IMG/VR virus record: IMGVR_UViG_2529292723_000018 | Origin: a virus | Lineage: Duplodnaviria; Heunggongvirae; Uroviricota; Caudoviricetes | Reading direction: 5' to 3' (one strand) | DNA length: 17,955 bases | Shown here: piece by piece, positions 1 to 17,955 of the stretch | Numbering within the stretch: the first letter of the stretch is position 1 | How the letters are laid out: the number at the start of each line of letters is the position of its first letter | Notes under the pieces: generated by a model | Seen by the model: only the letters and a program-made list of their open reading frames with translations | Database searches by the model: none | What the model was told of the DNA's origin: nothing | Program-made: the position numbers and the translations under genes

Positions 1-288
1 TTACCGCCGCAGCCGTTCCGGCTTCTTCCACTGGTAAGTATTTTTCGCGCTCTCCCTCCGTTGTTGAGAACGGCGACGGTATGCCAGCAACTCAAGGACT
101 CTTGTTCGTATGTTGCGCATATCCACGCCGTTAAGCTCAATACCGTCACGGAGCATCACCTCAGCCACCACACGCGCGTAATTTTCAGCGGTGACTGTAT
201 CCGGCTGCGCGGCCTGTTCGTCAGCCAACTGGCTGATTCCACCAGCACAGCGGATTAATCGCAGTATTTCAGATTCGGTCATTATCAT
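1..288 (-). CDS. hypothetical protein, 3'-truncated by window edge; 4-nt ATGA overlap with upstream terminase-like gene (translational coupling)
   Basis: ATG at 288 (rc of cat 286-288); open to window edge; start overlaps stop of 285..770 gene; basic R/K-rich C-terminal part; no recognised motif. Confidence 0.4.
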   Translation of the reverse strand: MIMTESEILRLIRCAGGISQLADEQAAQPDTVTAENYARVVAEVMLRDGIELNGVDMRNIRTRVLELLAYRRRSQQRRESAKNTYQWKKPERLRR

Positions 289-770
289 GCCTGTTTTGCG
301 ACCTCATTCACTACGTCATTTTTTACCATCCGGCTGATAATCTGATTACGCAAATCGTCAATAATTGACTGCACTCTGTTTACTGCCATCGGTTTAAGCC
401 CGGCATCACGTGCCAGAATATTGGGGAGTTTTGCCAGTTCCTCGCTTACGATTTCCCCCCATATAGCCATCTCTTTTCGCACATCATCGGCGGGTATGAG
501 TTGCGCCGTTTCCTGTTCGAACCTGAGGCGCTCACGTTCGGACTGATACCAGGCCTTACGGTCATGTGGCTCCATTTCTTCCAGTGATGCCGGAACGGGA
601 AGATCAAGAAAACAGGTCAGAATGTCAGTCACCCGATAGAGTTTTAGCTTGTCATGCCCTCCGGCTGGCTGGATGTTTTTCAGCCTTGCCGCCGCAGTCT
701 GACGACATATTCCCGCTATCGCCGCCAGTTGATTAATGTTCAGCATCAGATTTTTCAGTTCTCGATCCAT
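285..770 (-). CDS. lambda Nu1-like terminase small subunit / packaging-specificity protein (winged-HTH N-terminus)
   Basis: ORF-track start at 857 is a TTG; ATG at 770 preceded by GGAG gives MDRELKNLMLNINQLAAIAGICRQTAAARLKNIQPAGG..., which resembles the Nu1 N-terminus as I recall it (KKQLADIFGASIRTIQNWQEQGMPV..GGGKGNEVLY); lies directly downstream of a cos-like site, as Nu1 does in lambda. Confidence 0.55.
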   Translation of the reverse strand: MDRELKNLMLNINQLAAIAGICRQTAAARLKNIQPAGGHDKLKLYRVTDILTCFLDLPVPASLEEMEPHDRKAWYQSERERLRFEQETAQLIPADDVRKEMAIWGEIVSEELAKLPNILARDAGLKPMAVNRVQSIIDDLRNQIISRMVKNDVVNEVAKQA

Positions 771-904
771 ACCCGCTCCAGAATGTTTTAAACATGCATC
801 TTGCGAACAACTTTCAGAAGAGGTCAAAAAATGCGCTATATGTTGAGCATAAAACAAGCAAAATTAACATGCTAAAAATAAAAATACTTAAAATTCAATA
901 CAAT

Positions 905-997
905 GGAAAGATGATGATGACGAATGAAAATGCAAAAACTAGCCTTTTTCCGCGCCGCTCCCGCCCCGTGGCAGGTCACTACACCGGGAGGACCCGC
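905..997 (-). other. lambda-like cos site (cos1): cosN-like GC-rich core plus CATCATCAT cosB-like flank
   Basis: Minus strand reads CACGGGGCGGGAGCGGCGCGGAAAAAGGCTAGTTTTTGCATTTTCATTCGTCATCATCATC, which resembles the lambda left end (ACGGGGCGGCGACCTCGCGGGTTTTCGC...TTCGTCATAA) as recalled; sits between capsid 3' end and the Nu1-like gene. Confidence 0.55.
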
Positions 998-1020
998 AAA
1001 AAAAGGCGGCTATCGCCGCC
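998..1020 (-). terminator. rho-independent terminator downstream of capsid gene
   Basis: GGCGGC-tatc-GCCGCC hairpin (1005-1020) preceded on the + strand by a 7-A run, i.e. hairpin then T-run on the minus strand. Confidence 0.55.
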
Positions 1021-1027
1021 CTTGTTG

Positions 1028-2647
1028 TCATGCTCCACTCGATTTCAGTAATCCGCGATAGTCGAGGGCCGCGACACCTGCATCTATGCGCACCTTCCAG
1101 GCGACGCCATCAACAGTAAATCCCTCCTGCTCCTCAAGATATGGCGTATCAATACCATCAAGATAAGCGACCTCTATCGTGTCCATCCCCTTCGCCGCTG
1201 CCACATACCACTCCTTGTTATTGGCTTTATCAAGACGCGGCTCGACGATAACCTCTGCCATATCTTTCACCACGTTAATGATGCCGGGGTTCTGATTGAT
1301 AGTGCCTCCACCATCAATCGGAAAGAGTGATGACGATGACAGAATGGCGCGATGTGCGGCAGACTCCAGCGCAGCAGGGACCAGAACAAAAGCGGGGGTA
1401 ATATTCAGGGAGTCGCCGTTGCCATCCTCCTGTAATCGCATCAGCTTACGGGCTTCGTTAAGCCCCTCCATGTCCATATCCTTCGCAATAAGATTTTTAT
1501 GATCGGCATGGAATAACGCTTTACCATCCGTAAATTTGCCGTTGCTGGTTAACAGAAGATAAACCAGATTACCTACTGTTCTGGCGGCCGCACGCCCCAT
1601 CGCCATGGGGATTGTAGTTAACTGGGTCAGGTCATCGTTGATAATGGCCTGACGGGTAACAGAAAAAATATTACCGTATGTGGCCAGCGCAATAGGTACA
1701 CCTTTATCGCTGGTGGTGATGTATTTATATTCCGCACCTTCCGGTACTTTATCCAGCTTTGAAAAACCATTCAGACCAACGCGCTTTGCTTCATGAAAGT
1801 TTGAAAGCGATCCGGTACACGTCCATTTCTGGAACGTTTCGCCGCTGTCCTGCCAGCCTTTCAGCACTGATTTTTCAGCACCACCAGCCAGAATATGAGA
1901 AAAATCGCTGCTGCTGTGTGTGAAAGCTGCATTAACGACCTGCGAGCGATTTAAAAAATTGCCAACACTGATACCACGATCAGTTAGTGATGCCTGGGCC
2001 ATTTCAAAAAGGCTCATCATCGCGTAAGGATTTCCCCGCTCTGGGCGTTCATACCCGAGACGAGAATAAAGCCCCTGACGAATTGCATCGCCTGTTATGT
2101 TCCCGTTACCGGCATAAATATGAGTCGGGATATTTTTATTGGATGGCGTGGACTCGCGCCCCAGCTCGTTCAACAACTTTTCACGGGCCATCTCCGGTGT
2201 ACATGATGCATCCTCCAGGCACGCCATTTTGATCCCGTCGTAACGACTGCCGAACAGGCTAAACACTTCACTTATTCCGTTGATGCGCTTCTGTTCATTA
2301 CCAGCAATATTTGCCGCTCCCTGTGGCGGTGTAATCATTCCTTTAATGGTTTCCGGCATATGTAAAAAATCTCCTGTGCGTTTCGATTCAATTCGCGCCA
2401 TTACTCTGACGGATGGCAACAATTCATCAGCAAAACCGTGCTTAAGGCATTCTTTCCCATCCATCCAGGTTTCATCCTCCAGCATGGCGGTAATTTCCTG
2501 TGCTGATTTGCCCGTTTTTCTGGCATAAGCAGGGATTAACACGGTTTCCACCTTATCCAGCAAATCAGCATAATCACGCATATCGCCAGCATTTCCGCCA
2601 GAGATCCCCCACGGTTTATGGATCATCATGCAATACATTGAAATCAT
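1028..2647 (-). CDS. HK97-fold major capsid protein, C-terminal portion of a ClpP-like protease-capsid fusion; 5' part removed by insertion of element E2 (likely pseudogene fragment)
   Basis: About 80% protein identity by eye to residues ~104-638 of the intact fusion at 4671..6587; homology starts exactly at MMIHKPWGISGG; sequence upstream of 2629 is unrelated. Confidence 0.75.
   Translation of the reverse strand: MISMYCMMIHKPWGISGGNAGDMRDYADLLDKVETVLIPAYARKTGKSAQEITAMLEDETWMDGKECLKHGFADELLPSVRVMARIESKRTGDFLHMPETIKGMITPPQGAANIAGNEQKRINGISEVFSLFGSRYDGIKMACLEDASCTPEMAREKLLNELGRESTPSNKNIPTHIYAGNGNITGDAIRQGLYSRLGYERPERGNPYAMMSLFEMAQASLTDRGISVGNFLNRSQVVNAAFTHSSSDFSHILAGGAEKSVLKGWQDSGETFQKWTCTGSLSNFHEAKRVGLNGFSKLDKVPEGAEYKYITTSDKGVPIALATYGNIFSVTRQAIINDDLTQLTTIPMAMGRAAARTVGNLVYLLLTSNGKFTDGKALFHADHKNLIAKDMDMEGLNEARKLMRLQEDGNGDSLNITPAFVLVPAALESAAHRAILSSSSLFPIDGGGTINQNPGIINVVKDMAEVIVEPRLDKANNKEWYVAAAKGMDTIEVAYLDGIDTPYLEEQEGFTVDGVAWKVRIDAGVAALDYRGLLKSSGA
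2618..2629. repeat. left copy of 12-bp direct repeat ATGGATCATCAT (candidate att core, left junction of E2)
   Basis: Identical 12-mer at 12935..12946; both copies lie at the break points of the split protease-capsid gene and are in frame with it. Confidence 0.6.
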
Positions 2648-2696
2648 CCTACTGATAAATAAGATTAAAAATCACAATACAGATACGTTTGAGCTT

Positions 2697-2720
2697 CATT
2701 GCAATACGCATTGCAATACA
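2697..2720. repeat. tandem CATTGCAATAC(G/A) repeats near left end of E2 (candidate integrase arm-type or regulatory sites)
   Basis: Two tandem 12-mers; a near-identical tandem pair at 12781..12806 just upstream of the int start codon. Confidence 0.45.
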
Positions 2721-3069
2721 CGGTTGCTGGGTGATTTCAAAAGATGAATGCTGCGAAGGATGGAAATTTGGGAACTAGGTGGTGAATAGCACAACAAAAA
2801 ATCAGAATTCTACTAGCTTAAAATGATGCAAAAAGCATTCGTGGCATCGCAAGCGCTGTACAATTCGTTCTATAATGAAGAAAATTTCTAACAGACTTTA
2901 TCATTCAAAGGTGGAGGAGATGACAGCAATGCAACATGCATCACGCTCATACTTGAATTGTAAAGCTATCGTTAGAATCACAGCCTTTTTGTTCCGCTGA
3001 TCTAACGATAAAACTAGTGGTAAAAGGTATATTTTTTAATTTTTCAGACGCTGGCGCGGGGTAATTAAA

Positions 3070-3372
3070 ATGAAATTTGTAAATATACGGTCATCCGAGT
3101 TGCCTGAAATAGATACCTTTGTAAAAGAATGTATCAACCAAGGACAATGGACTCTTTTCAAGGCCGAGAAGGGTGCAGTTAATGATAATAAAGTTGCTTT
3201 TTTTCTAAAGGCTGGCAAAGATTTCTTTGCATTAAATAACAGAGGAAGTGTTATCTCTGTATTTCAATCATTAGATTATAATCTTGAAATGAATGAGGTA
3301 ATTCATTTTTCAGATATTCCTAAACCTGAATCGTTGAGCAATATTGCTAGCTTAGGATTTGCTAGAGTTTAA
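3070..3372 (+). CDS. hypothetical protein (100 aa), first gene of AT-rich cargo operon
   Basis: ATG at 3070; 18-bp gap to next gene on same strand; visibly AT-rich codon usage unlike the core genes; no recognised motif. Confidence 0.55.
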   Translation: MKFVNIRSSELPEIDTFVKECINQGQWTLFKAEKGAVNDNKVAFFLKAGKDFFALNNRGSVISVFQSLDYNLEMNEVIHFSDIPKPESLSNIASLGFARV

Positions 3373-3390
3373 TATATAAGGATATGTACG

Positions 3391-4281
3391 ATGGGATTAA
3401 TATCTGGAAATACACATTGGGTATTATTTTTACCTTGTGAGCACCAACCAGAAGATCGCCATGTTCAAGATTTAGTTCATGGCGTCTTTTGCTTAGAATC
3501 CTCAGGTATACAGCCATCTAATATTAGCATATATATTGATGGCCAAAATAGAGCCAACTTTAATAAGTTAATTTCGATTGCAACCCAACATAATTATACT
3601 ATCAAGCCTACATCTGAATTTTTCACCGACTGCGATACAAATAGTTATGAAAATCTAGTTATGTTTGTGACCGGACACGGAAGTATGAATGGTTTGGACT
3701 CTGCGCCGATCATAACCCCATACCGTTTATTGGACAGGTTAAAAAACACTCCTGTTCTCAAGCAAGCAATCGTTTATCTTGGTCAATGTTTCGCTGGTGT
3801 TTTCAACTACTTACCTGCTGGGCAGCGTAAGAGAGGTGAAGATGCCGACCCCGATGTCATTCTTATCGGGGCTACGAGTCTTCATGAAAGTTTGAGTAAT
3901 CCAACAACGGAAAATATTAATGGTATAGATTTTCCTTGGGTTGCAAATCAATTTTTATATCATGTATTTAAGTGGATATCATCCCCGAATGATATCGATG
4001 GGGATGGAAAACATACAGTAATTGACTCTTATAAGTATGCTGGAATCTCATCAAACATGACCAATCGTAGAATGAAGATAGGTTCTTTTGTAGCTTCGGT
4101 AGACTTGCATGAGCAATGGAATACTGCAAAAAAAGATCATGAAGCTAACTTGGCTGATCCACAAAAACTACTCCGTTATAGAGCATTAGATCAGCAATAC
4201 TATGAAAAACTGAACATTAACTATATTCATCAAGAGTGCTGGATATTAAATTCTGTACCTGCACAATCTGTTGAATTCTAA
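3391..4281 (+). CDS. predicted caspase-like (clan CD-type) cysteine peptidase, candidate His96/Cys133 dyad; candidate anti-phage effector
   Basis: TAAGGA Shine-Dalgarno 7 nt upstream; hydrophobic strand + His-Gly (NLVMFVTGHGS) and hydrophobic strand + Gln-Cys (AIVYLGQCFAGVF) 37 residues apart, the arrangement seen in caspase/legumain-type peptidases; AT-rich. Confidence 0.5.
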   Translation: MGLISGNTHWVLFLPCEHQPEDRHVQDLVHGVFCLESSGIQPSNISIYIDGQNRANFNKLISIATQHNYTIKPTSEFFTDCDTNSYENLVMFVTGHGSMNGLDSAPIITPYRLLDRLKNTPVLKQAIVYLGQCFAGVFNYLPAGQRKRGEDADPDVILIGATSLHESLSNPTTENINGIDFPWVANQFLYHVFKWISSPNDIDGDGKHTVIDSYKYAGISSNMTNRRMKIGSFVASVDLHEQWNTAKKDHEANLADPQKLLRYRALDQQYYEKLNINYIHQECWILNSVPAQSVEF

Positions 4282-4285
4282 TCCT

Positions 4286-4453
4286 TTACTTTTTTGAATA
4301 GATTGCTGCAAGTGCCGTTTTGAGGTCGTAATTTCGGCACTTGCAACTGCAACCAGAAATAGGGCGAACGTTTGACAAACGTTTAGCTATAGTCTGCCGA
4401 TGAAATCCAGTCACTTCCGCCAACTCACTTAAATTTAGAACTATCTTTTTCAT
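4286..4453 (-). pseudogene. remnant of Nu1-like terminase small subunit (55 codons, HTH portion only)
   Basis: Hand translation MKKIVLNLSELAEVTGFHRQTIAKRLSNVRPISG... parallels NINQLAAIAGICRQTAAARLKNIQPAGG of the 285..770 protein, then diverges; ends 4 bp from the stop of the convergent cargo gene; not in ORF track (under 60 aa). Confidence 0.45.
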
Positions 4454-4547
4454 CATAATTACCCTTCAGATGTCGAACAAATAACATACAATCCATCATC
4501 TTTTCCACTTTTATAAAGTTTTACCTAATAAAATTCAGTTAGTTAGC

Positions 4548-4632
4548 GAATGATGATGATGTCTATAAAATTCAAAAACTAGCCGTTTCCCGCGATGCCG
4601 CCGCCCCGTGGCAGGCATCCCCGCCGGGAGTA
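4548..4632 (-). other. lambda-like cos site (cos2) of element E2
   Basis: Minus strand reads CCACGGGGCGGCGGCATCGCGGGAAACGGCTAGTTTTTGAATTTT...CATCATCATCATTCG; same position (capsid 3' end to terminase remnant) as cos1. Confidence 0.55.
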
Positions 4633-4634
4633 CC

Positions 4635-4662
4635 TTTTAAAAAAGGGCAGCATCTGCCGCCC
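4635..4662 (-). terminator. putative rho-independent terminator after capsid gene
   Basis: Short GC hairpin (GGCAG/CTGCC) followed by a T-run on the minus strand. Confidence 0.4.
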
Positions 4663-4670
4663 TCCTGTCG

Positions 4671-6587
4671 TCATGCCGCCCCGCTCGACTTCACCATGCC
4701 CCGATAATCCAGCGCCGCCACGCCAGCATCGATACGCACCTTCCATGCAATACCGTCCACAGTGAAGCCCTCCTGCTGTTCCAGATACGGCACGTCCATT
4801 CCATCCAGATATGCCACCTCGATAGTGTCGGTGCCTTGCGCTGCAGTGACGTACCACTCCTTGTTGTTGGCCTTGTCCAGTCGCGGCTCAACCACTACCT
4901 GCGCCATATCCTTCACGACGTTGATAATGCCTGGGTTCTGGTTCAGCATACCGTTCTGGTCTACCGGGAACAGCGAAGATGATGACAGCACAGCTCGATT
5001 GGCTGCGCCTTCCAGCGCGGCAGGTACAAGGATATAGGCTGGGATAACATTAATAGGATCGCCGTTCGCATCCTCCTGCAGACGCATAGCCTTACGGGCC
5101 TCATTGAGTCCGTCTGTATCCATCCCTTTAGCGATGAGGTTTTTATGGTCGGCGTGGAACAACGCTTTACCATCTGTGAATTTGCTGTTGGCGGTCAGTT
5201 GCAGGTAGACCAGATTGCCAACCGTTCGTGCGGCGGCACGCCCCATTGCCTGTGGAATGGTCGTGAGCTGGCTCAGGTCATCGTTGATAATGGCCTGGCG
5301 TGTAACAGAGAAGATGTTTCCATAGGTGGCCAGCGCGATCGGCACACCGCTGTCGCTGGTAGTGACATATTTGTATTCAGCACCTTCCGGGACTTTATCC
5401 AGTTCTGAAAAACCATTCAGACCGACACGTTTAGCCTCATGGAAATTCGACAGAGAACCGGTCTTTGTCCACTGCTGGAAAGTTTCCCCGCTGTTCTGCC
5501 AGCCAGTCAGCACCGACTTTTCAGCACCACCAGCCAGGATATGAGAGAAATCACTGGTGCTGTGCGTAAATGCCAGGTTCACGATCTGCGAGCGATTCCC
5601 GAAACCACTGACGCTGATACCACGATCCACCAGCGAAGCCTGCGCCATTTCAAACAGACTCATCATGGCGTAAGGGTTTCCCCTTTCGGCGCGTTCGTGA
5701 CCCAGACGGGCAAAAAGCCCCTGGCGGATAGCATCGCCGGTAATGTTGCCGTTACCTGCGTAAATGTGCGCGTTACTGGTTTTATCCGATGGGGTCGAGG
5801 TCTTACCCAGTGCCGTCAGCAGCATGTCTTTTGCTTTTTCAGGCGTGCAATCCACATCCTCCAGACACTGCATCTTGAGAGAATCATGCTTGCCGCCGAA
5901 CATGGCAAACAGATCCTTAATCTCGTTGATGCGGTTCTGTTCCGGTACAGCGCTACTGGTGGAACCTTTCGGGCTGGTGATCATCCCTTTAATTTCTTTT
6001 GGCATATGCTCAAAATCCTCAATTCGTTTTGACTCAATACAGGCCATTGCCCTGACGGCGGGTAACAATTCGTCAGCAAAACCCTGCGCTACACATTCGC
6101 GGCCATCCATCCATGTTTCATCCTCCAGCATTTCCGCCAGTGATTCGGCTGATTTACCCGTTTTGCGTGCATATGCCGGGATCAAGACACTTTCGACTTT
6201 ATCCAGAAGTTCGGCGTAGTCGCGCATGTCGTTGGCGTTCCCACCAGAGATTCCCCACGGTTTGTGAATCATCATGAGTGCGTTTTCGGGCATAACGATA
6301 CGGTCGCCAGCCATTGCAATAACTGACGCCATAGACGCGGCGAGACCGTCGATCTGCACTGTAATTTTTGCCGGGTGTTTATTCAGAAGGTTATAGATAG
6401 CGATGCCGTCAAAAACATCGCCACCGGGTGAATGAATGTGCAGGCTGATATGGGAGATATCGCCTAGGGCTTTCAGGTCTTCGGAGAACTGCTGCGCCGT
6501 AATACCCCAGCCGCCGATCTCTTCGTAGATGCTGATATTGGCGCTGGTGCCATCGCTGGCCGCTTTGATGGTGTACCAGCCTTTCAT
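4671..6587 (-). CDS. ClpP-like prohead protease fused to HK97-fold major capsid protein (638 aa), intact
   Basis: ATG at 6587 with AAGGGGA Shine-Dalgarno; N-terminal ClpP-like motifs (GLAASMAS, MMIHKPWG); long C-terminal capsid-like region; ATGA overlap with upstream small gene. Confidence 0.85.
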   Translation of the reverse strand: MKGWYTIKAASDGTSANISIYEEIGGWGITAQQFSEDLKALGDISHISLHIHSPGGDVFDGIAIYNLLNKHPAKITVQIDGLAASMASVIAMAGDRIVMPENALMMIHKPWGISGGNANDMRDYAELLDKVESVLIPAYARKTGKSAESLAEMLEDETWMDGRECVAQGFADELLPAVRAMACIESKRIEDFEHMPKEIKGMITSPKGSTSSAVPEQNRINEIKDLFAMFGGKHDSLKMQCLEDVDCTPEKAKDMLLTALGKTSTPSDKTSNAHIYAGNGNITGDAIRQGLFARLGHERAERGNPYAMMSLFEMAQASLVDRGISVSGFGNRSQIVNLAFTHSTSDFSHILAGGAEKSVLTGWQNSGETFQQWTKTGSLSNFHEAKRVGLNGFSELDKVPEGAEYKYVTTSDSGVPIALATYGNIFSVTRQAIINDDLSQLTTIPQAMGRAAARTVGNLVYLQLTANSKFTDGKALFHADHKNLIAKGMDTDGLNEARKAMRLQEDANGDPINVIPAYILVPAALEGAANRAVLSSSSLFPVDQNGMLNQNPGIINVVKDMAQVVVEPRLDKANNKEWYVTAAQGTDTIEVAYLDGMDVPYLEQQEGFTVDGIAWKVRIDAGVAALDYRGMVKSSGAA

Positions 6588-6796
6588 TTTTCCCCTTCCG
6601 TTACAGCGAAGCCATTTTCATCAAGCCATGCGTTGACTGCGTGCCGGACTACCTGTGCCACTCCGGGCAATGGCTGGACAGGAAGATTTTTCAGATGATC
6701 GTTGCGGTATTGCTTAAGGCGTACAACGGTTTGCGCGTCCAGATGTACGGAGCCGCCTTTAGTCTCGCCAGTGTTTAAATCGTTAATGTCACTCAT
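6584..6796 (-). CDS. small conserved protein (70 aa) upstream of and translationally coupled to protease-capsid gene
   Basis: ATG at 6796 with AGAGGA Shine-Dalgarno (ORF-track start at 6844 is TTG); homolog at 13258..13464 (MSDINDLNTGE... vs MSCINDLNTGD...). Confidence 0.55.
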   Translation of the reverse strand: MSDINDLNTGETKGGSVHLDAQTVVRLKQYRNDHLKNLPVQPLPGVAQVVRHAVNAWLDENGFAVTEGEK

Positions 6797-6941
6797 GATG
6801 TCCTCTACTGTATAAGTAAACAGGTTATGATGATTGATCACCAAAAGTGGTAAGTGAACAATTTTTTATCTGAAAAATAGATTTATGATGAAAAAAAATT
6901 TTTGTATGGTCTTAGATTGGAATAAACAGAAAGGTTAAAAA

Positions 6942-7655
6942 ATGGATCTCACTCGTAATGACGAACTCCTTTTGAATGATGCAGCTAGACGCTCATTTCG
7001 GGATATGGCAGACCAGGATTATCTCTCAGCTCGTCTGTGTTATAAGCACAAATTGAATTTTCAATTTTTATGGCTTTCGCAACAAGCCGTAGAGAAATAT
7101 ATTAAAGCGATTTTACTTTATAATAGAGTTCCAGTATTAAAATTAAATCACAATTTAAACAAAGGGCTGGCAAAGATTAAAGAAATCCCATATCTTGAAT
7201 TAGACCTAGATGTAAAAAGTGAGCGATTCATAGATTATCTCAATGAGCAGGGCCCAAATAGATACTTCCAAAACACTATGTATACCGAAGGCTTTGAAAT
7301 TATAACCTTGGATAGAACCATCTGGGAATTAAGAAGATACTGCAAGCCACTAAACTACTCAATTACTAACCCAAAAGGTGAAGTGATAGAAATGTTAGAA
7401 CATGAATTGAGTAGCATAAAAAATTCGAAGTCGAGGCCTTATCATACGTTCAAACTATTTGGAGGTTACTTAGAAAAAAGATTAAAAGATAATAAATTCA
7501 ATCAGGGCGACATACTTACATGGAAAAATTTATTTTTTGGAAGAAATAAAAAAAATGCAATTAGAATTGGAAGATCAATGCATGTAACTCATCCAACTCA
7601 TTATATGTACCCAAATGCAACGGAAATGCTCAGTCGTTTCTTTAAAATAAAATAA
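6942..7655 (+). CDS. HEPN-like protein (tentative), candidate abortive-infection effector; AT-rich cargo
   Basis: N-terminal helix pair with QQAVEKYIKAILL resembling the HEPN QAxEKxLKA signature; R-x5-H (RIGRSMH) near C-terminus; opposite strand to flanking core genes. Confidence 0.5.
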   Translation: MDLTRNDELLLNDAARRSFRDMADQDYLSARLCYKHKLNFQFLWLSQQAVEKYIKAILLYNRVPVLKLNHNLNKGLAKIKEIPYLELDLDVKSERFIDYLNEQGPNRYFQNTMYTEGFEIITLDRTIWELRRYCKPLNYSITNPKGEVIEMLEHELSSIKNSKSRPYHTFKLFGGYLEKRLKDNKFNQGDILTWKNLFFGRNKKNAIRIGRSMHVTHPTHYMYPNATEMLSRFFKIK

Positions 7656-7744
7656 TTACATTCCAATTTTATTTACCGCTGTTAAATAAGTAAGGTATAT
7701 CTTTATTTATCGACATTGATAATCATGAAAGAGTATATCTTTTT

Positions 7745-7960
7745 TGCCGCACCTAGCGCATTTCTCACCGCACTTTCATCCCGCGCACTTAGGTGCGCAA
7801 TCCAACATGCACCGTACAGCCATTAAAACCAGTAATGGGGCGGGTTTGCAGGTGATTAATGCCAAACCGCGCACTTTCTTCGTATATACATGGAAAAAGT
7901 GCGGCAAGTGTATGTTTTATGAGCATTTCGCGCATCACGCGCATTTCTTGCCGCACTTTT
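7745..7960. repeat. iteron-like repeat cluster (TTGCCGCAC / CGCACTTT / GCGCATTTC, direct and inverted); candidate origin for the E2 replication protein
   Basis: TTGCCGCAC at 7745 and 7949, its complement at 7900; CGCACTTT four times; GCGCATTTC at least twice; lies immediately 3' of the replication gene, as the TGTTCACC iterons do in E1. Confidence 0.45.
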
Positions 7961-7964
7961 CAGG

Positions 7965-9374
7965 TTAAATTATCGTGATATCTCCTGAATCATCGATAAA
8001 GATAATATTCTCCCTAACGAGTTTATCAAGCCAGCGTTTAAAACCTTTGCGGCCGTTCTCTCCAAACAGAGTGGTAATATCATCACGTATAACAGAGACA
8101 TTACACGGTTCACCTTTGGCTTTTCGGCTCCGGATTGACTGCCAGAGTGCAGCGTGGTTCCCAGTCAGGTGCTTGATATCAGCAAGTTCCGGATCAGGTT
8201 CTCGTGCCTCTCGTGGCAGGTCCTGCACCACCAGCGACGAAATAAGCTCACCATCACGATCTGTGAACAATTCGATCGGACGCAGATCGAATGCGGCCTG
8301 TTTCGGCTCCTCCGCATCTTTCATCTTCGTACAGGTCAGGATTATCGCCCCACCATCCCCCTCGCGCCGGACATTGAACTCTGCATCGAGCGCAGCCCTG
8401 AAAGCACTGGAACCACGTGCGCCTTTGGTATCGTCTTTTCCTGAATGATGCACCACCAGCAACGTGGCGCCAGTCTCACGCTTGATGACGTCGCAGCCTT
8501 CAATAAACGCCCCCATGTCACGAGCATCGTTTTCATCGTTACCACCAAAGCACCGCGCTAGAGTATCTATGACAATCAGGCGAACCGGCTGCCCCGTTTT
8601 GGACTTAACGTCACGCGCAGCTTTGATCATCTCCTGCATTTCCTCACGGCGAACCGGGAAAACCGGACGGTTTACCAGATACAGATTATTTAGTTTCACA
8701 CCATGTTTTTTCTCCCACGCCTTTATTCGCCGCGGAACGCCAATACCACCTTCACCTACTACGTACATCACAGCGCCGGCTGATACCGACTTCCCCGCCC
8801 ACTTCATCCCGGCTGCAACGTGACAAGCCCAGGACACCGCCAGAAAACTTTTATACGAACCGCTCGGGCCGTAGATACTGCTCAGGCTGTTAGCGGGAAG
8901 ATAACTTTTTAACGTGTAATCCTGCTCCTGATCGTACCCATCAGAGCCCACGCTTAAAGGAAGGCTGTGCCGCAGTGACTCCTCTCGCACAGAGACTTCA
9001 ACCTGTTCACGCAGACGAGAAAGATATTCCCTCCAGTCCTCAGGCTCATGGTCGGGGATTCCTTTATACAATTTGGCATCCTGCACGCCAGCCAGCGCCA
9101 GCTTTTCAGCAATGTTATTAATCTGGATAGGCTTTATATTCCCTGCCAGGTAAATCCGCACGGCACGACGGCCATCATCCACAATGCGCAGGTTATCCAG
9201 CTCTGCCAGTTGTTTTGGCCCAAGGTAAACAGGAGGAGTGGTATCTTCGGCAATCTGTTTACCAAGCCCCTCTTCCCAACCCTTCGCATGGGCGTATGCT
9301 TCTGACCCGGCAAAAATAACTGCCTCCGTGAATTTTTCTTTTGGCAGGTGTTTCAGATTCGGTGCGTTTTTCAT
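7965..9374 (-). CDS. replication protein: N-terminal domain shared with the P4-family primase at 14246..16063 plus AAA_25/RecA-like ATPase (pri-rep type)
   Basis: ATG at 9374 with AAGGGG Shine-Dalgarno; deviant Walker A (YGPSGSYKSF); LLVVHHSGKD...RGSSA motif typical of RepA-like ATPases; first ~110 aa align with the E1 primase (KxAPNLKH...). Confidence 0.75.
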   Translation of the reverse strand: MKNAPNLKHLPKEKFTEAVIFAGSEAYAHAKGWEEGLGKQIAEDTTPPVYLGPKQLAELDNLRIVDDGRRAVRIYLAGNIKPIQINNIAEKLALAGVQDAKLYKGIPDHEPEDWREYLSRLREQVEVSVREESLRHSLPLSVGSDGYDQEQDYTLKSYLPANSLSSIYGPSGSYKSFLAVSWACHVAAGMKWAGKSVSAGAVMYVVGEGGIGVPRRIKAWEKKHGVKLNNLYLVNRPVFPVRREEMQEMIKAARDVKSKTGQPVRLIVIDTLARCFGGNDENDARDMGAFIEGCDVIKRETGATLLVVHHSGKDDTKGARGSSAFRAALDAEFNVRREGDGGAIILTCTKMKDAEEPKQAAFDLRPIELFTDRDGELISSLVVQDLPREAREPDPELADIKHLTGNHAALWQSIRSRKAKGEPCNVSVIRDDITTLFGENGRKGFKRWLDKLVRENIIFIDDSGDITII

Positions 9375-9694
9375 TTCAGCCCCTTATCCCATCCGTCAGA
9401 TCCAACACTCAGCGGCAGAGAAGAGCGCAGAGCAGCGATTTTTTTACGCACGTTTTCTTTTCCGGTCTCCTGCCACTCCCTGCTTTCCTCAGGGAGATAA
9501 ATAAATTCTTTTCGGAACCGGTACTCAGAAAAAATACACTCATGTGAATACCCATCCCGGACATACGTAATACGGCTATCCGTTATGCATGTGACAGTAA
9601 TTTTTTCTCCGCGAGAATCTTTCCAGCGACTGTTAAGCTCGATTTTTGGTTGAGCGATGCCCTCAAGCTGAACCTGATTGAATTTTTTAATCAT
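9371..9694 (-). CDS. small protein (107 aa), homolog of 16060..16359; C-terminal tail resembles the primase linker
   Basis: ATGA overlap with primase start; YVRDGYSHECIF vs YFIRDGYSFHSS in the E1 homolog; C-terminal LRSSLPLSVGSDGWD matches primase LRHSLPLSVGSDGYD. Confidence 0.55.
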   Translation of the reverse strand: MIKKFNQVQLEGIAQPKIELNSRWKDSRGEKITVTCITDSRITYVRDGYSHECIFSEYRFRKEFIYLPEESREWQETGKENVRKKIAALRSSLPLSVGSDGWDKGLK

Positions 9695-9698
9695 GAAT

Positions 9699-9878
9699 TT
9701 ATTCCTTGTCGGTAGCCGTTAAACCGTATGCTTCAGCAGCCTGACGAACTGCCTGGATAAAACCTTCCGGTGTGGCCACGATTTCGTCCGGACGAAGGCG
9801 GCGCTCTGTAACCTGACCGTTTTTAACCGTCACCAGTACGCGGATCTCGTAATCAGCAGGTAAGGCGGAGTTATCCAT
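9699..9878 (-). CDS. small hypothetical protein (59 aa from internal ATG)
   Basis: ORF-track frame 9699..10004; upstream part overlaps the better-supported gene 9871..10158, so start placed at ATG 9878. Confidence 0.3.
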
Positions 9879-10158
9879 GGCGCCCCTCCATTGGCACAGC
9901 TTCATTGCTGTAAGGATCGCTACCCAAGATGCTCCATAGGGTGCGATGTTCAGGATCCATAAACGACACTGAGAGCGGGCTTTCTGTTCGGATTTTGGCG
10001 GCAAAGGTCAAGTCCCAGCCGCAGAACTTTGCACGGGCAGTATCTTCAGTGTCTGCAATGGTGCGCAGAACTATCGGGAGACAAGAGTGACCTCGCGGCG
10101 TGCCAAGGAATAGCCATGTAAATTTTGGGCGAGTTTGGGTATGCTGTTGATCAGCCAT
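9871..10158 (-). CDS. small protein (95 aa), first gene of leftward operon; homolog of 16679..16883
   Basis: ATG at 10158 with GAGGT Shine-Dalgarno; shared KFTW motif and downstream pattern with the E1 homolog. Confidence 0.5.
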
Positions 10159-10190
10159 AACTGTTACCTCAACTAACGGTTTGTGGTTAG

Positions 10191-10239
10191 ACGTCCCGTG
10201 AGTGGTTCCAAGCACTTCCGGGACGTTGCTTTTTTCACG
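10191..10239. promoter_or_regulatory. conserved stem-loop (ACGTCCCG / CGGGACGT, 20-nt loop) followed by T-run, at the 5' end of the leftward operon
   Basis: Same structure at 16919..16965 in E1 with a compensatory pair (T-A replaced by C-G). Confidence 0.45.
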
Positions 10240-10248
10240 TCAAGCGTG

Positions 10249-10298
10249 ATAACGTACGTACGTAATAGCAACATCCTATGAGGTTACGTACGTACATG
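10249..10298. promoter_or_regulatory. two palindromic operator-like sites (ACGTACGTACGT core) between divergent RHH gene and leftward operon
   Basis: TAACGTACGTACGTAATA and TTACGTACGTACATG about 34 bp apart; second overlaps the start region of the RHH gene. Confidence 0.5.
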
Positions 10299-10487
10299 TC
10301 AACAATAAAACGAGATAAAACACCCAAAGGAGAGGGCTTGTCTCCGACATTCCAAATCCGAATAAGTCCTGAATTGCGCCAGCAGATGAATGAAGCTGCT
10401 GAGCGTGAGGGAGTAAGTCTTGGTAATTGGCTTAAAGGTCTGGCTAGAAATGAACTTATTAAGCAAGGAATTGAACCTAAAGGTTAG
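10278..10487 (+). CDS. ribbon-helix-helix (Arc/CopG-like) transcriptional regulator, candidate E2 repressor
   Basis: RISPELRQQMNEAAEREGVSLGNWLKGLARNEL fits a beta-strand plus two helices; true start may be ATG 10296 (MSTIKRDK); adjacent to palindromic operators. Confidence 0.6.
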   Translation: MRLRTYMSTIKRDKTPKGEGLSPTFQIRISPELRQQMNEAAEREGVSLGNWLKGLARNELIKQGIEPKG

Positions 10488-10540
10488 TTTTCACAAGCAC
10501 TCTTTGATTTTTTCAGTAAAAATTAAATTAAGGAAATTCT

Positions 10541-11251
10541 ATGGATGATTTATATACACCATCTGAATATTTTATGTTCGTAGAGAAATTTGATCATTAC
10601 TTCCCACGAAAAAGCCCTTTTAACTCATTATTATTCGAGTTCAATTATAGATTAGAAGATATAGTTGTTTTTCATCGCTTTGTTATCAACACCTATTCAA
10701 AAAATAAAAAAGCAATTGATGTACAATATAATAAATTTAATTTTCTTGATGATAAACAAAAAAATTCCCTTTCTGATGACGAGTATGAAGCGTATCAACT
10801 CAGGTTTGCAAGGCATATGGAATACATTAACCATCAAACTGATTTGAATGAAAAAGCGTCTTACATTGCTAACGATAGTGTCGTTATAAACTTATGGGCC
10901 ATGAATGAACAATATATGACTAGAGGATTGGCCAACCTAATATCTCAAAAAGAAAATAAAAATTTAAATGAAGTTAAAACGCCTTACAAATGGGATACAA
11001 TCAAAAGTAAATTCCTGTCATATGGAATCAACTTTGAGACATTGCCATCTTATGATGACATTAATGAATGTAGAGTACTGAATAATAAAATAAAACATCT
11101 GAACATAGTAGATTCTGGTTTAGAAGTTTTCCCTCCCTTCAAAGGTAAGCTTAACGAATCACTTACTGGCATGGCCTTTCCTCTTCAAAAATATATCATA
11201 GGCTCTCATCACTTTATAGGAATGCTATTAGAAGAGTGCTCATTAAAATAA
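10541..11251 (+). CDS. hypothetical protein (236 aa), AT-rich cargo in the RHH-alpA slot
   Basis: AAGGA Shine-Dalgarno; AT-rich, Asn/Lys/Ile-rich; the same slot in E1 holds only a 62-aa ORF; no recognised motif. Confidence 0.55.
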   Translation: MDDLYTPSEYFMFVEKFDHYFPRKSPFNSLLFEFNYRLEDIVVFHRFVINTYSKNKKAIDVQYNKFNFLDDKQKNSLSDDEYEAYQLRFARHMEYINHQTDLNEKASYIANDSVVINLWAMNEQYMTRGLANLISQKENKNLNEVKTPYKWDTIKSKFLSYGINFETLPSYDDINECRVLNNKIKHLNIVDSGLEVFPPFKGKLNESLTGMAFPLQKYIIGSHHFIGMLLEECSLK

Positions 11252-11255
11252 ACGC

Positions 11256-11292
11256 ATGGCAACGTATAATTTATCGCTTAATACGTTGCCAT
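11256..11292. terminator. 12-bp perfect inverted repeat (ATGGCAACGTAT / ATACGTTGCCAT, 13-nt loop) between convergent genes
   Basis: Lies between the stop of 10541..11251 (+) and the stop of alpA (-); no strong T-run, so terminator function is uncertain. Confidence 0.4.
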
Positions 11293-11297
11293 ATCTC

Positions 11298-11543
11298 TCA
11301 TTTATTTTTATCGAACCAATCTCCTTTAATCCAAGCTTGCATCTCTGAGAGCCGGTAAGCAACTGCTGACGGCCCAATTTTGATTCGCTTAGGAAATTTT
11401 CCTTCCTGTTCCATGCGCCAGCGCGTTGAGTTAGACAACGTAGTCATAGCCCGGCATTCAGGTTCGCGAATCATTCTGTCAAGGTCAGGCATGTACTGGA
11501 GATCTTCTTTTTTCACAACGGATAACATAGCCATATCAGGCAC
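11298..11543 (-). CDS. alpA: AlpA-family excisionase / transcriptional regulator
   Basis: MIREPECRAMTTLSNSTRWRMEQEGKFPKRIKIGPSAVAYRLSEMQAWI matches the AlpA pattern as recalled; start may be the internal ATG at 11492; 8-bp overlap with int. Confidence 0.8.
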   Translation of the reverse strand: MPDMAMLSVVKKEDLQYMPDLDRMIREPECRAMTTLSNSTRWRMEQEGKFPKRIKIGPSAVAYRLSEMQAWIKGDWFDKNK

Positions 11544-12771
11544 TCCTTTTCTTAATTACTTTTACTGTATTTTCTTCACCCACCAGCCCATCAAGGTAGT
11601 CAACCCATCGGTCCAGTGCTTCTTGCTTTTGAGGGATATACTTGCTGCGGTTATAGACTCCGGCCACGCCCTTTATGGTATGCCCCAGCAGCTGCTCTAC
11701 GACCATAAAATCAACGCCCATATCGTTAAGGCTTGTCGAGAACGTTCGTCTCAAATCATGTAATGACCAGCGTTTTTCATGTTTCAGAGAGATAAAGTTT
11801 GTGCATCCCATCGTACTGACGGTTGAATCAGATTTCAGTTCGCCAAATATGTAGCCTCTCCTTTTAGTCTCTTCGTGCAGGTTTACGATCCACTGGCGCA
11901 TTTTTTGAGGAACGGGGCGAATAATTTCTTCGCCGTTTTTACTGTGCTCTTTAGGTACTGTCCAAATCCACTTATCGAAATCCCACTCATCCCATGTAGA
12001 TAAACGCGCCTCACTCAGCCTGCAGCCAAACACGAGACACAAAATCGCCATCCTTTTTTTGTAATTCATTACACGGGTTTTGCCTTTACCATGAAAGTAC
12101 ACTCCCCACAGATCGGCGACGTAGCTTTCCTCAAGTAGCCGCTCTCTCTTGTTCTGATACTTACCGATATCACCAGGGCTCAAATCATCAAGCACATTGC
12201 ACCGCACATACTGGCGCACCCGGCAGTATTTGAAGATCTGCTTTAACTCAATCAGCATTGCAGCAGACTGAACCGGCGCGATTTTCTTTATGCGGTCGAA
12301 GCACTTGATCCAGTCTGACAGACCGCATTTCTCGACAGGAAACCCGCCGATGTAGGGAAAAATGTATCTCTCATAACGGCGATAGAGCCGTAAAGTCTCT
12401 TTGCGCTTTTCCCTGGCATAGTTATCAAACCAGTAATCGATAGCGTTCTTCACAGTTACTGGAGTGAACAGGTTCTCTTTGGTGAGTTTGTTCTCTATTC
12501 GTGGGTCGAGTCCCTGAGATAGCCATGCCCGGCACTCGTCCCTTTTCTCTCTGGCCTGTTTAAGGGTCATATCTGGATACTTGCCTAACGTCATCCAGAC
12601 GGGGGCGCTTTGTCGGCCGGAATGTCTGAAGAAATACACAAAGCTCACAGTGCCACTAACGCTCACTCTGACAGACAGTCCACGACCATCTGCCACCATC
12701 TTTTGACGCGGCTGGGGTTTACCATGTAAGGCCTTTAACGCCTTGTCGCTTAACTTGTTCTCGCCCGCCAT
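11536..12771 (-). CDS. int: P4-type tyrosine integrase
   Basis: N-terminal arm-binding pattern (GRGLSVRVSVSGTVSFVYFF...LGKYPDMTLKQAREKR); C-terminal catalytic-region motifs LHDLRRTF and LLGHT...VYNRSKY; adjacent to right junction of E2. Confidence 0.9.
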   Translation of the reverse strand: MAGENKLSDKALKALHGKPQPRQKMVADGRGLSVRVSVSGTVSFVYFFRHSGRQSAPVWMTLGKYPDMTLKQAREKRDECRAWLSQGLDPRIENKLTKENLFTPVTVKNAIDYWFDNYAREKRKETLRLYRRYERYIFPYIGGFPVEKCGLSDWIKCFDRIKKIAPVQSAAMLIELKQIFKYCRVRQYVRCNVLDDLSPGDIGKYQNKRERLLEESYVADLWGVYFHGKGKTRVMNYKKRMAILCLVFGCRLSEARLSTWDEWDFDKWIWTVPKEHSKNGEEIIRPVPQKMRQWIVNLHEETKRRGYIFGELKSDSTVSTMGCTNFISLKHEKRWSLHDLRRTFSTSLNDMGVDFMVVEQLLGHTIKGVAGVYNRSKYIPQKQEALDRWVDYLDGLVGEENTVKVIKKRSA

Positions 12772-13258
12772 AAAACCTCATTCTGCAATACACATTGCAA
12801 TACACACTTAACTGCAACGCCGAAAAACAGTAGAAAAGCAATGCAAACAACACCTCTTCTTTCTTCATAATTAACAATAAGTTAATGAATGAATACGGTT
12901 CTTCATGCGTACCCATGAGGTAGTGTGAAGGATAATGGATCATCATCATGGCGTTCTCCGGCATCACTACACGATCGCCAGCCATTGCGACCACCGAAGC
13001 CATTGAAGCCGCAACACCATCGATATAAACCGTAATGTCTGCCGGATGATTCCGTAGCAGGTTATAGATGGCGATGCCTTCAAACACATCACCACCTGGT
13101 GAATGGATCCTCAGATTGATATGTGAAACATCGCCAAGGGCTTTCAGGTCTTCCGCGAACTGCTTTGCAGTAACACCGAAGCCGCCAATCTCCTCATAGA
13201 TAGATATATCCGCCGCTCCACGAACATCCGCCGCCTTAATGGTGTACCAGCGATTCAT
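12719..13258 (-). CDS. N-terminal fragment of ClpP-like prohead protease (first 108 codons authentic; remainder is read-through into E2 DNA); disrupted gene
   Basis: MNRWYTIKAA...GVAASMASVVAMAGDRVVMPENAMMMIH is about 75% identical by eye to the N-terminus of the intact fusion, then diverges at the 12-bp repeat. Confidence 0.7.
   Translation of the reverse strand: MNRWYTIKAADVRGAADISIYEEIGGFGVTAKQFAEDLKALGDVSHINLRIHSPGGDVFEGIAIYNLLRNHPADITVYIDGVAASMASVVAMAGDRVVMPENAMMMIHYPSHYLMGTHEEPYSFINLLLIMKKEEVLFALLFYCFSALQLSVYCNVYCRMRFYGGREQVKRQGVKGLTW
12781..12806. repeat. tandem TGCAATACA repeats 10 bp upstream of int start
   Basis: CTGCAATACACATTGCAATACACAC; matches the tandem pair at 2697..2720. Confidence 0.45.
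12935..12946. repeat. right copy of 12-bp direct repeat ATGGATCATCAT (candidate att core, right junction of E2)
   Basis: Identical to 2618..2629; protease homology begins exactly here on the minus strand. Confidence 0.6.
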
Positions 13259-13464
13259 TATTCCCCCACCGATGCAAAACCATTCTGATTAAGCCAGGTG
13301 TTTACGGCATGTCTGACAATCTGCGCCACACCTGGTAATGGTTTGTCAGGATGATGATTTATATGGTCGATCCTGTACTGCTTAAGGCGCATAACGGTCT
13401 GCGCATCCAGATGAACGGAACCACCCCTGATATCGCCCGTGTTCAGGTCATTAATACAACTCAC
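13258..13464 (-). CDS. small conserved protein (68 aa), homolog of 6584..6796; GTG start
   Basis: GTG at 13464 with AGAGGA Shine-Dalgarno; stop overlaps protease ATG by 1 nt. Confidence 0.5.
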   Translation of the reverse strand: MSCINDLNTGDIRGGSVHLDAQTVMRLKQYRIDHINHHPDKPLPGVAQIVRHAVNTWLNQNGFASVGE

Positions 13465-13564
13465 AGTAACTTCCTCTTACTGACTAAACTGTGCACATTA
13501 TTGATCGATAAAAGTGGTAAATAAATATATTTCTATCATAAAAATAGATTAATCAGATTCAGAC

Positions 13565-13590
13565 ACAAAAAAGCCGGAGAAAATCCGGCA
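13565..13590 (-). terminator. rho-independent terminator
   Basis: GCCGGA-gaaaa-TCCGGC hairpin preceded on the + strand by AAAAAA, i.e. followed by T-run on the minus strand. Confidence 0.55.
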
Positions 13591-13776
13591 TAAATACCCC
13601 GCCATCTGAACACGTTTTGACACTGGCAACTCCACCTGGCAGGTGAAAAACAGATTTATTTATATATTTCAATTAATTGCAAGCTGGTCTAATGACAGGG
13701 AGAAAAAAATATTGTACAGGTGAAAACAGAAATAATTTTTAATTATCAATAAATTATCAAACATGCTGCCGCCGCC

Positions 13777-13848
13777 ATGAAAATGCAAAAACCAGCCTTT
13801 TTCCGCGACGCTCCCGCCCCGTGGCAGGTCACTACACCGGGAGGACCC
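13777..13848 (-). other. cos-like segment (cos3), about 72 bp near-identical to cos1 but lacking the CATCATCAT cosB-like flank
   Basis: Two mismatches to cos1 across the cosN-like core; flanking sequence differs immediately beyond GCATTTTCAT. Confidence 0.5.
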
Positions 13849-13850
13849 AT

Positions 13851-13878
13851 AAAAAAGCCGGATTGCTCCGGCTTCTGT
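13851..13878 (-). terminator. rho-independent terminator
   Basis: GCCGGA-ttgc-TCCGGC hairpin with a 6-A run on its + strand 5' side. Confidence 0.5.
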
Positions 13879-14002
13879 TACTCGTTGCTTAAAACGGTAT
13901 GTTATCCCCGTACGGATCATCATTCCCCGCCTGTTGTTTTGGTGTGCTTCGCTGTCATAGGCTTTATCTCACAGCAGTAAATTAAAATTTTTGCGTTTTA
14001 AC

Positions 14003-14231
14003 CCTTCACCTGTTCACCTTTTGATATTTTCTCTTTTAATTCATAATGTTAAGGGGTGAACAGTTTCACAAAAACTATTCACCAACTGTTCACCACTGTT
14101 CACCCTTGAAGCTCAATAAACAATCAAAAAGGTGAACAGTGAATAGTTTGGTGAACAGTTCATAAATAACTGTTCACCCTATAATATACTGATATAAAAG
14201 ATATTTATGACAGGGTGAACAGTGGTGAACA
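14003..14231. repeat. P4-type iteron cluster: at least 10 copies of TGTTCACC / GGTGAACA in both orientations (candidate ori/crr)
   Basis: Exact octamers at 14011, 14055, 14087, 14097, 14131, 14150, 14171, 14214, 14224 plus variants; TGTTCACC is the octamer bound by P4 alpha protein at ori and crr. Confidence 0.75.
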
Positions 14232-14245
14232 GTTATTCCATAAGT

Positions 14246-16063
14246 TTAATTTTTGCTATCGTCATTAGTGACCGATACACATGATGGCATCCAGTCTTCT
14301 GATTCCTCCGTCAGTGTCACGTTTGAACGCAAACCGTGCTTCGTTTTCCGTTTCATATACTCCCTGCCATATTCCGCCATTGCCCCCGGCATATCTTTAC
14401 CGAAGCGCGTCAGTGTTACAGGTTTACCAAACCCATGTGCCCTCATATAAGCCAGATAGGCATGATAGAGATACCTGCGTGGGCTGAATGGCACAATTTC
14501 AGCATTACCCACTAACAGGCCATCACACATTACCGACGCCATGAGATAGCCGCAGAAGTCCACCAGCGAATCCCCCTCTCGCTTTATCGCCAGTGCTTCT
14601 TCAGATTTCTGCTGCTCATATAACAGGCGTCTGGCTTCGTCCTGGTCAGCAAACCGTGTAAGCAGATGGCGAATCACTACCGCCAGCTCACCTTCTATTT
14701 TTTCCGCCAGCATTGGATCACGTTCGTTCTCCGGTACAACTTCCGAAAAATTGAATATCACCCGACGACGTGAGATCCCCCCGCTGCGGTCACTGAATGA
14801 CATGGCGTTATTGTTAACCGCCAGCACTACTGCCGGAATACGCGTTGAGTAGGGGGCTTTGTGTTTCGGGTCAATTGCCACCTTGTCACCGCCTGTAATA
14901 GCCTTAATCCCTGCCCCATCACCAGCGTAGCGGGTCATATCCGGCATGATAATCAGCGAAAAGCCAACCACTAACGCGCGTTCCCTTGCATCTTCCAGCG
15001 CCTTCATGCTTGCCGATACTGTGTTGGCCTTACCCGCCAGCATGGTGCAAATCTCCGCCATCACGCTTTTACCACTTCCCCCTGGACCTGTTACCTCAAT
15101 GAATAACTGCCAGTCGTACCGGTTCGCCAGCACCATGAATAATGCAGCCAGTACGCGATCCGCCTTGCGGTCATTCTCAGCCACCGAACGGCGTAACCAC
15201 TTCCAGAAATTCGGCGCATGTGTTGCCAGCGTTTCCCCCTCTGCTGGTGGGCTGAAAGGTAATTCACTGGCAATTAACAACCAGTCGTTTTTGTTATGCT
15301 CCCGAAAATTACCTGTTCTGGTATCAAATACCCCGTTACTGAATCCAATCAGGTTACGGGCTGTATTCCCCATTACAGGCAAACTTAACTTCATGGTATC
15401 GACCGCCGATTTAATGGCGTTCTGCGAATAGCTGATCTCCGCATCAATGAAAATCTGTGCCATAGCTCGCTGTAATTCTTTATCCTGTACTGGCTCCCAT
15501 ACAACGCCGTTGTAATGGTGAACAGTGTCAGAGTCAGCATGAATCGCCAGTTCACCGCCATAATGTGCCAGGAGAACTTCGCCGCGTTGACTTGCTCCCA
15601 TCTGGTTAAGCGCCAGTGATGAAGCGTTATCGTCTTTTACCCGCTCTTTTTTCTTTACAGGCAGTTCAACTACCTTTTTCTTTTCCGCCTGCTCTGCCCG
15701 TTCACGTTCCAGATATTCGCGCCAGTTCTCCCGTTTCTGGCTGTGCATTCCTTCAGGATAATAATCAGCATCCCTGACACCTGCCGCTGCCAGTTTCTGC
15801 CCGATGGTATTAACAAGTCCCGGACGCAATAACCCCGCCTGATAGAGACGCACGCGATAGCGTCCGTCTGGTACGATTTGCAGGTTGTCCAGTTCGGCAA
15901 GTTGTTGCTCTCCAAGCCAGACAGGTGGCACGTTATCGCCAGCCAGTCGCCCGTCCTGTTCCTGCCACTGCTTCGCATGTGCCCACGCATCACTACCCGC
16001 AAAAATGATGACTTCCGTCATTTTGTCACGCGGTTGGTGTTTTAAATTTGGCGCTTTTTTCAT
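14246..16063 (-). CDS. P4-family primase / SF3 (D5-like) helicase
   Basis: Start placed at ATG 16063 (MKKAPNLKH, GGAGAG Shine-Dalgarno; the ORF-track start at 16078 is GTG); Walker A GPGGSGKS; cognate TGTTCACC iterons immediately downstream. Confidence 0.8.
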   Translation of the reverse strand: MKKAPNLKHQPRDKMTEVIIFAGSDAWAHAKQWQEQDGRLAGDNVPPVWLGEQQLAELDNLQIVPDGRYRVRLYQAGLLRPGLVNTIGQKLAAAGVRDADYYPEGMHSQKRENWREYLERERAEQAEKKKVVELPVKKKERVKDDNASSLALNQMGASQRGEVLLAHYGGELAIHADSDTVHHYNGVVWEPVQDKELQRAMAQIFIDAEISYSQNAIKSAVDTMKLSLPVMGNTARNLIGFSNGVFDTRTGNFREHNKNDWLLIASELPFSPPAEGETLATHAPNFWKWLRRSVAENDRKADRVLAALFMVLANRYDWQLFIEVTGPGGSGKSVMAEICTMLAGKANTVSASMKALEDARERALVVGFSLIIMPDMTRYAGDGAGIKAITGGDKVAIDPKHKAPYSTRIPAVVLAVNNNAMSFSDRSGGISRRRVIFNFSEVVPENERDPMLAEKIEGELAVVIRHLLTRFADQDEARRLLYEQQKSEEALAIKREGDSLVDFCGYLMASVMCDGLLVGNAEIVPFSPRRYLYHAYLAYMRAHGFGKPVTLTRFGKDMPGAMAEYGREYMKRKTKHGLRSNVTLTEESEDWMPSCVSVTNDDSKN

Positions 16064-16359
16064 TTCTGCTCTCTCCACGCGGCAATCATGTTTTTCAGTT
16101 CCTGTAGTTTTTTATCCACATCCACACGTGACACATGGTTATTTCTGGAAGGCGGGATTTCCCGCCGGAATCTGCAAATAAAGATCTCCACGTTCAGCGA
16201 GCTATGAAATGAATAGCCATCACGAATAAAGTACACACGGTCAAACATTATCGATTTTACTGTTACTCTGTTGCCGTTCTTATCCCGATAAATAGCGCCG
16301 GGGATAATTTTGGGATGTGCATAACCGCTGGCAGTCAAGCCAGATAAATACGTTCTCAT
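16060..16359 (-). CDS. small protein (99 aa), homolog of 9371..9694
   Basis: ATGA overlap with primase start; shared RDGYS motif. Confidence 0.5.
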   Translation of the reverse strand: MRTYLSGLTASGYAHPKIIPGAIYRDKNGNRVTVKSIMFDRVYFIRDGYSFHSSLNVEIFICRFRREIPPSRNNHVSRVDVDKKLQELKNMIAAWREQK

Positions 16360-16365
16360 GATTAT

Positions 16366-16686
16366 TTATCCCCGATTTGAATCAGTATTCGCTTTCTTTA
16401 TGGCATTTAATGCATCTGTGGCATTTTCAATGGTGCACCGTAACGAAATATCAAAATGTCCAAGCATTGCCAGTAACAAACCGATATTACCCATATCAAT
16501 GCGCATGGCCTTTGCGTCATATTCCTCATTTTCTGACGCATGCCACATCAGGCTACCAATTGACGCAACAGCCATTGATATATTGTCAGTAGCCCCATCC
16601 GCAGCGGAATAAACCTTTTTAGCAATATCATGCTCACAGTTAAAATGCGGATTAATCAGGTACTGGTAATTTGACATATCAGGCAT
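16366..16686 (-). CDS. hypothetical protein (106 aa), E1-specific gene in a variable slot
   Basis: ATG at 16686 with strong AAGGAGGT Shine-Dalgarno; no counterpart in E2, where a different 59-aa ORF occupies this position. Confidence 0.55.
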   Translation of the reverse strand: MPDMSNYQYLINPHFNCEHDIAKKVYSAADGATDNISMAVASIGSLMWHASENEEYDAKAMRIDMGNIGLLLAMLGHFDISLRCTIENATDALNAIKKANTDSNRG

Positions 16687-16883
16687 GGCGCACCTCCTTG
16701 CGGATACGGGCGGTGAACACCATCACGCAGCCAGCCGGGGATTGCTGGCGGGCTTCCTGTTCACTGGTGGCCACGATGGTAATCACACGCGGTTTTGCGG
16801 CGCTCAGGGCGATAAAACGCCAGGTGAATTTATTCAGGTTGTGCGAATCCCGCCCTCGCGGGTGTATGGTATGATTTCTCATA
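16679..16883 (-). CDS. small protein (67 aa), homolog of 9871..10158
   Basis: ATG at 16883 with GAGG; shared KFTW motif. Confidence 0.45.
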
Positions 16884-16918
16884 GCTGCCTCGATACTCTC
16901 GTTATCGTTGGTGGTTAG

Positions 16919-16965
16919 ACGCCCCGTATGTGTTTCCGGCACTGCGGGGCGTTGCTCTTTGTATT
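16919..16965. promoter_or_regulatory. conserved stem-loop (ACGCCCCG / CGGGGCGT), counterpart of 10191..10239
   Basis: Same position relative to the leftward operon; compensatory base-pair change versus the E2 copy. Confidence 0.45.
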
Positions 16966-16978
16966 TCAACAATCCTTT

Positions 16979-17058
16979 CGGTGTGTTTCATGTTATGAGC
17001 GCATGAAACACACGTCAAGGCTTTTTGTATTTCTTTTTTTGTGTATACTGAAACACAC
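16979..17058. promoter_or_regulatory. palindromic operator-like sites (GTGTGTTTCATG-N9-CATGAAACACAC, plus a GAAACACAC half-site)
   Basis: Perfect 12-bp inverted repeat upstream of the RHH gene; half-site repeated at 17050; sequence unrelated to the E2 operators. Confidence 0.5.
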
Positions 17059-17079
17059 CGATGATTAGGAGTTTCAGAA

Positions 17080-17385
17080 ATGGCAACGGCTAACAAAAAC
17101 GCAAAATCACAACTGACAACTGTCAGAGTCCCACTAGATGTTATGCAAGGGATGGAATCCGTTAAGCTGGACGGCGAAAGCAATGCCGGATTTATCGTAA
17201 CCGCCATGCGCGGAGAAATAGCCCGCCGCCAAGCAGAAGGCAGCGGAGAAAATCCCCTTGTGTCGTCACTGGATGCCCTGGCTAAGGTCGAACAAATCGG
17301 CATCAAAGCAGCGGAAGAAATCGGGCAGCTTGTCACCGTTGCACGCGAAGAACTCCAGCGTCGCAAGACCAAAGAACCAGAGTAA
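17080..17385 (+). CDS. ribbon-helix-helix-like transcriptional regulator, candidate E1 repressor
   Basis: AGGAG Shine-Dalgarno; N-terminal TVRVPLDVMQGMESV...FIVTAMRGEIARR fits strand plus two helices; positional counterpart of 10278..10487. Confidence 0.55.
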   Translation: MATANKNAKSQLTTVRVPLDVMQGMESVKLDGESNAGFIVTAMRGEIARRQAEGSGENPLVSSLDALAKVEQIGIKAAEEIGQLVTVAREELQRRKTKEPE

Positions 17386-17442
17386 TCACCATCAGCGCCG
17401 TGGTGTAAGGTATTACGGCGCATTGCTATGCAGGACAACACA

Positions 17443-17616
17443 ATGACCGATAAAGAATTGACCAAAACATTATCACCGGCACGGAAAAGACGGCGCAGAA
17501 AGATAGAGCATGAATCAGAAAGATTCGCGCCATGTGCTTTTGCTCTTGAGAAATTCCTTAAAGAGCACAGGAAAAAGCTCTCGTTGCAAACCTTGGAACG
17601 AACCAAATCTGACTGA
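17443..17616 (+). CDS. small basic hypothetical protein (about 57 aa)
   Basis: ORF 17428..17616 with AGGA upstream of the internal ATG at 17443; RKRRRRK stretch; occupies the slot that holds the 236-aa cargo in E2. Confidence 0.35.
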   Translation: MTDKELTKTLSPARKRRRRKIEHESERFAPCAFALEKFLKEHRKKLSLQTLERTKSD

Positions 17617-17683
17617 TCACATTGCCCACCAGCCGCAAATGTGGCATTGTTGGTGATGCGTTCAAGTTTAGTGTGTATCCATT

Positions 17684-17712
17684 GGCGACCGCCCCCGGTC
17701 GTCTTTGTTTTA
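17684..17712 (+). terminator. rho-independent terminator
   Basis: CGACCG-cccc-CGGTCG hairpin followed by TCTTTGTTTTA. Confidence 0.5.
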
Positions 17713-17730
17713 TATGTCATATGCTCCCCT

Positions 17731-17955
17731 TTACGCTGCCTTACCTGAATTAACGCGGTCACGGCTTTGCACCCAGTCCATAACTTCGGAAAGCAACCAG
17801 CCTACAGAACGCCCCCCAAGATTACGGCGAGACGGAAAGCCCCCTTTCTTCTCCAGTTCGTAGCGTGTAGTACGGCTGACGCCTGTTAACTTACGACATT
17901 CATCCTCACGAATTACGCGATCTGTTAGTGATTGAAATTGTGTATTTTGATTCAT
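17731..17955 (-). CDS. alpA: AlpA-family excisionase / transcriptional regulator of E1 (integrase expected beyond the window)
   Basis: ATG exactly at the window end; RVIREDECRKLTGVSRTTRYELEKKGGFPSRRNLGGRSVGWLLSEVMDW parallels the E2 AlpA. Confidence 0.75.
   Translation of the reverse strand: MNQNTQFQSLTDRVIREDECRKLTGVSRTTRYELEKKGGFPSRRNLGGRSVGWLLSEVMDWVQSRDRVNSGKAA

Follow-up and report, generated by a model that had tools for sequence, protein, structure and literature searches.

Helper-type cos sites and a chimeric small-terminase gene in two nested PICI-type satellites of Escherichia coli

Two nested phage satellites of the Gram-negative PICI type, an outer element (E1) and an inner element (E2), make up the window analyzed here, a stretch of 17,955 nucleotides (IMG/VR record IMGVR_UViG_2529292723_000018) whose sequence matches E. 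coli 90-9280 with 100% identity. Homology shows that each satellite carries a lambda-type helper cos site right after its capsid gene and ~140–185 bp before its small-terminase gene, which is the geometry found in phages. The best explanation of the whole, with a probability of roughly 75%, is that the helper-derived cos sites allow the large terminase of a helper phage to package the satellites, with a chimeric small terminase (TerS) in E1 and a truncated one in E2. The features of the two elements are listed in table 1.

Table 1. Packaging-related and boundary features of E1 and E2 (positions in the window).
Feature	Position	Strand	Details
Last gene of E1, conserved, 93-95 aa, phrog_1561	1..288	-	overlaps the terS stop codon
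E1 small-terminase homologue, 161 aa, DUF1441/phrog_141	285..770	-	winged-helix DNA-binding domain, central helix, satellite-specific C-half
cos1 of E1	905..1000	-	cosQ GGGTCCT 989-995; predicted 12-nt cohesive end GGGCGGGAGCGG 955-966; CGCGG; CATCATCATC 910-919
GC hairpin GGCGGC-GATA-GCCGCC followed by a seven-T run	1001..1022	-	abuts cosQ of cos1; read from sequence
E1 protease/capsid gene, 3' part	1028..2629	-	starts at the second att core (2618-2629)
att core ATGATGATCCAT, 12 bp	2618-2629 and 12935-12946		both ends of E2
AT-rich cargo, two genes (100 aa and 296 aa)	3070..4281	+	convergent with the 56-aa ORF; occupies the place of the remaining terS
E2 56-aa ORF, DUF1441 winged-helix DNA-binding domain alone	4286..4456	-	nothing after the domain
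cos2 of E2	4494..4640	-	degenerate cosQ AGGTACT 4629-4635; 12-mer GGGCGGCGGCAT 4595-4606; CGCGG; CATCATCATC 4552-4561
E2 own ClpP-protease/major-capsid fusion, 638 aa	4671..6587	-	directly upstream of cos2
E1 ClpP-protease/major-capsid fusion, 5' part	12935..13258	-	ends in the att core (12935-12946)
cos3 of E1	13780..13875	-	cosQ GGGTCCT 13842-13848; 12-mer GGGCGGGAGCGT 13808-13819; CGCGG

E1 is located at tRNA-Ile2 and its protease/capsid gene is split by E2, a helper-embedded PICI (HE-PICI) at ~2630–12946. A preliminary description of the window had recognized both elements but missed this nesting, which is marked by the att cores at the two ends of E2; rejoining the halves of the E1 capsid gene yields an intact 637-aa ORF in which the att core falls at the MMIH/KPWG codons. 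Based on the annotation, each element has its own int, replication and capsid genes, and neither the annotation of the locus nor Pfam searches identified portal, large terminase, tail or lysis genes in E1 or E2. This gene content (~10-kb island, integrase, regulator, primase/replication genes with an ori, capsid and/or terS homologue; annotation and Pfam) is that of Gram-negative PICIs, and iterons are visible at ~14020–14240. An assignment to the capsid-forming PICIs (cf-PICIs) was rejected, as the packaging-related content consists of the protease/capsid fusion and terS only, without portal, large terminase, HNH or connector genes. The window matches a published composite, an HE-PICI at site C:CLP_protease:110 within a tRNA-Ile2 PICI with a total length of 20.6 kb (Tommasini, Mageeney and Williams 2023, PMC10111431), and is the same object, with the inner element inserted where the outer capsid gene encodes the Clp protease, beside tRNA-Ile. 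Cos sites, DUF1441 terminase genes, a chimeric TerS and a truncation in the inner element are not described in the searched passages of that publication. Overall, E1 and E2 are real but largely expected variants of a known satellite type and their novelty is modest.

The pattern CACGGGGCGG-N6-CGCGG matches the window three times, always on the minus strand (950–970, 4590–4610, and 13803–13823), compared with a chance expectation of 0.31 matches, and three matches were found in 0 of 200 shuffles. The three matches mark three co-oriented lambda-type cos sites. Two of these, cos1 and cos2, had been listed before and are confirmed as lambda-type, with the qualification that the cosQ of cos2 is degenerate; cos3, located between the ori and the capsid operon, had been missed. 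When aligned, each of the three sites corresponds to the cosQ-cosN-CGCGG segment of lambda and displays the flank pattern ACG/GGGCGG-N6/CGCGG, and the sites are homologous to lambda cosQ and cosN. The cosQ heptamer, which is required for termination in lambda, is exact in cos1 and cos3 and carries two mismatches in cos2, and the copy of E2 found in Klebsiella keeps GGGTCCT.

The mutual alignment of cos1 and cos2 starts where the capsid gene ends and runs on to include TTTTTG and CATCATCATC. With the first base of the predicted end taken as bp 1, CATCATCATC occupies bp 48–57 in cos1 and bp 46–55 in cos2, where an inverted GATGATG follows at bp 107, and the element is absent from cos3. Its location at bp 46–57 in cos1, cos2, and related phages makes it a candidate TerS-binding element, and cosB co-varies with the DNA-binding domain of TerS; the R3 sequence is found at bp 50–65 in lambda and bp 48–60 in N15 (PMC9026076). 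The satellite sites resemble lambda cos in the cosQ heptamer ~29–30 bp upstream of cosN, the CGCGG flank, the 12-nt GGGCGG... end segment with partial two-fold symmetry (8–10/16 compared with 10/16 in lambda), an element equivalent in position to R3 that is a candidate for TerS binding, a downstream gene for a winged-helix TerS, and the gpA-family large terminase of the related phages. They differ from lambda at 4–5 positions of the 12-mer, and neither R sequences (CGTTTCC) nor the IHF consensus were found in cos1 or cos2.

The satellite cos sites are near-identical to the cos site of lambdoid phages of the mEp460/Gifsy/VT1-Sakai type. In PhiR40_1, phi458, VT1-Sakai, and prophage L022 the same region lies ~185 bp upstream of a DUF1441 terS gene that is adjoined by a gpA-type large terminase gene, and the segment of cos1 from cosN to the terS start codon is 97% identical to that of L022 with an identical 12-mer. 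The cos region was found in 33 phage records, just upstream of terS in all those in which it was located relative to terS, and in ~2280/5426 E. coli genomes (~40%). Furthermore, in the record of one phage of this type, LLS, the homologous 12-mer is annotated as “5' extended single-strand cohesive site GGGCGGCGCGCT”, and the Klebsiella copy of E2 carries exactly the LLS sequence. Lambdoid phages of this type, which combine a large terminase of the gpA type with a DUF1441 small terminase and a ClpP-protease/capsid fusion protein, would be the expected helpers. Since a large terminase is encoded in neither E1 nor E2, we infer, in agreement with the preliminary description, that packaging depends on the terminase of a lambdoid helper.

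The 161-aa protein of E1 matches DUF1441 (PF07278, E = 2.4e-36, profile positions 1–145 of 147) and the phrog_141 family “terminase small subunit” (E = 9.6e-57) and is 66–71% identical to phage TerS proteins. Its gene is located ~185 bp downstream of cos, as in the related phages, where the DUF1441 homologues precede GpA_ATPase/GpA_nuclease genes. The protein had been called Nu1-like, which is correct for its fold and its position only and not for its Pfam family: DUF1441 was the sole significant family in a Pfam search with E up to 0.1, with no significant match to Phage_Nu1, the family of lambda gpNu1, and the profile relation is limited to a weak hhalign match between the DUF1441 alignment and Nu1 residues 1–49 (E = 1.2e-3, probability 20%). 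AF2 models predict an N-terminal winged helix-turn-helix, the MerR-like DNA-binding domain that characterizes the gpNu1 family.

By sequence comparison, the E1 TerS proves to be a satellite-specific chimera of a prophage-like cosB/DNA-binding cassette and a satellite C-half. The cosB and DNA-binding domain of E1 are identical or 97% identical to those of a prophage, and other satellites carry other cassettes. In three satellites, cosB and the DNA-binding domain are 93–98% and 98–100% identical, respectively, to those of three different phages, whereas the C-halves of the three TerS proteins are 97–98% identical to one another and 27–51% to phages. The distribution of C-half identity is bimodal among 102 homologues (13 at ≥85%, none between 60% and 85%) and the genomic contexts confirm the assignment to satellites or phages. 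The E1 C-half is ~50% identical to the phage versions and lacks the acidic tail, and it retains the family-invariant residues L112, P116, L119, R121, D122, Q134, and D138. The satellite-type C-half and the 93-aa gene occur together in ~191 of 5426 complete E. coli genomes. As the cosB and the DNA-binding domain of the satellite equal those of the helper, the satellite TerS provides no discrimination at the DNA level and its benefit is a presumed one.

In the proposed packaging route, induction and replication would be followed by binding of the small-terminase winged-helix domains to the CATCATCATC-containing cosB at the R3-equivalent position, which would bring the helper large terminase to cosN. 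Staggered nicks made by the large terminase would generate the 12-nt 5' end and packaging would proceed toward terS. The cosB/DNA-binding cassette of the E1 TerS would set helper compatibility, and the C-half would have a satellite-specific job, most likely an altered coupling to the TerS or TerL of the helper. The cos3 site would have an accessory role or serve for termination, as does the second cos in EcCICFT073, because it contains cosQ and cosN and no cosB repeat.

A more detailed version of this route, put forward tentatively, describes the E1 system as a hijack device of two modules: a C-terminal “effector” half found only in satellites and a swappable cosB/DNA-binding cassette taken from the current helper prophage by recombination. 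The C-half might work together with the conserved 93-aa partner, and the breakpoints would lie at cosN and at the conserved central helix. If true, this would be an Rpp-like takeover of the helper terminase without a new cosB and would account for the ability of a single satellite lineage to keep up with many helpers, with E2-type elements as the extreme case that has kept the cassette only.

It is somewhat less likely that the 161-aa protein is an Rpp-like interference factor and not a working small terminase. Mixed oligomers with the helper TerS, with the identical DNA-binding domain and the central helix, which is conserved, as contact regions, would carry a non-acidic C-half that disables or redirects coupling to the helper large terminase, reducing phage packaging in favor of the satellite. 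The satellite-specific C-half without acidic tail is compatible with such a role, Rpp likewise has a helical C-terminal part behind a winged-helix domain that resembles that of TerS, and the gene is located between the TerS-proximal cos and the conserved 93-aa last gene, a slot that is occupied by a “terminase small subunit” in an O157 PICI and that may be equivalent to the position of Rpp. However, phmmer and hmmsearch against the PDB recovered no Rpp chains (RppA, RppB, RppC), the model of the full 161-aa protein matched 6hn7_A only at a Foldseek E-value of 0.58, the satellite cosB equals the helper cosB and offers no new DNA specificity, unlike in Rpp-type islands, and the retained invariant residues of the C-half suggest that the fold and possibly TerL binding are kept.

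Gram-negative PICIs carry virulence and defence genes between enterobacteria. To our knowledge, the only packaging takeover worked out among them is that of EcCICFT073, where Rpp relies on a cosB unlike that of the helper. Judging from the comparisons above, the E1-type family appears to have found another solution, in which a real small-terminase homologue combines a recognition module copied from the helper with another half private to the satellite. If true, this would provide a testable model of helper switching by satellites and could help to identify the part of a lambda-type small terminase that contacts the large subunit. For annotation, genes labeled “DUF1441” are probably small-terminase genes and the unannotated sequence beside them probably contains cos sites.

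Functional tests have been carried out on the two lambda-like cos sites of EcCICFT073 (PMC6092414, PMC6739421). The cos PICIs of this type (Fillol-Salom et al. 2018, PMC6092414; 2019, PMC6739421) share with E1 and E2 the ~10-kb size, the integrase, regulator, primase/replication genes, ori and capsid homologue, the pair of lambda-like cos sites in which cosQ and cosN are conserved, and a TerS-like winged-helix gene without a large terminase, with packaging by a lambdoid helper terminase that is predicted from sequence in the present case. They differ in four respects: the winged-helix protein described here is a true DUF1441 small-terminase homologue (66–84% identical to phage TerS) and not Rpp, cosB is that of the helper and not a different one, a ClpP-protease/capsid fusion takes the place of the gpE and gpD homologues, and the expected helpers are of the mEp460/Gifsy/VT1-Sakai type instead of lambda, phi80 or 21. 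The TerS of SaPIs (pac-type Gram-positive PICIs) is likewise a satellite-encoded homologue of the helper small terminase that is used with the helper large terminase (presumably also here), but it recognizes a satellite-specific pac in headful packaging, whereas the system described here is cos-type and its recognition module is the same as that of the helper.

The proposal that E2 retains a helix-turn-helix remnant of terS cut off by the cargo operon is borne out. The 56-aa ORF matches DUF1441 at positions 1–46 only (E = 8.8e-7) and phrog_141 (E = 1.8e-10), and its stop codon is 4 nt from that of the convergent 296-aa gene (3391–4281) in a cargo region (2660–4285) with 36% GC. The structure model (pLDDT 84) predicts a complete winged-helix domain with 7lwr and 7lxs as the top Foldseek matches (probability 0.97), viral DNA-packaging motor entries interpreted as small-terminase DNA-binding domains, and it also matches 1J9I (gpNu1 domain, TM 0.60) and 6hn7_B (TM 0.60), all with weak Foldseek E-values of 0.1–1.2. 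None of the phages in the collection carries a cosB or a DNA-binding domain closely resembling those of E2 (best 34–51% identity). Copies of E2 from two genera are near-identical in cosB, ORF, and cargo, indicating a recent spread of E2, and its relatives in Klebsiella and in strain MS1679 contain capsid pseudogenes. A second, independent truncation of terS, at about residue 112, was identified in MS1679. The truncation in E2 itself is evident, and E2 would have lost terS past the DNA-binding domain upon replacement by cargo and would rely on the helper TerS for cos2, or else be decaying. The earlier suggestion that terminase function was traded for cargo is plausible in light of the second truncation, but the remaining stub may no longer function.

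That the 56-aa domain works as a small protein in its own right, for example as a pared-down specificity factor of the Rpp kind that marks cos2 or pairs with the domain of the helper TerS, is unlikely. Its complete and confidently folded winged helix, the Shine-Dalgarno-like GAAGGG upstream of its ATG, and its constant length in Klebsiella (36 contigs) are consistent with a function, as is the fact that lambda TerS dimerizes through the DNA-binding domain and that Rpp acts by mimicking that domain. On the other hand, three variants of the ORF differ by ~9 nonsynonymous and 1 synonymous substitutions (counted from the alignment), a ratio that gives no sign of purifying selection, homologues were found in two protein clusters only, and the different truncation point in MS1679 suggests that the cargo insertion is merely tolerated here. 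Even less probable is that cos and terS represent captured phage DNA that has become inert, in islands that are decaying and not mobile, a reading that would suit E2 in particular given the degenerate cosQ of cos2, the truncated terS, the capsid pseudogenes of its relatives, and a 56-aa ORF that has no synonymous excess and is mostly omitted from RefSeq annotation, but that is opposed by the intact cos1, cos3, terS, and 93-aa gene conserved among E1-type satellites, by the repeated exchange of cosB/DNA-binding cassettes with different phages, which implies ongoing selection for helper compatibility, by the recent spread of E2, and by its intact att sites, from which excision would restore the E1 capsid ORF.

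The window as a whole shows no enrichment of terminator-like sites. A hairpin and T-run comparable to those abutting cos1 can be read from the sequence ahead of cos2 (4646–4658) and cos3, and a terminator scan listed the cos2 hairpin together with the plus-strand reading of the cos1 hairpin.

The first 5 kb of the window are 100% identical to Escherichia coli O114:H49 strain 90-9280 and to eight further genomes, and the annotated context places the outer island (E1) between tRNA-Ile and nfeF. The annotated genes of E1 encode a tyrosine integrase, a regulator of the HTH type, an Icd-like protein, a DUF4222 protein and a D5-type primase, together with a fusion of ClpP-like prohead protease and major capsid protein that the annotation splits into two pseudogene pieces. 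A DUF1441 gene and a small last gene are also annotated. A second island (E2) lies between the two pieces of the E1 capsid gene, a 12-bp core (ATGATGATCCAT) is common to both E2 junctions, and excising E2 in silico yields an intact 637-aa E1 protease/capsid ORF. E2 has its own integrase, RepA-type helicase and intact protease/capsid fusion (coordinates in the table), and further carries an AlpA-like regulator, a HEPN gene and two genes on the opposite strand annotated without a function. Passages on this site in Tommasini, Mageeney and Williams (PMC10111431) report a helper-embedded PICI at C:CLP_protease:110, found 24 times inside the E. coli PICI at tRNA-Ile2 in a composite of 20.6 kb. The window is this composite, and E1 of the preliminary description is therefore the outer PICI, with E2 nested in it. 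Neither island has an annotated large terminase gene. Membership of the cf-PICIs was rejected, as portal, large terminase and HNH genes are all missing.

Coordinates of the satellite features within the window
Feature	Position	Strand	Remark
Last gene of E1	1-288	-	93-95 aa, phrog_1561
E1 small terminase (TerS)	285-770	-	161 aa, DUF1441
cos1 motif	950-970	-	E1
Hairpin/T-run before cos1	1001-1022	-	
E2 junction core	2618-2629		ATGATGATCCAT
Cargo region	2660-4285		36% GC
Cargo genes	3070-4281	+	100 aa and 296 aa
E2 terS stub	4286-4456	-	56 aa
cos2 motif	4590-4610	-	E2
Hairpin/T-run before cos2	4646-4658	-	
E2 protease/capsid fusion	4671-6587		intact
E2 HEPN-domain gene	6942-7655	+	33% GC
E2 RepA-type helicase	7965-9374		
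E2 236-aa protein gene	10541-11251	+	30% GC
E2 integrase	11536-12771		
E2 junction core	12935-12946		ATGATGATCCAT
cos3	13780-13875	-	motif at 13803-13823; between the iteron-rich E1 origin and the capsid operon
Hairpin/T-run before cos3	about 13855-13875	-	
E1 repeat region	about 14020-14240		presumed origin

At the att-core codons the E2 capsid gene itself reads ATGATGATTCAC, which differs from the junction core at 2 of 12 positions. The protease/capsid fusions comprise 637-638 aa in the satellites (the E2 gene and the reconstructed E1 gene) versus 675 aa in a lambdoid prophage (L022, 10256-12283), and the shorter form might redirect capsid size. The region downstream of the E1 primase gene contains GGTGAACA/TGTTCACC in at least nine copies, in both orientations; these repeats presumably form an iteron-type origin of replication.

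The motif CACGGGGCGG-N6-CGCGG occurs three times in the window, always on the minus strand (0.31 occurrences expected by chance; no shuffle gave three). The scan recovered both sites listed in the preliminary description, cos1 and cos2, together with a third, cos3, that had been missed. The cos1 and cos2 regions can be aligned with each other over a stretch that starts where the capsid gene ends and takes in GGCTAGTTTTTG and CATCATCATC. For the comparison with lambda, the right end of its record was joined to the left end and aligned with all three sites; lambda reads GGGTCCTTTCCGGTGATCCGACAGGTTACG - GGGCGGCGACCT - CGCGGGTTTTCGC and cos1 reads GGGTCCTCCCGGTGTAGTGACCTGCCACG - GGGCGGGAGCGG - CGCGGAAAAAGGC. 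The cosQ heptamer is conserved relative to lambda, as is its spacing (29 versus 30 bp); so are both flanks (ACG and CGCGG) and the cohesive-end segment over its first six bases. The computed two-fold symmetry over 16 bp extends to 8-10 positions in the window sites versus 10 in lambda, the latter figure in agreement with PMC9026076.

The same cos region is found ~185 bp upstream of a DUF1441 terS gene in PhiR40_1, phi458, VT1-Sakai and prophage L022, in each of which the genes after terS encode a gpA-type large terminase, a portal protein and a fusion of ClpP and capsid. With cos2 as the blastn query, the region was located in 33 phage records, and it lies just upstream of terS in every record in which its place relative to that gene was determined; it was also located in about 2280 of the 5426 complete E. 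coli genomes. The small terminase of phage LLS is a DUF1441 protein, and this phage carries a deposited feature at bases 1-12 ('5' extended single-strand cohesive site GGGCGGCGCGCT') that is exactly the 12-mer homologous to the window sites, and the record of Hafnia phage yong2 begins directly after the 12-mer; the cutting position is thus known from deposited records for the phage family, though not for the islands themselves. The mEp460_4F5 record was rejected as terminus evidence, since it starts near cos and not at a clean end. The earlier claim that cos1 and cos2 are lambda-like was borne out by these alignments with lambda cosQ-cosN and the lambdoid phage cos regions, and at the sequence level the window sites are homologous to the cos sites of lambda and of a defined group of lambdoid phages. 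The large terminase of the helper would be expected to cut at the predicted 12-mers of the window.

Counted from the predicted end, the CATCATCATC element starts at bp 46-48 in both cos1 and cos2 and likewise in LLS, yong2, L022 and VT1-Sakai. It overlaps the interval equivalent to R3, which occupies bp 50-65 in lambda and bp 48-60 in N15 (PMC9026076), and is a putative TerS site; neither cos1 nor cos2 contains the lambda R sequences or the IHF consensus. Each satellite cos is directly preceded by a GC hairpin and T-run that abut cosQ, and no such structure occurs in the phage cos regions examined. The hairpin may separate capsid-gene from terS transcription; terminator and promoter scans of the window were overall not above chance.

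Both ORFs next to these sites are as previously described, with 161 aa in E1 and 56 aa in E2. The 161-aa protein matches DUF1441 over nearly its full length (E 2.4e-36) and phrog_141 'terminase small subunit' (E 9.6e-57). DUF1441 is its only significant Pfam family, so the Nu1 model is not matched, and a profile comparison with lambda Nu1 gives a weak alignment restricted to the first 49 residues (E 1.2e-3, probability 20%). The protein is 66-71% identical to the small terminases of mEp460-related phages (PhiR40_1, phi458, Ayreon), and its AlphaFold model (pLDDT 79) has a winged helix-turn-helix and a long central helix, with a C-terminal part that is also helical. Searches of PDB sequences with the 161-aa protein, the family profile and the 'terminase small subunit' of an O157 PICI returned no meaningful matches. 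The label Nu1-like therefore suits the protein in its fold, its position and its partner enzyme; by sequence it belongs to another family.

The E1 protein is a chimera. In an alignment of 24 homologues its C-terminal half, ending in MVKNDVVNEVAKQA, is shared by a group of 161-162-aa proteins, whereas the phage TerS proteins end in acidic tails (e.g., DDEEELQQEE). A total of 102 homologues of 150-200 aa were scored against E1 residues 98-161, and the identities were bimodal: 13 homologues reach 85% or more and 89 fall below 60%, with no values from 60% to 85%. Within the high-identity group, the identity of the N-terminal 60 residues to E1 spans 52% to 100%. Genomic contexts bear this split out. 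Proteins with the satellite-type C-half sit in PICIs, within the gene order primase, SSB, ClpP/capsid fusion, DUF1441 gene, 93-aa gene, chromosome, and the exact N-half of the E1 protein combined with a phage-type C-half is found in a lambdoid prophage, in a protein whose gene has the lysis genes on one side and a gpA-type large terminase on the other. The satellite-type C-half is present in roughly 190 E. coli genomes. Three pairs of satellite and phage match in the cosB region (cosN to the terS ATG) and in TerS residues 1-56: E1 and prophage L022 (97% and 100%), the E1-type satellite L019 and phi458 (98% and 100%), and the E1-type satellite L021 and VT1-Sakai (93% and 98%). The C-halves of the three satellites are 97-98% identical to each other and 27-51% identical to those of the phages, and their cosQ-cosN regions also cluster (90-95%). 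The paired identities indicate that cosB and the DNA-binding domain move jointly as a cassette shared with particular phages. This pattern is good indirect evidence that the DNA-binding domain would read cosB. The satellite-only C-half has diverged yet retains the invariant residues of the family, and may modify coupling to the TerS or TerL of the helper.

The main alternative is that the E1 protein acts like Rpp, the packaging-redirecting protein of EcCICFT073-type PICIs, as an interfering partner of the helper's TerS and not as a terminase subunit itself, a reading that is not exclusive with a terminase role. The Rpp islands have a cosB unlike that of their helper (PMC6739421), whereas in the E1 family cosB matches that of the putative helper. 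Because its recognition module equals that of the putative helper, E1 cannot discriminate satellite from phage DNA through cosB. The E1 protein shows no sequence homology to the Rpp chains in the PDB, and membership of that family was rejected for this reason.

In the third site, cos3, cosQ is exact and the 12-mer is the same as in PhiR40_1 and phi458; the site is devoid of any CATCATCATC element. It is kept in the E1-type satellites L019 and L021 and is invariant when the cosB/DNA-binding cassette changes. EcCICFT073 also has two lambda-like cos sites, and its transfer requires only the cos recognised through its cosB, deletion of the other having raised transfer (PMC6092414, PMC6739421). By analogy, cos3 may be an accessory site or one capable of packaging termination only.

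The E2 stub matches DUF1441 positions 1-46 only and is modelled as a confident winged helix (pLDDT 84). Its best structural matches are the viral DNA-packaging motor entries 7lwr and 7lxs (probability 0.97), which we take to be small-terminase DNA-binding domains. Next come MerR-like domains, 1J9I (the gpNu1 domain, TM 0.60) and, from the Rpp complex, the TerS chain of lambda; the E-values are weak, as expected with 56 residues. The proposal that E2 keeps an HTH remnant cut off by cargo agrees with the alignment to full-length proteins, which reaches residue 53 of 56 and gives way to a stop codon and AT-rich cargo (51-53% GC in the terminase and capsid genes versus the value in the table). The stop codon of the stub is 4 nt from that of the convergent 296-aa gene. 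In E. coli, megablast and blastn searches with the stub found relatives only in nine genomes with the same composite, and no phage in the collection matched E2 in cosB or in the DNA-binding domain (identity at most 51%). The same ORF and the same two cargo genes are present in Klebsiella quasipneumoniae, in elements of like architecture at chromosomal sites. Between one such copy (L010 7873-11838) and window 6587-2619, identity is about 90% over the capsid gene and cosQ-cosN, and from just past cosN through the ORF and cargo the two sequences are almost identical (about 100%), a jump that places a recombination breakpoint at cos. The Klebsiella copy has an exact cosQ, an LLS-type 12-mer and a stop codon in its capsid gene; in the E. 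coli E2 the capsid gene is intact and cosQ reads AGGTACT instead of GGGTCCT. Counted from the alignment, a third variant of the stub has about nine nonsynonymous changes relative to the E. coli ORF and a single synonymous one; purifying selection on the stub is therefore not apparent. E. coli MS1679 (L025) has an E2-like late region in which a different convergent gene truncates another DUF1441 gene past about residue 112 (...LETLPDIL), so that truncation of terS by cargo is recurrent. E2 may rely wholly on the TerS of the helper, or may be decaying.

The MS1679 island (8417-13422) is rearranged, occupies the same tRNA-Ile locus and has a frameshifted E2-like capsid gene and a cos with the 12-mer TGGCGGCGGCAT. 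Besides the cut DUF1441 gene it contains a Clp-protease fragment, and then an E1-type cos, terS and the 93-aa gene. A HEPN gene is found at the position equivalent to that in E2.

Cos-type Gram-negative PICIs with two lambda-like cos sites have already been described (PMC6092414, PMC6739421, PMC9026076), and terS is a PICI core component (bioRxiv 10.1101/2022.09.14.508007). A full-text literature search for DUF1441 returned only papers on other phages, the composite paper (PMC10111431) makes no mention of DUF1441, and its terminase-related passages do not deal with these genes. Three features appear to be previously undescribed: the presence of a Gifsy/mEp460-type cos in these PICIs, a chimeric terminase that has a helper-matched cosB/DNA-binding cassette and a private C-half, and the repeated truncation of terS next to cargo, which leaves only a stub. 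The analysis establishes the homology of the sites, the family and domain content of the two proteins, the absence of a large terminase and the cassette pattern; most of the original finding is as a specialist would expect of a PICI, and the cassette pattern is the part that merits experiment.

The two cargo proteins of E2 have no PADLOC, Pfam or NCBIfam match, the 100-aa protein matching only phrog_30138 (function unknown). The 296-aa protein contains FVTGHG ... YLGQCFAG, which we read as a candidate caspase-type His/Cys dyad. The two AT-rich opposite-strand genes of E2, which encode the HEPN-domain protein and a 236-aa protein that has no PADLOC match, are likely accessory or defence cargo. 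A 68/86-aa protein encoded upstream of the capsid gene was rejected as a homologue of the 70-aa product of the phage gene that lies between terL and portal, the two being unrelated. BLASTP of the 95-aa last-gene protein against phage TerL, phage TerS and Nu1 returned nothing. This gene is present in about 1000 of 5426 E. coli genomes, and in one O157:H7 PICI, whose capsid and decoration genes are of the lambda type, it (L024 9002-9283) follows a different 'terminase small subunit' gene; it thus looks conserved among PICIs whatever their type of terminase.

Follow-up and report, generated by a model that had tools for sequence, protein, structure and literature searches.

Satellites which insert into the late genes of other mobile elements have been in the literature since 2022-2023. 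The class of helper-embedded phage-inducible chromosomal islands (HE-PICIs), its integration site and its doubled sequence motif were described by Tommasini, Mageeney and Williams (2023, NAR Genom Bioinform 5:lqad036; PMC10111431). The founding member, Eco567.11capE, occupies a lambda-E-like capsid gene in prophage 50icd, and its precise excision with restoration of the late gene, following replication of the composite, was demonstrated by qPCR and deep sequencing. Among the 491 HE-PICIs surveyed in that work 24 PICI-in-PICI cases, counted as 24 genomes, were reported with a single invaded PICI genotype, and the authors commented that such insertion 'may be accidental' (PMC10111431). HE-PICIs illustrate that integrases can evolve a preference for coding motifs which lie within other mobile elements, and that insertion into such a motif gives a satellite control in cis over the capsid production of its helper.

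The window examined here, which is the whole stretch of 17,955 nucleotides, contains such an arrangement from E. coli. A 10.3-kb satellite (E2) has been nested by its own integrase in the protease-capsid gene of a second satellite (E1). This nesting is real and already known, as the element is contained in the published catalogue, where it is listed in the supplement as CP024240.1/2403977-2393661 with the identity block atgatgatccat in the C:CLP_protease:110 group (PMC10111431).

Both junctions of E2 carry the same 12 bp, ATGGATCATCAT, with 0 mismatches and no third copy in the window. By arithmetic about 10 pairs of repeated 12-mers are expected within 18 kb, so the repeat alone is not rare. 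It goes beyond chance because its copies are placed precisely at both break points of one gene, and because the identical break point occurs in about 25 independent loci and an uninterrupted allele is known. When the 10,317 bp between the copies of ATGGATCATCAT are deleted the ClpP-protease/major-capsid fusion gene becomes whole again. Residues 1028..2629 joined to 12947..13258 yield a 1914-nt open reading frame on the minus strand with one stop, which is terminal, reading ...MPENAMMMIHKPWG... across the joint, and the resulting protein of 637 amino acids is identical to the intact paralog in E2 at 504 of 638 positions. The stretch MMIHKPWG aligns with VMIHQPWG of solved ClpP, the motif of the catalytic histidine, the identity of the histidine coming from established ClpP knowledge. 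The C-terminal piece is labeled in RefSeq as a pseudogene 'missing N-terminus'. The N-terminal piece of this late gene continues into E2 sequence without homology, up to a stop at 12719, and thereby overlaps the start codon of the integrase. The E1 gene stays split, the attP of E2 bringing no replacement sequence. The integrase, alpA, helicase and capsid genes of E2 all lie on the minus strand, in the orientation of the interrupted gene. No tRNA gene was found by a tRNA scan of the window, and neither junction lies at one. Thus a sequence-only reading of this DNA was right to describe two halves of one gene, a 12-bp direct repeat at the break, a complete satellite between the halves with its integrase by the right junction, and an integrase directed to the histidine-motif codons of a protease and not to a tRNA.

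Table 1. Features of the nested satellites E1 and E2 in the window.
Feature	Position	Strand	Remarks
E1 (outer PICI) late-zone genes	1..857	-	95-aa ORF (1-288) and DUF1441 small-terminase-like gene (285-857), Pfam DUF1441 E=4e-36
Cos-like element of E1	884..994	-	Downstream of E1 capsid gene, upstream of DUF1441
C-terminal part of E1 protease-capsid gene, 533 codons beginning with MMIH	1028..2629	-	Pfam CLP_protease positions 109-179 and Phage_capsid_4
Integrase-distal junction core	2618..2629		Identity block ATGATGATCCAT on minus strand; probable 7-bp crossover TGATCCA
E2, inserted satellite (HE-PICI Eco7709.10.C_CLP_protease_110)	2630..12934	-	10,317 bp with one core copy (2630-12946)
Doubled arm-type motif TGTATTGCAATGCGTATTGC	2701..2720	-	Begins 91 nt before distal core
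Two opposite-strand cargo ORFs	3070..4281	+	100 aa and 296 aa; no match in Pfam or PADLOC
Cos-like element of E2	4550..4637	-	Directly downstream of E2 capsid gene
E2 own intact ClpP-protease/major-capsid fusion gene	4671..6587	-	638 aa
HEPN-domain cargo gene	6942..7655	+	Pfam HEPN E=1.6e-5; no match in PADLOC
E2 replication zone	7965..10158	-	RepA-like helicase (AAA_25), DUF4222, small ORF, Icd-like gene
HicB-like small gene and 236-aa cargo ORF	10296..11251	+	RefSeq annotation; 236-aa protein without Pfam or PADLOC match
AlpA (excisionase/activator family)	11298..11534	-	Pfam Phage_AlpA E=4e-14
E2 tyrosine integrase with arm-binding domain	11536..12771	-	Pfam Arm-DNA-bind_3 and Phage_integrase
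Doubled arm-type motif TGTATTGCAATGTGTATTGC	12785..12804	-	Begins 142 nt past start of integrase-proximal core
Integrase-proximal junction core	12935..12946		Second copy of ATGGATCATCAT
E1 protease-capsid gene, N-terminal 104 codons	12947..13258	-	Pfam CLP_protease positions 30-123
Second cos-like copy in E1	13781..13854	-	Upstream of E1 protease gene
E1 replication/regulatory zone	14246..17955	-	D5/P4-type primase, DUF4222, Icd-like, YlcI/YnfO-family and HTH genes

In its gene content E2 fits a Gram-negative PICI of about 10 kb, with an integrase gene, which lies 164 nt from the right junction, an adjoining AlpA gene, a RepA-like helicase, a protease-capsid gene and a cos-like sequence. PADLOC gave no match for the seven cargo or small proteins submitted to it. 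No Rfam family was found at gathering thresholds, the C4/isrK immunity RNAs which some PICIs are reported to carry being absent too, and a promoter and terminator scan of the interval between junction and integrase detected neither a sigma-70 promoter-like site nor, above the level of chance, any terminator-like site. The attP of E2 reads ...TTGC-ATGATGATCCAT-TATCC... and has on either side, at a fixed distance, a doubled TGTATTGC arm motif. The two copies of the doubled motif tgTGTATTGCantgTGTATTGCa are co-oriented and lie 142 nt and 91 nt from the core, counted start to start, exactly as in relatives, in agreement with the 132+/-2 and 81+/-2 published as their distances from the attP centre (PMC10111431). 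The core could be narrowed to about 7 bp, TGATCCA, with the help of one related locus (L031, ATAATGATCCAC), an integrase of 74% identity which uses TGATACA on the same codon, and published off-target junctions.

The surrounding element E1 is a PICI of roughly 10 kb at tRNA-Ile2 without terL, portal or tail genes. It comprises an HTH gene, a D5-type primase, the protease-capsid gene, a DUF1441 gene and cos-like sequences, with the integrase gene beyond the end of the window, and lacks alpA (PMC10111431). E2 in E1 thus forms a satellite-in-satellite composite of 20.6 kb. In helper-type prophages DUF1441 genes are found at the place of terS, immediately upstream of terL gpA; no literature pairing DUF1441 with a satellite was found. 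The cos-like element next to the E1 capsid gene aligns with the region immediately 5' of terS in prophages of Rahnella, Kluyvera and Klebsiella, with the conserved core CACGGGGCGG...CGCGG.AAA.GGCT.GTTTT, and resembles lambda cosN. As E1 provides a DUF1441 gene and cos sites which E2 lacks or could share, a functional interplay of the two satellites is possible, a point which sits less easily with an accidental insertion.

The target choice of the integrase was surveyed in 26 loci with integrases of 91-100% identity, the window itself (L015) being one of them. In about 25 other loci, from Klebsiella, Kluyvera, Rahnella and metagenomes, integrases of 91-98% identity occupy the same codons, and wherever the fetched DNA covers the junction the gene is broken at these codons, with flanking target alleles varying from locus to locus (upstream for instance aacacgatg, aataccatg, gacgcgatg). 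Directly upstream of the interrupted gene nearly all surveyed loci carry terS(DUF1441)-terL(gpA)-portal, so that the interrupted gene almost always belongs to a lambda-like prophage with the order terS-terL-portal-protease. One such prophage-embedded element (L020) has 89% of the length of E2 in common at 94-98% identity. All other surveyed loci with upstream DNA are intact or degraded prophages, and a PICI target occurs only in the window. L031 was considered as a second satellite-in-satellite case and rejected, as it is a degraded prophage with integrase, antiterminator Q and holin and no terS-portal region. From these loci, mostly genes of lambda-like prophages interrupted at the same codon, it follows that the integrase targets the coding codons of the protease histidine motif and that its usual victim is the helper phage. 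That the element around E2 is a PICI and not a helper prophage departs from what is usual for HE-PICIs, and falls under the exception of 24 cases already published (PMC10111431).

The sequence-only reading had also suggested looking for an uninterrupted E1 gene and for similar elements at the corresponding codons in further protease genes, and besides the loci just described the empty site was found in 185 complete E. coli genomes, in 66 of them at >=99% identity. The left junction of E2 is present in 11 E. coli genomes, only 3 of which have kept most of the integrase gene; the three inspected share one chromosomal locus. Decay of the composite is further illustrated by an IS1 insertion in PEC41 and by an E2/E1 deletion hybrid in LR-31. 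The nesting in E. coli looks like one insertion event followed by frequent decay, and the single chromosomal locus is as expected of one insertion. The identical composite arrangement is shared by three complete genomes which stem from different projects. The composite has stayed intact in three or more ETEC genomes and was counted in 24 genomes in PMC10111431, which speaks against an incidental landing.

A nested arrangement could also have arisen by homologous recombination between tandem related satellites within their protease-capsid genes and without any site-specific integration. The 79% identity of the E1 and E2 protease-capsid proteins and the similarity of the replication modules would allow this, and the LR-31 hybrid indicates that recombination of this kind does occur later. 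However, homology of the paralogs ends abruptly at both junctions, where the noncoding attP arms start, the same 12 bp form the break point in targets of merely about 65-85% identity from several genera, exact empty sites are known, and the arm motifs are conserved at fixed distances. As junction positions do not vary among related genomes such a mosaic was rejected as extremely improbable. The short direct repeat at both ends of E2 would likewise be left by a transposition with a 12-bp target-site duplication, but E2 contains no transposase, no terminal inverted repeats were seen in the junction sequences read, and the 'duplication' is identical in every independent insertion and belongs to the attP of the element itself. 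An assembly artefact is contradicted by the recurrence in complete genomes of different projects and in the published ones. With the site fixed across divergent targets and empty sites at hand, transposition and artefact can practically be dismissed.

The best overall explanation, to which we assign a probability of about 90%, is that E2 is an HE-PICI of the C:CLP_protease:110 type which landed in E1, most likely incidentally. Its tyrosine integrase joined attP to the catalytic-histidine codons (MMIH) of a ClpP-protease/capsid fusion gene by a crossover within about 7 bp, and the target gene is split until E2 excises, a step predicted from the excision of the sister element 11capE at another site. 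The usual target is a head gene in lambda-like helper prophages; here the same attB was present in the homologous gene of E1, and the integrase landed there. By analogy to the sister element at its different site, late transcription from the target gene could drive int and alpA, and E2 may contribute a protease-capsid gene of its own together with a helper-type cos, through which the helper terminase would package it. In our judgement the landing in E1 is most likely a result of attB conservation and not of a dedicated anti-satellite strategy.

It had been proposed from the sequence that such an integrase would offer a route for sabotage of other satellites or of phages, and that recoding could protect the own gene of E2. 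In such a parasitism of satellite on satellite E2 would disable the protease-capsid genes of rivals and spare its own by a recoded crossover, ATC to ATT. The E1 gene is indeed inactivated and the paralog in E2 intact. The att-homologous site in the latter (6264-6275, ATGATGATTCAC, plus strand GTGAATCATCAT) shows the two synonymous differences from the ATGGATCATCAT core which had been noted before. As CAT and CAC both occur in real targets, just one of these differences can be relevant, and this one, a C-to-T change, lies inside the inferred 7-bp overlap TGATCCA. Work on lambda Int established that heterology in the overlap blocks exchange by tyrosine recombinases. Among distinct sequences the mismatch is present in 10/16 own genes and in 6/73 unoccupied prophage genes (Fisher p=8e-6), and after dereplication at roughly 5% in 7/11 and 6/43 (p=0.002). 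Against this, the codon state tracks clades with only about 2-3 switches, so that the Fisher test overstates independence, and 6 of the 16 distinct own genes (among them one whole clade and L016) keep a perfect ATGATGATCCA, which is also found in real targets. Synonymous recoding as self-immunity is therefore suggestive only. As to the sabotage, prophages are the normal target in the sample, with the window as the only PICI case among loci with upstream DNA, the nesting in E. coli is confined to one locus and often decayed, and a single PICI genotype was invaded among 491 HE-PICIs (PMC10111431). We regard a dedicated strategy of this kind as unlikely.

A related scheme with three tiers would have E2 use E1 as a second 'helper', being activated by E1 late transcription, silencing the E1 capsid gene and borrowing DUF1441 and cos, with the C-to-T change in the own gene as a selected mark of self-immunity. 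The mismatch enrichment in own genes and the composites intact in some ETEC genomes leave it a small chance, and it too appears doubtful. Of modest interest are the one-base crossover heterology as a candidate protection of the paralog, the question whether the composite is functional or a dead end, and the shift of the core within the integrase subclade from TGATCCA to TGATACA on the same codon.

Compared with the published record E2 matches Eco7709.10.C_CLP_protease_110 inside Eco7709.21.M (PMC10111431, Fig. 5A) in every comparable feature and without structural difference: the genome CP024240, the coordinates 2393661-2403977 (2621-12937 of the window), the size of 10,317 bp, the block atgatgatccat and the doubled TGTATTGC motif all agree, the outer PICI lies at tRNA-Ile2 in both, and the composite measures about 20.6 kb in both. 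Membership in the C:CLP_protease:110 integrase subclade was assigned by the 91-98% identical integrases at the same site and the published listing rather than by a tree. Added here are the crossover at about TGATCCA, the survey of att-homologous sites in own genes and the loss of the integrase in most E. coli copies. With Eco567.11capE E2 shares the nature of a PICI-type satellite inside a helper late gene homolog and co-oriented with it, an own homolog of the interrupted gene, an attP without replacement sequence, the integrase clade and the doubled motif. Eco567.11capE has another target gene and another site (E:Phage_cap_E:80, with a 10-bp block), this target lying in a real prophage, and its own capsid gene differs extensively at the att region, where E2 has a single base in the crossover and some relatives of E2 have none. 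Classical gram-negative PICIs (for instance EcCICFT073) and satellite P4 resemble E2 in the order integrase-alpA-replication-late, in measuring about 10 kb, in having the same kind of cos site as the helper and in an integrase of the P4-like superfamily with an arm-binding domain. They integrate in chromosomal housekeeping or tRNA genes and act on the helper only in trans, whereas E2 interrupts a late gene which belongs to a different mobile element.

The 12-mer ATGGATCATCAT is present in exactly two copies in the whole window, one at each junction of E2, the satellite inserted into the outer satellite E1, and each copy marks a break in the ClpP-protease/major-capsid fusion gene of E1. When one copy and the intervening DNA were deleted in silico, a reading frame of 1914 nucleotides with a single terminal stop was obtained, whose 637 amino acid product contains ...MPENAMMMIHKPWG... 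and is identical in 504 of 638 positions to the paralog, the intact fusion protein encoded by E2 itself. The proposal of the sequence-only reading that the two fragments are halves of one gene was thereby confirmed. The MMIHKPWG of the E1 protein was aligned to VMIHQPWG in solved ClpP structures, the catalytic histidine motif of ClpP. The paralog has ATGATGATTCAC with two synonymous differences to the repeat, and all factual statements of the sequence-only reading proved correct. About ten repeated pairs of 12-mers are expected by arithmetic in 18 kb, so that a bare repeat is unremarkable; the weight of this one is its location at both break points of a single gene.

Features of the two satellites (window positions)
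Feature	Position	Strand	Remark
Repeat copies	2618-2629 and 12935-12946		exact 12-mer
E1 fusion gene, C-terminal 533 codons	1028-2629	-	left of first repeat copy
E1 fusion gene, N-terminal 104 codons	12947-13258	-	right of second repeat copy
Paralog (E2 fusion gene)	4671-6587	-	intact
E2 gene set		-	arm-binding-domain tyrosine integrase, AlpA, Icd-like, DUF4222, RepA-like helicase, own protease-capsid
E2 cargo	3070-4281	+	100-aa and 296-aa unknown ORFs
E2 cargo	6942-7655	+	HEPN-domain protein
E2 cargo	10296-11251	+	HicB-like gene and 236-aa ORF
cos-like element, E2	4550-4637	-	directly after capsid gene
cos-like element, E1	884-994	-	between capsid gene and DUF1441
cos-like element, E1	13781-13854	-	upstream of protease
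Doubled motif TGTATTGC-N4-TGTATTGC	12785-12804 and 2701-2720		co-oriented

E. coli O114:H49 strain 90-9280 (NZ_CP024240) matches the window at 100% identity, as do two further ETEC genomes. The window is also found as IMG/VR contig UViG_2534681659_000014 (17,955 nt), so a satellite-in-satellite composite without terminase large subunit, portal and tail genes has been catalogued as a viral genome. E1 is bordered by tRNA-Ile (which lies downstream of mug) on one side and by nfeF on the other, has its integrase of 474 amino acids at its far end beyond the window, and contains a D5/P4-type primase, DUF4222, the protease-capsid gene and a DUF1441 gene. E2 comprises 10,317 bp. PADLOC yielded no match for the E2 cargo proteins. 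Relatives carry other genes at the same cargo positions (DUF2971, DUF5677, a STAND-NTPase-like protein and a lambda tail-I-like protein), a pattern expected for hotspots of changing defence or accessory genes. An element of about 75 bp (CACGGGGCGG...CGCGG.AAA.GGCT.GTTTT), which resembles lambda cosN, is conserved at three sites of the window, all in the same orientation, and directly ahead of terS in prophages of Rahnella, Kluyvera and Klebsiella; both satellites are therefore predicted to carry helper-type cos sites. The two copies of E1 flank a small ORF and the protease-capsid gene, about 2.5 kb apart in uninterrupted E1.

Four lines of evidence lead to the conclusion that E2 entered by site-specific integration at the protease MMIH motif. 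An uninterrupted E1 allele, for which the sequence-only reading proposed to look, exists: the rejoined E1 sequence found matches in 241 complete E. coli genomes, with a query coverage of at least 80% in 185 and an identity of at least 99% in 66, and there the gene is intact and carries the annotation 'ClpP-like prohead protease/major capsid protein fusion protein'. Integrases 91-98% identical to that of E2 were found in Rahnella victoriana and Kluyvera, in a Klebsiella pneumoniae cluster with 580 members, and in 20 further IMG/VR contigs, and E2-like elements do occur at the same codons in Rahnella, Kluyvera, Klebsiella and IMG/VR loci. With the break written as ^, the integrase-proximal junction reads atg-ATGATGATCCAT^TATCC in every locus whose fetched DNA includes it, and the integrase-distal end reads TTGC^AT(G/A)ATGATCCA(T/C)-AAxCC wherever that end is present, while the target alleles beside the junctions vary among insertion loci. 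Nearly all these loci have terS(DUF1441)-terL(gpA)-portal of a lambda-like prophage ahead of the interrupted gene, and lysis genes further upstream; among the surveyed loci the window alone has a satellite for its target. One prophage-embedded relative (L020) has 89% of the length of E2 in common at 94-98% identity, which indicates that one satellite lineage uses both prophage and satellite as host element. Another E2-type satellite (L031:1-6300) lies inside the protease gene of a prophage that has degraded, with int, antiterminator Q and holin kept and terS-terL-portal lost; this satellite hence appears stranded.

Comparison of junctions also narrowed the crossover. As the actual targets have either CAT or CAC as last codon of the core, position 12 of the core lies outside the crossover, and the junction ATAATGATCCAC of L031 narrows the identity block to ATGATCCA. 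A 74% identical integrase of two E. coli prophages cuts the same protease codon (L011, 9780-9850; L012, 10330-10370), with TGATACA being all that the two junctions have in common. Together with the published off-target junctions, where the common sequence is as short as TGATCCA (PMC10111431), this makes TGATCCA most likely the 7-bp overlap. The specificity shift in L011 and L012 is thus a single base (TGATCCA versus TGATACA) and tracks the Ile codon, which is ATA instead of ATC in their divergent target gene. The spacing from doubled motif to core is identical across all relatives; the published doubled motif tgTGTATTGCantgTGTATTGCa lies 81±2 and 132±2 bp from the attP centre (PMC10111431). 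TTGC adjoins the core on the integrase-distal side of attP in every relative (window 2630-2637 and equivalents in L004-L035), in the window as part of a full TGTATTGC half-motif, and may be a core-type integrase contact. A scan for a terminator or sigma-70 promoter between junction and int revealed nothing beyond chance, and the broken protease ORF runs over the int start codon, which is compatible with read-through from the late operon of the host element.

Two further proposals concerned what the insertion might be good for. The first was sabotage of one satellite by another. The left junction of E2 was found in 11 complete E. coli genomes, and the three inspected share one locus, as expected from a single insertion. 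Most of int is kept in only three of the 11. Strain LR-31 carries an E2/E1 deletion hybrid joined near the Icd-like genes, which compared with locus L001 has lost int, alpA and the adjoining cargo of E2 as well as the split protease gene, the primase and neighbouring genes of E1, and in PEC41 an IS1 has inserted and the int of E2 is truncated. The composite thus decays by several routes. With this shared locus, the rarely kept integrase and the decayed copies, sabotage could not be established, and incidental landing followed by decay fits better than a dedicated strategy, some interplay between E1 and E2 being still conceivable.

The second was that E2 protects its own gene by synonymous recoding. 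From the two differences in the paralog only ATC to ATT, which is inside the inferred overlap, can matter. The att-homologous site was surveyed in 138 intact genes. Among distinct sequences ATT was found in 10 of 16 own genes of helper-embedded PICIs (HE-PICIs), as against codons other than ATC in 6 of 73 unoccupied prophage genes (Fisher p=8e-6), and after dereplication at about 5% in 7 of 11 against 6 of 43 (p=0.002), but the codon state tracks clades with only some two to three switches, so that these counts are not independent. Moreover, 6 of the 16 distinct own genes keep a perfect ATGATGATCCA, the same as sites really used as targets. Recoding as self-immunity is suggestive only. Nearly all own genes (window 6255-6263; L004-L035) encode ALMMIH or AMLMIH, where a Leu codon CTC replaces one of the three ATG codons of the targeted genes (A/T-MMMIH), directly before the core in most and as first codon of the 12-mer in the Rahnella type. 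CTC is a second systematic difference of own genes besides the Ile codon.

HE-PICIs were defined with 491 elements of one integrase clade, which occupy 14 sites within lambda late-gene cognates (Tommasini, Mageeney and Williams 2023, PMC10111431), and with a probability of about 90% E2 is one of them. The supplement of that paper lists Eco7709.10.C_CLP_protease_110, an element inside Eco7709.21.M, at CP024240.1/2403977-2393661 and gives atgatgatccat as its identity block; this location corresponds to window 2621-12937, and the finding was hence already known down to the individual element. In a literature search no later paper was found that takes the C:CLP_protease:110 group further. The structural interpretation is supported, the extensions to self-immunity and satellite sabotage are not established, and to the catalogued element the narrowed crossover and the codon survey of own genes add a small residual value. 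For 11capE it was shown by experiment that the composite excises precisely and replicates before the satellite excises (PMC10111431). An analogous remark on the own gene was made only for 11capE (PMC10111431), where the differences are extensive, whereas the paralog of E2 differs by two synonymous changes within the 12-mer.

Follow-up and report, generated by a model that had tools for sequence, protein, structure and literature searches.

The doubled TGTATTGC motifs on both arms of the attachment site described here are probably arm-type sites for the satellite's own integrase, as the original prediction had proposed. This is the best reading of the comparisons because the repeat sequence co-varies with the beta-sheet of the integrase arm domain, including in the pair L197/L210, because the two doubled motifs are spaced 212–216 bp apart, and because an IHF-like site is fixed in position. 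The presence of an arm domain, the fixed distances and the survival of the repeats as conserved islands also support it. The window, that is the whole stretch of 17,955 nucleotides that was analysed, contains a motif already published for exactly this kind of element. Since Tommasini, Mageeney and Williams (2023, NAR Genom Bioinform 5:lqad036; PMC10111431) described both the configuration and the doubled motif tgTGTATTGCantgTGTATTGCa of HE-PICIs, the finding as such is already known. Comparison of relatives adds doubled motifs of their own, in the same place and phase, in PICI integrases outside the HE-PICI clade, together with an apparent tracking of the arm sheet, and not of AlpA, by the motif and a fixed, putative IHF-like site.

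The insert occupies positions 2630–12934 approximately (10.3 kb) and is bounded by a 12-bp direct repeat, ATGGATCATCAT. Judged by its sequence, it is a helper-embedded PICI satellite that interrupts the ClpP-protease/capsid gene of another PICI, itself at tRNA-Ile2. That the inserted element is a satellite within a satellite had escaped the original prediction, as had the earlier publication of the motif. Its integrase probably belongs to the HE-PICI clade, and int-alpA precedes the replication and late zones. Junctions were set by aligning the attL and attR ends with the uninterrupted target gene of E. coli HS13-1. The principal features are as follows.

2618–2629, no strand: left att identity block ATGGATCATCAT (attL-side junction), from the attL/attR/empty-site alignment
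12935–12946, no strand: right att identity block ATGGATCATCAT (attR-side junction), from the same alignment
1028–2629, minus strand: C-terminal portion of the outer PICI's split fusion gene (ClpP-like prohead protease/major capsid)
12935–13258, minus strand: N-terminal part of the interrupted ClpP-like protease/capsid fusion gene, co-oriented with int
11536–12771, minus strand: int, P4-type tyrosine integrase of 411 aa (Pfam Arm-DNA-bind_3 and Phage_integrase)
11298–11534, minus strand: alpA, a Phage_AlpA family member presumed to act as excisionase/activator; adjoins the stop codon of int

Within the target protease, the right block contributes codons to the conserved MMIHKPW motif. Both int and the split fusion gene, which is intact in other E. 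coli genomes, lie on the minus strand, and the open frame of the N-terminal gene part continues to 12719, crossing the proximal motif and the int start. Genes follow one another in the order int, alpA, Icd-like, DUF4222, RepA helicase and capsid fusion, with a separate iteron cluster at 7740–7960, downstream of the helicase gene. A tRNA scan of the window found none, and five accessory proteins encoded on the plus strand had 0 matches in a PADLOC scan. Escape of the satellite's capsid-protease paralogue from self-targeting by synonymous core changes was considered and rejected as not general: it holds in the window, with two such changes, but fails in Kluyvera L004.

Six copies of TGCAATAC are present in the window, all on the plus strand (2629, 2700, 2712, 4746, 12784 and 12796), where shuffling gives a mean of 0.93 and reaches six in 0 of 200 shuffles. 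On the integrase strand the word reads GTATTGCA. CATTGCAATACGCATTGCAATACA is located at 2697–2720 and CTGCAATACACATTGCAATACACA at 12783–12806; each pair has a 12-bp spacing, the two share a common orientation, and together they form a 22-nt direct repeat with 95% identity. Exact 9-mers TGTATTGCA are confined to the arms within the window, while one-mismatch copies outside the arms are at chance level (12 observed vs 6.4 expected).

2700–2722, minus strand: int-distal doubled motif, reading cgTGTATTGCAatgCGTATTGCA; two half-sites 12 bp apart, matching the published tgTGTATTGCantgTGTATTGCa
12784–12806, minus strand: int-proximal doubled motif, reading TGTGTATTGCAATGTGTATTGCA; 13–35 nt 5' of the int ATG
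2629–2636, minus strand: extra single GTATTGCA, abutting the core and restricted to the ClpP-site group

Read from 2722 to 2700, the distal motif differs from the published tgTGTATTGCantgTGTATTGCa by a single change, in the second half-site, and the proximal pair stands immediately 5' of a GAGG ribosome-binding site (Shine-Dalgarno). Tandem repeats at both element ends had been predicted from the sequence, and their sequence, coordinates and common orientation hold, with a count far above that of shuffles. Given the junctions placed by the HS13-1 alignment, the left pair starts 70 bp inside its 12-bp block, as anticipated, and the right pair lies 128 bp inside its own (128–131 bp, with about 130 bp predicted). 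The span 2697–12806, on the other hand, marks the repeats, which flank the inside of the junctions, rather than the ends of the element. Likewise the right repeat is upstream of the integrase start, but at 13–35 nt instead of the 10 bp proposed. The single copy at 2629–2636 was considered as a third arm site and rejected: it occurs in the ClpP-site group only and is not kept as GTATTGCA in Kluyvera, where its counterpart reads GGGTTGCA and the conserved letters are TTTCAAnnnnTTG. On this sequence evidence it is probably not an arm site.

The integrase, which starts at an ATG at 12771–12769 on the minus strand, contains the Arm-DNA-bind_3 domain (PF13356, E=8e-21), and its residues 8–95 match the arm-type binding domains of PDB entries 3JU0 and 3JTZ. 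The arm-type DNA-binding domain corresponds to residues 1–95 (window 12487–12771) and is the proposed reader of the repeats. An AF2 model predicts strands at residues 24–27, 32–36, 42–48 and 58–65 and a helix at 70–85, with a pLDDT of about 85. Against a phage collection, the closest match of the integrase reached only 46.5% identity.

Relatives were collected by a pattern-first scan of viral contigs for the doubled motif and by an alignment-based metagenome scan, both far more productive than a genome-contig scan with the single integrase, which gave two relatives only. In relatives from Rahnella and Kluyvera, whose integrase is 93% identical, the far arm can no longer be aligned except at the two half-sites, which are conserved. 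The pattern-first scan also found the pair directly 5' of integrases only 49–54% identical; in these elements another pair of the same orientation lies some 10 kb off, at the opposite end. They are inserted in lambda-type genes for capsid (E), portal (B) and terminase, and the integrases seen in such E, B and A genes with this motif are 48–54% identical. Reconstruction of attP across five target-site groups gives 212–216 bp between the two doubled motifs, the present site measuring 213 bp between inner edges (70 bp, the 12-bp block and 131 bp). In the groups compared, the far pair is held 70–76 bp from the core, and the int-proximal pair occupies the identical place 5' of int in 53 of 53 distinct integrases of the TGTATTGC class. 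The repeats are thus distinct from the core, present on both arms and fixed in their distance from it, as is characteristic of arm-type sites.

Which protein reads the motif was approached through a protein-first sample of 87 distinct related integrases, in which pairwise counts are not phylogenetically independent. A 12-bp-phased doubled motif is found at the int-proximal place, and its sequence is clade-specific: TGTATTGC in 53 integrases, GTATAAA in 16, GTGTATCA in 7, GTGCAGTCA in 5 and GTGTAGTC in 2. Across the sample the repeat sequence varies along with the arm-domain beta-sheet and not with AlpA. Integrases that share a motif with bodies no more than 50% identical retain a median identity of 66% in the arm sheet (residues 25–62), whereas between integrases of different motif the arm sheets are only 39–58% identical even where body identity is 65% or more. 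The class-specific residues F44, P57, W59 and the S-x-RVS strand fall on predicted strands, and class-diagnostic residues are only modestly enriched in the first 95 residues (6/11, Fisher p = 0.02). Co-variation thus suggests that the arm domain specifies the site sequence, although integrase and alpA are co-inherited neighbours. Furthermore, elements that share hosts carry different motifs, and at this very locus each arm of the outer PICI bears a pair of its own, GGTATCCT-N3-GGTATCCT; this points to a reader encoded by the element and not to a host factor.

AlpA was the alternative binder named in the original prediction. On this explanation the repeats would serve it as a directionality factor and/or int activator, in the manner of P4 Vis and KplE1 TorI in their att arms. 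Its gene directly follows int, the two abut solely in elements with the TGTATTGC motif, and AlpA has been listed as a candidate and possible activator of the int promoter (PMC10111431). However, since the motif follows the arm beta-sheet across relatives and not the DNA-binding region of AlpA, this alternative is disfavoured and we consider it unlikely. Within the TGTATTGC class the presumed recognition helix is variable (SNSTRWRMEQ, SQAGLYRAEK, GRNHRYYLEK, SRRIRVDMEI) while the motif is invariant. The clean dissociation comes from sister motif classes and not from the TGTATTGC class itself: L197 and L210 have AlpA DNA-binding regions 100% identical, integrase bodies 72% identical and arm sheets only 39% identical, and their motifs differ, and across the pairs L197/L210 and L194/L212 identical or 96% identical AlpA regions accompany different motifs. 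In addition, the repeats form pairs on both arms at a fixed core distance, whereas directionality factors usually sit on one arm only.

The position of the int-proximal pair, 13–35 nt upstream of the int ATG and beside the ribosome-binding site, also invites the explanation that it is mainly an operator for int transcription or translation, the far pair being a by-product or second operator and recombination independent of both. Nearly every relative retains either a pair or one copy similarly near to int, and autoregulation by P4 Int and KplE1 IntS offers a precedent. Nevertheless, the nearest ORF start to the far pair is about 350 bp off, on the other strand, and the pair is still conserved in a diverged arm; moreover, the 70–76 bp to the core and the 212–216 bp between motifs constitute the geometry of recombination and not that of an operator. 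The repeats may overlap the integrase promoter region, as had been said, but a consensus scan of 12600–13300 found no sigma-70-like promoter on the minus strand between 12772 and 12946, no TAnnnT -10 was seen by eye between the right junction and int, and a promoter scan of the left end returned chance-level matches only. A primary operator role is accordingly very unlikely. Chance matches, replication-origin iterons, packaging signals or host-factor (IHF/Fis) sites complete the range of explanations. AT-rich short words do recur in AT-rich element ends, and iterons and cos sites do occur in satellites; against this, the observed count is absent from all 200 shuffles, the repeats are kept across genera and with integrases 49% identical, the iterons form a distinct cluster elsewhere (7740–7960), and the motif changes by element and not by host, with no fit to the IHF consensus. 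These sequence comparisons effectively refute such origins, which deserve next to no credence.

Taking the pairs as arm-type sites, we infer a binding mode, a stoichiometry and a bend from their arrangement. Each of four integrase protomers would dock its N-terminal domain, a three-stranded sheet, on a single half-site, with two protomers on the arm adjoining int and two on the far arm, and the core ATGGATCATCAT would be held by the C-terminal domains. A host bending protein at the IHF-like site would loop the arm back, so that integration and excision would take place in an intasome of lambda type.

12872–12884, plus strand: site TAACAATAAGTTA, one mismatch from the IHF consensus, halfway from the core to the int-proximal pair

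In the arms of the window alone, matches to the IHF consensus are not significant, about 25% of shuffles reaching the observed count. The site gains weight only because its position is conserved in relatives: in 7 of 15 lineages, which represent at least four target-site groups, an IHF-like site with 0–1 mismatch starts precisely 81 nt upstream of the proximal motif.

The published HE-PICI motif comprises two co-oriented copies, separated from the attP centre by about 81 bp on the upstream side and 132 bp on the downstream side, and the integrase arm domain, AlpA or another protein were left open as its binder (PMC10111431); no later test of the binder was found in the literature. The present element shares the tgTGTATTGCantgTGTATTGCa sequence, the co-oriented copies, int-alpA, the replication zone and the captured capsid gene, and its 213 bp agree with the published 81+132 to within a few bp, the reference points being unstated there. 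The target site, C:CLP_protease:110, is likewise shared, as is the nesting of an HE-PICI within a tRNA-Ile2 PICI, the composite measuring about 20.6 kb, and no difference from the published account was seen in the window. For related PICI integrases beyond the HE-PICI clade, that account states only that they lack the TGTATTGC motif (PMC10111431).

The arrangement also resembles better-known systems. Lambda integrase, a heterobivalent tyrosine integrase, uses the arm-type sites P1, P2 and P'1–P'3. Common to both are a separate N-terminal sheet domain, short non-core repeats on both arms and a bend site between; here, however, four half-sites form two tandem pairs in one orientation and strict 12-bp phase, the domain family is Arm-DNA-bind_3 of P4 type, and binding is predicted only. 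In P4 (Int/Vis) and KplE1 (IntS/TorI) the promoter of the integrase gene sits within the att arm, where the integrase represses it (PMC2951348, citing Piazzolla et al., 2006). Similarities to these systems include the P4-type integrase, the int 5' end abutting the att arm and arm sites adjoining the int start; on the other hand, no promoter was identified here by scan, and int points the same way as the late gene that the element interrupts. Because of that orientation, read-through from outside may drive int in the embedded state, and read-through expression of int has been proposed for HE-PICIs (PMC10111431). The autoregulatory operator suggested originally is plausible only by analogy with P4 Int and KplE1 IntS (PMC2951348), the scan having detected no promoter near the pair. 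As the int-proximal pair lies so close upstream of the int ATG, it is conceivable, though somewhat doubtful, that bound integrase also damps int expression as in P4 and KplE1.

A more speculative and rather unlikely extension is that arm sheet and doubled motif constitute an exchangeable specificity module, swapped together among PICI clades with similar catalytic bodies and identical AlpA. Nested or co-resident satellites (TGTATTGC inside GGTATCCT) might then excise without cross-talk, and the int-proximal pair might also act as an integrase-occupied gate on helper late-operon read-through, timing excision.

Comparative evidence points to the integrase arm domain as the reader of the motif, and natural pairs such as L197/L210 suit a clean arm-domain swap. 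Identifying the reader would help explain how the arm architecture stays constant despite repeated retargeting of the core to phage late genes, and how two nested satellites are kept separate in recombination.

The tandem repeats that the original prediction placed at both ends of the inserted element are present at 2697-2720 and 12783-12806, and position, shuffle test and shared phase all bear the observation out. The window contains six copies of TGCAATAC, all on the plus strand, against a shuffled mean of 0.93, with 0 of 200 dinucleotide-preserving shuffles reaching six. The integrase-proximal (near) and integrase-distal (far) pairs share a 12-bp phase; as a 22-nt direct repeat they are 95% identical. 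Exact 9-mers are found only at the element ends, one-mismatch copies elsewhere in the window being at chance level.

The doubled motif is a rediscovery, since its sequence, its spacing and the element type match the helper-embedded PICIs described by Tommasini, Mageeney and Williams (NAR Genom Bioinform 2023; PMC10111431), where the arm-site interpretation was also proposed. In that system 24 elements lie at C:CLP_protease:110, inside a PICI at tRNA-Ile2, in a 20.6-kb composite, so that this satellite-in-satellite special case (24 cases) had already been reported. The doubled motif tgTGTATTGCantgTGTATTGCa, stated as unique to helper-embedded PICIs, was described with two copies of the same orientation around the attP centre, 81±2 bp upstream of it and 132±2 bp downstream (PMC10111431). 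Within the literature library searched, no later publication was found that tests protein binding to the doubled motif.

The junctions were set by aligning both ends to the uninterrupted target gene of E. coli HS13-1, which gives an insert of about 10.3 kb with the following features.

Features of the insert
2618-2629 and 12935-12946: 12-bp identity block ATGGATCATCAT, from alignment with the uninterrupted gene
11536-12771, minus strand: P4-type integrase with an Arm-DNA-bind_3 domain
Abutting the integrase gene: AlpA gene
Elsewhere in the insert: genes for an Icd-like protein, a DUF4222 protein and a RepA-type helicase
Elsewhere in the insert: its own full-length ClpP-protease/major-capsid fusion gene
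3070-4281, 6942-7655 and 10296-11251, plus strand: accessory genes of low GC (28-38%), opposite to the main operon
12872-12884: IHF-consensus-like site, by consensus match

Within the ClpP-like protease, the att core (2618-2629 / 12935-12946) codes for the conserved motif MMIHKPW. At 6265-6276 the insert's own ClpP paralogue departs from the 12-bp core at two synonymous positions (GTGAATCATCAT); self-protection through such changes is ruled out as a general rule, as a Kluyvera relative retains the core. On the integrase strand, the excised form would run far pair, 70 bp, 12-bp core, 131 bp, near pair, 12 nt with GAGG, and the int ATG (12771). The inter-motif gap in the window is 213 bp, the sum of the published 81 and 132 (PMC10111431), and 212-216 bp separate the two doubled motifs in reconstructed attPs of five site groups.

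The ClpP-protease/capsid fusion gene split by the insert is 75-77% identical to the insert's own copy and is owned by a second small island, not a full prophage. Located next to tRNA-Ile, with mug and nfeF as its neighbours on either side, this outer island encodes an integrase, a primase and a DUF1441 protein of its own. In the window, as in L001 (NZ_CP024240.1 2387440-2410240), one satellite is nested in another: a PICI of 10.3 kb interrupts the capsid-protease gene of a PICI at tRNA-Ile2, with one integrase per satellite. The whole insert occurs in 5 of 5426 complete E. coli genomes, the uninterrupted gene in many. The accessory products comprise a HEPN-domain protein, a HicB-like antitoxin and proteins of 100, 236 and 296 aa; Pfam gave no match for the latter three and PADLOC none for any plus-strand accessory protein of the insert. 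These genes may be defence or addiction cargo. Directly downstream of the RepA-type helicase gene, an iteron-like CCGCAC/CGCGCA cluster (7740-7960) with a 34-nt direct repeat (7743-7776 and 7926-7959) and a perfect 14-nt inverted repeat (7895-7908 / 7947-7960) is probably the satellite's replication origin.

In elements of Rahnella victoriana and Kluyvera, whose integrases are 93% identical to that of the window and which have the same core, the int-proximal arm is 93% conserved throughout, whereas the far arm is unalignable except for two half-sites, which stand as conserved islands. A pattern-first scan of IMG/VR with GTATTGCA-N4-GTATTGCA returned 120 loci. At least 27 of these have the pair immediately 5' of an integrase gene (product 49-100% identical to that of the window), on the integrase strand without exception. 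In complete elements (10-11 kb), whose insertion sites are lambda-type capsid E, portal B and terminase genes, a second pair is found at the opposite end. A TGTATTGC pair at -47 also accompanies a 50% identical integrase in L130 (Salmonella, GCA_008381365.1) and L170-L174, which appear to occupy a chromosomal site adjoining plsY, not a phage gene, and may be relatives of the helper-embedded clade using a chromosomal site.

An alignment-based scan of metagenome contigs, selecting by protein and not by motif, gave 80 loci (integrases 44-100% identical), and with earlier loci a set of 87 distinct integrases. The TGTATTGC pair is present in 53 of 53 distinct integrases with an SFV-type arm sheet, the beta-sheet of the N-terminal arm-binding domain. 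In more distant relatives the pair keeps its place and its 12-bp phase but differs in sequence. The motif classes counted are TGTATTGC (53 distinct integrases), GTATAAA(C) (16), GTGTATCA (7), GTGCAGTCA (5) and GTGTAGTC (2). Among the metagenome loci L135-L214, PICI integrases 44-47% identical to the window's have 12-bp-phased doubled motifs GTATAAAC, GTGTATCAC, GTGCAGTCAG and GTGTAGTCAG at -20 to -75 upstream of int.

On these comparisons the motif goes with the arm sheet. Integrase pairs that share a motif, with bodies (residues 96-411) at most 50% identical, have a median identity of 66% over residues 25-62, against just 39-58% for different-motif pairs with bodies at least 65% identical, the pairs being phylogenetically non-independent and int and alpA linked. 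Overall identity is 49% for L208, a value common in the TGTATTGC class, but this integrase has the other arm type and a GTATAAA-type repeat. AlpA, the other reader considered, is disfavoured. The TGTATTGC class is the only one with alpA abutting int; its members vary widely in the presumed recognition helix of AlpA. The cleanest dissociation, drawn from sister motif classes and not from the TGTATTGC class, is that of L197 (GTGTATCAC) and L210 (GTGCAGTCA), which differ in motif despite 100% identity in the AlpA DNA-binding region, with integrase bodies 72% and arm sheets 39% identical. The pair L194/L212, with AlpA 96% identical, behaves likewise. The outer island has its own pair, GGTATCCT-N3-GGTATCCT, once per arm. 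Together, the tracking of the arm sheet, the dissociation from AlpA and this separate pair argue for an element-encoded reader, most probably the integrase arm domain. Solved structures of arm-type binding domains, 3JU0 and 3JTZ, match this domain, and in an AF2 model the class-specific residues fall on strands 32-36, 42-48 and 58-65. The original interpretation is partly supported: arm-type integrase sites are upheld by comparison, overlap with an int promoter is putative, and binding by AlpA is disfavoured, as the motif changes with the same AlpA. The outer motif, of unrelated sequence, is a second case of this architecture; its copies are co-oriented (L001 3108-3126 and, in L134, 1928-1946, outside the window), and an inverted single GGTATCCT copy lies just upstream of the outer PICI's int.

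In 7 of 15 lineages, spread over at least 4 site groups, an IHF-consensus site (0-1 mismatch) begins at precisely 81 nt upstream of the near pair; in the window taken alone, the site has no significance. In lambda there is a bend between core and arm sites, and by analogy the IHF-like position fits such a bend. IHF sites have been noted in attPs of other integrase clades (PMC10111431), and a high-affinity one in the P4 int regulatory region (PMC7286903).

A second, regulatory role of the near pair, which lies directly 5' of the int ribosome-binding site, is plausible because the P4 and KplE1 integrases, bound to arm sites near the start site, repress their own promoters (PMC2951348). Autoregulation of int by bound integrase would be a possible but tentative extension of this analogy; no sigma-70-like promoter was detected by a consensus scan of the stretch from the right junction to int. 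In the embedded state int points the same way as the interrupted late gene, and helper read-through has been proposed (PMC10111431). The N-terminal remnant of the split target gene (12719-13258, minus strand) keeps its reading frame open through attR, the near pair and the int start codon. Its stop, at 12719, lies 50 nt into int, and translation of a read-through transcript would take ribosomes over the int ribosome-binding site.

What is new here is only the comparative assignment of the motif to the integrase arm domain, as sequence relationships indicate it, and the doubled motifs of sister PICI integrase clades: where the earlier study reports only the absence of the TGTATTGC motif (PMC10111431), these clades have doubled motifs of their own, in the same position and phase.

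What the first reader, a model, noticed from the sequence alone, without database searches (positions are those of the whole stretch)
6942..7655. HEPN-like single-gene cargo between the capsid module and the replication origin
The 237-aa protein is AT-rich and transcribed opposite to the flanking core genes. Its N-terminus has a HEPN-like helix pair (QQAVEKYIKAILL) and its C-terminus an R-x5-H motif (RIGRSMH). The equivalent slot in E1 has no gene. HEPN RNases are common abortive-infection toxins, so this is a candidate standalone defence gene in a satellite hotspot.
Basis: partly seen in the sequence, partly recalled or inferred. Interest (0 to 1): 0.6.

Follow-up and report, generated by a model that had tools for sequence, protein, structure and literature searches.

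The report
Solo HEPN gene in PICI cargo slot

Summary

It lies outside the HEPN domain, varies even among close homologs, and such a pattern appears in 78% of shuffles. The invariant residues across 125 diverse members are E51-x3-K55, H70, R107-Y108, R131 and N196. That matches the HEPN-T pattern, with the histidine relocated.

The gene sits in a true variable slot of an EcCICFT073-type PICI, between the replicase/ori and the capsid operon. Between ≥95%-identical flanks, other E. coli PICIs carry SSB plus a small ORF, unannotated spacer, or nothing. Only 34 of 5426 E. coli genomes have any allele.

The family is large (412 clusters at 50% identity with E≤1e-30). It has no conserved partner gene and is absent from 50,697 phage genomes. 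Members occur inside a BREX operon, in an integron-like array, on plasmids, and next to NACHT, Old-like and Lamassu genes.

A defence function is plausible (about 0.5) but untested. It would be a new member of a known kind.

The parts
6942..7655 (+). Gene for the 237-aa HEPN-family protein (stop codon included). It is identical to RefSeq WP_000366548.1, 'HEPN domain-containing protein'.
   Evidence: ORF list and translation. PGAP annotation in 9 E. coli genomes at >=99.8% identity. SD-like AAAGG at 6930-6934.
6954..7346 (+). HEPN domain proper (aa 5-135), with helices 5-35, 39-60, 72-80, 91-103 and 119-131. It carries the invariant E51 (7092-7094), K55 (7104-7106), H70 (7149-7151), R107-Y108 (7260-7265) and R131.
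7347..7652 (+). Family-specific C-terminal extension (aa 136-237), mixed alpha/beta. It has invariant or near-invariant G175, L177, E178, L192 and N196.
6890..6941 (+). Allele-specific leader that travels with the HEPN gene. No promoter was identified.
   Evidence: This stretch diverges between HEPN alleles while the block to its left is conserved. The variable segment in E. coli PICIs starts about 57 bp upstream of the ATG. The sigma-70 scan found nothing upstream of the gene.
6831..6889 (.). Conserved ~55-nt block of the PICI backbone (GATC..AAAAGTGGTAAGTRAAC..TAAAAATAGATTTAT). It is probably the control region of the divergent capsid operon and is not part of the cargo.
   Evidence: It is shared by PICIs carrying 62-66%-identical HEPN alleles. 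It lies inside the flank that is also matched in HEPN-less PICIs. Its function is inferred.
7656..7742 (.). AT-rich 3' spacer after the HEPN stop codon. It has an A/T-only hairpin (7645-7674) and no canonical terminator.
7743..7960 (.). Iteron-like repeats (CCGCACTT(T)/GCGCACTT in both orientations) immediately 3' of the replicase gene. This is the presumed PICI replication origin.
   Evidence: Repeat families D1, D3, D4 and inverted repeats I1-I3, I5, I6. Gram-negative PICIs have the ori immediately 3' of the replication initiation gene (PMC6092414). The ori assignment is inferred.
7965..9374 (-). PICI replicase, a RepA-family helicase (AAA_25). It forms the right flank of the slot.
   Evidence: PF13481 at 1.7e-41, phrog_2850 at 3e-182, and the PGAP name.
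6584..6796 (-). Small protein of about 70 aa, the first gene of the capsid operon and the left flank of the slot. It is a core PICI gene and not a partner of the HEPN gene.
   Evidence: phrog_4934 at 1.9e-23, and the PGAP CDS. Homologs are present upstream of the capsid gene in PICIs that lack HEPN (L020-L025).
4671..6587 (-). ClpP-like prohead protease/major capsid protein fusion, the PICI morphogenesis gene.
   Evidence: PF25209 at 1.2e-56 and PF00574 at 2.8e-35, and the PGAP name.
13259..13982 (.). It has no HEPN and holds only small ORFs.
   Evidence: blastn and tblastn, and the annotation.

Best explanation
The gene is accessory cargo of an EcCICFT073-type phage-inducible chromosomal island (PICI). 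It is inserted, with about 55 bp of its own leader and about 130 bp of trailer, in a variable slot between the replicase/ori and the capsid operon.

It encodes a stand-alone member of the classical HEPN-T (PF05168) clade, with a private ~100-aa C-terminal domain.

The most likely role (inferred, not shown) is a single-protein, phage-triggered toxin of the abortive-infection type. In this reading the HEPN domain binds and probably cleaves RNA. The site would be built from E51-x3-K55 (helix 2), R107 (end of helix 3) and the relocated H70. Activity would stay off until infection, with the C-terminal domain as the likely regulatory or sensing part. The island would thereby protect its host, and itself, from phages it cannot exploit.

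Shown: the fold, residue conservation, the solo status, the variability of the slot, and the family's distribution.

Inferred: RNase activity, toxicity, the trigger, and the anti-phage effect.
For: Fold and family:
- PF05168 scores above its gathering cut-off, and 112 of 125 relatives also hit it.
- The model has pLDDT 95 and pTM 0.91.

Candidate active site:
- E51, K55, H70, R107, Y108, R131 and N196 are invariant at 28-42% identity.

Cargo status:
- GC is 0.32 against 0.52 in the flanks.
- Only 34 of 5426 E. coli genomes carry any allele.
- With both flanks at >=95% identity, other PICIs carry SSB plus an 81-aa ORF, about 720 bp of unannotated DNA, or about 480 bp.
- In other genera the slot holds unrelated low-GC ORFs of 249, 192, 131 or 90 aa, or is empty.

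Solo gene:
- The slot has no partner ORF, no Rfam match and no tandem repeat.
- No Pfam family recurs in more than 2 of 105 nearest neighbours.

Defence association:
- One homolog sits inside a type 1 BREX operon between PglX and PglZ.
- Others sit in an integron-like cassette array, beside HicAB, beside an AAA_21+DUF4435 Old/PARIS-like gene, and beside a protein of at least 2143 aa with a weak NACHT hit.
- One is on a conjugative Legionella plasmid near antirestriction and Abi genes.
- Neighbours include LmuB, GmrSD, type IIG RM, bSEFIR and PDC-S18.

Other support:
- The family is absent from 50,697 phage genomes and from BFVD.
- Single-protein HEPN defences have precedent: HepS (PMC13043305), Tha and DS-38.
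Against: - No experiment exists for this family. It has no PADLOC, NCBIfam or informative PHROG hit, and no paper cites its accessions.
- The canonical Rx4-6H motif is absent: no H or D is conserved 4-6 residues after R107.
- Some HEPN proteins are thought to be non-catalytic (PMC3710099).
- I could not read the model's coordinates, so whether H70, R107, E51 and K55 cluster in space was not verified.
- Many homologs lie among ordinary metabolic genes, and the neighbour survey had no control set.
- The slot also carries non-defence-looking cargo (SSB).
- None of the four other cargo ORFs found in this slot matched a defence model.
- No promoter was found upstream of the gene.
Confidence: 0.5

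Rival explanations
1. It is a non-catalytic RNA- or nucleotide-binding HEPN protein that serves the island's own life cycle. For example, it could modulate helper-phage or PICI late-gene expression or packaging (helper interference), instead of acting as a general anti-phage toxin.
For: - The canonical Rx4-6H motif is absent, and HEPN domains lacking the motif have been proposed to act as RNA-binding proteins (PMC3710099).
- In PICIs, the region after the ori is where interference and morphogenesis genes lie (PMC6092414).
- In Enterobacterales the gene is seen mostly in this one PICI slot, across elements with different replicases and att sites.
Against: - The same family occurs without any PICI, in BREX operons, integron-like arrays, plasmids and plain chromosome in distant phyla. 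Its function therefore cannot depend on PICI or helper components.
- Most related PICIs lack it.
- It is transcribed opposite to the PICI operons.
- Invariant E, K, H and R residues point to chemistry or tight ligand binding more than to a simple scaffold.
Confidence: 0.2
2. It is the toxin of an addiction or stabilisation module that keeps the island in the chromosome, with an antitoxin that has not been recognised (a small RNA or a host factor).
For: - One homolog lies directly after HicAB.
- The gene converges on the replicase gene, so antisense transcription is conceivable.
Against: - No MNT or other conserved partner appears in any of about 70 contexts.
- The slot has no small ORF, Rfam match or repeat array.
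- Unlike HepT, the family lacks the Rx4HxY motif.
- The island has an integrase and a replicon, and most relatives do without this gene.
Confidence: 0.12
3. It is a counter-defence factor. In this reading a HEPN-type nucleotide-binding protein soaks up or degrades host immune signals or RNAs, so that the satellite or its helper can replicate.
For: - The HEPN domain was first proposed to be nucleotide-binding, as the substrate-binding subunit of minimal nucleotidyltransferases (PMC3710099).
- The Legionella plasmid copy sits near an antirestriction gene.
- Mobile elements often carry anti-defence genes in variable slots (general knowledge).
Against: - The family is absent from 50,697 phage genomes and from the viral structure set, which is where anti-defence genes concentrate.
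- One copy is embedded inside a BREX operon, and others lie next to NACHT, Old-like and Lamassu genes on chromosomes. That pattern suits a defence gene better.
Confidence: 0.08

Closest known systems
Classical HEPN-T proteins (Pfam PF05168): TT1696 (1ufb), AF0298 (2hsb), ST0689 (1wol), TM0613 (1o3u)
   Same: - Same Pfam model.
- Same EKxxK...GH signature in helix 2 and the following loop.
   Different: - Those proteins are about 120-130 aa single domains, many of them paired with minimal nucleotidyltransferases, and none has a demonstrated function.
- This protein is 237 aa with a conserved extra C-terminal domain and never has an MNT neighbour.
- Sequence identity is only 14-19%.
HepS of Salmonella prophage Gifsy-1 (PDB 9oik; PMC13043305)
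   Same: - A single HEPN protein of similar size (218 aa) carried by a mobile element.
- It acts alone as both sensor and effector of abortive infection.
- This is the working model proposed here.
   Different: - No sequence similarity: the PDB sequence search found nothing at E≤10.
- HepS is prophage-borne. This family is absent from phage genomes.
- HepS's trigger (tail-tip protein) and target (tRNA anticodon loops) are known; here both are unknown.
DS-38 / HEP2 (WP_001313577.1) of DefensePredictor (PMC13092281)
   Same: An E. coli single-protein system with a PF05168-like HEPN domain, experimentally protective against phages Bas19 and Bas25.
   Different: - It is 366 aa, with a canonical RNRVVH motif and C-terminal zinc fingers.
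- Profile comparison with this family gives probability 0.1%, so it is unrelated beyond the superfamily.
HepT/MntA (HEPN-MNT) type VII toxin-antitoxin systems (e.g. SO_3166, 5yep; 7ae2)
   Different: - HepT belongs to DUF86, has Rx4HxY, and is always preceded by an MNT antitoxin that AMPylates it.
- None of these features is present here.
Defence hotspots of phage satellites (P4 psu-int hotspot, PMC9122126; PICI-encoded immune systems)
   Same: A low-GC cargo gene is exchanged between near-identical backbone flanks of a satellite. HEPN-domain genes are listed among P4 hotspot cargo.
   Different: - This is a different satellite family (PICI, not P4) and a different position (replicase/ori to capsid operon).
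- None of the alternative cargo I scanned in this slot matches a known defence system, and one alternative cargo is an SSB.

Membership tests
HEPN superfamily, HEPN-T clade (Pfam PF05168) | Sequence match to the PF05168 profile above its curated cut-off | tested here: met
   The score is 25.4 bits against a cut-off of 22, over aa 20-101. 112 of 125 family members match, with a best E-value of 6.3e-12.
HEPN superfamily, HEPN-T clade (Pfam PF05168) | Up-down helical bundle fold of HEPN | tested here: met
   [not shown]
HEPN superfamily, HEPN-T clade (Pfam PF05168) | Ex3[KR] motif with a conserved acidic residue in helix 2 | tested here: met
   E51-K-Y-I-K55 lies in helix 39-60 and is invariant in 125 sequences.
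HEPN superfamily, HEPN-T clade (Pfam PF05168) | Rx4-6H catalytic motif at the end of helix 3 | tested here: not met
R107 is invariant and correctly placed after helix 91-103, but no H or D is conserved 4-6 residues later. PMC3710099 records this deviation for HEPN-T, together with 'a conserved H elsewhere'; H70 is invariant here.
HEPN superfamily, HEPN-T clade (Pfam PF05168) | Metal-independent endoribonuclease activity | not testable with these tools
   This needs biochemistry.
HEPN-MNT (HepT/MntA) toxin-antitoxin | Adjacent upstream minimal nucleotidyltransferase gene | tested here: not met
   No NTP_transf-type neighbour appears in the window. None appears in 12 looked-up contexts, nor among the 25 most frequent Pfam families listed for the 105 nearest neighbours.
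HepS-type single-protein HEPN abortive infection | Homology to HepS | tested here: not met
   [not shown]
HepS-type single-protein HEPN abortive infection | Phage-protein-triggered RNase that aborts infection | not testable with these tools
   This needs phage challenge, escaper mapping and RNA cleavage assays.
Catalogued anti-phage defence systems (PADLOC-DB 2.0) | Match to any defence-protein model | tested here: not met
   0 families at E≤0.1.
Gram-negative PICI (EcCICFT073 type), for the host element | The order int, alpA-type regulator, replicase, ori 3' of the replicase, then a capsid homolog, in an element of about 10 kb at a dedicated att site, with no tail or lysis genes | tested here: met
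   The annotation of the locus and of five relatives fits. Iterons were found. The definition comes from PMC6092414.
Gram-negative PICI (EcCICFT073 type), for the host element | Induction and high-frequency transfer by a helper phage | not testable with these tools
   This needs experiments. In this window the elements are tandem and partly truncated.

The most novel reading that the evidence does not exclude
This is the founding example of a widespread, uncatalogued single-gene immune system. It would be a HEPN-T RNase whose catalytic histidine has moved to the start of the helix after helix 2 (H70), coupled to a private C-terminal sensor domain. PICIs, integrons, plasmids and BREX loci would exchange it as a plug-in effector, and in PICIs it might discriminate helper phages from competitor phages.
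Probability: 0.3. Interest if true: 0.6.

Novelty: new member of a known kind. Interest (0 to 1): 0.4.

Why it matters
If the protein is shown to protect against phages, it would add a compact (237 aa), partner-free HEPN effector family to the defence catalogue. The family has about 1,600 clusters at 50% identity at E≤1e-3.

It would also give a natural example of a HEPN active site with a relocated histidine.

It would define a second cargo hotspot type in Gram-negative PICIs (replicase/ori to capsid operon) that could be mined for further systems. Several unannotated low-GC genes already occupy this slot in other genera.

If it is not protective, the finding is an ordinary accessory gene that RefSeq has already labelled correctly.

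Tried and rejected
Rejected on conservation and on chance expectation.
- **Known defence, viral and NCBI family libraries.** No useful hit.
- **Sequence search of the PDB,** with the protein and with the family profile. Only a marginal hit to 1wol.
- **Relationship to validated DS-38/HEP2.** None.
- **A fixed two-gene system with an AAA_21+DUF4435 (Old/PARIS-like) ATPase,** suggested by Marinobacter. It was not reproduced in other marine homologs: one has a different ATPase two genes away, and one has a NACHT protein. It was also not reproduced in the 105-neighbour scan.
- **Hidden partner in the slot** (small ORF, Rfam family or tandem repeats). None found.
- **Degraded HEPN copy in E1.** None found.
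- **Survey of the slot at DNA level with this window's flanks.** Too narrow, because the alleles occur only in the same 9 genomes. It was replaced by a protein-level scan and by the commoner primase-type flanks.
- **AFDB fold search.** Unavailable.
- **Viral fold search.** Nothing.
- **DUF5677 fusion partner of one family member.** No structural or literature lead beyond an enrichment near recombinase-associated defence loci.
- **Promoter and terminator scans around the gene.** Nothing convincing.

Full report
**1. What is there**

The window is an IMG/VR contig (IMGVR_UViG_2534681659_000014). It corresponds to a chromosomal island next to a tRNA-Ile gene downstream of mug and rpoD in E. coli.

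The island is a tandem array of small integrase-bearing elements. The central element reads, on the minus strand:
- integrase (11536-12771);
- an AlpA-like HTH regulator;
- an Icd-like gene;
- a DUF4222 gene;
- a RepA-family helicase (7965-9374);
- a small gene (6584-6796);
- a ClpP-protease/major-capsid fusion (4671-6587).

Further left on the same strand lie a 5'-truncated second copy of the capsid fusion (1028-2647) and a DUF1441 gene (285-857). It is unclear which element these belong to.

This is the layout of Gram-negative PICIs such as EcCICFT073 (PMC6092414). Iteron-like repeats (CCGCACTT) at 7743-7960, immediately 3' of the replicase, fit the expected origin.

The finding's ORF, 6942-7655 on the plus strand, lies between that origin and the capsid operon. 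Its GC is 0.31-0.33 against about 0.52 in the flanks.

**2. The protein**

- Pfam's HEPN model PF05168 matches aa 20-101 above its curated cut-off (25.4 against 22 bits). PADLOC, NCBIfam and PHROGs give nothing useful.
- An AlphaFold2 model built on 34 homologs is very confident (pLDDT 95, pTM 0.91). It shows long helices at 5-35 and 39-60, shorter ones at 72-80, 91-103 and 119-131, then a mixed alpha/beta extension from 136 to 237.

**3. The motif question**

I aligned 34 homologs, then 125 much more diverse members at 28-42% identity to the query.
- Invariant residues: Y27, R31, E51, K55, H70, R107, Y108, R131, L192 and N196.
- Near-invariant residues include D24, D26, K52, Y53, D124, W128, G175 and E178.

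The reference analysis of the superfamily (PMC3710099) describes three relevant features:
- an Ex3[KR] motif in helix 2;
- the Rx4-6H motif at the end of helix 3;

E51-x3-K55, R107 and H70 fit this description exactly. A family-profile alignment to ST0689 places EKxxK and H70 on that protein's "EKAVK…GH".

It is variable even among 60-70%-identical homologs. In addition, 78% of shuffles of this protein contain at least one R-x4-6-H. So the fold assignment is right and the motif assignment is wrong.

I could not read the model's coordinates, so whether E51, K55, H70 and R107 form one site in space remains an inference from the known HEPN topology.

**4. The family**

- A profile search of 1.84 billion representatives finds 1624 clusters at E≤1e-3 and 412 at E≤1e-30. 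Nearly all are 240-260 aa and matched end to end. The two-part architecture is therefore the unit.
- One member is fused to DUF5677.
- Hosts include Enterobacterales, Marinobacter, Alcanivorax, Legionella and Bradyrhizobium, plus many metagenomic lineages.
- There is no homolog in 50,697 phage genomes.
- 21 plasmids carry one.

**5. Is it solo?**

Within the slot there is no other credible ORF, no Rfam family and no tandem repeat.

Across 58 distant loci I called genes and scanned the 105 nearest neighbours. No Pfam family occurs more than twice.

The AAA_21+DUF4435 gene upstream of the Marinobacter homolog is therefore co-location and not a fixed partnership.

**6. Is the slot a hotspot?**

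Yes.

*In E. coli:*
- Only 34 of 5426 complete genomes carry any allele. There are three allele groups, about 62% protein identity apart. Each genome has a single copy.
- Every copy inspected is in this PICI type and this slot, at several att sites and with either a RepA or a D5-type primase replicase.
- A query spanning capsid 5' end, slot and primase 3' end matches 771 genomes in part, but only 22 over at least 80% of its length.
- Elements with both flanks at ≥95% identity carry alternatives: an SSB gene plus an 81-aa ORF on the core strand, about 720 bp of unannotated DNA, or about 480 bp.
- The exchanged segment starts about 57 bp before the ATG and ends about 128 bp after the stop codon.
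- A ~55-nt conserved block at window 6831-6889 belongs to the backbone.

*In other genera:* the slot holds unrelated low-GC ORFs of 249, 192, 131 or 90 aa, or is empty. None of those ORFs hits Pfam or PADLOC.

**7. What it most likely does**

Evidence for a defence role is associative:
- a homolog embedded in a type 1 BREX operon;
- one in an integron-like cassette array;
- one beside HicAB;
- one beside an Old/PARIS-like ATPase;
- one beside a giant NACHT protein;
- one on a conjugative plasmid near antirestriction and Abi genes;
- one between serine recombinases near a P-loop NTPase and a DUF4041 gene;
- among nearest neighbours: LmuB ×2, GmrSD ×2, NACHT-associated REase ×2, type IIG RM, Old/GajA-like, bSEFIR and PDC-S18.

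Many other neighbours are housekeeping genes, and I ran no control set.

Single-protein HEPN defences carried by mobile elements are established. HepS is a tail-tip-triggered tRNA anticodon nuclease (PMC13043305). Tha is another example, and DS-38 is a third. This family is not homologous to them beyond the fold.

I therefore favour a phage-triggered, self-contained HEPN toxin, with the C-terminal domain as regulator or sensor, at about 0.5 confidence. The rivals are a non-catalytic role in the PICI life cycle (0.2), an addiction toxin (0.12) and a counter-defence factor (0.08).

**8. Novelty and verdict**

RefSeq already records the domain identity, so the bare observation is not new. Solo HEPN effectors and cargo hotspots in satellites are both known kinds.

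What is new is modest. It is an uncatalogued, widespread HEPN-T subfamily with a private C-terminal domain and a relocated histidine, sitting in a PICI slot that has not been described as a hotspot in the papers I could search.

I rate it a new member of a known kind, with interest 0.4.

Noticed in passing
window 2650-4670 (ORFs 3070-3372 and 3391-4281, +): A second AT-rich cargo block (GC 0.34-0.40) lies between a 5'-truncated copy of the capsid-fusion gene (1028-2647) and the intact copy (4671-6587). It holds a 100-aa protein (phrog_30138) and a 296-aa protein with no hit in Pfam, PADLOC or NCBIfam. It looks like a recombination scar between tandem PICIs. Strain MS1679 has a similar scar with a different 262-aa gene.
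   Followed up: partly
window 10296-11251 (+): A HicB-family antitoxin gene (PGAP name) is followed by a 236-aa ORF (10541-11251). This ORF has the lowest GC in the window (0.28-0.33) and no hit in any library. It lies between the alpA-like and Icd-like genes. It may be another cargo slot, or a non-canonical HicB-paired toxin.
   Followed up: partly
window 12936-16100: The right-hand element (E1) is a truncated PICI. It has a protease remnant at 12936-13258, which is 72% identical to a capsid-fusion 5' end. From 13983 onwards it is 98.2% identical to the intact MS1679 PICI.
   Followed up: yes
window 7743-7960: Iteron-like repeats CCGCACTT(T)/GCGCACTT occur in both orientations, including a perfect 14-nt inverted pair (7895-7908 / 7947-7960). 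This is the presumed PICI origin.
   Followed up: partly
window 6831-6889: A ~55-nt block is conserved among PICIs carrying different HEPN alleles and among PICIs that lack HEPN. It is probably the control region of the capsid operon.
   Followed up: partly
L108:1880-2544 (E. coli CUVET20-PYO4): The same slot, with ≥95%-identical flanks, carries a single-stranded DNA-binding protein gene plus an 81-aa ORF on the core strand instead of HEPN.
   Followed up: no
L020:4244-4993, L022:8076-8654, L021:8170-8565, L039:8381-8653: In Kluyvera, Trabulsiella and Moellerella PICIs the slot holds unrelated low-GC ORFs of 249, 192, 131 and 90 aa. None hits Pfam or PADLOC, so they are further uncharacterised cargo.
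   Followed up: partly
protein cluster of P0004: The commoner E. coli/Shigella sonnei allele has many 60-158-aa fragments recorded on contigs of up to about 270 kb. This suggests recurrent disruption (an IS insertion?) or assembly breaks within the gene.
   Followed up: no
L011:6001-6768 and L012:2601-3368: A family member is embedded in a type 1 BREX operon, between PglX and a SLFN/AlbA_2-HATPase_c_4-Fic-like_C gene, upstream of PglZ and BrxL.
   Followed up: no
L027-L052: Capsid-fusion homologs at about 57-59% identity lie about 4 kb downstream of a DUF1441 gene in many Enterobacterales. I read these as full prophages, without checking their other genes, so the PICI capsid/DUF1441 genes may derive from this phage group, a possible helper lineage.
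   Followed up: no

Follow-up and report, generated by a model that had tools for sequence, protein, structure and literature searches.

Four 'allelic variants' of the E. coli PICI Pri-Rep protein have been described, that of EcCI042 among them (Fillol-Salom et al., 2018, PMC6092414). [quoted passage not shown] The Reps of SaPIs (Staphylococcus aureus pathogenicity islands) are helicases that load themselves and use a C-terminal winged helix to recognise the iterons placed shortly after rep; the opposed iterons of the SaPI ori flank an AT-rich centre (PMC9371898). PICIs can themselves be occupied: 24 E. coli PICIs carry an HE-PICI at site C:CLP_protease:110, the other hosts being lambdoid prophages (Mageeney et al., 2023, PMC10111431).

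The window, meaning the whole 17,955-nt stretch of DNA analysed here, belongs to an E. coli chromosome and holds two phage satellites, both E. coli PICIs of the EcCICFT073 family, the inner one (E2) nested in the outer one (E1) (Table 1). The cluster of repeats at 7747-7958 is very probably the vegetative replication origin of E2, with the 469-aa protein encoded beside it as its cognate self-loading helicase-initiator. Such an arrangement has already been described for PICIs of the EcCICFT073 family (2018) and is not new in kind.

Table 1. Features of the two nested elements (positions are those of the window).
Feature	Position	Strand	Description
E1 rep	14246..16063	-	605 aa from ATG at 16063; N-terminal domain, P4-alpha-type SF3 helicase, P4-type origin-binding domain
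E1 origin	14011..14231		nine exact TGTTCACC iterons, both orientations, directly 3′ of E1 rep
E2 int	11536..12771	-
AlpA-like	11298..11543	-	phrog_2790
DUF4222 gene	9371..9694	-	coupled translationally to rep
E2 rep	7965..9374	-	469 aa, probable helicase-initiator; ORF list and translation, Pfam, phrog_2850, RefSeq
E2 Rep N-terminal domain	8997..9374	-	aa 1-126; common to E1 and EcCICFT073 Pri-Rep
E2 Rep ATPase core	8430..8939	-	aa 146-315; RepA/DnaB-like RecA fold; Walker A SGSYKS, Walker B LIVIDT
E2 Rep C-terminal domain	7968..8177	-	aa ~400-469; predicted winged-helix-like; putative iteron-recognition module
Rep-proximal iteron set	7897..7958		7951-7958, 7939-7946, 7930-7935 in one orientation; 7897-7904 inverted
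AT-rich centre	7877..7896		TTCTTCGTATATACATGGAA, containing GTATATAC, between opposed iterons; putative melting site
Rep-distal iteron set	7747..7876		7869-7876; 7791-7798 and 7783-7790 head-to-head ('palindrome'); 7768-7775, 7756-7763, 7747-7754
CATTACTGG motif	7829-7836	-	conserved; in spacer of distal set
AT-rich tract	7656..7746		past last iteron; 70-80% A+T
E2 protease-capsid	4671..6587	-

The replication protein of E2

E2 rep and the DUF4222 gene upstream of it share 4 nt (ATGA), where the start codon of the former runs into the stop codon of the latter. A preliminary description had credited the product with a RepA-like ATPase, and a profile search bears this out: Pfam AAA_25 (PF13481) matches aa 146-315 with E=1.7e-41 (142.5 bits against a cutoff of 27), phrog_2850 spans the full length, and RefSeq names the protein 'helicase RepA family protein'. 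There are more than 2000 homologous proteins, among which SGSYKS and IDTLARCFGG(N/S)DEND are invariant or nearly so. The same description had reserved the Walker A motif for the E1 protein, mistakenly, as both proteins are P-loop NTPases and E2 Rep has the invariant SGSYKS. The real contrast is between a RecA-fold, RepA/DnaB-like helicase in E2 and an SF3, D5/P4-alpha-like helicase in E1.

The PDB match of E2 Rep is 1G8Y, RSF1010 RepA (E=3e-4), and its best Foldseek matches are Twinkle and RadA. A fold search against a viral library returned nothing at E<=0.001. RSF1010 RepA is a helicase with neither initiator function nor an origin-binding domain; a separate protein, RepC, binds the iterons. 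E2 Rep has its ATPase family in common with RSF1010 RepA and with the T7 gp4/Twinkle-type primase-helicases, but differs from these in its added C-terminal domain and in having no recognisable catalytic primase.

That C-terminal domain is predicted to form three helices and a beta hairpin (H405-420, H426-437, H439-454, E458-460, E465-468) in an AlphaFold model that was built from a shallow alignment of 13 sequences, with pLDDT of 74-89 over the C-terminal blocks and 64.5 overall. Neither solved structures nor the P4 origin-binding domain match it significantly by sequence or profile. Pfam finds no Rep_3-type domain in E2 Rep; unlike the iteron plasmids with Rep_3/RepA-WH initiators (pPS10, F, R6K), in which a dimeric WH1-WH2 protein recruits host DnaB through DnaA/DnaC, E2 has a probable initiator that is itself a helicase.

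The Pri-Rep of EcCI042 is homologous to E2 Rep over its full length: N-terminal domain, AAA_25 helicase and C-terminal domain all align, with 59% identity over 466 aa. As in E2, DUF4222 precedes it and an iteron origin of the same layout follows directly 3′, with an inverted pair around CCTGTATACA. The two differ in the C-terminal recognition segment (MKNF in EcCI042, GRKGF in E2, with a 2-residue length difference), in the iterons (AAAGTGAGG (CCTCACTTT) against (C/G)CGCA(C/T)(C/T)T), and in location, EcCI042 being in chromosomal tqsA and E2 in a late gene of another PICI. EcCICFT073 has the gene order of E2 (int, alpA, YlcI, icd, ..., DUF4222, rep, ori), an N-terminal domain 50% identical to that of E2, and an origin with inverted and direct iterons directly 3′ of rep. 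However, its helicase is of the D5_N/DUF5906/Pox_D5 (SF3) kind, like that of E1 and unlike that of E2, and its iterons are TGTCTACC/GGTAGACA.

The repeat cluster

The repeats and the palindrome that the preliminary description had quoted directly 3′ of E2 rep are all found there: TTGCCGCAC at 7744-7752, GCGCATTTC at 7756-7764, CGCACTTT at 7769-7776, and the palindrome GCGCACTTAGGTGCGC at 7783-7798. All represent a single degenerate iteron, (C/G)CGCA(C/T)(C/T)T, which occurs ten times, on both strands, within 7747-7958 (212 nt) directly 3′ of the rep stop; the first copy begins 7 nt past the stop codon. The copies fall into sets of 4 and 6, and the 20-nt centre that opposed iterons enclose is 70% A+T.

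Seven of the 11 exact CGCAYTT matches in the window sit in the ~216 nt of the E2 cluster; since shuffled sequence gives 7.3 per whole window, only ~0.09 are expected in the repeat stretch. SCGCAYYT has 17 matches against 5.95 expected, and none of 200 shuffles reached 17. In an unbiased 7-mer test the top word was AAGTGCG with 5 occurrences, a number reached by 7 of 2000 dinucleotide shuffles.

Past the last iteron, the AT-rich tract contains two 13-mers GTATATCTTTWTT (7695-7707 and 7733-7745) and a single weak DnaA-box-like site, TTATCGACA (7707-7715). It is possibly an auxiliary unwinding element, or just flanks the 3′ end of the convergent HEPN gene; related loci do not conserve it, their iterons being followed at once by the next gene. 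This main AT-rich tract lies outside the iterons, and within the distal set the long spacer reaches only ~50% A+T. The spacer between iteron sets is not AT-rich in the iteron class to which E2 belongs, and the putative melting centre is only 20 nt. The E2 iterons are also more degenerate than those of relatives, with mixed GCGCA/CCGCA cores and C/T at the following positions.

An Rfam scan of the whole window gave no family, and no terminator-like site was found in the E2 origin region. A single promoter-like site was predicted, within the coding sequence of rep, and shuffles yield as many. Two ORFs run over the repeats (7744-7968 plus, 7789-7956 minus); these were taken as non-coding because RefSeq annotates no gene in this stretch and only the iteron cores are conserved there.

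The CATTACTGG motif occurs in the EcCICFT073 origin too. We considered it as a target of the N-terminal domain shared by E1 and E2 and rejected this: the motif is absent from L090 and L091 and imperfect in L002, all of which have the domain, and it is present in loci with another N-terminal type.

Conservation of the cluster across related loci

We fetched 80 related loci, of which ~70 were usable, from many genera of Enterobacterales. Conservation of the repeats next to homologous replication genes had been proposed as a check, and it is found: nearly all of the usable loci have an iteron cluster <=350 nt 3′ of the rep stop codon. One layout recurs over the iteron classes, with 2-3 direct iterons, an inverted pair around GTATA(C/T)A, a spacer, and 3-5 direct iterons. 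In an alignment of 8 loci of the same iteron type, also proposed beforehand, invariant columns concentrate in the iteron cores. The rep-proximal iteron positions are kept across these 8 origins, as is every E2 iteron position relative to other genera. The T.TATA core of the centre is invariant in the 8 aligned GCCGCAC-type origins, and GTATAC/GTATATA stands between the inverted iteron pair in the other iteron classes examined.

Repeats in this place could instead serve the late region downstream, as operators, as sites of transcription control or as packaging-recognition sites. The next gene does begin a few bases past the last iteron in several relatives, and P4 crr-type repeats also lie between operons. 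We consider this function very unlikely, as the cluster stays at the rep stop codon whatever genes follow: a convergent HEPN gene in E2, a small-ORF-plus-SSB pair in L090, L091 and EcCI042, and tail genes in L093. The cos-like sites of both elements lie elsewhere, away from the E2 repeats (924-1003, 4567-4643, 13777-13856), and the homologous position in EcCICFT073 is needed for replication (PMC6092414).

Among the related loci, each class of the C-terminal ~70 aa of the protein goes with its own iteron sequence; there are four classes and no mismatched pairing. C-terminal RK[SG]F pairs with GCCGCA (8/8, plus E2 in the window), KHF with (T/C)CCCCAC (7/7), KKF with CCCCCAC (30 of 31), and KN[FL] with CCTCAC (18 of 21), the leftover loci having no clear iterons at all. 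Three loci fetched afterwards as a test (L090, L091, L093) have iterons that fit their C-terminal class. N-terminal types are spread over the C-terminal/iteron classes, so that iteron type is independent of the N-terminal domain. The covariation is partly phylogenetic. One instance is a pair of loci, L003 and L009, whose DNA is 80-93% identical from -359 to codon ~400 and then ~50%; along with the C-terminal tail, the iterons change from TGCCGCA to TTCCCCAC. Only the left breakpoint of this pair is informative, because the divergent block runs past the origin into downstream genes. Since tail and iterons switch together, the upstream gene does not set specificity.

These comparisons bear on who reads the repeats. 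Rep might be only the replicative helicase of this origin, like RSF1010 RepA beside RepC, with the iterons read by the DUF4222 product, the shared N-terminal domain or a host factor. The closest solved relative is indeed a helicase devoid of initiator function, DUF4222 always precedes rep, and no known DNA-binding domain matches the Rep C-terminal domain at the level of sequence. This division of labour is nonetheless unlikely: DUF4222 and the N-terminal domain are homologous across the unrelated iterons TGTTCACC, TGTCTACC, GCCGCAC and CCTCACTTT; N-terminal types are scattered over the iteron classes; and L003 and L009 are 70-90% identical upstream while their iterons differ, only the C-terminal ~65 codons changing alongside. 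The last ~70 residues of E2-type Rep are likely the specificity module, to judge from this covariation. That the cluster is the cognate origin of E2 Rep appears almost certain on sequence grounds, because the iterons are conserved in place and layout and track the C-terminal tail, not the N-terminus.

The outer element and phage P4

The E1 protein scores for Pfam D5_N, DUF5906 and Pox_D5. Its aa 150-600, which take in the helicase and the origin-binding domain, are 50.7% identical to P4 alpha, the alignment beginning at E1 residue 150, and its C-terminus matches PDB 1KA8 (E=5.6e-46). TGTTCACC is the octamer annotated 'ori type 1 repeat' in the ori and crr of the annotated phage P4 genome; a literature full-text search for it returned unrelated primer sequences only. 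The E1 cassette is like that of P4 alpha with its ori/crr, and its identical iterons follow the gene directly on the 3′ side, an arrangement also seen in P4 crr. P4 alpha differs in having its own N-terminal zinc-ribbon/Toprim primase (~300 aa), in place of which E1 has a 126-aa PICI N-terminal domain, and it is unrelated to the helicase and C-terminal domain of E2.

As the preliminary description had it, different repeats replace TGTTCACC at E2: all nine copies follow E1 rep and none occurs in the E2 repeat region. Its proposal that each gene keeps a cognate origin downstream is likewise supported. A BLAST likeness between the C-termini of E2 and E1 (27%, E=0.006) was rejected, since hhalign gave it a probability of 0.35%. 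By these sequence comparisons, no homology is detectable between the C-terminal domain of E2 Rep and the origin-binding domain of P4.

The shared N-terminal domain

E2 Rep and the E1 protein align over residues 1-126 of the former and 6-132 of the latter (58% identity, E=3e-41); outside this stretch they show no significant similarity. The earlier view that they share only the N-terminal part holds, but the length is ~126 aa, not ~110. The domain is predicted to have an alpha/beta Rossmann/Toprim-like fold. Of the Toprim hallmarks, it lacks the Glu after strand 1, the DxD after strand 3 and the zinc ribbon. We found no recognisable primase domain in either replication protein. The name 'primase', which the preliminary description used for the E1 protein, is an annotation inherited from the P4 family that is unsupported for E1 and E2, and the 'DNA primase' names on these proteins derive from the helicase part of P4 alpha.

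Four unrelated helicase classes are fused behind the N-terminal domain: RepA/AAA_25, P4-alpha/D5, DUF927 and VapE. These partners come from an exhaustive search of representatives, as a word-indexed search gave mostly gene fragments. DUF4222 is the constant partner of the domain in E1, E2, EcCICFT073 and EcCI042, with any helicase class. In relatives of E2 Rep from Serratia, Pectobacterium, Xenorhabdus, Photorhabdus and others, a genuine Zn-ribbon and Toprim primase precedes the same helicase, C-terminal domain and iterons.

The preliminary description had the two satellites exchanging replication cassettes. Modular exchange is supported: the E1 N-terminal domain matches that of a RepA-type protein at 76%, against 58% for that of E2; the helicase classes vary behind it; and in strain LR-31 a recombinant island joins an integration and regulation zone of E1 type to the E2 replication zone, which comes after it. 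However, this is mosaicism throughout the family and not a reciprocal swap between E1 and E2.

Tentatively, we suggest that the 126-aa N-terminal domain of enterobacterial PICI Pri-Rep might be not a primase but a catalytically dead Toprim-like adaptor that, with DUF4222, couples any following helicase-origin cassette to a host or helper priming/replisome factor; we would rate this as possible, short of probable. If true, PICI replicons would be plug-and-play, and PICI-in-PICI nesting would be a natural route for cassette exchange, for which compare the LR-31 recombinant.

Nesting and spread of E2

E2 is organised as a Gram-negative PICI, with int, an AlpA-type regulator, the replication module (icd, DUF4222 and rep) and then late genes that include its own protease-capsid gene (4671-6587), all on the minus strand; this gene order matches that of EcCICFT073 and EcCI042. 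E2 interrupts the ClpP-protease portion of the E1 protease-capsid gene at a 12-bp core, ATGGATCATCAT, copies of which stand at 2631-2642 and ~12924-12935. The intact target gene of strain HS13-1 equals left flank, core and right flank, and the protease profile is interrupted near position 108-118. This is the published helper-embedded PICI site C:CLP_protease:110. An identical integrase occurs at the same MMIH codons of the protease gene in a lambda-like prophage of another genus. Nothing essential in the nesting of E2 differs from the HE-PICIs described in PMC10111431, which does not discuss the RepA-type replicon and its iterons.

Many contigs of E. coli, Enterobacter and Citrobacter encode proteins identical or >97% identical to E2 Rep, a sign that it has recently spread by horizontal transfer. 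In some strains E2 copies are decaying through IS3 insertion and deletions. Three partial matches (H7-H9) end near domain boundaries and were considered as natural domain swaps, but proved to be decay products, explained by an IS3 insertion and deletion in NCTC9699 and by a deletion reaching nfeF in strain 300490.

Such truncated or IS-disrupted copies raise the question whether the module in the window is a relic too, its repeats left from a once-functional origin in a decaying island and now inactive. The greater degeneracy of the E2 iterons would fit, as would the lack of a terS gene, none being recognised in E2 by RefSeq annotation or phrog profiles. Inactivity is nevertheless most improbable, given the intact 469-aa ORF, the near-identical proteins in several genera with the recent spread that they indicate, the identical integrase at a second target, and the retention of all iteron positions relative to other genera.

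A model for E2 replication

With the cluster taken as the E2 origin, induction would lead to expression of the icd-DUF4222-rep operon. The winged-helix-like C-terminal domain of Rep (aa ~400-469) would bind the ten iterons, and Rep would assemble through its RecA-fold ATPase domain on both sides of the 20-nt AT-rich GTATATAC centre. On melting of this centre, the Rep helicase would load itself with no separate loader. Priming and elongation would fall to host or helper enzymes, priming because E2 Rep has no recognisable primase. Our analysis shows the domain architecture, the repeat statistics, the conserved position and layout of the cluster, the covariation of C-terminal domain and iterons, and the mosaic relationships; from these we infer that the C-terminal domain binds DNA, where melting takes place, that Rep loads itself and that priming depends on the host.

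This working logic is that of the SaPI Rep/PriRep, a hexameric, self-loading helicase that doubles as initiator. SaPI Rep has no sequence relation to E2 Rep, however, being of the AAA+ clade and 3′-5′ whereas E2 Rep is RecA-fold and RepA/DnaB-like, and SaPIs encode a real primase, separate or fused, in contrast to the lack of a recognisable one in E2 Rep.

Helicase, C-terminal domain and iterons would make up one exchangeable cassette behind a constant module of DUF4222 and the N-terminal domain. E1 carries a P4-alpha-type cassette with TGTTCACC, and the two nested elements would therefore have orthogonal replicons.

Implications

These results tidy annotation more than they open a new field. 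They supply a consensus for the iterons and a map of the origin in a PICI replicon type that is widespread, with >2000 homologous proteins. The C-terminal module, likely to set specificity, would make specificity swaps, compatibility and origin prediction in satellites straightforward. The window offers a concrete case of co-resident nested satellites with apparently orthogonal replicons, plus a recombinant that has inherited the inner replicon.

Two nested islands

The window is identical to part of the chromosome of E. coli O114:H49 90-9280, where it is bounded by the tRNA-Ile gene adjoining mug on one side and by nfeF on the other. It holds two nested islands, the outer E1, whose integrase lies just outside the window, and the inner E2; the main genes of both are on the minus strand. 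Both follow the gene order of EcCICFT073 and EcCI042, published E. coli phage-inducible chromosomal islands (PICIs): integrase, AlpA-type regulator, divergent YlcI/HicB-like gene, icd-like gene, small ORFs, DUF4222, replication protein, intergenic repeat region and capsid-type late gene. The two satellites that a preliminary description had seen in the window are therefore borne out, as PICIs.

E2 has integrated site-specifically into the ClpP-protease/major-capsid fusion gene of E1 and is flanked by 12-bp direct repeats. The uninterrupted target gene of strain HS13-1 equals left flank, core and right flank; the protease gene of E2 itself has GTGAATCATCAT at the corresponding spot (2 mismatches). 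An integrase identical to the 411-aa one of E2 is found with an E2-like element in another locus (L087:3480-4020, GCA_040015335.1), at core ATGATGATCCAT as in E1. The target there belongs to a lambda-like prophage and encodes its ClpP-like head protease; the genes for terminase GpA, a small protein and the portal immediately precede it. One integrase thus targets both prophage and PICI.

The ~80-nt elements GGGTCCTCCCGG...CCACGGGGCGGGAGCG(G/T)CGCGGAAAAAGGCT of both islands closely resemble the two published EcCICFT073 cos sites (GGGTCCTTCCGG...ACGGGGCGGCGACCTCGCGG) and are probably lambdoid-type cos sites. E1 has one copy after the capsid gene and another between origin and protease operon, while the single copy of E2 follows its capsid gene. 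The divergent promoter region separating the E2 icd-rep operon from the HicB/YlcI-like gene contains the ACGT-repeat palindromes TAACGTACGTACGTAA and TTACGTACGTACAT, likely an operator pair for the island's regulator; ACGTACG has 6 copies vs. 0.9 expected.

Several plus-strand genes of E2 resemble accessory cargo, and an Enterobacter copy of E2 has a putAbiC gene where the 236-aa gene stands in the window, which suggests anti-phage defence hotspots. Two decayed E2 copies keep the origin, HEPN and capsid genes at 99.7-99.8% identity: in NCTC9699 (L097) most of rep was removed by an IS3-family insertion and deletion, and in strain 300490 (L098) a deletion spans mid-rep to nfeF.

Features of the two islands (window coordinates unless a locus is named)
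Feature	Position	Strand	Remarks
E2, inner element	~2643-12935		10.3 kb
E2 junctions, ATGGATCATCAT	2631-2642 and ~12924-12935		12-bp direct repeat; encodes protease codons MMIH
E1 cos-like elements	924-1003 and 13777-13856		95% identical
E2 cos-like element	4567-4643		78% identity
E2 cargo-like pair	3070-4281	plus	100 aa and 296 aa, downstream of capsid gene
E2 HEPN-domain gene	6942-7655	plus	cargo-like; convergent on origin
E2 cargo-like gene	10541-11251	plus	236 aa, without family match
ACGT-repeat palindromes	10250-10264 and 10284-10296		
E2 rep	7965-9374	minus	469 aa
E2 iterons	7747-7958		ten copies
AT-rich centre	7877-7896		20 nt, between opposed iterons 7869-7876 and 7897-7904
CATTACTGG(G/T)TT motif	7829-7836	minus	origin spacer of E2
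E1 rep	14246-16063	minus	
E1 iterons, TGTTCACC	14011-14231		nine copies
LR-31 recombination junction	L083:11322-11324		window 9923 / ~16661

The two replication proteins

E2 Rep and E1 Rep have residues 1-126 in common (58% identity) and no other significant similarity, so that the shared part is N-terminal as first described, at ~126 rather than ~110 aa. The RepA-like ATPase ascribed to E2 Rep is confirmed (Pfam AAA_25, E = 1.7e-41; RSF1010 RepA, PDB 1G8Y, E = 3e-4). Behind the N-terminal domain, E2 Rep consists of this RepA/DnaB-like ATPase, a P-loop domain of RecA fold (Walker A SGSYKS; top Foldseek matches Twinkle and RadA/Rad51), and a C-terminal part of ~70 aa, predicted as three helices and a beta hairpin, winged-helix-like (pLDDT 74-89).

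In E1 Rep (Pfam D5_N, DUF5906 and Pox_D5) the shared domain is followed by the helicase and the origin-binding domain known from phage P4 alpha, with 50.7% identity to P4 alpha over aa 150-600 and a C-terminal match to the solved P4 origin-binding domain (1KA8, E = 5.6e-46). In both ori and crr of P4, the octamer that makes up the E1 repeats is annotated as 'ori type 1 repeat'. For the start of E1 Rep we favour the ATG at 16063 (605 aa), by RefSeq and the DUF4222 overlap, over the GTG of the ORF lister (610 aa).

The label 'primase' is not supported for either protein: no primase domain is recognisable in E1 Rep or E2 Rep, both lack the zinc-ribbon/Toprim region of P4 alpha, and the shared N-terminal domain has neither the Toprim Glu nor the DxD motif. 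'DNA primase' names trace to the P4-family helicase profile (TIGR01613 'primase_Cterm').

Repeats downstream of rep

All strings quoted in the preliminary description are present 3' of E2 rep and represent a single degenerate iteron, (C/G)CGCA(C/T)(C/T)T. Of 11 exact CGCAYTT matches in the whole window, seven lie in the 216-nt stretch that holds the cluster (~0.09 expected there), and SCGCAYYT has 17 matches vs. 5.95 expected, a count reached by 0/200 shuffles. An unbiased k-mer count put the top 7-mer at 5 copies, a number reached in 7/2000 dinucleotide shuffles.

The repeats are conserved beside homologous rep genes, a result in favour of the reading in the preliminary description, which had named this as a check. 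A one-genome-per-species scan for relatives of the helicase and C-terminal part yielded 80 loci, and in the ~70 usable ones a short-repeat cluster occurs no farther than 350 nt beyond the stop. The repeat classes are mutually related (TGCCGCAC(TT), TTCCCCAC, (T/G)CCCCCAC(TT) and TTCCTCACTTT) and share one layout: 2-3 direct iterons after the stop, an inverted pair around GTATA(C/T)A, a spacer, and 3-5 direct iterons. Among eight aligned origins of the window's class (Citrobacter, Kluyvera, Kosakonia, Phytobacter, Leclercia, Rosenbergiella and metagenome), the invariant columns are concentrated in the iteron cores, and spacers drift. The cluster adjoins rep regardless of the downstream gene, which is the convergent HEPN gene in the window, a small ORF and SSB in EcCI042 and two fetched loci (L090, L091), and tail genes in another (L093). 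Relatives do not share the AT-rich tract at 7656-7746, in which a DnaA-box-like site and two 13-mers, GTATATCTTTWTT, occur; this tract may be no more than the HEPN gene's flank.

The CATTACTGG(G/T)TT motif recurs at L095:7195-7210 and ~100-130 nt past the rep stop in L003, L004 and L006-L010, and is common to origin spacers of PICIs whose helicases are unrelated to each other (RepA-type and the D5-type of EcCICFT073). It was not found in relatives encoding a real Zn-ribbon/Toprim primase, and across loci its presence showed no correlation with N-terminal domain type. The motif contains CTG, the trinucleotide for which E. coli DnaG has a preference.

Iteron class and the Rep C-terminal domain

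Among the usable loci, iteron class tracks the sequence class of the Rep C-terminal domain: RK[SG]F goes with GCCGCA (8/8 loci, plus the window), KHF with (T/C)CCCCAC (7/7), KKF with CCCCCAC (30/31) and KN[FL] with CCTCAC (18/21). The non-agreeing loci have no clear iterons, and none pairs a C-terminal class with the iterons of another. In three further loci, retrieved later to test this pattern, the iterons were those predicted from the C-terminal class. N-terminal types (the window's domain, two other short domains, a genuine Zn-ribbon and Toprim primase, or none) are distributed across iteron classes.

The most informative pair is that of loci L003 and L009. Starting 359 nt before rep, their DNA is 80-93% identical up to codon ~400 and ~50% beyond, where TGCCGCA iterons give way to TTCCCCAC, although the divergent block extends beyond the origin. 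The upstream gene and helicase therefore do not set specificity, and these comparisons make the C-terminal tail its likely determinant.

Exchange of replication cassettes

In an exhaustive profile search the N-terminal domain occurred in only 130 clusters, invariably N-terminal, followed in full-length members by AAA_25, D5_N/DUF5906/Pox_D5, DUF927 or VapE-like helicase domains. That of E1 is 76% identical to the domain of a RepA-type protein and only 58% to that of E2. Within the window, E1 and E2 can be aligned at ~70-73% to either side of a ~2.4-kb non-homologous block, which starts early in rep and ends shortly before the small ORF that precedes the protease-capsid gene.

The island of E. 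coli LR-31 (L083) is a recombinant. It is 99.9% identical to and collinear with window 1-9923 (the right end of E1, and E2 through its small ORF), and beyond the switch point carries an E1-type icd, regulator and integrase zone. It has kept E2's small ORF, DUF4222, RepA, origin, HEPN and capsid genes, whereas an E1-type rep/ori and the E2 integrase are deleted. This is a natural case of replicon replacement between nested PICIs.

From the domain fusions, these identities, the ~2.4-kb block and LR-31, cassette exchange is real in the PICI family. As proposed for the two satellites here it needs amendment: it is mosaicism across many elements, not a reciprocal swap between the E1 and E2 copies.

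Relation to known replicons

In Gram-negative PICIs the origin, with two iteron sets, adjoins the 3' end of the initiator gene; EcCICFT073 pri-rep-ori was shown experimentally to drive plasmid replication, and four Pri-Rep allelic variants are listed for E. coli PICIs, EcCI042 included (Fillol-Salom et al., 2018; PMC6092414). The EcCI042 protein is of the RepA family, 59% identical to E2 Rep across its whole length, and AAAGTGAGG iterons follow its rep in the layout of E2. The replicon type has therefore already been published, as Pri-Rep; the papers searched make no mention of the AAA_25 helicase family or of a C-terminal specificity module.

By analogy with the EcCICFT073 and SaPI Reps, the iterons would be bound by the Rep C-terminal domain. 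Rep might then oligomerise on either side of the AT-rich centre, which would melt and let the helicase self-load, with priming from host or helper.

The repeats downstream of the E2 replication gene are confirmed, and their interpretation as its own origin is supported. This rep-origin arrangement is ordinary for the E. coli PICI family, to which the window contributes one more iteron-specificity variant.

Follow-up and report, generated by a model that had tools for sequence, protein, structure and literature searches.

What does a conserved hairpin at the head of a satellite's replication operon do, and in which of the two possible transcripts does it act? The question is raised by a viral stretch of 17,955 nucleotides (Caudoviricetes; IMG/VR record IMGVR_UViG_2529292723_000018), hereafter the window, which holds two satellite-like elements, E1 and E2. 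In each, a leftward operon begins with an Icd-like gene and continues through a DUF4222 gene, backed by Pfam only in E2 (9371-9694), to an AAA_25 helicase gene in E2 or a D5/P4-type primase gene in E1. Each element also has a prohead-protease/capsid fusion gene, as in capsid-forming PICIs, recognised from its own translation and from the annotation of a relative. According to the ORF translations, the integrase/AlpA end is whole only in E2, while E1 shows only an AlpA-like gene at the edge of the window. Iteron-like repeats resembling an origin occur elsewhere, at 14072-14161.

The hairpins are located between the predicted leftward promoters and the Icd-like start codons of both elements (Table 1). 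The arms in E2 are ACGTCCCG (10191-10198) and CGGGACGT (10219-10226), lengthened by a G10190·T10227 wobble and an inner helix of 4-5 bp; those in E1 are ACGCCCCG (16919-16926) and CGGGGCGT (16945-16952). The first-pass annotation of this DNA had pointed to one compensatory difference between them, T10194-A10223 in E2 being C16922-G16949 in E1, and to two unrelated palindromic operators alongside, and all of these features were found where it had placed them. It had also regarded the hairpin as part of the leftward transcript. The analysis presented here leads to another molecule: as modelled below, the hairpin is most likely the stem-loop that terminates the cis-antisense RNAs of a new, widespread family opposite the satellite Icd-like leader.

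Table 1. Features of the two elements (window coordinates) and the basis of each assignment
Feature	Position	Strand	Basis or detail
E2 Icd-like gene, first of leftward operon	9871..10158	-	NCBIfam NF033153 phage_ICD_like, 58.7 bits (cut-off 25)
E1 Icd-like gene, first of leftward operon	16679..16882	-	NF033153, 66.5 bits
E2 leftward promoter (predicted)	10273..10302	-	-35 TTGACA 10302-10297, -10 TAGGAT 10278-10273; scan 10/12 matches
E1 leftward promoter (predicted)	16990..17018	-	-35 TTGACG 17018-17013, -10 TAACAT 16995-16990; scan 9/12 matches
E2 predicted cis-antisense RNA, ~84 nt	10153..10236	+	SL1, SL2 and U-tail; R1 75.2 bits, MFE
E1 predicted cis-antisense RNA, ~80 nt	16883..16962	+	SL1 16883-16916, SL2 16918-16953, tail UGCUCUUUGU; R1, MFE
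E2 predicted -10 hexamer of antisense-RNA promoter	10140..10145	+	TATGCT, inside Icd-like codons 5-7
E1 predicted extended -10 of antisense-RNA promoter	16867..16875	+	TGgTATGAT, inside Icd-like codons 3-5
E2 SL1	10153..10188	+	7-nt apical loop CCUCAAC, carrying the anti-Shine-Dalgarno of the Icd-like gene
E2 SL2 (hairpin of the first-pass annotation)	10190..10227	+	9-10 bp outer and 4-5 bp inner stem; read as intrinsic terminator stem
E1 SL2 (companion hairpin)	16918..16953	+	contains C16922-G16949
E2 U-tract	10230..10235	+	TTTTTT, 2 nt (GC) after stem
E2 operators	10252..10297		palindromes ACGTACGTAC(GT) at 10252-10265 and 10284-10297
E1 operators	16981..17058		GTGTGTTTCATG 16981-16992, N9, CATGAAACACAC 17002-17013; third half-site 17049-17058
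E2 divergent RHH-type regulator (HicB/YlcI-like)	10296..10487	+	Pfam HicB PF05534, E 1.7e-5
E1 divergent YlcI/YnfO-family regulator	17080..17385	+	NCBIfam NF041551, 63.2 bits (cut-off 30)
E2 AlpA-like gene	11298-11543		label from ORF translation
E2 integrase	11536-12771		label from ORF translation

Strand of the conserved structure

Relatives of the locus were gathered in three ways: by protein search, by a DNA pattern in which the inner stem was left free, and by BLAST against complete E. coli genomes. A profile scan of genome contigs with a two-protein alignment returned 5 loci and a protein scan of viral contigs returned 13; most homologues came from the DNA pattern, which fixed GCAACG...CGTCTAACCA. 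Roughly one third of the pattern matches were due to chance. A stem-pairing filter discarded most of these, and visual inspection eliminated four others that had got through. The pattern, with which 40 of the 49 aligned sequences were retrieved, dictates the three outermost pairs and the flank, and these columns are therefore uninformative. Further, the homologues are related by descent, so that the cell counts given below are not independent events and overstate their number. Despite this kinship, U·G intermediates are seen in more than one module and at several columns of the alignment.

When the relatives were read in the sense of the leftward mRNA, each imperfect stem had a C·A mismatch, which on the opposite strand is a G·U pair. 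The same asymmetry runs through the whole alignment. Among the 49 homologues, 98.6% of cells are paired on the plus strand of the window compared with 82.9% on the mRNA strand, and 171 G·U cells on the plus strand stand against 2 A·C cells, which would be G·U in the mRNA (81 against 2 without two near-invariant G·U columns). In the controls, none of 500 shuffles reached any of five measures, and sliding the partners left only 36-48% of cells paired. The plus strand also folds better in all 57 distinct homologous cores, with a mean of -35.3 kcal/mol versus -24.0 kcal/mol for the mRNA strand, and every one of them adopts one common shape: a long first stem-loop (SL1), separated by one or two unpaired bases from a second one (SL2, which is the hairpin in question), and after it a U-rich tail. 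For the E2 region, the minimum free energy is -35.2 kcal/mol (z -4.8) on the plus strand and -25.2 kcal/mol (z -2.4) for the complement; the corresponding values for E1 are -35.7 (z -4.5) and -21.8 kcal/mol (z -2.3).

The first-pass annotation had argued from its compensatory pair that the hairpin is a selected structure and had asked for covariation across homologous islands. The pairing is indeed kept, and the claim stands. The pair itself is a single event, being C-G in 48 of 49 distinct homologues and U-A only in the E2 lineage. Covariation extends well beyond it: the RNAalifold consensus of the 49 distinct sequences comprises two hairpins, and both partners have changed in 12 of its 22 pairs. 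Such double changes affect all five pairs of the inner helix of SL1, six of the ten outer pairs of SL2 and one of its three inner pairs. Given the strong covariation of the whole SL2 stem, the case for a selected structure therefore rests on far more than the T-A/C-G pair. The consensus energy is -27.75 kcal/mol on the plus strand compared with -10.06 kcal/mol on the minus strand, where SL1 and the greater part of SL2 disappear from the consensus. R1, a covariance model derived from the same alignment, scores the E2 locus at 75.2 bits on the plus strand versus 14.3 bits on the minus strand and finds E1 at 82.1 bits on the plus strand only, with minus-strand scores in the window of 13-14 bits overall; R1 also detects the element in loci that were retrieved independently of the hairpin pattern. 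The two-stem-loop structure is thus selected on the plus strand of the window, antisense to the leftward operon.

It is on this point that the earlier reading did not hold. If the hairpin acted in the 5'-UTR of the leftward mRNA, as a stabiliser, a processing site or an attenuator bypassed by AlpA, the intermediates of the stem should be wobble pairs in that mRNA, and they are C·A mismatches there. The hairpin's complement is indeed part of the leftward leader, which folds at -25 and -22 kcal/mol in the two elements, with z about -2.4. A candidate antiterminator is also at hand: both elements carry an alpA-like gene, and AlpA of Pseudomonas is described as acting by processive antitermination, past a terminator that lies downstream of its own promoter (PMC9371919, PMC7969949). 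The mRNA-strand stem, however, is followed by CUAACCAC and not by a U-tract. Taken with the poorer pairing, the 171 to 2 ratio of wobbles, the collapse of the minus-strand consensus and the 13-14 bits that R1 assigns to that strand, this makes a role in the leftward leader improbable. The specific candidate of a sense terminator bypassed by AlpA was rejected, as the mRNA strand has no U-tract and the wobble asymmetry runs in the opposite direction.

An inverted repeat next to replication genes could also function as DNA, either bound by a protein or as a single-stranded hairpin during replication or packaging, and G·T pairs are tolerated in single-stranded DNA hairpins as well. A duplex binding site, however, would be expected to keep its sequence and not to covary, and it would show no strand-asymmetric wobbles. 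This explanation would further leave the -10 element at fixed distance and the U-tail (see below) without a role, and the origin-like iteron repeats lie elsewhere. We regard it as extremely unlikely.

A predicted antisense RNA opposite the Icd-like leader

The hairpin (SL2) is probably where a short antisense RNA, encoded in cis opposite the leftward replication operon, undergoes Rho-independent termination. The promoter, start and 3' end of this RNA are predictions made from the sequence. All 56 distinct sequences have a TAnnnT hexamer that precedes the start of SL1 by exactly 7 nt, in seven variants (TATGCT, TATGAT, TAGACT, TATCAT, TACTAT, TACACT and TATAAT), and the same spacing recurs in five more E. 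coli chromosome copies and one plasmid copy among the loci found by BLAST. This conserved -10 element lies 38-40 nt upstream of the SL2 hairpin. Elements of the E1 type have an extended -10 (TGgTATGAT), and one relative (L131) has TGGTATAAT. The -35 of the E2 type is weak (TGTAAA, 3/6, as read from the sequence), and a simple promoter scan did not report the antisense-RNA promoter of E2.

The hexamer lies inside the coding sequence of the Icd-like gene, whose start codon is shifted by 6 nt between the two subtypes: E2-type elements have it inside the SL1 stem, E1-type elements 3 nt upstream of SL1. In both subtypes, the distance of the -10 is fixed relative to SL1 and not relative to the start codon. 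Conservation at the codon level points in the same direction. The residues at codons 5-7 of the E2-type gene vary (QHT, QST, HDT, QCN, HST or KST), and codon 6 is CAT, TCT, TGT, GAT or AGT with a final T in every case, while codons 7-9 are nearly always ACC CAA ACT. Third positions carry 0-0.2 bits at codons 6-9, compared with 1.3-2.0 bits at codons 11 and 16-20; at the proline codon 11, all four codons are used among the homologues. Third positions that are frozen where the amino acids vary mean that the Icd-like codons under the -10 are constrained at the nucleotide level beyond the protein.

The other end of the RNA resembles an intrinsic terminator. In E2, a G+C-rich stem, with an outer part of 9-10 bp that is mostly G-C, is followed after 2 nt by UUUUUU, and 52 of 56 homologues have at least four U within a 6-nt tail window. 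The terminator would be an atypical one. The stem falls into two parts, the apical one being long, and has an inner helix of 3-5 bp and a loop of 5-8 nt; the E1 tail is interrupted, and GC separates the stem from the U-tract in E2. A terminator scan of E1 and E2 did not call the whole SL2 hairpin.

Between these two ends, the predicted RNA covers the translation start of the Icd-like gene. The Shine-Dalgarno sequence of that gene is GAGG in both elements, at 10170-10167 in E2 and at 16891-16888 in E1. In the predicted folds, its complement sits in the apical loop of SL1 in E2 and in the 5' arm of SL1 in E1, and the 5' arm in E2 also holds the complement of the icd-like AUG (CAU, 10156-10158). 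Complementarity to a ribosome-binding site within a stem-loop, together with a covariation-backed structure on the antisense strand, is what is expected of a cis-antisense RNA. The leftward mRNA is predicted to start upstream of the entire antisense complement in both elements; with a predicted start near 10266, the E2 leader would contain the full complement of the antisense RNA.

From these features we infer that the RNA is produced, that it is terminated at SL2 and that it represses translation of the Icd-like gene. In the proposed mechanism, a sigma-70 -10 element inside the first Icd-like codons would direct initiation some 7 nt further on, where SL1 begins, and transcription would stop at SL2 and its U-rich tail to give an RNA of about 80 nt. 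With its full complementarity to the leader at the 5' end of the leftward mRNA, this RNA would pair with any leaky transcript that escapes the RHH-repressed leftward promoter. Pairing would start at the loop and then mask the Icd-like ribosome-binding site. Probably, RNase III would also gain access to the duplex, or Rho to the untranslated leader, with decay or polarity affecting the replication genes behind. The Icd protein of phage P1 is toxic, and toxicity of the Icd-like proteins in these elements is assumed from it. A putatively toxic division inhibitor and the downstream primase or helicase genes would in this way be kept silent in the quiescent satellite, under two layers of silencing formed by the RHH repressor at the promoter and the antisense RNA.

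Operators and divergent regulators

In E2, one palindrome is located within the spacer of the leftward promoter and the other downstream of its -10. When up to one mismatch was allowed, ACGTACGTAC(GT) had six overlapping matches in the window, all at the E2 operator, where 0.47 were expected, and six were reached in 1 of 200 shuffles. In E1, GTGTGTTTCATG-N9-CATGAAACACAC overlaps the leftward promoter, and the third exact half-site is TGAAACACAC. The number of E1 half-site 10-mers over the whole window is by itself not above chance (30 of 200 shuffles); the three exact copies all lie within 78 bp. The E2 regulator scores 25 bits against the HicB cut-off of 21 and 27.7 bits for NCBIfam YlcI_YnfO_N, just below the cut-off of 30.

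The claim that the operators are element-specific and match their RHH regulators is supported by co-inheritance. The E2 palindrome and the same type of regulator are found together in five relatives (L027, L035, L062, L074 and L107), and the E1 palindrome and the same 101-aa regulator in eight. Across some 50 relatives, there are at least ten palindrome types, each with one type of RHH/YlcI-type protein, while SL1 and SL2 remain constant across the modules. The palindromes include ACGTACGTACGT, GTGTGTTTCATG..CATGAAACACAC, AGGTGTACACCT and TGTAATGTGTCATTACA, as well as TGATTACC..GTAATCA and GTGCTATTCACC..GGTGAATAGCAC. That the operator type co-varies with the regulator type supports, at the level of sequence, element-specific repressor-operator pairs. 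It is also on this co-inheritance that the first-pass annotation's further proposals rest, namely that the RHH proteins would bind the palindromes and that the two elements may differ in immunity specificity. An RHH-type regulator, palindromes over a repressible promoter, and an operator and regulator that change together are also the components of an Arc/Mnt-like logic.

The position of the regulator genes offers another use for a plus-strand RNA. It could be the leader at the 5' end of a longer, rightward transcript reading past SL2 into the RHH regulator gene, with SL2 as an attenuator setting the dosage of the regulator. The gene is on the same strand, 50-130 nt beyond the hairpin, and several of the tails are imperfect U-tracts that would permit read-through. 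In E2, a 13-nt segment (10221-10233) comprising the 3' arm and the U-tract is 85% complementary to 10264-10276, which could compete with the terminator. In E1, however, the interval separating the hairpin from the regulator gene contains another -10 (TATACT, 17046-17051), after which comes an operator half-site, so that the regulator probably has its own autoregulated promoter. Further, the intergenic module past the hairpin is freely swapped among relatives with SL1 and SL2 unchanged, and a regulator leader would not need the anti-Shine-Dalgarno of the Icd-like gene, around which SL1 is built. Such a leader appears unlikely, although it and the antisense RNA are not mutually exclusive.

Relation to known RNAs, distribution and significance

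The position between the early promoter and the icd-type gene is one that related elements use for RNA-based control. Relatives whose Icd-like gene is 61-63% identical to that of E2 have isrK and C4 RNAs at this very position, on the mRNA strand, with scores of 75-79 bits; the C4 model RF01695 gives 77.7 bits for L004 and 79.2 bits for L005. C4 and isrK profiles are also reported to match Gram-negative PICIs (PMC10111431), a paper in which 'icd' mostly denotes the integration site in the isocitrate dehydrogenase gene. Like the predicted E1/E2 RNA, C4 of P1 and P7, the CI RNA of P4 and isrK/seqA are located between an early promoter and an icd-type gene, and the presumed task of C4 and CI, silencing of icd and the following genes at the RNA level, is the same. 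They differ in that C4 and CI share the strand of their target, arise by processing of the leader and rely on short pairings between loop and target, whereas the predicted E1/E2 RNA lies on the opposite strand and is fully complementary.

The shared position could nevertheless suggest that the hairpin belongs to a divergent immunity RNA of the C4/CI class, cut by RNase P from the leftward leader, with ...CGUCUAACCAC as an acceptor-stem/CCA mimic; the stem is indeed followed on the mRNA strand by a conserved flank containing ACCA. No match to RF01695 was obtained, however, either in the window at E values up to 1 or in two regions of 230-260 nt at E values up to 10 with lax filters (gathering score 45 bits), compared with 78-79 bits in relatives, and R1 in turn found no match in the loci of C4-carrying relatives. 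These two results together point to a different RNA solution in the same slot. The structure in E1 and E2 is selected on the strand opposite the icd-like gene, and the conserved flank is the 3' arm of SL1 when read on the plus strand. By eye, no convincing complementarity was seen on the mRNA strand between the hairpin loop and the Icd-like ribosome-binding site, as a C4-like mechanism would entail. Membership in the C4/CI class is thus very unlikely.

By analogy, the closest known anatomy to the antisense RNA proposed here is sar of the P22 immI region. This cis-antisense RNA of about 69 nt is made from a promoter inside the operon that is convergent with the main promoter, and it is complementary to the ant ribosome-binding site; in the same region, the RHH repressors Mnt and Arc act on palindromic operators at a divergent promoter pair. 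E1 and E2 would share the convergent promoter, the overlap with the ribosome-binding site, the terminator hairpin and the divergent RHH regulator with its palindromes. The target of sar is the antirepressor gene ant, whereas here it would be the Icd-like gene that heads a satellite replication operon, and no likeness to sar was seen in sequence or in model scans.

Two other systems show partial likeness. SymR/SymE and other type I toxin-antitoxin pairs have a cis-antisense RNA of about 77 nt with two stem-loops over the 5' end and ribosome-binding site of a gene with a harmful product; in E1 and E2, by contrast, the proposed target stands at the head of an operon of several genes that a protein repressor controls, and its toxicity is putative. 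The best Rfam alignment of the E2 region is to SymR (RF01809), over exactly 10153-10230 on the plus strand, at a sub-threshold 24.1 bits (gathering score 61), and is a structural resemblance only. The countertranscript RNAs of plasmids (R1162/RSF1010, RF00043) are likewise complementary to the leader and ribosome-binding site of the first gene of a replication operon. RF00043 aligns weakly in E2 only, on the mRNA-sense strand over CUAACCACNAAC and the SD-AUG region (22.2 bits; gathering score 55), and there is no evidence that the R1162 antisense RNA is homologous to the E2 region. Otherwise, when the full window was scanned against Rfam, and the two regions again under relaxed filters, only sub-threshold look-alikes of miRNAs or CRISPR repeats came up. 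No Rfam family matched, and by these model scores the predicted RNA belongs to none of the families compared here. A literature search found no description of this antisense RNA, and the RefSeq annotation has no RNA feature at its site in the E. coli copies examined.

As E2 is nested inside E1, it matters whether the RNA of one element could silence the other. Heterologous duplexes between antisense RNA and leader are predicted at -84 kcal/mol, about half of the cognate values of -169 and -173 kcal/mol. In P1 and P7, differences in the c4 loop underlie heteroimmunity, and an analogous specificity is proposed here for hypervariable loops. It is a tentative and rather doubtful suggestion that the antisense RNA is a second, RNA-level immunity determinant, displacing the isrK/C4 of relatives, and that the hypervariable apices of SL1 and SL2 set which co-resident satellites silence one another.

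The element is widespread. Of 5426 complete E. coli genomes, 1594 (about 29%) match the DNA segment that includes the RNA region, frequently with more than one copy; the copy in E. coli O157:H7 TW14359 lies at NC_013008.1 1538481-1538559, on the minus strand of that record. Kosakonia, Enterobacter and E. coli plasmids that carry BREX also have the element. Provided that the RNA is made, it represents an unannotated family of small RNAs, and synonymous edits in Icd-like codons 5-9 would not be silent. In a paper on capsid-forming PICIs, induction is described only through the alpA gene; the antisense RNA, if the proposal is true, would add an extra RNA layer to the control of capsid-forming, PICI-like satellites and would explain the silence of the putatively toxic division inhibitor that heads their replication operon. 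Related elements would then have filled the same slot with two unrelated RNA solutions, a processed C4/CI RNA on the strand of the target in some and a cis-antisense RNA in others.

Arrangement of the two elements

Comparison of the capsid reading frames indicates that E2 and E1, the two satellite-like (PICI-like) elements, do not form a simple tandem arrangement, and that E2 is instead inserted in the prohead-protease/capsid gene of E1, which lies in two pieces (Table). A 638-aa protein of E2 aligns with ORFs on either side: its residues 1–128 share 69% identity with the 179-aa ORF at 12719–13258, and residues 105–637 share 80% identity with the 539-aa ORF at 1028–2647. The arrangement is that of a satellite nested in a satellite. 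'Helper-embedded PICIs' possess an integrase clade that targets the capsid gene (PMC10111431). E2 likewise sits in a capsid gene; unlike in those elements, however, the target belongs to another satellite.

Coordinates of features in the window and of modules in relatives
Feature	Location	Strand	Remark
E2	~2650–12870		within E1 prohead-protease/capsid gene
E1 prohead-protease/capsid gene, two pieces	1031–2629 and 12875–13258	-	
ORF inside E2, 236 aa	10541–11251	+	oppositely oriented
ORF inside E2, 237 aa	6942–7655	+	oppositely oriented
isrK/C4-type relatives	L004, L005 (2241–2432); L014–L016	mRNA strand	
Plasmid copy of the module (L001)	E. coli plasmid pLR-06-2, NZ_AP025548.1, 3600–4400		present too in matches H7–H10

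Candidate origin, repeats and cargo

Just downstream of the E1 primase gene lies a long imperfect inverted repeat (14072–14161) built of GGTGAACAG-like iterons, which is probably the E1 replication origin; the sole match reported for it is a chance-level miRNA look-alike (23.8 bits). A separate segment of ~80 nt at 13777–13856 recurs at 924–1003 with 95% identity and at 4567–4643 with 78%. Two of its copies lie just 3' of capsid genes; possible roles for it are a packaging site or an att-related one.

Sites between satellite core modules are often where defence or accessory cargo is found. Both oppositely oriented ORFs of E2 lie between such modules, a cargo-type position; the 236-aa ORF has no match in Pfam or NCBIfam.

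RNA structures and alternative modules

The 3' arm and U-tract (10221–10233) of the E2 hairpin, the putative terminator of the predicted antisense RNA opposite the Icd-like leader, are 85% complementary to 10264–10276, 30 nt downstream, a possible alternative pairing that could modulate termination in E2. Within the Icd-like codons of E1, a perfect small hairpin (16848–16863, CCCGCC-CTCG-CGGG region) sits directly 5' of the predicted antisense -10. This hairpin is conserved among E1-type relatives and weakly resembles CRISPR-DR28 (15 bits).

In relatives whose Icd-like gene is 61–63% identical to that of E2, the mRNA strand carries isrK and then a C4 antisense RNA where the antisense RNA would otherwise lie; the two are alternative RNA modules for one slot. 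One satellite, in E. coli SLK172 (L142), carries the antisense-RNA element twice, at 768–850 and 1517–1598, ~750 bp apart. No annotated Icd-like gene adjoins the second copy, and the doubling suggests a duplication or the remnant of a second nested element.

Plasmid copies beside BREX

Several E. coli plasmids also bear an intact module of leftward promoter, operator and antisense RNA, which scores 94 bits with R1, the covariance model of the antisense RNA. In these copies an unrelated ORF is joined in frame to the Icd-like N-terminus (MAGSQHTQTRPEFTW...), and the fusion ORF lies directly 5' of a WYL (BrxR-like) gene, which is followed by a BREX operon. On these plasmids, the promoter/operator/antisense-RNA module may drive or gate the defence locus.

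Follow-up and report, generated by a model that had tools for sequence, protein, structure and literature searches.

An unnamed family of all-alpha, putatively HEPN-like proteins as swappable cargo between the regulator and alpA of a helper-embedded PICI

Hotspots in satellites and prophages have proved fertile ground for the discovery of anti-phage systems. Among the closest described examples, integrase-adjacent antiviral hotspots have been established in P4 (psu-int) and in P2-related phages (Rousset et al. 2022, PMC9122126). For the PICIs of Gram-negative bacteria, Tommasini, Mageeney and Williams (2023, PMC10111431) described four zones, one for integration with int and alpA, a dynamic one named 'Bro', one for replication and a late one, and reported helper-embedded PICIs (HE-PICIs), for which an integrase clade targets phage late genes; 24 of their cases are located at the site C:CLP_protease:110 within a PICI at tRNA-Ile2, the composite measuring 20.6 kb. 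Finally, the HEPN domain, to which the protein discussed below is compared, was characterized by Anantharaman et al. (2013, PMC3710099): an acidic residue is found in helix 2, an insert lies between helices 2 and 3, and an R...H motif ends helix 3. Variants of this motif exist and several HEPN-like domains are non-catalytic (PMC3710099).

The DNA analysed here is a stretch of 17,955 nucleotides of viral origin (hereafter, the window), which matches E. coli chromosomes beside a tRNA-Ile gene, with mug/nfeF on either side. The first-pass annotation had compared the two elements that it contains, E1 and E2. These are not equivalent elements: self-BLAST showed that E1, the outer one, has its ClpP-protease/capsid fusion gene split and that both parts align to the intact gene of E2 (blocks 906-2630 and 12936-13553), the N-terminal part running from 13258 to about 12936 and the C-terminal part from about 2630 to 1028. 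The longest exact repeat between both junctions is a 12-bp direct repeat, ATGGATCATCAT. Because the E1 gene is split and this repeat is present at the junctions, E2 (about 2630-12934) is nested in E1, not arranged with it as a tandem array. E2 is a helper-embedded PICI that interrupts the ClpP/capsid gene of a PICI at tRNA-Ile, and it presents the int and alpA module, the insertion within a phage-type late gene and the short att identity block of this class. Its insertion point agrees with the published site C:CLP_protease:110 (PMC10111431). The att cores and the integration module of E2 are located as follows.

2618..2629, no strand: left att core ATGGATCATCAT of E2, in the ClpP part of the E1 capsid-protease gene
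11298..11543, minus strand: alpA (excisionase/activator family; PF05930, 3.8e-14)
11536..12771, minus strand: tyrosine integrase of 411 aa, late-gene-targeting clade (Pfam Arm-DNA-bind_3 and Phage_integrase; clade from PMC10111431)
12935..12946, no strand: right att core ATGGATCATCAT of E2, placed by the repeat and the self-BLAST junction

In Yersinia, the 411-aa integrase type adjoins the truncated ClpP protease of a prophage, after which come portal and terminase genes; in about 240 E. coli genomes, the sister integrase clade adjoins a major capsid gene of lambda type that is likewise truncated. The interval from the regulator to alpA, which we call the slot, is the published dynamic zone after alpA (PMC10111431); no C4/isrK-type RNA was matched by Rfam in this slot or on the window. 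The composite element and its dynamic zone have thus already been described (PMC10111431), and the only new part is the unnamed protein family to which the cargo gene of E2 belongs. The slot of E2 and the region just upstream present the following features.

10191..10226, no strand: GC-rich hairpin that is conserved and precedes TTGCTTTTTT; it separates the Icd-like operon from the RHH gene and is a candidate leader/terminator element
10254-10265 and 10284-10295, no strand: 12-bp perfect inverted repeat GTACGTACGTAA / TTACGTACGTAC, abutting the RHH start on its upstream side; operator candidate
10296..10487, plus strand: RHH (HicB/Arc-like) regulator, 63 aa with the RefSeq start (10278..10487 and 69 aa with the first ATG)
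10541..11251, plus strand: ORF236, cargo gene (711 bp) for a 28-kDa all-alpha protein of 236 aa, HEPN-like unnamed family
11066..11098, plus strand: codons of the family signature E176-C-R178-V-L-N181-N182-K-I-K185-H186, which closes predicted helix 171-186 on its C-terminal side
11256..11292, no strand: hairpin (perfect stem of 12 bp, loop of 13 nt) where ORF236 and alpA converge

ORF236 had been noticed as an AT-rich gene placed directly after the RHH gene, a description with which both its coordinates and its GC content agree (0.305, i.e., 30.5%, versus 0.45-0.53 in alpA, int, RepA and capsid); it converges on alpA and int. The gene is real and under purifying selection, with a pN of 0.18-0.25 and a pS of 0.80-0.86 (saturated) against four homologues. 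It was also correct that the 236-aa protein contains no motif that can be named: it has zero matches in Pfam, PADLOC, PHROGs and NCBIfam, none of the validated P2/P4 defence systems in PADLOC matches it, tblastn against 50,697 phage records gave no match, and our literature search found no mention of its RefSeq accession, WP_000342533. Its close relatives form 14 clusters among 5.8 billion proteins, a profile search brings the family to 342 clusters at E<=1e-3 among 1.84 billion representatives, and a word-indexed search with a 93-sequence profile gave 22 proteins only, every one of them unnamed. When 98 family members were compared with Pfam, PADLOC and PHROGs, scattered single matches only were obtained, RTasHEPN (three members) apart, and the domain fusions seen in four members of greater length did not point to a function. 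The 93 aligned family sequences have an overall identity of just 15-36%, with N182, K185 and H186 invariant and E123, E176, R178 and N181 conserved in at least 90% of them. The AF2 model of ORF236 is confident (pLDDT of 94.5) and all-alpha, with long helices at residues 25-63, 79-137, 171-186 and 215-235.

The variability of the slot was surveyed in 22 loci having a related or identical-length integrase together with alpA; since an integrase scan of the genome collection gave 2 loci only, distant BLASTN in E. coli genomes was used instead. At least nine cargo sets occupy the slot across these 22 loci, with different genes between conserved flanks, and the cargo hotspot between regulator and alpA that the first-pass annotation had proposed is thereby substantiated. 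A satellite from Klebsiella (L002) illustrates how the slot is exchanged: its identity with the window is 90-97% over the RHH gene and the operator candidate, 58-75% over 10500-11300 and 85-94% from 11350. Across the loci compared, identity drops sharply where the RHH gene stops and at the 3' end of alpA. The RHH proteins of the two elements are 100% identical, whereas their ORF236 proteins are only 72% identical and the synonymous sites are saturated. In satellites from Rahnella and Kluyvera, the alpA-int DNA is 86-87% identical and the integrase protein 93% identical to those of the window; the alignment reaches the alpA 3' end only, and their slots hold unrelated genes, either a pair coding for 285 aa and 179 aa or a single gene for a DUF5677 protein of 395 aa. 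Twelve satellites of the sister integrase clade, sampled in E. coli, added six further cargo sets. Six of these loci encode a 178-aa protein in the slot, two a 305-aa protein and two a SWIM protein together with either DUF2971 or a 265-aa protein; a CAP12/Pycsar-type TIR protein (PF10137 at 1.2e-33; PADLOC PDC-S35 at 6.9e-67) is also present, as is a putAbiC protein (PF16872 at 2.8e-16) immediately 3' of a HicB-like RHH gene; genes of the ORF236 family also occur among them. Most of the other slot cargo had no family match. The catalogue of slot genes across related satellites, which had been suggested as a check, therefore shows swapped cargo including TIR, putAbiC, SWIM and DUF5677 proteins, and the slot combines the two characteristics of a defence hotspot: different genes between conserved flanks, and recognised defence genes (TIR, putAbiC) among the cargo. 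ORF236 is not a conserved core gene of these satellites: its type is present in 9 of 5426 complete E. coli genomes (the E2 allele in five, a 241-aa allele in four) against 248 of the 5426 with a related alpA-int, i.e., relatives of ORF236 are found in 9 of about 250 satellite carriers.

The outer element offers a second view of the same interval, with the genes listed here.

17080..17385, plus strand: YlcI/YnfO-type regulator of E1, 101 aa (PHROG/NCBIfam)
17428..17616, plus strand: basic ORF of E1, 62 aa (pI of 10.1, 17 K+R; phrog_21027, 1.9e-14)
17731..17955: alpA of E1 (PF05930, 4.8e-16)

The ORF map thus upholds the earlier description of a counterpart slot in E1 holding a short basic ORF. 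The interval covering the regulator and the 62-aa ORF (17080..17616) is unlike that of strain NZ_CP024240, which is elsewhere 99.6% identical. A 238-aa protein located in the alpA-int gap of the outer element in NZ_CP024240 was considered as a relative of ORF236 and dropped, the sequences being unlike.

Upstream of ORF236, the small regulator matches Pfam HicB (1.9e-05, 24.9 bits for a cut-off of 21), the Arc-like repressor of PHROG (5.9e-05) and YlcI_YnfO_N of NCBIfam (2.5e-06), and RefSeq labels it a HicB family antitoxin; these matches to HicB, Arc-like and YlcI/YnfO families identify it as a ribbon-helix-helix DNA-binding protein. The inverted repeat GTACGTACGTAA/TTACGTACGTAC overlaps a leftward sigma-70-like promoter, TTGACA-18-TAGGAT (10302 to 10273), which faces the Icd-like/replication operon, and its half-site varies among loci together with the RHH variant (ACGTACGT versus AGGTGTGTACCT). 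Because the repeat overlaps the leftward promoter and the half-sites track the RHH variants, we infer that the repeat at 10254-10295 may be the operator through which RHH would act as repressor of the satellite. A consensus promoter scan gave no sigma-70 consensus promoter on the plus strand upstream of the RHH gene. In an alignment of six loci, the hairpin at 10191..10226 is conserved and two of its pairs show compensatory changes; no Rfam family matched it.

At the other end of the slot, the first-pass annotation had reported a 12-bp inverted repeat bounding the 236-aa gene. The repeat exists, as the hairpin arms ATGGCAACGTAT (11256-11267) and ATACGTTGCCAT (11281-11292), but it does not bound the gene since both arms lie 3' of the ORF236 stop, within the 46-bp spacer separating the convergent stop codons of ORF236 and alpA. 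The hairpin folds on either strand (-16 and -22 kcal/mol, with a z of about -4.8). In four other loci (L002, L006, L014 and L020), the same spacer carries a hairpin of other sequence (z of -4.3 to -6.3), and such spacer hairpins of differing sequence are seen in satellites from Klebsiella, E. coli, Raoultella and Yersinia. The hairpin at 11256..11292 was not called by a consensus terminator scan; judging from its folding and its positional conservation only, it is likely to be a bidirectional terminator.

The remote homology searches and structure prediction that had been suggested gave a mixed outcome: beside the confident all-alpha model, the PADLOC model RTasHEPN matches three of the 98 family members, and the Pfam, Foldseek and hhalign comparisons were not significant. 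The best of the three RTasHEPN matches (P0097, 1.6e-4) spans residues 90-163, from the helix-2 glutamate through the motif histidine. Compared with the HEPN organization described by Anantharaman et al. (PMC3710099), the predicted counterparts in the AF2 model of ORF236 are E123, in the second long helix (79-137), an insert at 138-170 and a motif closing at H186, the last residue of helix 171-186; both the acidic residue in helix 2 and the histidine motif at a helix end are therefore placed as in HEPN domains. The canonical R-x4-6-H with a polar residue after R is absent from ORF236, which has R178-x2-N-N-x2-K-H186 with a spacing of 7; in an alternative reading, N181-N182-x3-H186 resembles R-N-x3-H, N replacing R. 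No HEPN profile of Pfam matches ORF236 or any of the 98 family members. With hhalign, the family compared with a 34-sequence alignment of RiboL-PSP HEPN gave a probability of 0.2%, which is not significant, and neither were the comparisons with the RiboL-PSP HEPN protein, with the window's own HEPN protein, with a DUF4145 protein and with the 179-aa protein of the Rahnella slot, which carries the canonical motif. Foldseek of the ORF236 model gave nothing at E<=0.001 (best E of 0.64 in PDB and 5.3e-03 in BFVD), and a profile search of the family alignment against PDB sequences returned nothing, or coiled-coil noise. Weighing the placement of the residues together with these results, we consider that ORF236 may or may not be a HEPN-like RNase with roughly equal probability.

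ORF236 is a rare, horizontally acquired passenger, and most likely an anti-phage gene. Its context points the same way: the slot also takes TIR and putAbiC genes, and distant relatives of ORF236 adjoin GmrSD, a Schlafen-type helicase and MazG. In a more specific reading, ORF236 would be a passenger (moron) coding for a putative HEPN-like RNase, expressed with the regulator and serving as an anti-phage or competition effector, a proposal to which we give an even chance. It is also possible, and here we are more tentative because the balance tilts somewhat against it, that ORF236 represents an undescribed single-protein anti-phage system, i.e., a long-helix HEPN-like RNase with the motif E-x-R-x2-N-N-x2-K-H, moving as a swappable cassette in HE-PICIs, P2-like prophages and plasmids and expressed from a maintenance operon. 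ORF236 being swappable cargo near defence-type cargo, the steps of a mechanism that we infer beyond this would be as follows. RHH would repress the leftward replication promoter of the satellite and would be expressed while the satellite is resident. ORF236 would ride the same transcript, which would end at the shared hairpin; co-transcription of the two genes is suggested by their location on the same strand, with a gap of 53 bp and no terminator in between. The protein, a predicted bundle of four long helices with the nearly invariant E123 in the second, an insert between the second and third, and E-x-R-x2-N-N-x2-K-H ending the third, would be a divergent HEPN-type, metal-independent RNase, held inactive until infection. 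Triggered by a phage, the RNase would cause abortive infection, or act in competition between elements, and the abortion would protect the satellite, the host and possibly the helper from competitors. This proposal of abortion by a cargo protein follows the cargo of the P4 and P2 hotspots, for which such protection has been demonstrated (PMC9122126).

Three other readings have to be weighed against this one. An antitoxin-toxin pairing of the regulator with ORF236 had been envisaged from the start: the two genes would form a type II toxin-antitoxin (addiction) pair, in which ORF236 is the toxin and RHH neutralises it and autoregulates the pair, thereby stabilising the satellite. The RHH protein is over the Pfam HicB threshold and carries its RefSeq label of antitoxin, the two genes are adjacent on one strand with a short gap, a small DNA-binding gene followed by a larger gene is the order typical of such pairs, and a palindromic operator candidate is present at the promoter; in satellites, the relative of ORF236 always lies 3' of a small same-strand regulator. 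However, the two families do not co-occur as a conserved pair. The same RHH family keeps its position whatever the cargo, preceding SWIM, putAbiC and DUF5677 genes. In Yersinia (DUF3950) and Enterobacter, the regulators that precede relatives of ORF236 with 63-72% identity are not homologous to the RHH, those accompanying the relatives being of DUF3950/YlcI types. Other relatives have no such partner at all: one, 62% identical, lies after int where a P2/186-like prophage ends, and distant ones are found near a Tn3-family transposon and, within accessory regions, on two plasmids, one of them IncFII and the other from Acinetobacter. The usual partner of HicB is HicA, which is absent here, and ORF236 matches neither a HicA-type nor any other toxin family in Pfam, PADLOC and NCBIfam. 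In addition, the operator candidate overlaps the promoter of the replication operon, as expected for the satellite's own repressor. RHH and ORF236 assort independently, which makes a dedicated toxin-antitoxin pair very improbable in our view, and the sequence comparisons favour an arrangement in which a fixed satellite regulator is followed by a swappable gene that would borrow its transcript.

The same distribution bears on a role of ORF236 in the life cycle of the satellite, as an induction sensor or regulator, or as a helper-phage interference factor, comparable to the roles put forward for regulatory proteins of the 'Bro' zone. The gene does occupy the zone that, in Gram-negative PICIs, accommodates domain-swapping regulators as well as immunity functions (PMC10111431), and it adjoins the regulator and alpA in every satellite examined. 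Against such a role, ORF236 is missing from the majority of satellites that share its integrase, alpA and replication modules, its relatives accompany replication modules of different kinds (RepA AAA_25, or a D5-type primase) as well as different capsid modules, those of the P2-like prophage and of the plasmids reside in elements that have no satellite life cycle, and no DNA-binding or Bro-N domain of Pfam matches ORF236 or the 98 family members; we regard it as decidedly unlikely. Nor is it probable, even if we judge the idea less severely, that the cargo is something other than an RNase, namely an anti-defence or host-modulating helical protein whose motif would be a partner-binding surface. 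This reading agrees with the absence of a significant sequence link to any HEPN family, with the weakness of the fold evidence and with the existence of several non-catalytic HEPN-like domains (PMC3710099). Yet the motif consists of invariant polar or charged residues (R, N, N, K, H), accompanied by a glutamate, over 93 sequences with an overall identity of 15-36%, a residue pattern more typical of a catalytic site, and it closes a helix, as the motif of HEPN RNases does. Compared with these three alternatives, a passenger gene for a putative HEPN-like RNase with an anti-phage or competition role is the reading that we retain.

This reading gives the family some practical interest. The published HE-PICIs number 491; no mining of their slot for defence genes was found in the literature searched, and most of its cargo is without known function. 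ORF236 is an easily testable defence candidate, being a single gene of 711 bp, and it belongs to a family of several hundred clusters for which Pfam, PADLOC, PHROGs and NCBIfam have no model. If it proved to be an active RNase with an R-x7-H site, the sequence definition by which HEPN enzymes are recognised would widen; if it proved to be without phenotype, it would be an ordinary hypothetical passenger in a composite element that is already described.

Set beside known systems, ORF236 and its locus show both common traits and differences. With respect to HEPN RNases (PMC3710099; RiboL-PSP HEPN, toxins 5yep and 8xdj), in which the spacing within the motif is 4-6, ORF236 has a larger spacing and much longer helices (236 aa versus about 130), and unlike HEPN toxin systems it has neither an MNT or other partner nor a sequence match at the profile level. 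With respect to HicAB, the regulator passes the Pfam model and bears the label of HicB, yet no HicA accompanies it, and the satellite keeps its RHH gene whereas the gene that follows it changes. The HE-PICI plan (PMC10111431) is shared, with int and alpA, the dynamic zone, the replication genes and the late (capsid) genes in this order. In that publication, however, Bro-network proteins and immunity RNAs dominate the dynamic zone, which is occupied here by an RHH regulator and an unrelated 236-aa protein on the opposite strand, and the invaded PICIs are without alpA, whereas the outer element E1 has an AlpA-family gene. Finally, the P4 and P2 hotspots (PMC9122126) have in common with the present slot a fixed position by the integration module and varied, often AT-rich systems of a single or a few genes, many of them for defence. 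The element family differs, since a PICI with alpA takes the place of P4, and so do the flanks, which are here the RHH regulator and alpA; the likeness to the P2-related hotspots is reinforced by the relative of ORF236 that adjoins int in a P2/186-like prophage.

In two E. coli satellites that sit within a lambda-type capsid gene, L040 (2580-3455) and L042 (2789-3472), the variable cargo slot between the small RHH/YlcI-type regulator and alpA is occupied by a TIR protein or a putAbiC protein. The TIR protein is of the CAP12/Pycsar type (PADLOC PDC-S35), and the putAbiC protein lies directly 3' of a HicB-like RHH gene. In the Rahnella satellite, a canonical R-N-K-L-G-H motif occurs in a 179-aa protein of the slot (L022, 9307-9846), which adjoins a 285-aa partner; Pfam and PADLOC gave no match for either, and the pair may constitute another unnamed HEPN-type two-gene system.

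Two further AT-rich cargo regions were observed in the window. The second of its cargo spots (6942-7655, GC 0.33), flanked by the capsid module and the RepA helicase, encodes a 237-aa HEPN-domain protein (PF05168, 1.6e-05), and the equivalent spot carries a 237-aa protein in a Klebsiella satellite and a DUF4145 protein in a Raoultella satellite. The third block (3070-4281, GC 0.36) is located at the distal end of the inner satellite, E2, and encodes a 100-aa protein matching phrog_30138 (7e-25) and a 296-aa protein without a match in Pfam, PADLOC, PHROGs or NCBIfam. The latter contains the stretches TGHGS and GQCFAG, which we take to be reminiscent of a caspase-type His/Cys pair, a putative assignment.

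Two sequence elements were also noted. Between the leftward Icd-like replication operon and the RHH gene of E2 lies a GC-rich hairpin followed by TTGCTTTTTT (10191-10226). Six loci conserve this hairpin, with two compensatory changes in its base pairs; it matches no family in Rfam and may represent an RNA element of the replication operon, either a leader or an immunity RNA. The other is an 80-bp repeat inside the outer element (924-1003 versus 13777-13856, 95% identity), of which a 78% copy is found at 4567-4643, directly 3' of the E2 capsid gene; it could serve as a packaging or regulatory site.

The regulator/slot region of the outer element is polymorphic between strains: E. coli 90-9280 is 99.6% identical to the window up to 16950 and diverges beyond (region 16950-17612), with a 60-aa YlcI and no 62-aa ORF in the slot, where the window has a 101-aa YlcI and a 62-aa ORF. 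The same strain encodes, between the outer element's alpA-like gene and the integrase (L001, 21504-22220), a 238-aa protein without a family match, and this interval is an unusual cargo position.

A tandem-array reading of the window was rejected, one satellite being nested in the other's ClpP/capsid gene: E2 (~2630-12934) sits within this fusion gene of the outer satellite (1028-2647 and 12719-13258), with the 12-bp att repeat ATGGATCATCAT at 2618-2629 and 12935-12946. The arrangement agrees with the published composite described as an "HE-PICI in a PICI at tRNA-Ile2" (Tommasini, Mageeney & Williams 2023, PMC10111431). In that work alpA is absent from invaded PICIs, whereas the outer element of the window has an AlpA-family gene (17731-17955).

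Follow-up and report, generated by a model that had tools for sequence, protein, structure and literature searches.

An upstream lambda-type cos site predicted in an Escherichia coli phage satellite is a candidate second packaging site for another helper class

Why should a phage satellite with a cos site beside its own small terminase (TerS) homologue carry another copy of the cos core upstream of its capsid module? The locus that raises this question lies in a window of 17,955 nucleotides, the whole stretch of DNA analysed here, which comes from E. coli O114:H49 strain 90-9280 (NZ_CP024240; position 1 of the window is position 6744 of locus L002) and in which almost all genes are on the - strand. 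The window holds a PICI-type satellite, E1, of about 10 kb without a second island, E2, that is nested in it. E1 sits at tRNA-Ile and has the gene content of a Gram-negative cos-type PICI (integrase, HTH regulator, primase replicase with iterons, size and att). Its order is integrase, HTH protein, Icd-like protein, DUF4222 protein, D5-type primase, iterons, the site in question (cos3), a 68-aa gene, a ClpP-protease/major-capsid fusion, cos1, a DUF1441 TerS homologue and a phrog_1561 gene. The fusion gene is interrupted by E2 (about 2640-12930) after residue ~108 (MMIH|KPWG). The product of its N-terminal part (12930..13258, - strand; Pfam CLP_protease) is 100% identical to residues 1-108 of the protein of the related island L005, and that of its C-terminal part (1028..2647, - strand; Pfam Phage_capsid_4, phrog_133) is 95.7% identical to the L005 protein.

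E2 comprises its own integrase, a RepA-type helicase, a small gene, an intact 638-aa capsid fusion that is 79% identical to that of E1, a cos site (cos2) and a truncated terS. Inserted near residue 110 and bringing an intact copy of the gene with it, E2 has the features of an HE-PICI of the C:CLP_protease:110 type. cos2 (4564..4643, - strand) has its nick at 4606, the end GGGCGGCGGCAT and a variant cosQ, GGTACT, and is followed by the truncated terS of 56 aa (4286-4456). Within 3070-4456, two + strand accessory genes stand downstream of the E2 terS, one of 100 aa (phrog_30138, function unknown) and one of 296 aa that has no counterpart in PHROG; both may have a role as cargo or in defence. An annotated HEPN-domain gene (6942-7655, + strand) lies between the RepA helicase and the small gene of E2, which is the position of cos3 in E1.

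The first-pass annotation had described 13777-13848 as a near copy of the cos1 segment at 924-995, and over these 72 bp the two differ at exactly two positions; a 72-nt repeat match arose in none of 200 dinucleotide-preserving shuffles. The repeat search widened the family to 80 nt and three members, namely 924-1003, 13777-13856 (95%) and 4564-4643 (74%), so that cos1, cos3 and cos2 are all represented, in one shared orientation. Alignment also bore out that cos1 and cos3 part exactly where cos1 continues into its CATCATCAT flank: read on the - strand, cos1 runs ...CATTTTCAT|TCGTCATCATCATC and cos3 ...CATTTTCAT|GGCGGCGGCAGCATG. The reported location was correct as well. On the - strand, cos3 lies downstream of the D5-type primase gene (14246-16078) and of the GGTGAACAG iterons, and upstream of both the 68-aa gene (13258-13464) and the gene for the ClpP-capsid fusion. 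The iterons are dense, in direct and inverted orientation, and occupy 14000-14250 (array 14032-14247) by the primase gene; the array is presumably the replication origin of the island. The 68-aa gene (13258..13464, - strand; phrog_4934) leads the late operon of the island and is not homologous to the 70-aa gene of the phages. A small gene and leader region 88-90% identical to it heads three large hypothetical proteins, with no capsid gene, in another island, L216 (NZ_CP122454, 1-7565), where the operon stands behind a PerC regulator; heading a non-capsid operon there, the gene therefore looks like a general PICI late-operon leader gene. That island (H176/L216) was also considered as a natural close relative without cos3 and set aside as uninformative, since the leader gene is all that it has in common with E1 and the operon is a different one.

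Comparison with phages placed the 72 bp within a real cos site, as their cos-like nature had suggested. To judge from the alignments, cos3 has all three parts of a lambda-type cos, namely cosQ, cosN and cosB, and is complete except for its terS. The cosQ-like heptamer GGGTCCT (13842..13848, - strand) stands 29 nt before the nick and agrees with lambda cosQ in heptamer and spacing; no variation in it was seen across 114 cos regions of cdtI-class phages or across the island copies. The cosN segment (13803..13822, - strand) reads ACG|GGGCGGGAGCGT|CGCGG and would give a 12-nt cohesive end from 13819 to 13808, a length derived from the frame ACG|12 nt|CGCGG, which is also that of lambda cosQ-cosN. 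For both phage cdtI and phage Tritos, position 1 of the deposited genome is the base equivalent to window position 13819, which is therefore a genuine phage-end position; the cdtI record ends ...CTGCCACG and starts GGGCGGGAGCGT, giving the circular junction ...CTGCCACG|GGGCGGGAGCGT. The last 31 nt of the repeat (13777..13807, - strand) form a conserved post-cosN segment in the alignments, shared with cos1: it has no variable column among five islands and is common to cos1, cos3 and both phage classes described below. Beyond it, cos3 has an AT-rich cosB (13636..13776, - strand) that aligns with the cdtI/Tritos/HannyBb class and is not found in cos1; identity to phages and prophages of that class is 92-96%, with homology reaching about 13616. 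Repeat analysis detected two direct TTTTCACCTG elements in this cosB (13726-13717 and 13649-13640, - strand), at +94 and +171 from the nick, as candidate TerS-binding sites. On the + strand these elements read CAGGTGAAAA and look like the GGTGAACAG iteron core, a likeness that is probably coincidental because the phages have the same cosB.

The label "partial" attached to the site thus proved mistaken, in that homology to phage cos runs for about 160 bases past 13777, through a full cosB to the start of terS. The repeated segment is confined to 72 bp because it is the cosQ-cosN core common to two different cos classes. Alignment with cdtI and HannyBb identified a remnant ORF (13549..13635, - strand) whose first seven codons (GTG GAG TTG CCA GTG TCA AAA) align as homologues of the beginning of cdtI-class terS; the phages have ATGGAGTTGCTTATGTCAAAT (MELLMSN) where the island has GTGGAGTTGCCAGTGTCAAAA. 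After the seventh codon the island DNA is unrelated to phage and ends in a terminator at 13589-13573, so that this remnant is all of terS that lies directly downstream of cos3, whereas cos1 does have a terS. Immediately upstream of cos3, DNA folding predicted a terminator hairpin, AAGCCGGAGCAATCCGGCTT (13855..13874, - strand; T-run 13849-13854), which closes the primase/SSB operon, and a homologous junction of terminator, TTTTTTAT and GGGTCCT was found in the islands L005, L006, L094, L095 and CFT073. The hairpin overlaps a 3' remnant of the SSB gene (...NDDPYGDNIPF*; 13849..13941, - strand), recognised by alignment from matches under the annotated SSB gene; the whole gene is present at this position in L005, L006 and L178 and has been lost from E1 and from pZ1323HEC0475-3. 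Searches of the cos3 region gave no Rfam RNA family and no unusual fold apart from the terminator (z = -1.3).

The other end of the module belongs to a different packaging class. The core of cos1 (924..1003, - strand) has its cosQ at 995-989 and the 12-nt end GGGCGGGAGCGG at 966-955; its cosB, the CATCATCAT flank (771..954, - strand), aligns with the phi458/mEp460 class, and the adjacent gene (285..770, - strand) encodes the TerS homologue, which is full-length and is assigned to DUF1441 by Pfam and PHROG. The DNA of cos1 and terS together is 77-81% identical to the corresponding segment of phi458-class phages. The island TerS is 67% identical to that of phi458, and its likeness to cdtI TerS is confined to the C-terminal part (46%). 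The cosQ-cosN core is all that cos1 and cos3 have in common. A comparable relation was observed between the phages themselves: cdtI (L001) and phi458 (L007) have capsid fusions that are 99.8% identical, portals that are 99% identical and the same cohesive end, whereas TerS identity is only 42%, the DNA-binding parts at the N-terminus being different, TerL is 46% identical over its first 50 residues against about 100% in the C-terminal half, and cosB differs. This looks like a natural swap of packaging specificity inside one lineage. On sequence grounds, E1 has one cos for each class, and its own TerS fits cos1 only. Roughly one-eighth of complete E. coli genomes have a cdtI-class cos, as estimated from evenly spaced rows of the search result. 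Neither TerL nor a portal was found in E1, L005, L006 or L217; E1 must therefore borrow TerL, the portal and the rest.

The explanation that we favour, and to which we give an even chance, is that cos3 would act as a working second packaging site for the terminase of cdtI-class helpers. The lineage of these helpers is lambdoid, with a ClpP-capsid fusion and two packaging classes that share capsid and portal and differ in TerS, in the first ~50 residues of TerL and in cosB. In such a scheme, cos1 and the adjacent phi458-class island TerS would form a private packaging unit, and cos3, without an island TerS, would be recognised by the unmodified TerS-TerL of a cdtI-class helper. The helper terminase would nick at 13819/13808, and packaging would proceed from cos3 towards lower window coordinates (leftwards), across the capsid module and on round the concatemer, until termination at the next suitably spaced cos. 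With two sites, the island could be packaged whichever helper class is induced. We favour this explanation because all recognisable elements are intact in every copy, because cos3 should be a near-perfect substrate for the cdtI-class terminase, because the module keeps cos3 across repeated changes of backbone, because a helper of the cdtI class physically hosts the module in one genome (L178), and because EcCICFT073, a known satellite, has two functional cos sites.

The distribution of the module carries several of these points. At least 80% of the block from cos1 to cos3 is present in 184 of 5,426 complete E. coli genomes, and the junction of cos3 with the small gene in 163 of the 5,426. The cos3-capsid-cos1 module occurs on at least three unrelated backbones, the 2.6-kb block being 94-98% identical among islands with only 22-23% integrase identity and with different replicases (a RepA-type helicase, or a D5 primase of 48% identity). 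The claim that a directly oriented pair of cos sites brackets the capsid module once E2 is discounted held in the E2-free relatives L005, L006, L178 and L217, where the spacing is 2.5-3.3 kb; L005 and L006, which are intact and occupy another attachment site, have both sites in direct orientation 2.53 kb apart. In every cos3 copy examined, cosQ, the 12-nt cosN spacing and both TTTTCACCTG elements are intact. L178 holds the module in an island (1560-11896) that is inserted in terL of a cdtI-class prophage, so its cos3 matches the class of the surrounding helper, a circumstantial pointer to transfer by such a phage. L217 (NZ_CP148328.1, 1-10790), or pZ1323HEC0475-3, is an E1-type island in the form of a free 10.79-kb circle, in which the 12-nt end is identical at both cos sites; a tail-gene fragment (8473-9173) lies there between the capsid gene and cos1. 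Two further islands, L091 (nicks at 6511+, 9048+ and 9933-) and L093 (6907+, 9444+ and 10329-), have three cos sites with three cosB classes (cdtI-like, lambda-like and CATCAT-like), the third inverted; in both, cos3 remains with the capsid gene and the downstream cos is of another class.

Several other lines of search were followed. The genome of the source strain has a cdtI-class cos at one place and no second, that is, no resident helper of the cdtI class, which speaks against a working cos3. As a proxy for co-residence of cos3 islands with cdtI-class prophages, a second match was present in 47 of the 60 best island-bearing genomes, a count that does not distinguish the class of the match, in which many strains are clonal, and on which we place no weight. 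Virion-derived contigs were sought for DNA ends, and every hit was a predicted provirus in the genome of an isolate, the window itself among them; ON470578 (16 kb), considered as a packaged satellite, was ruled out as a partial phage genome. We also considered whether the difference in the final base of the 12-nt end (cos3 T, cos1 G) might be maintained as a bar to sub-genomic circles, and rejected the idea because cos3 of L091 ends in G, that of L093 in AT, and the two sites of pZ1323HEC0475-3 are identical.

Related islands were compared. Essentially every E. coli island that has this capsid variant retains cos3, and more distant islands lack it; the first-pass annotation had proposed to judge the site by such comparison, and presence or absence among relatives neither proves nor refutes function. 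The distant islands are those of Trabulsiella, Yersinia, Buttiauxella, Phytobacter, Kluyvera and Moellerella, whose island-type capsids are 71-79% identical: they have one cos, directly after the capsid gene as in E2, and no upstream copy was found in these capsid-bearing relatives. That such single-cos islands manage in six other genera counts against a working cos3. Their layout also indicates that the downstream position is ancestral for this capsid module and that cos3 is therefore an addition. The capsid protein of the island is only 55-57% identical to the phage capsids, and this distance, together with the relatives of six genera without cos3, argues that cos3 is not a by-product of capsid gene acquisition. 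At 93-96% identity to phage DNA, cos3 is thus much younger than the capsid module, or more constrained, or refreshed by exchange with phages. Of the earlier suggestion that the site is a scar of capsid capture, the recombination and subsequent deletion stood, as the seven-codon terS remnant attests, and the link to the original acquisition of the capsid gene did not. The stump of cdtI-class terS shows the joining of a cos-terS unit and its later truncation; cos3 derives from a cdtI-class unit of this kind, which entered by recombination and lost terS from codon 8 on. The bracketed layout may have arisen by a crossover between islands with an upstream and a downstream cos, or alternatively by gene conversion in a helper-embedded island like L178, with the surrounding helper as donor.

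The same history could have left a site with no present packaging role, which is the main alternative, possible if somewhat doubtful. On this account cos3 is a neutral recombination remnant that hitchhikes with the 2.6-kb capsid module: a cdtI-class cos-terS unit was joined to the module and terS was then deleted, the crossover having taken place between two islands or between island and phage, in the ~80-bp cos core or in homologous capsid genes. Seven terS codons followed by unrelated sequence are what a deletion scar would look like, and cos3 is not conserved above its surroundings. Among five islands the mean pairwise difference was 0.044 in the cosB of cos3 and 0.03-0.07 in the flanks, and changes specific to islands fell on phage-invariant columns at a rate similar to that on phage-variable ones (9 of 163 and 6 of 60), so the conservation of this cosB could reflect recency and linkage. 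Cos-like cores also stand at the same SSB-terminator position in E. coli islands of other types (L094, L095 and L113), and those of L094 and L095 have 10-11 nt rather than 12 in the overhang frame, so upstream copies can decay. The cos lies only upstream of the capsid gene in L094 and L113, where it is the sole one detected, only downstream in E2 and the other genera, and at both places in E1; given this variety, one crossover in the capsid gene would produce the bracketed layout, and nested or tandem PICIs that would permit such crossovers are documented (PMC10111431). L094 (NZ_CP031910, 3662-13851) is, like L178, a helper-embedded PICI (HE-PICI) inside the large-terminase gene of a lambdoid prophage. 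Against a mere remnant, the geometry is correct and all recognisable elements are present in every cos3 copy examined, the deletion ends just past cosB, and the module has kept cos3 while spreading to more than 160 genomes on at least three unrelated backbones. A cdtI-class terminase would, moreover, hardly pass over a site that matches a working phage cos at 93-96% identity. Another proposal is that cos3 is mainly directed against the helper, its cosB at high copy on the replicating island titrating TerS or terminase or provoking unproductive cuts and so lowering phage yield. A cosB near-identical to that of the helper and without a partner gene would suit such a role, as would the fact that the island makes its own TerS for cos1, and packaging interference is a hallmark of PICIs that in EcCICFT073 acts at the TerS-cosB step (PMC6739421). 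Because a terminase that binds a complete cos is expected to package the DNA carrying it, here that of the island, this role is hard to separate from packaging itself, and as the main function of cos3 we consider it improbable.

Two further proposals concern the module as a whole. The pair of sites might delimit a capsid cassette, a unit of exchange among satellites that moves between backbones when terminase cuts at both sites or when breaks stimulate recombination. Such a cassette would account for a module 94-98% identical on backbones with such divergent integrases, for borders at cos cores and terminators, and for the identical 12-nt ends of pZ1323HEC0475-3; cos was reportedly found to stimulate recombination in lambda by Stahl and co-workers in the 1980s. 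Yet the conserved block runs past cos3 into the 3' end of the SSB gene and past cos1 into terS, so its borders are not exactly the cos sites; in L091 and L093 the downstream cos has been replaced while cos3 stays; and a cos-to-cos piece of 2.5 kb is far too short for terminal cutting, which in lambda depends on a headful. We regard the cassette as very improbable. It is less of a stretch, though still unlikely, that satellites collect cos sites of different TerS specificity as keys to helper classes, with the ~80-bp core as the recombination joint. E1 with two classes and L091 and L093 with three could illustrate such a set, and its corollary, that cos/terS units and capsid cassettes are swapped between satellites and helpers, we hold to be equally speculative.

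Should the favoured explanation, that of a working second packaging site, be correct, the helper range of E1 would be widened to both packaging classes of a prophage lineage that is very common. The helper range of a satellite decides how far its cargo reaches, and that cargo can include defence, virulence and resistance genes. In known E. coli PICIs the helper is recognised through one specific cosB plus Rpp; the layout of E1 suggests another solution, a private cos/TerS pair together with a copy of the helper's cos. For annotation, sites in these islands can be located by the rule cosQ GGGTCCT, 22 nt, 12-nt end, CGCGG, and the class of a cos is worth recording beyond its mere presence. Practical uses lie in the prediction of satellite mobility and in PICI- or cosmid-based DNA delivery.

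The nesting of E2 in E1 corresponds to a published composite, the "HE-PICI in a PICI", of which 24 HE-PICIs at C:CLP_protease:110 in a PICI at tRNA-Ile2 make a 20.6-kb example (PMC10111431); that report touches on cos only briefly and describes neither a pair of cos sites nor their classes. The closest functional precedent is EcCICFT073, in which two lambda-type cos sites are both experimentally functional (PMC6092414, PMC6739421) and in which deletion of the second cos raised transfer, so a second cos can be costly. The backbones of EcCICFT073 and E1 are alike in order (int, HTH/alpA, Icd-like, DUF4222, primase, SSB, and late genes including a capsid homologue), and in both satellites cosQ and cosN are conserved and cosB differs between the sites. 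The sites of EcCICFT073 both follow the capsid genes downstream, in inverted orientation and about 0.75 kb apart with a single small gene between them, whereas those of E1 are direct, 2.5 kb apart and bracket a different capsid module, the ClpP-capsid fusion. Moreover, neither site of EcCICFT073 has the cosB of the helper, its specificity being conferred by Rpp bound to the phage TerS (PMC6739421), whereas E1 has one site near-identical to the helper cosB and another paired with an island TerS homologue.

Cos-type SaPIs (SaPIbov5, SaPIbov4) likewise combine the helper's own cos with a capsid homologue, Ccm, as E1 combines a helper phage cos with a capsid-protein homologue, and two putative cos sites are reported for SaPIbov4 (PMC6092414, PMC8569155, PMC5052747). 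These islands differ from E1 in being Gram-positive, unrelated in sequence and HNH-dependent, and they are not described as having a separate TerS/cos pair of their own. The cf-PICIs resemble E1 in encoding a capsid protein of their own and differ in having a full head and packaging set, where E1 has only the protease-capsid fusion and TerS; without TerL and portal, E1 is not a cf-PICI. For lambda and phage 21, Feiss and co-workers reportedly described shared head genes alongside a cosB that co-varies with the DNA-binding domain of TerS and the N-terminus of TerL. The pair cdtI and phi458 repeats this pattern, the difference in specificity being predicted from sequence, and E1 departs from it by gathering both specificities, in the form of cos sites, in a single satellite. 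EcCICFT073 already provides a satellite with two cos sites, and the layout by helper class described here is a variant of that arrangement.

Follow-up and report, generated by a model that had tools for sequence, protein, structure and literature searches.

An array of 12 octamer sites located directly downstream of the rep gene of the element E1 is very probably the replication origin of this element, where it would be read by the initiator-helicase encoded by the gene upstream. We found the array in a 17,955-nt stretch of DNA (hereafter the window, to which positions refer), which is a part of the E. coli chromosome and is 99.6% identical to several complete genomes. Judged by its gene order, which is that of Gram-negative PICIs (phage-inducible chromosomal islands), E1 is a phage satellite of the PICI type.

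Structure and surroundings of the array

We observed that the octamer TGTTCACC is present in 11 exact copies on the two strands of the window, and that nine of these 11 are concentrated within 14011-14231, four of them on the plus and five on the minus strand (Table 1). When the whole 17,955-nt window was shuffled with its dinucleotide composition preserved, the octamer appeared on average 0.47 times and at most three times, so that only ~0.006 copies are expected per 229 nt. Together with three variants, CCTTCACC, TATTCACC and the degenerate TATTCACT, which overlaps a neighbouring site by one base, the array has 12 sites. The preliminary description of this DNA had reported a dense array of ~230 bp, with octamers in both orientations, directly downstream of the gene. 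Its position and character were confirmed, and both of the variants that it named, CCTTCACC and TATTCACC, were found; its count of at least ten exact octamers was one too many.

The array forms an imperfect palindrome of ~230 bp, in which the sites are arranged as 2-1-3 | 3-1-2 around a dyad axis near 14117. Read in the direction of the gene, the first half opens with two direct sites, continues with an AT-rich tract and one inverted site and closes with three direct sites, after which comes a 26-nt centre; the second half has three sites of the opposite orientation, one inverted site, the other AT-rich tract and two final sites. A repeat finder detected palindrome arms of 54 nt (74% complementary) and 36 nt (83% complementary) in the array, and the neighbouring sites inside a group are spaced by 8-11 nt from start to start. 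AT-rich tract 1 separates the outer pair of iterons from the first inverted one, and such tracts have counterparts in the P4 ori and crr as well as in other PICI origins. The arrangement of 12 sites is retained among the 15 TGTTCACC arrays (at least eight genera) that we aligned, and the identity to E1 was 84% in the iteron columns compared with 59% in the spacers (Mann-Whitney p=9e-10, the columns being non-independent).

Table 1. Features of the rep-array region of E1 (positions in the window)
Feature	Position	Strand	Remarks
rep gene	14246-16078	-	annotated as 'DNA primase family protein'; putative initiator-helicase
N-terminal ~130-aa module, Toprim-like fold	15674-16063	-	common to PICI Rep alleles and the E2 helicase
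D5_N / DUF5906 SF3 helicase core (aa 150-500)	14579-15631	-	Walker A GPGGSGKS
C-terminal origin-binding domain (aa 501-600)	14279-14578	-	PDB 1KA8, Pox_D5
Specificity-determining tail (aa 574-590, YMKRKTKHGLRSNVTL)	14309-14359	-	co-varies with iteron
Iteron array, putative origin	14003-14231		site counts and inverted repeat
Site 1	14003-14010	+	CCTTCACC
Site 2	14011-14018	+	exact
AT-rich tract 1, candidate melting region	14019-14054		GC 0.17 in 14020-14049
Site 3	14055-14062	-	exact
Site 4	14076-14083	+	TATTCACC
Site 5	14087-14094	+	exact
Site 6	14097-14104	+	exact
Site 7	14131-14138	-	exact
Site 8	14138-14145	-	TATTCACT, degenerate
Site 9	14150-14157	-	exact
Site 10	14171-14178	+	exact
AT-rich tract 2, mirror of tract 1	14179-14213		GC 0.13 in 14180-14209
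Site 11	14214-14221	-	exact
Site 12	14224-14231	-	exact
Intrinsic-terminator-like hairpin and U-tract	13850-13876	- (rep strand)	folding: -20 kcal/mol, z -2.7

The first iteron begins only 14 nt past the rep stop codon (14246-14248), and the array is non-coding, as no ORF of at least 50 aa was found in 13981-14245. No terminator separates the rep stop codon from the first array site, and therefore transcription of rep should pass through the origin. A terminator-like hairpin on the rep strand, which was missed by the terminator scan and was confirmed through folding, is located ~130 nt beyond the array. It is one of two such hairpins with U-tracts (13573-13589 and 13850-13876, minus strand), both of which have GCCGGA/TCCGGC stems and are located in the gap that separates the array from the next gene (13258-13464); the interval 13465-13990 contains no convincing ORF. 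Rfam and tRNA scans of the whole window gave no matches, and a search for lambda cosN gave one match with two mismatches, which is no better than chance.

In CP024240, E1 is flanked by a tRNA-Ile gene and nfeF, and its genes are ordered as integrase, HTH regulator, Icd-like, DUF4222, rep, the array, a ClpP-protease/major-capsid fusion and DUF1441. The unidirectional PICI gene order was seen in CP024240, ABU 83972 and CFT073. In strain ABU 83972 the same rep/array pair belongs to a classical PICI that carries PerC and occupies another site. The array together with the 3' end of rep was detected in 785 of 5,426 complete E. coli genomes and the array alone in 688 of them (~13%), without any annotated feature beneath it. 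The identity of the array was 95-100% in 567 of these 688 genomes, and it reached at least 99% in 227. Matches at a median of 2 places per genome were considered as co-resident arrays; most likely they arise from the palindrome matching both strands.

In the window, the ClpP/major-capsid fusion gene of E1 is split by ~10.3 kb of DNA belonging to a second element, E2 (~2630-12930), which leaves a 5' fragment at 12929-13258 and a 3' fragment at 1028-2629. As this copy of E1 is broken by E2, its origin may never fire here; the rep ORF and the array are intact in the window copy, and 100% identical copies of both are present elsewhere. The arrangement of one satellite inside the capsid gene of another is kept in at least four complete genomes, and no direct repeat of at least 16 nt was found flanking E2.

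E2 carries genes for an integrase (11536-12771), an AlpA-type regulator, HicB-like, Icd-like and DUF4222 proteins and a RepA helicase, together with a HEPN gene, accessory ORFs and its own complete ClpP/capsid fusion gene (4671-6587). It also has an iteron array at 7743-7960, directly downstream of the RepA/AAA_25-type helicase gene (7965-9374, minus strand), where nine copies of [G/C]CGCA[C/T][C/T]T in both orientations occupy ~215 nt; across the window this motif occurs 17 times against 5.95 expected. The gene-then-array layout is alike in E1 and E2, and the iterons and the helicase classes of the two are unrelated. On the plus strand, opposite to its main operon, E2 encodes a HEPN-domain protein (6942-7655), a HicB-family antitoxin-like protein (10278-10487) and a 236-aa protein with no family match (10541-11251); these plus-strand genes are possible defence or accessory cargo.

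The rep product and its relatives in P4 and the PICIs

The RefSeq start of rep is an ATG at 16063 (605 aa), and the longest ORF starts from a GTG at 16078 (610 aa). Pfam domains D5_N, DUF5906 (with the SF3 helicase P-loop) and Pox_D5 were detected in Rep. Over residues 150-600 it shares 51% identity with the P4 alpha protein (residues 320-771), and its part from residue 502 to 598 gave a match with E=1.8e-24 to PDB 1KA8, the solved structure of the alpha origin-binding domain. From general winged-helix topology we infer that the tail, residues 574-590, forms the beta-hairpin wing contacting DNA; the single-sequence AlphaFold model of the origin-binding domain has a pLDDT of only 38.

The N-terminal part of Rep is of a different kind. 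No alignment was obtained between Rep and the Zn-finger/Toprim primase region of alpha (aa 1-319), and hhalign of the N-terminal module with aa 1-320 of P4 alpha gave a probability of 0.8%, that is, no relationship. Searches of this module against Pfam and NCBIfam revealed neither a primase domain nor any other family, and it is without obvious canonical Toprim acidic residues. Hence the name 'P4-family primase gene', used in the preliminary description, is apt for the alpha-type helicase and origin-binding domain and does not extend to the primase, as the alpha primase region is absent. The module is 72% identical to the start of the EcCICFT073 Pri-Rep, shares 58% identity with the N-terminus of the E2 helicase, which is of the RepA/AAA_25 type, and is also found fused to a third kind of C-terminal partner. 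Its occurrence on three helicase classes is compatible with its being a portable adaptor or an atypical, non-conventional primase. We also came across E. coli proteins of ~233 aa (P0001, P0003, P0082 and P0091), in which this module, up to 100% identical, is followed directly by an SSB domain (PF00436). They probably arose by deletion from PICIs, with loss of the helicase and the origin as well as the beginning of the ssb gene located downstream.

The octamer itself is that of P4, as the preliminary description had proposed: in the P4 record, TGTTCACC bears the annotation 'ori type 1 repeat', both in ori and in crr. According to this record six type-1 repeats are present in ori and five in each 120-bp crr repeat; among the latter, the first crr repeat has three exact copies and the second has two. 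In P4, crr follows directly after the alpha gene and a terminator, and ori is located ~4.4 kb upstream. A part of the E1 array aligns to the P4 ori by blastn. We divided the E1 array at the dyad axis and compared each half, by alignment, with the P4 ori, the units of crr and the half-arrays of two other PICIs. A unit plan common to all of them emerged, in which two sites are followed by ~33 nt of AT-rich DNA, then by a single inverted site and by two to three further sites. The E1 half-units are 55-68% identical to the P4 ori, with the same order of sites, the distal half being the one at 68%. This common plan indicates that the E1 array is made of two ori-like units placed as an inverted repeat at one locus.

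E1 thus shares with P4 the multi-copy type-1 iteron in both orientations, the alpha-type C-terminal origin-binding domain, the tail motif K[RK]xTKxG and, within each half-origin, the site order and a similar AT-rich spacer as in the P4 ori; the position of the array, after an alpha-type gene, is that of crr. The differences lie in the overall organisation. P4 has one unit at ori, accompanied by type-2 repeats, two direct units at crr and a terminator between alpha and crr, whereas E1 has two inverted units at a single locus and no intervening terminator. Tandem 10-mers resembling the type-2 repeats of P4 were not seen on reading 13900-14300. Unlike P4, E1 lacks both the split into ori and crr and the N-terminal Zn-finger/Toprim primase domain of alpha. 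Taken as a whole, the repeats of E1 are organised as one palindromic cluster of the PICI type instead of an ori and a crr ~4.4 kb apart. We do not regard the further proposal, that the origin/primase pair is 'P4-derived', as established, since at least seven tail/iteron specificities occur on one helicase core and that of P4 is just one among them; the data do not give a direction of descent. One may also view the ori and crr of P4 as a split form of the palindromic origin.

In Gram-negative PICIs the origin is located immediately 3' of pri-rep and has sets of iterons that flank AT-rich DNA, four Pri-Rep alleles being known among E. coli PICIs (Fillol-Salom et al. 2018, ISME J, PMC6092414). 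In the same study a pri-ori plasmid of EcCICFT073 replicated, and its delta-ori and delta-pri versions did not; the iteron sequences are shown there in a figure only (PMC6092414). E1 has the sequence features of such an origin: the array is 3' of rep, its iterons flank AT-rich DNA, and it is accompanied by a homologous Rep and the PICI gene order. The EcCICFT073 Pri-Rep is 49% identical to the E1 Rep over the full length, and directly after its stop codon we observed an array of the same 2-1-3|3-1-2 layout, so that the two elements are alike in having 12 palindromic sites with two AT-rich tracts. They are also alike in the gene order, which is int, alpA-type HTH, Icd-like, DUF4222, rep and ori. 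The iteron is where they part, being TGTTCACC in E1 and TGTCTACC/TATCTACC in EcCICFT073. The binding domain follows this difference: compared with the EcCICFT073 Pri-Rep, residues 501-573 of the E1 Rep are 36% and the tail 25% identical, whereas the values for P4 alpha are 44% and 59%, which makes P4 alpha the closer of the two in this domain. By its organisation, the E1 array is a PICI-class origin, and it is predicted to work like both the PICI and the P4 systems.

The Reps of SaPIs, which have an SF3 or MCM helicase and a C-terminal winged-helix domain, are encoded immediately upstream of their iterons, and their origins contain an AT-rich tract between opposed iterons, which Rep binds and melts independently of ATP (PMC9371898). 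E1 resembles them in its predicted self-loading SF3 initiator-helicase, in the opposed short repeats around AT-rich DNA and in the placement of the origin 3' of rep; the SaPI iterons are of 5-6 nt and have no detectable sequence relationship to those of E1. More distantly, an analogous arrangement of initiator and opposed repeats is present at the viral origins served by the SF3 helicases SV40 T-antigen and papillomavirus E1.

Covariation of the Rep tail with the iteron

We surveyed the alpha-type genes and the DNA behind them using one genome per species, which gave 80 loci from ~20 genera of Enterobacterales, 79 of them usable. The iteron of a locus was defined as the dominant repeat in the 300 nt past the stop codon, and two loci with frameshifted genes were left unclassified. 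Among the 79 loci, the tail (the last ~20 residues) falls into seven classes, and these stand in a one-to-one relation to five iteron core classes with seven distinct octamer consensuses. The tail K[RK]xTKxG goes with TGTTCACC at 12 loci encoding PICI-size proteins, and the tail RKKSKxGIR with TGTTCACC/TATTCACC at 47 loci of Xenorhabdus and Photorhabdus, where the proteins have 813 aa, the size of P4 alpha. RKKST[KR]GN is paired with TCTCCACC (eight loci; Yersinia, Rahnella, Erwinia and others), ..GPDKGR.. with TGTCTAC (five loci) and SKKKATRGRIQ with CTGTCCGC (three loci, Serratia); TRTIKGRRQ with TATCTACC and ATRGPSKGNYQ with CTGTCCAC were each seen at one locus. The median number of iteron copies was 6-11 in the 300 nt past the stop codon, whereas the final 1,500 nt of coding sequence contained 0-1.

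A natural exchange of tail and iteron is seen in the E. coli alleles of strains F6326 and N921. Their proteins are 91-92% identical to that of E1 in the helicase and 85% identical in aa 501-573, whereas only 30% of the last 27 aligned residues are identical (MKRKTKHG--LRSNVTL in E1 against KRAKCTKGPDKGRTITNVLL in F6326 and N921), and their arrays are built of the octamer TGTCTACC. The DNA similarity of these loci to E1 ends inside the last ~37 codons and is not resumed in the array. As the similarity stops there and the array differs, tail and array travel together. The covariation of tail and iteron supports the idea that the protein and the adjoining array form a cognate pair.

Arrays of other iterons occupy the same position elsewhere. 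Serratia phage Scapp (L005, 2990-3340) has a AAAAGTGCAA-type array behind the gene of an 839-aa alpha-type protein, whose binding domain is only 23% identical; TCTCCACC arrays are found at L031-L034 (Yersinia, Edaphovirga) and CTGTCCGC arrays at L036, L037 and L042 (Serratia). That a distinct tail is paired with each of the AAAAGTGCAA, TCTCCACC and CTGTCCGC arrays suggests, at the level of sequence, an exchangeable specificity cassette.

Function of the array and its meaning for satellites

The arrangement described above leads us to the following model. The rep product would be a self-loading initiator-helicase, whose C-terminal winged-helix domain, of the P4-alpha type, would recognise the TGTTCACC octamers. 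The 12 sites would act as two mirror-image half-origins, each running from two outer sites through an AT-rich tract and one inverted site to three inner sites, and these would set two SF3 hexamers in opposite orientation, so that a double hexamer may be loaded. Both AT-rich tracts (13-17% GC) would then be melted and bidirectional replication would follow, with primers presumably made by the N-terminal Toprim-like module or by the host DnaG.

A different role would be that of an auxiliary cis element similar to crr, acting as an enhancer or looping partner for initiation elsewhere in the element. The position of the array directly downstream of an alpha-type gene is that of the P4 crr, and its distal half has AT-rich spacer sequence in common with the crr repeats. 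We nevertheless consider such a role very unlikely, as neither the window nor the rest of E1 in CP024240 has a second octamer cluster (only isolated single copies were found), each E1 half-unit has the complete site order of the P4 ori, and in EcCICFT073 a single cluster with pri-rep suffices for plasmid replication (PMC6092414). The array might also be mainly a site of regulation or copy control, serving as an operator, for handcuffing or as a roadblock for the rep operon and the late genes. Plasmid iterons commonly also serve as copy-control sites, and the rep transcript must cross the array before it reaches the terminator at 13850-13876. This too has little probability in our estimate: the promoter scan revealed no sigma-70-like promoter inside the array, a symmetric arrangement that includes two AT-rich tracts is characteristic of origins, and homologous arrays are proven origins in P4 (by annotation) and in EcCICFT073 (PMC6092414). 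Regulation could, however, be a secondary role beside that of the origin.

The splitting of the E1 capsid fusion gene by E2 raises the question of whether the array, as part of a disrupted element, has decayed and no longer functions. This we regard as the least probable reading, given that the rep ORF is intact, that the array is so uniform among the 567 genomes with 95-100% identity, and that the iteron columns are better conserved than the spacers across genera. An origin read by the adjacent Rep thus remains by far the most probable function of the array.

An origin of this type was already described in 2018 and tested for EcCICFT073, and E1 does not represent a new kind of system. A full-text literature search with the octamer returned only primer sequences and unrelated papers, and a search for P4 crr and iterons returned only plant-virus papers. 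The points that may be new are the identity of a PICI iteron with that of P4 and the tail-to-iteron table, both read from sequence comparison, as well as the view of the P4 ori and crr as a split palindromic origin and the Toprim-like module lacking the canonical acidic residues. These points are incremental and candidate only.

The finding of the array gives a probable role, as the origin of a satellite replicon, to a very common E. coli sequence that has gone without annotation, and it allows the label 'DNA primase' on the neighbouring gene to be corrected. The tail-to-iteron table would offer a simple predictor of which satellites cross-replicate or are incompatible. We tentatively suggest, as a proposal that is rather less likely to be right than wrong, that the P4-like satellites and the TGTTCACC PICIs make up one replication-specificity group, and that the ~20-residue tail and the array form an exchangeable cassette with at least seven classes. 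Since TGTTCACC and the K[RK]xTKxG tail are common to both, cross-action of P4 alpha and PICI Rep is possible; if the proposal is true, the two proteins could fire, titrate or compete for each other's origins in one cell.
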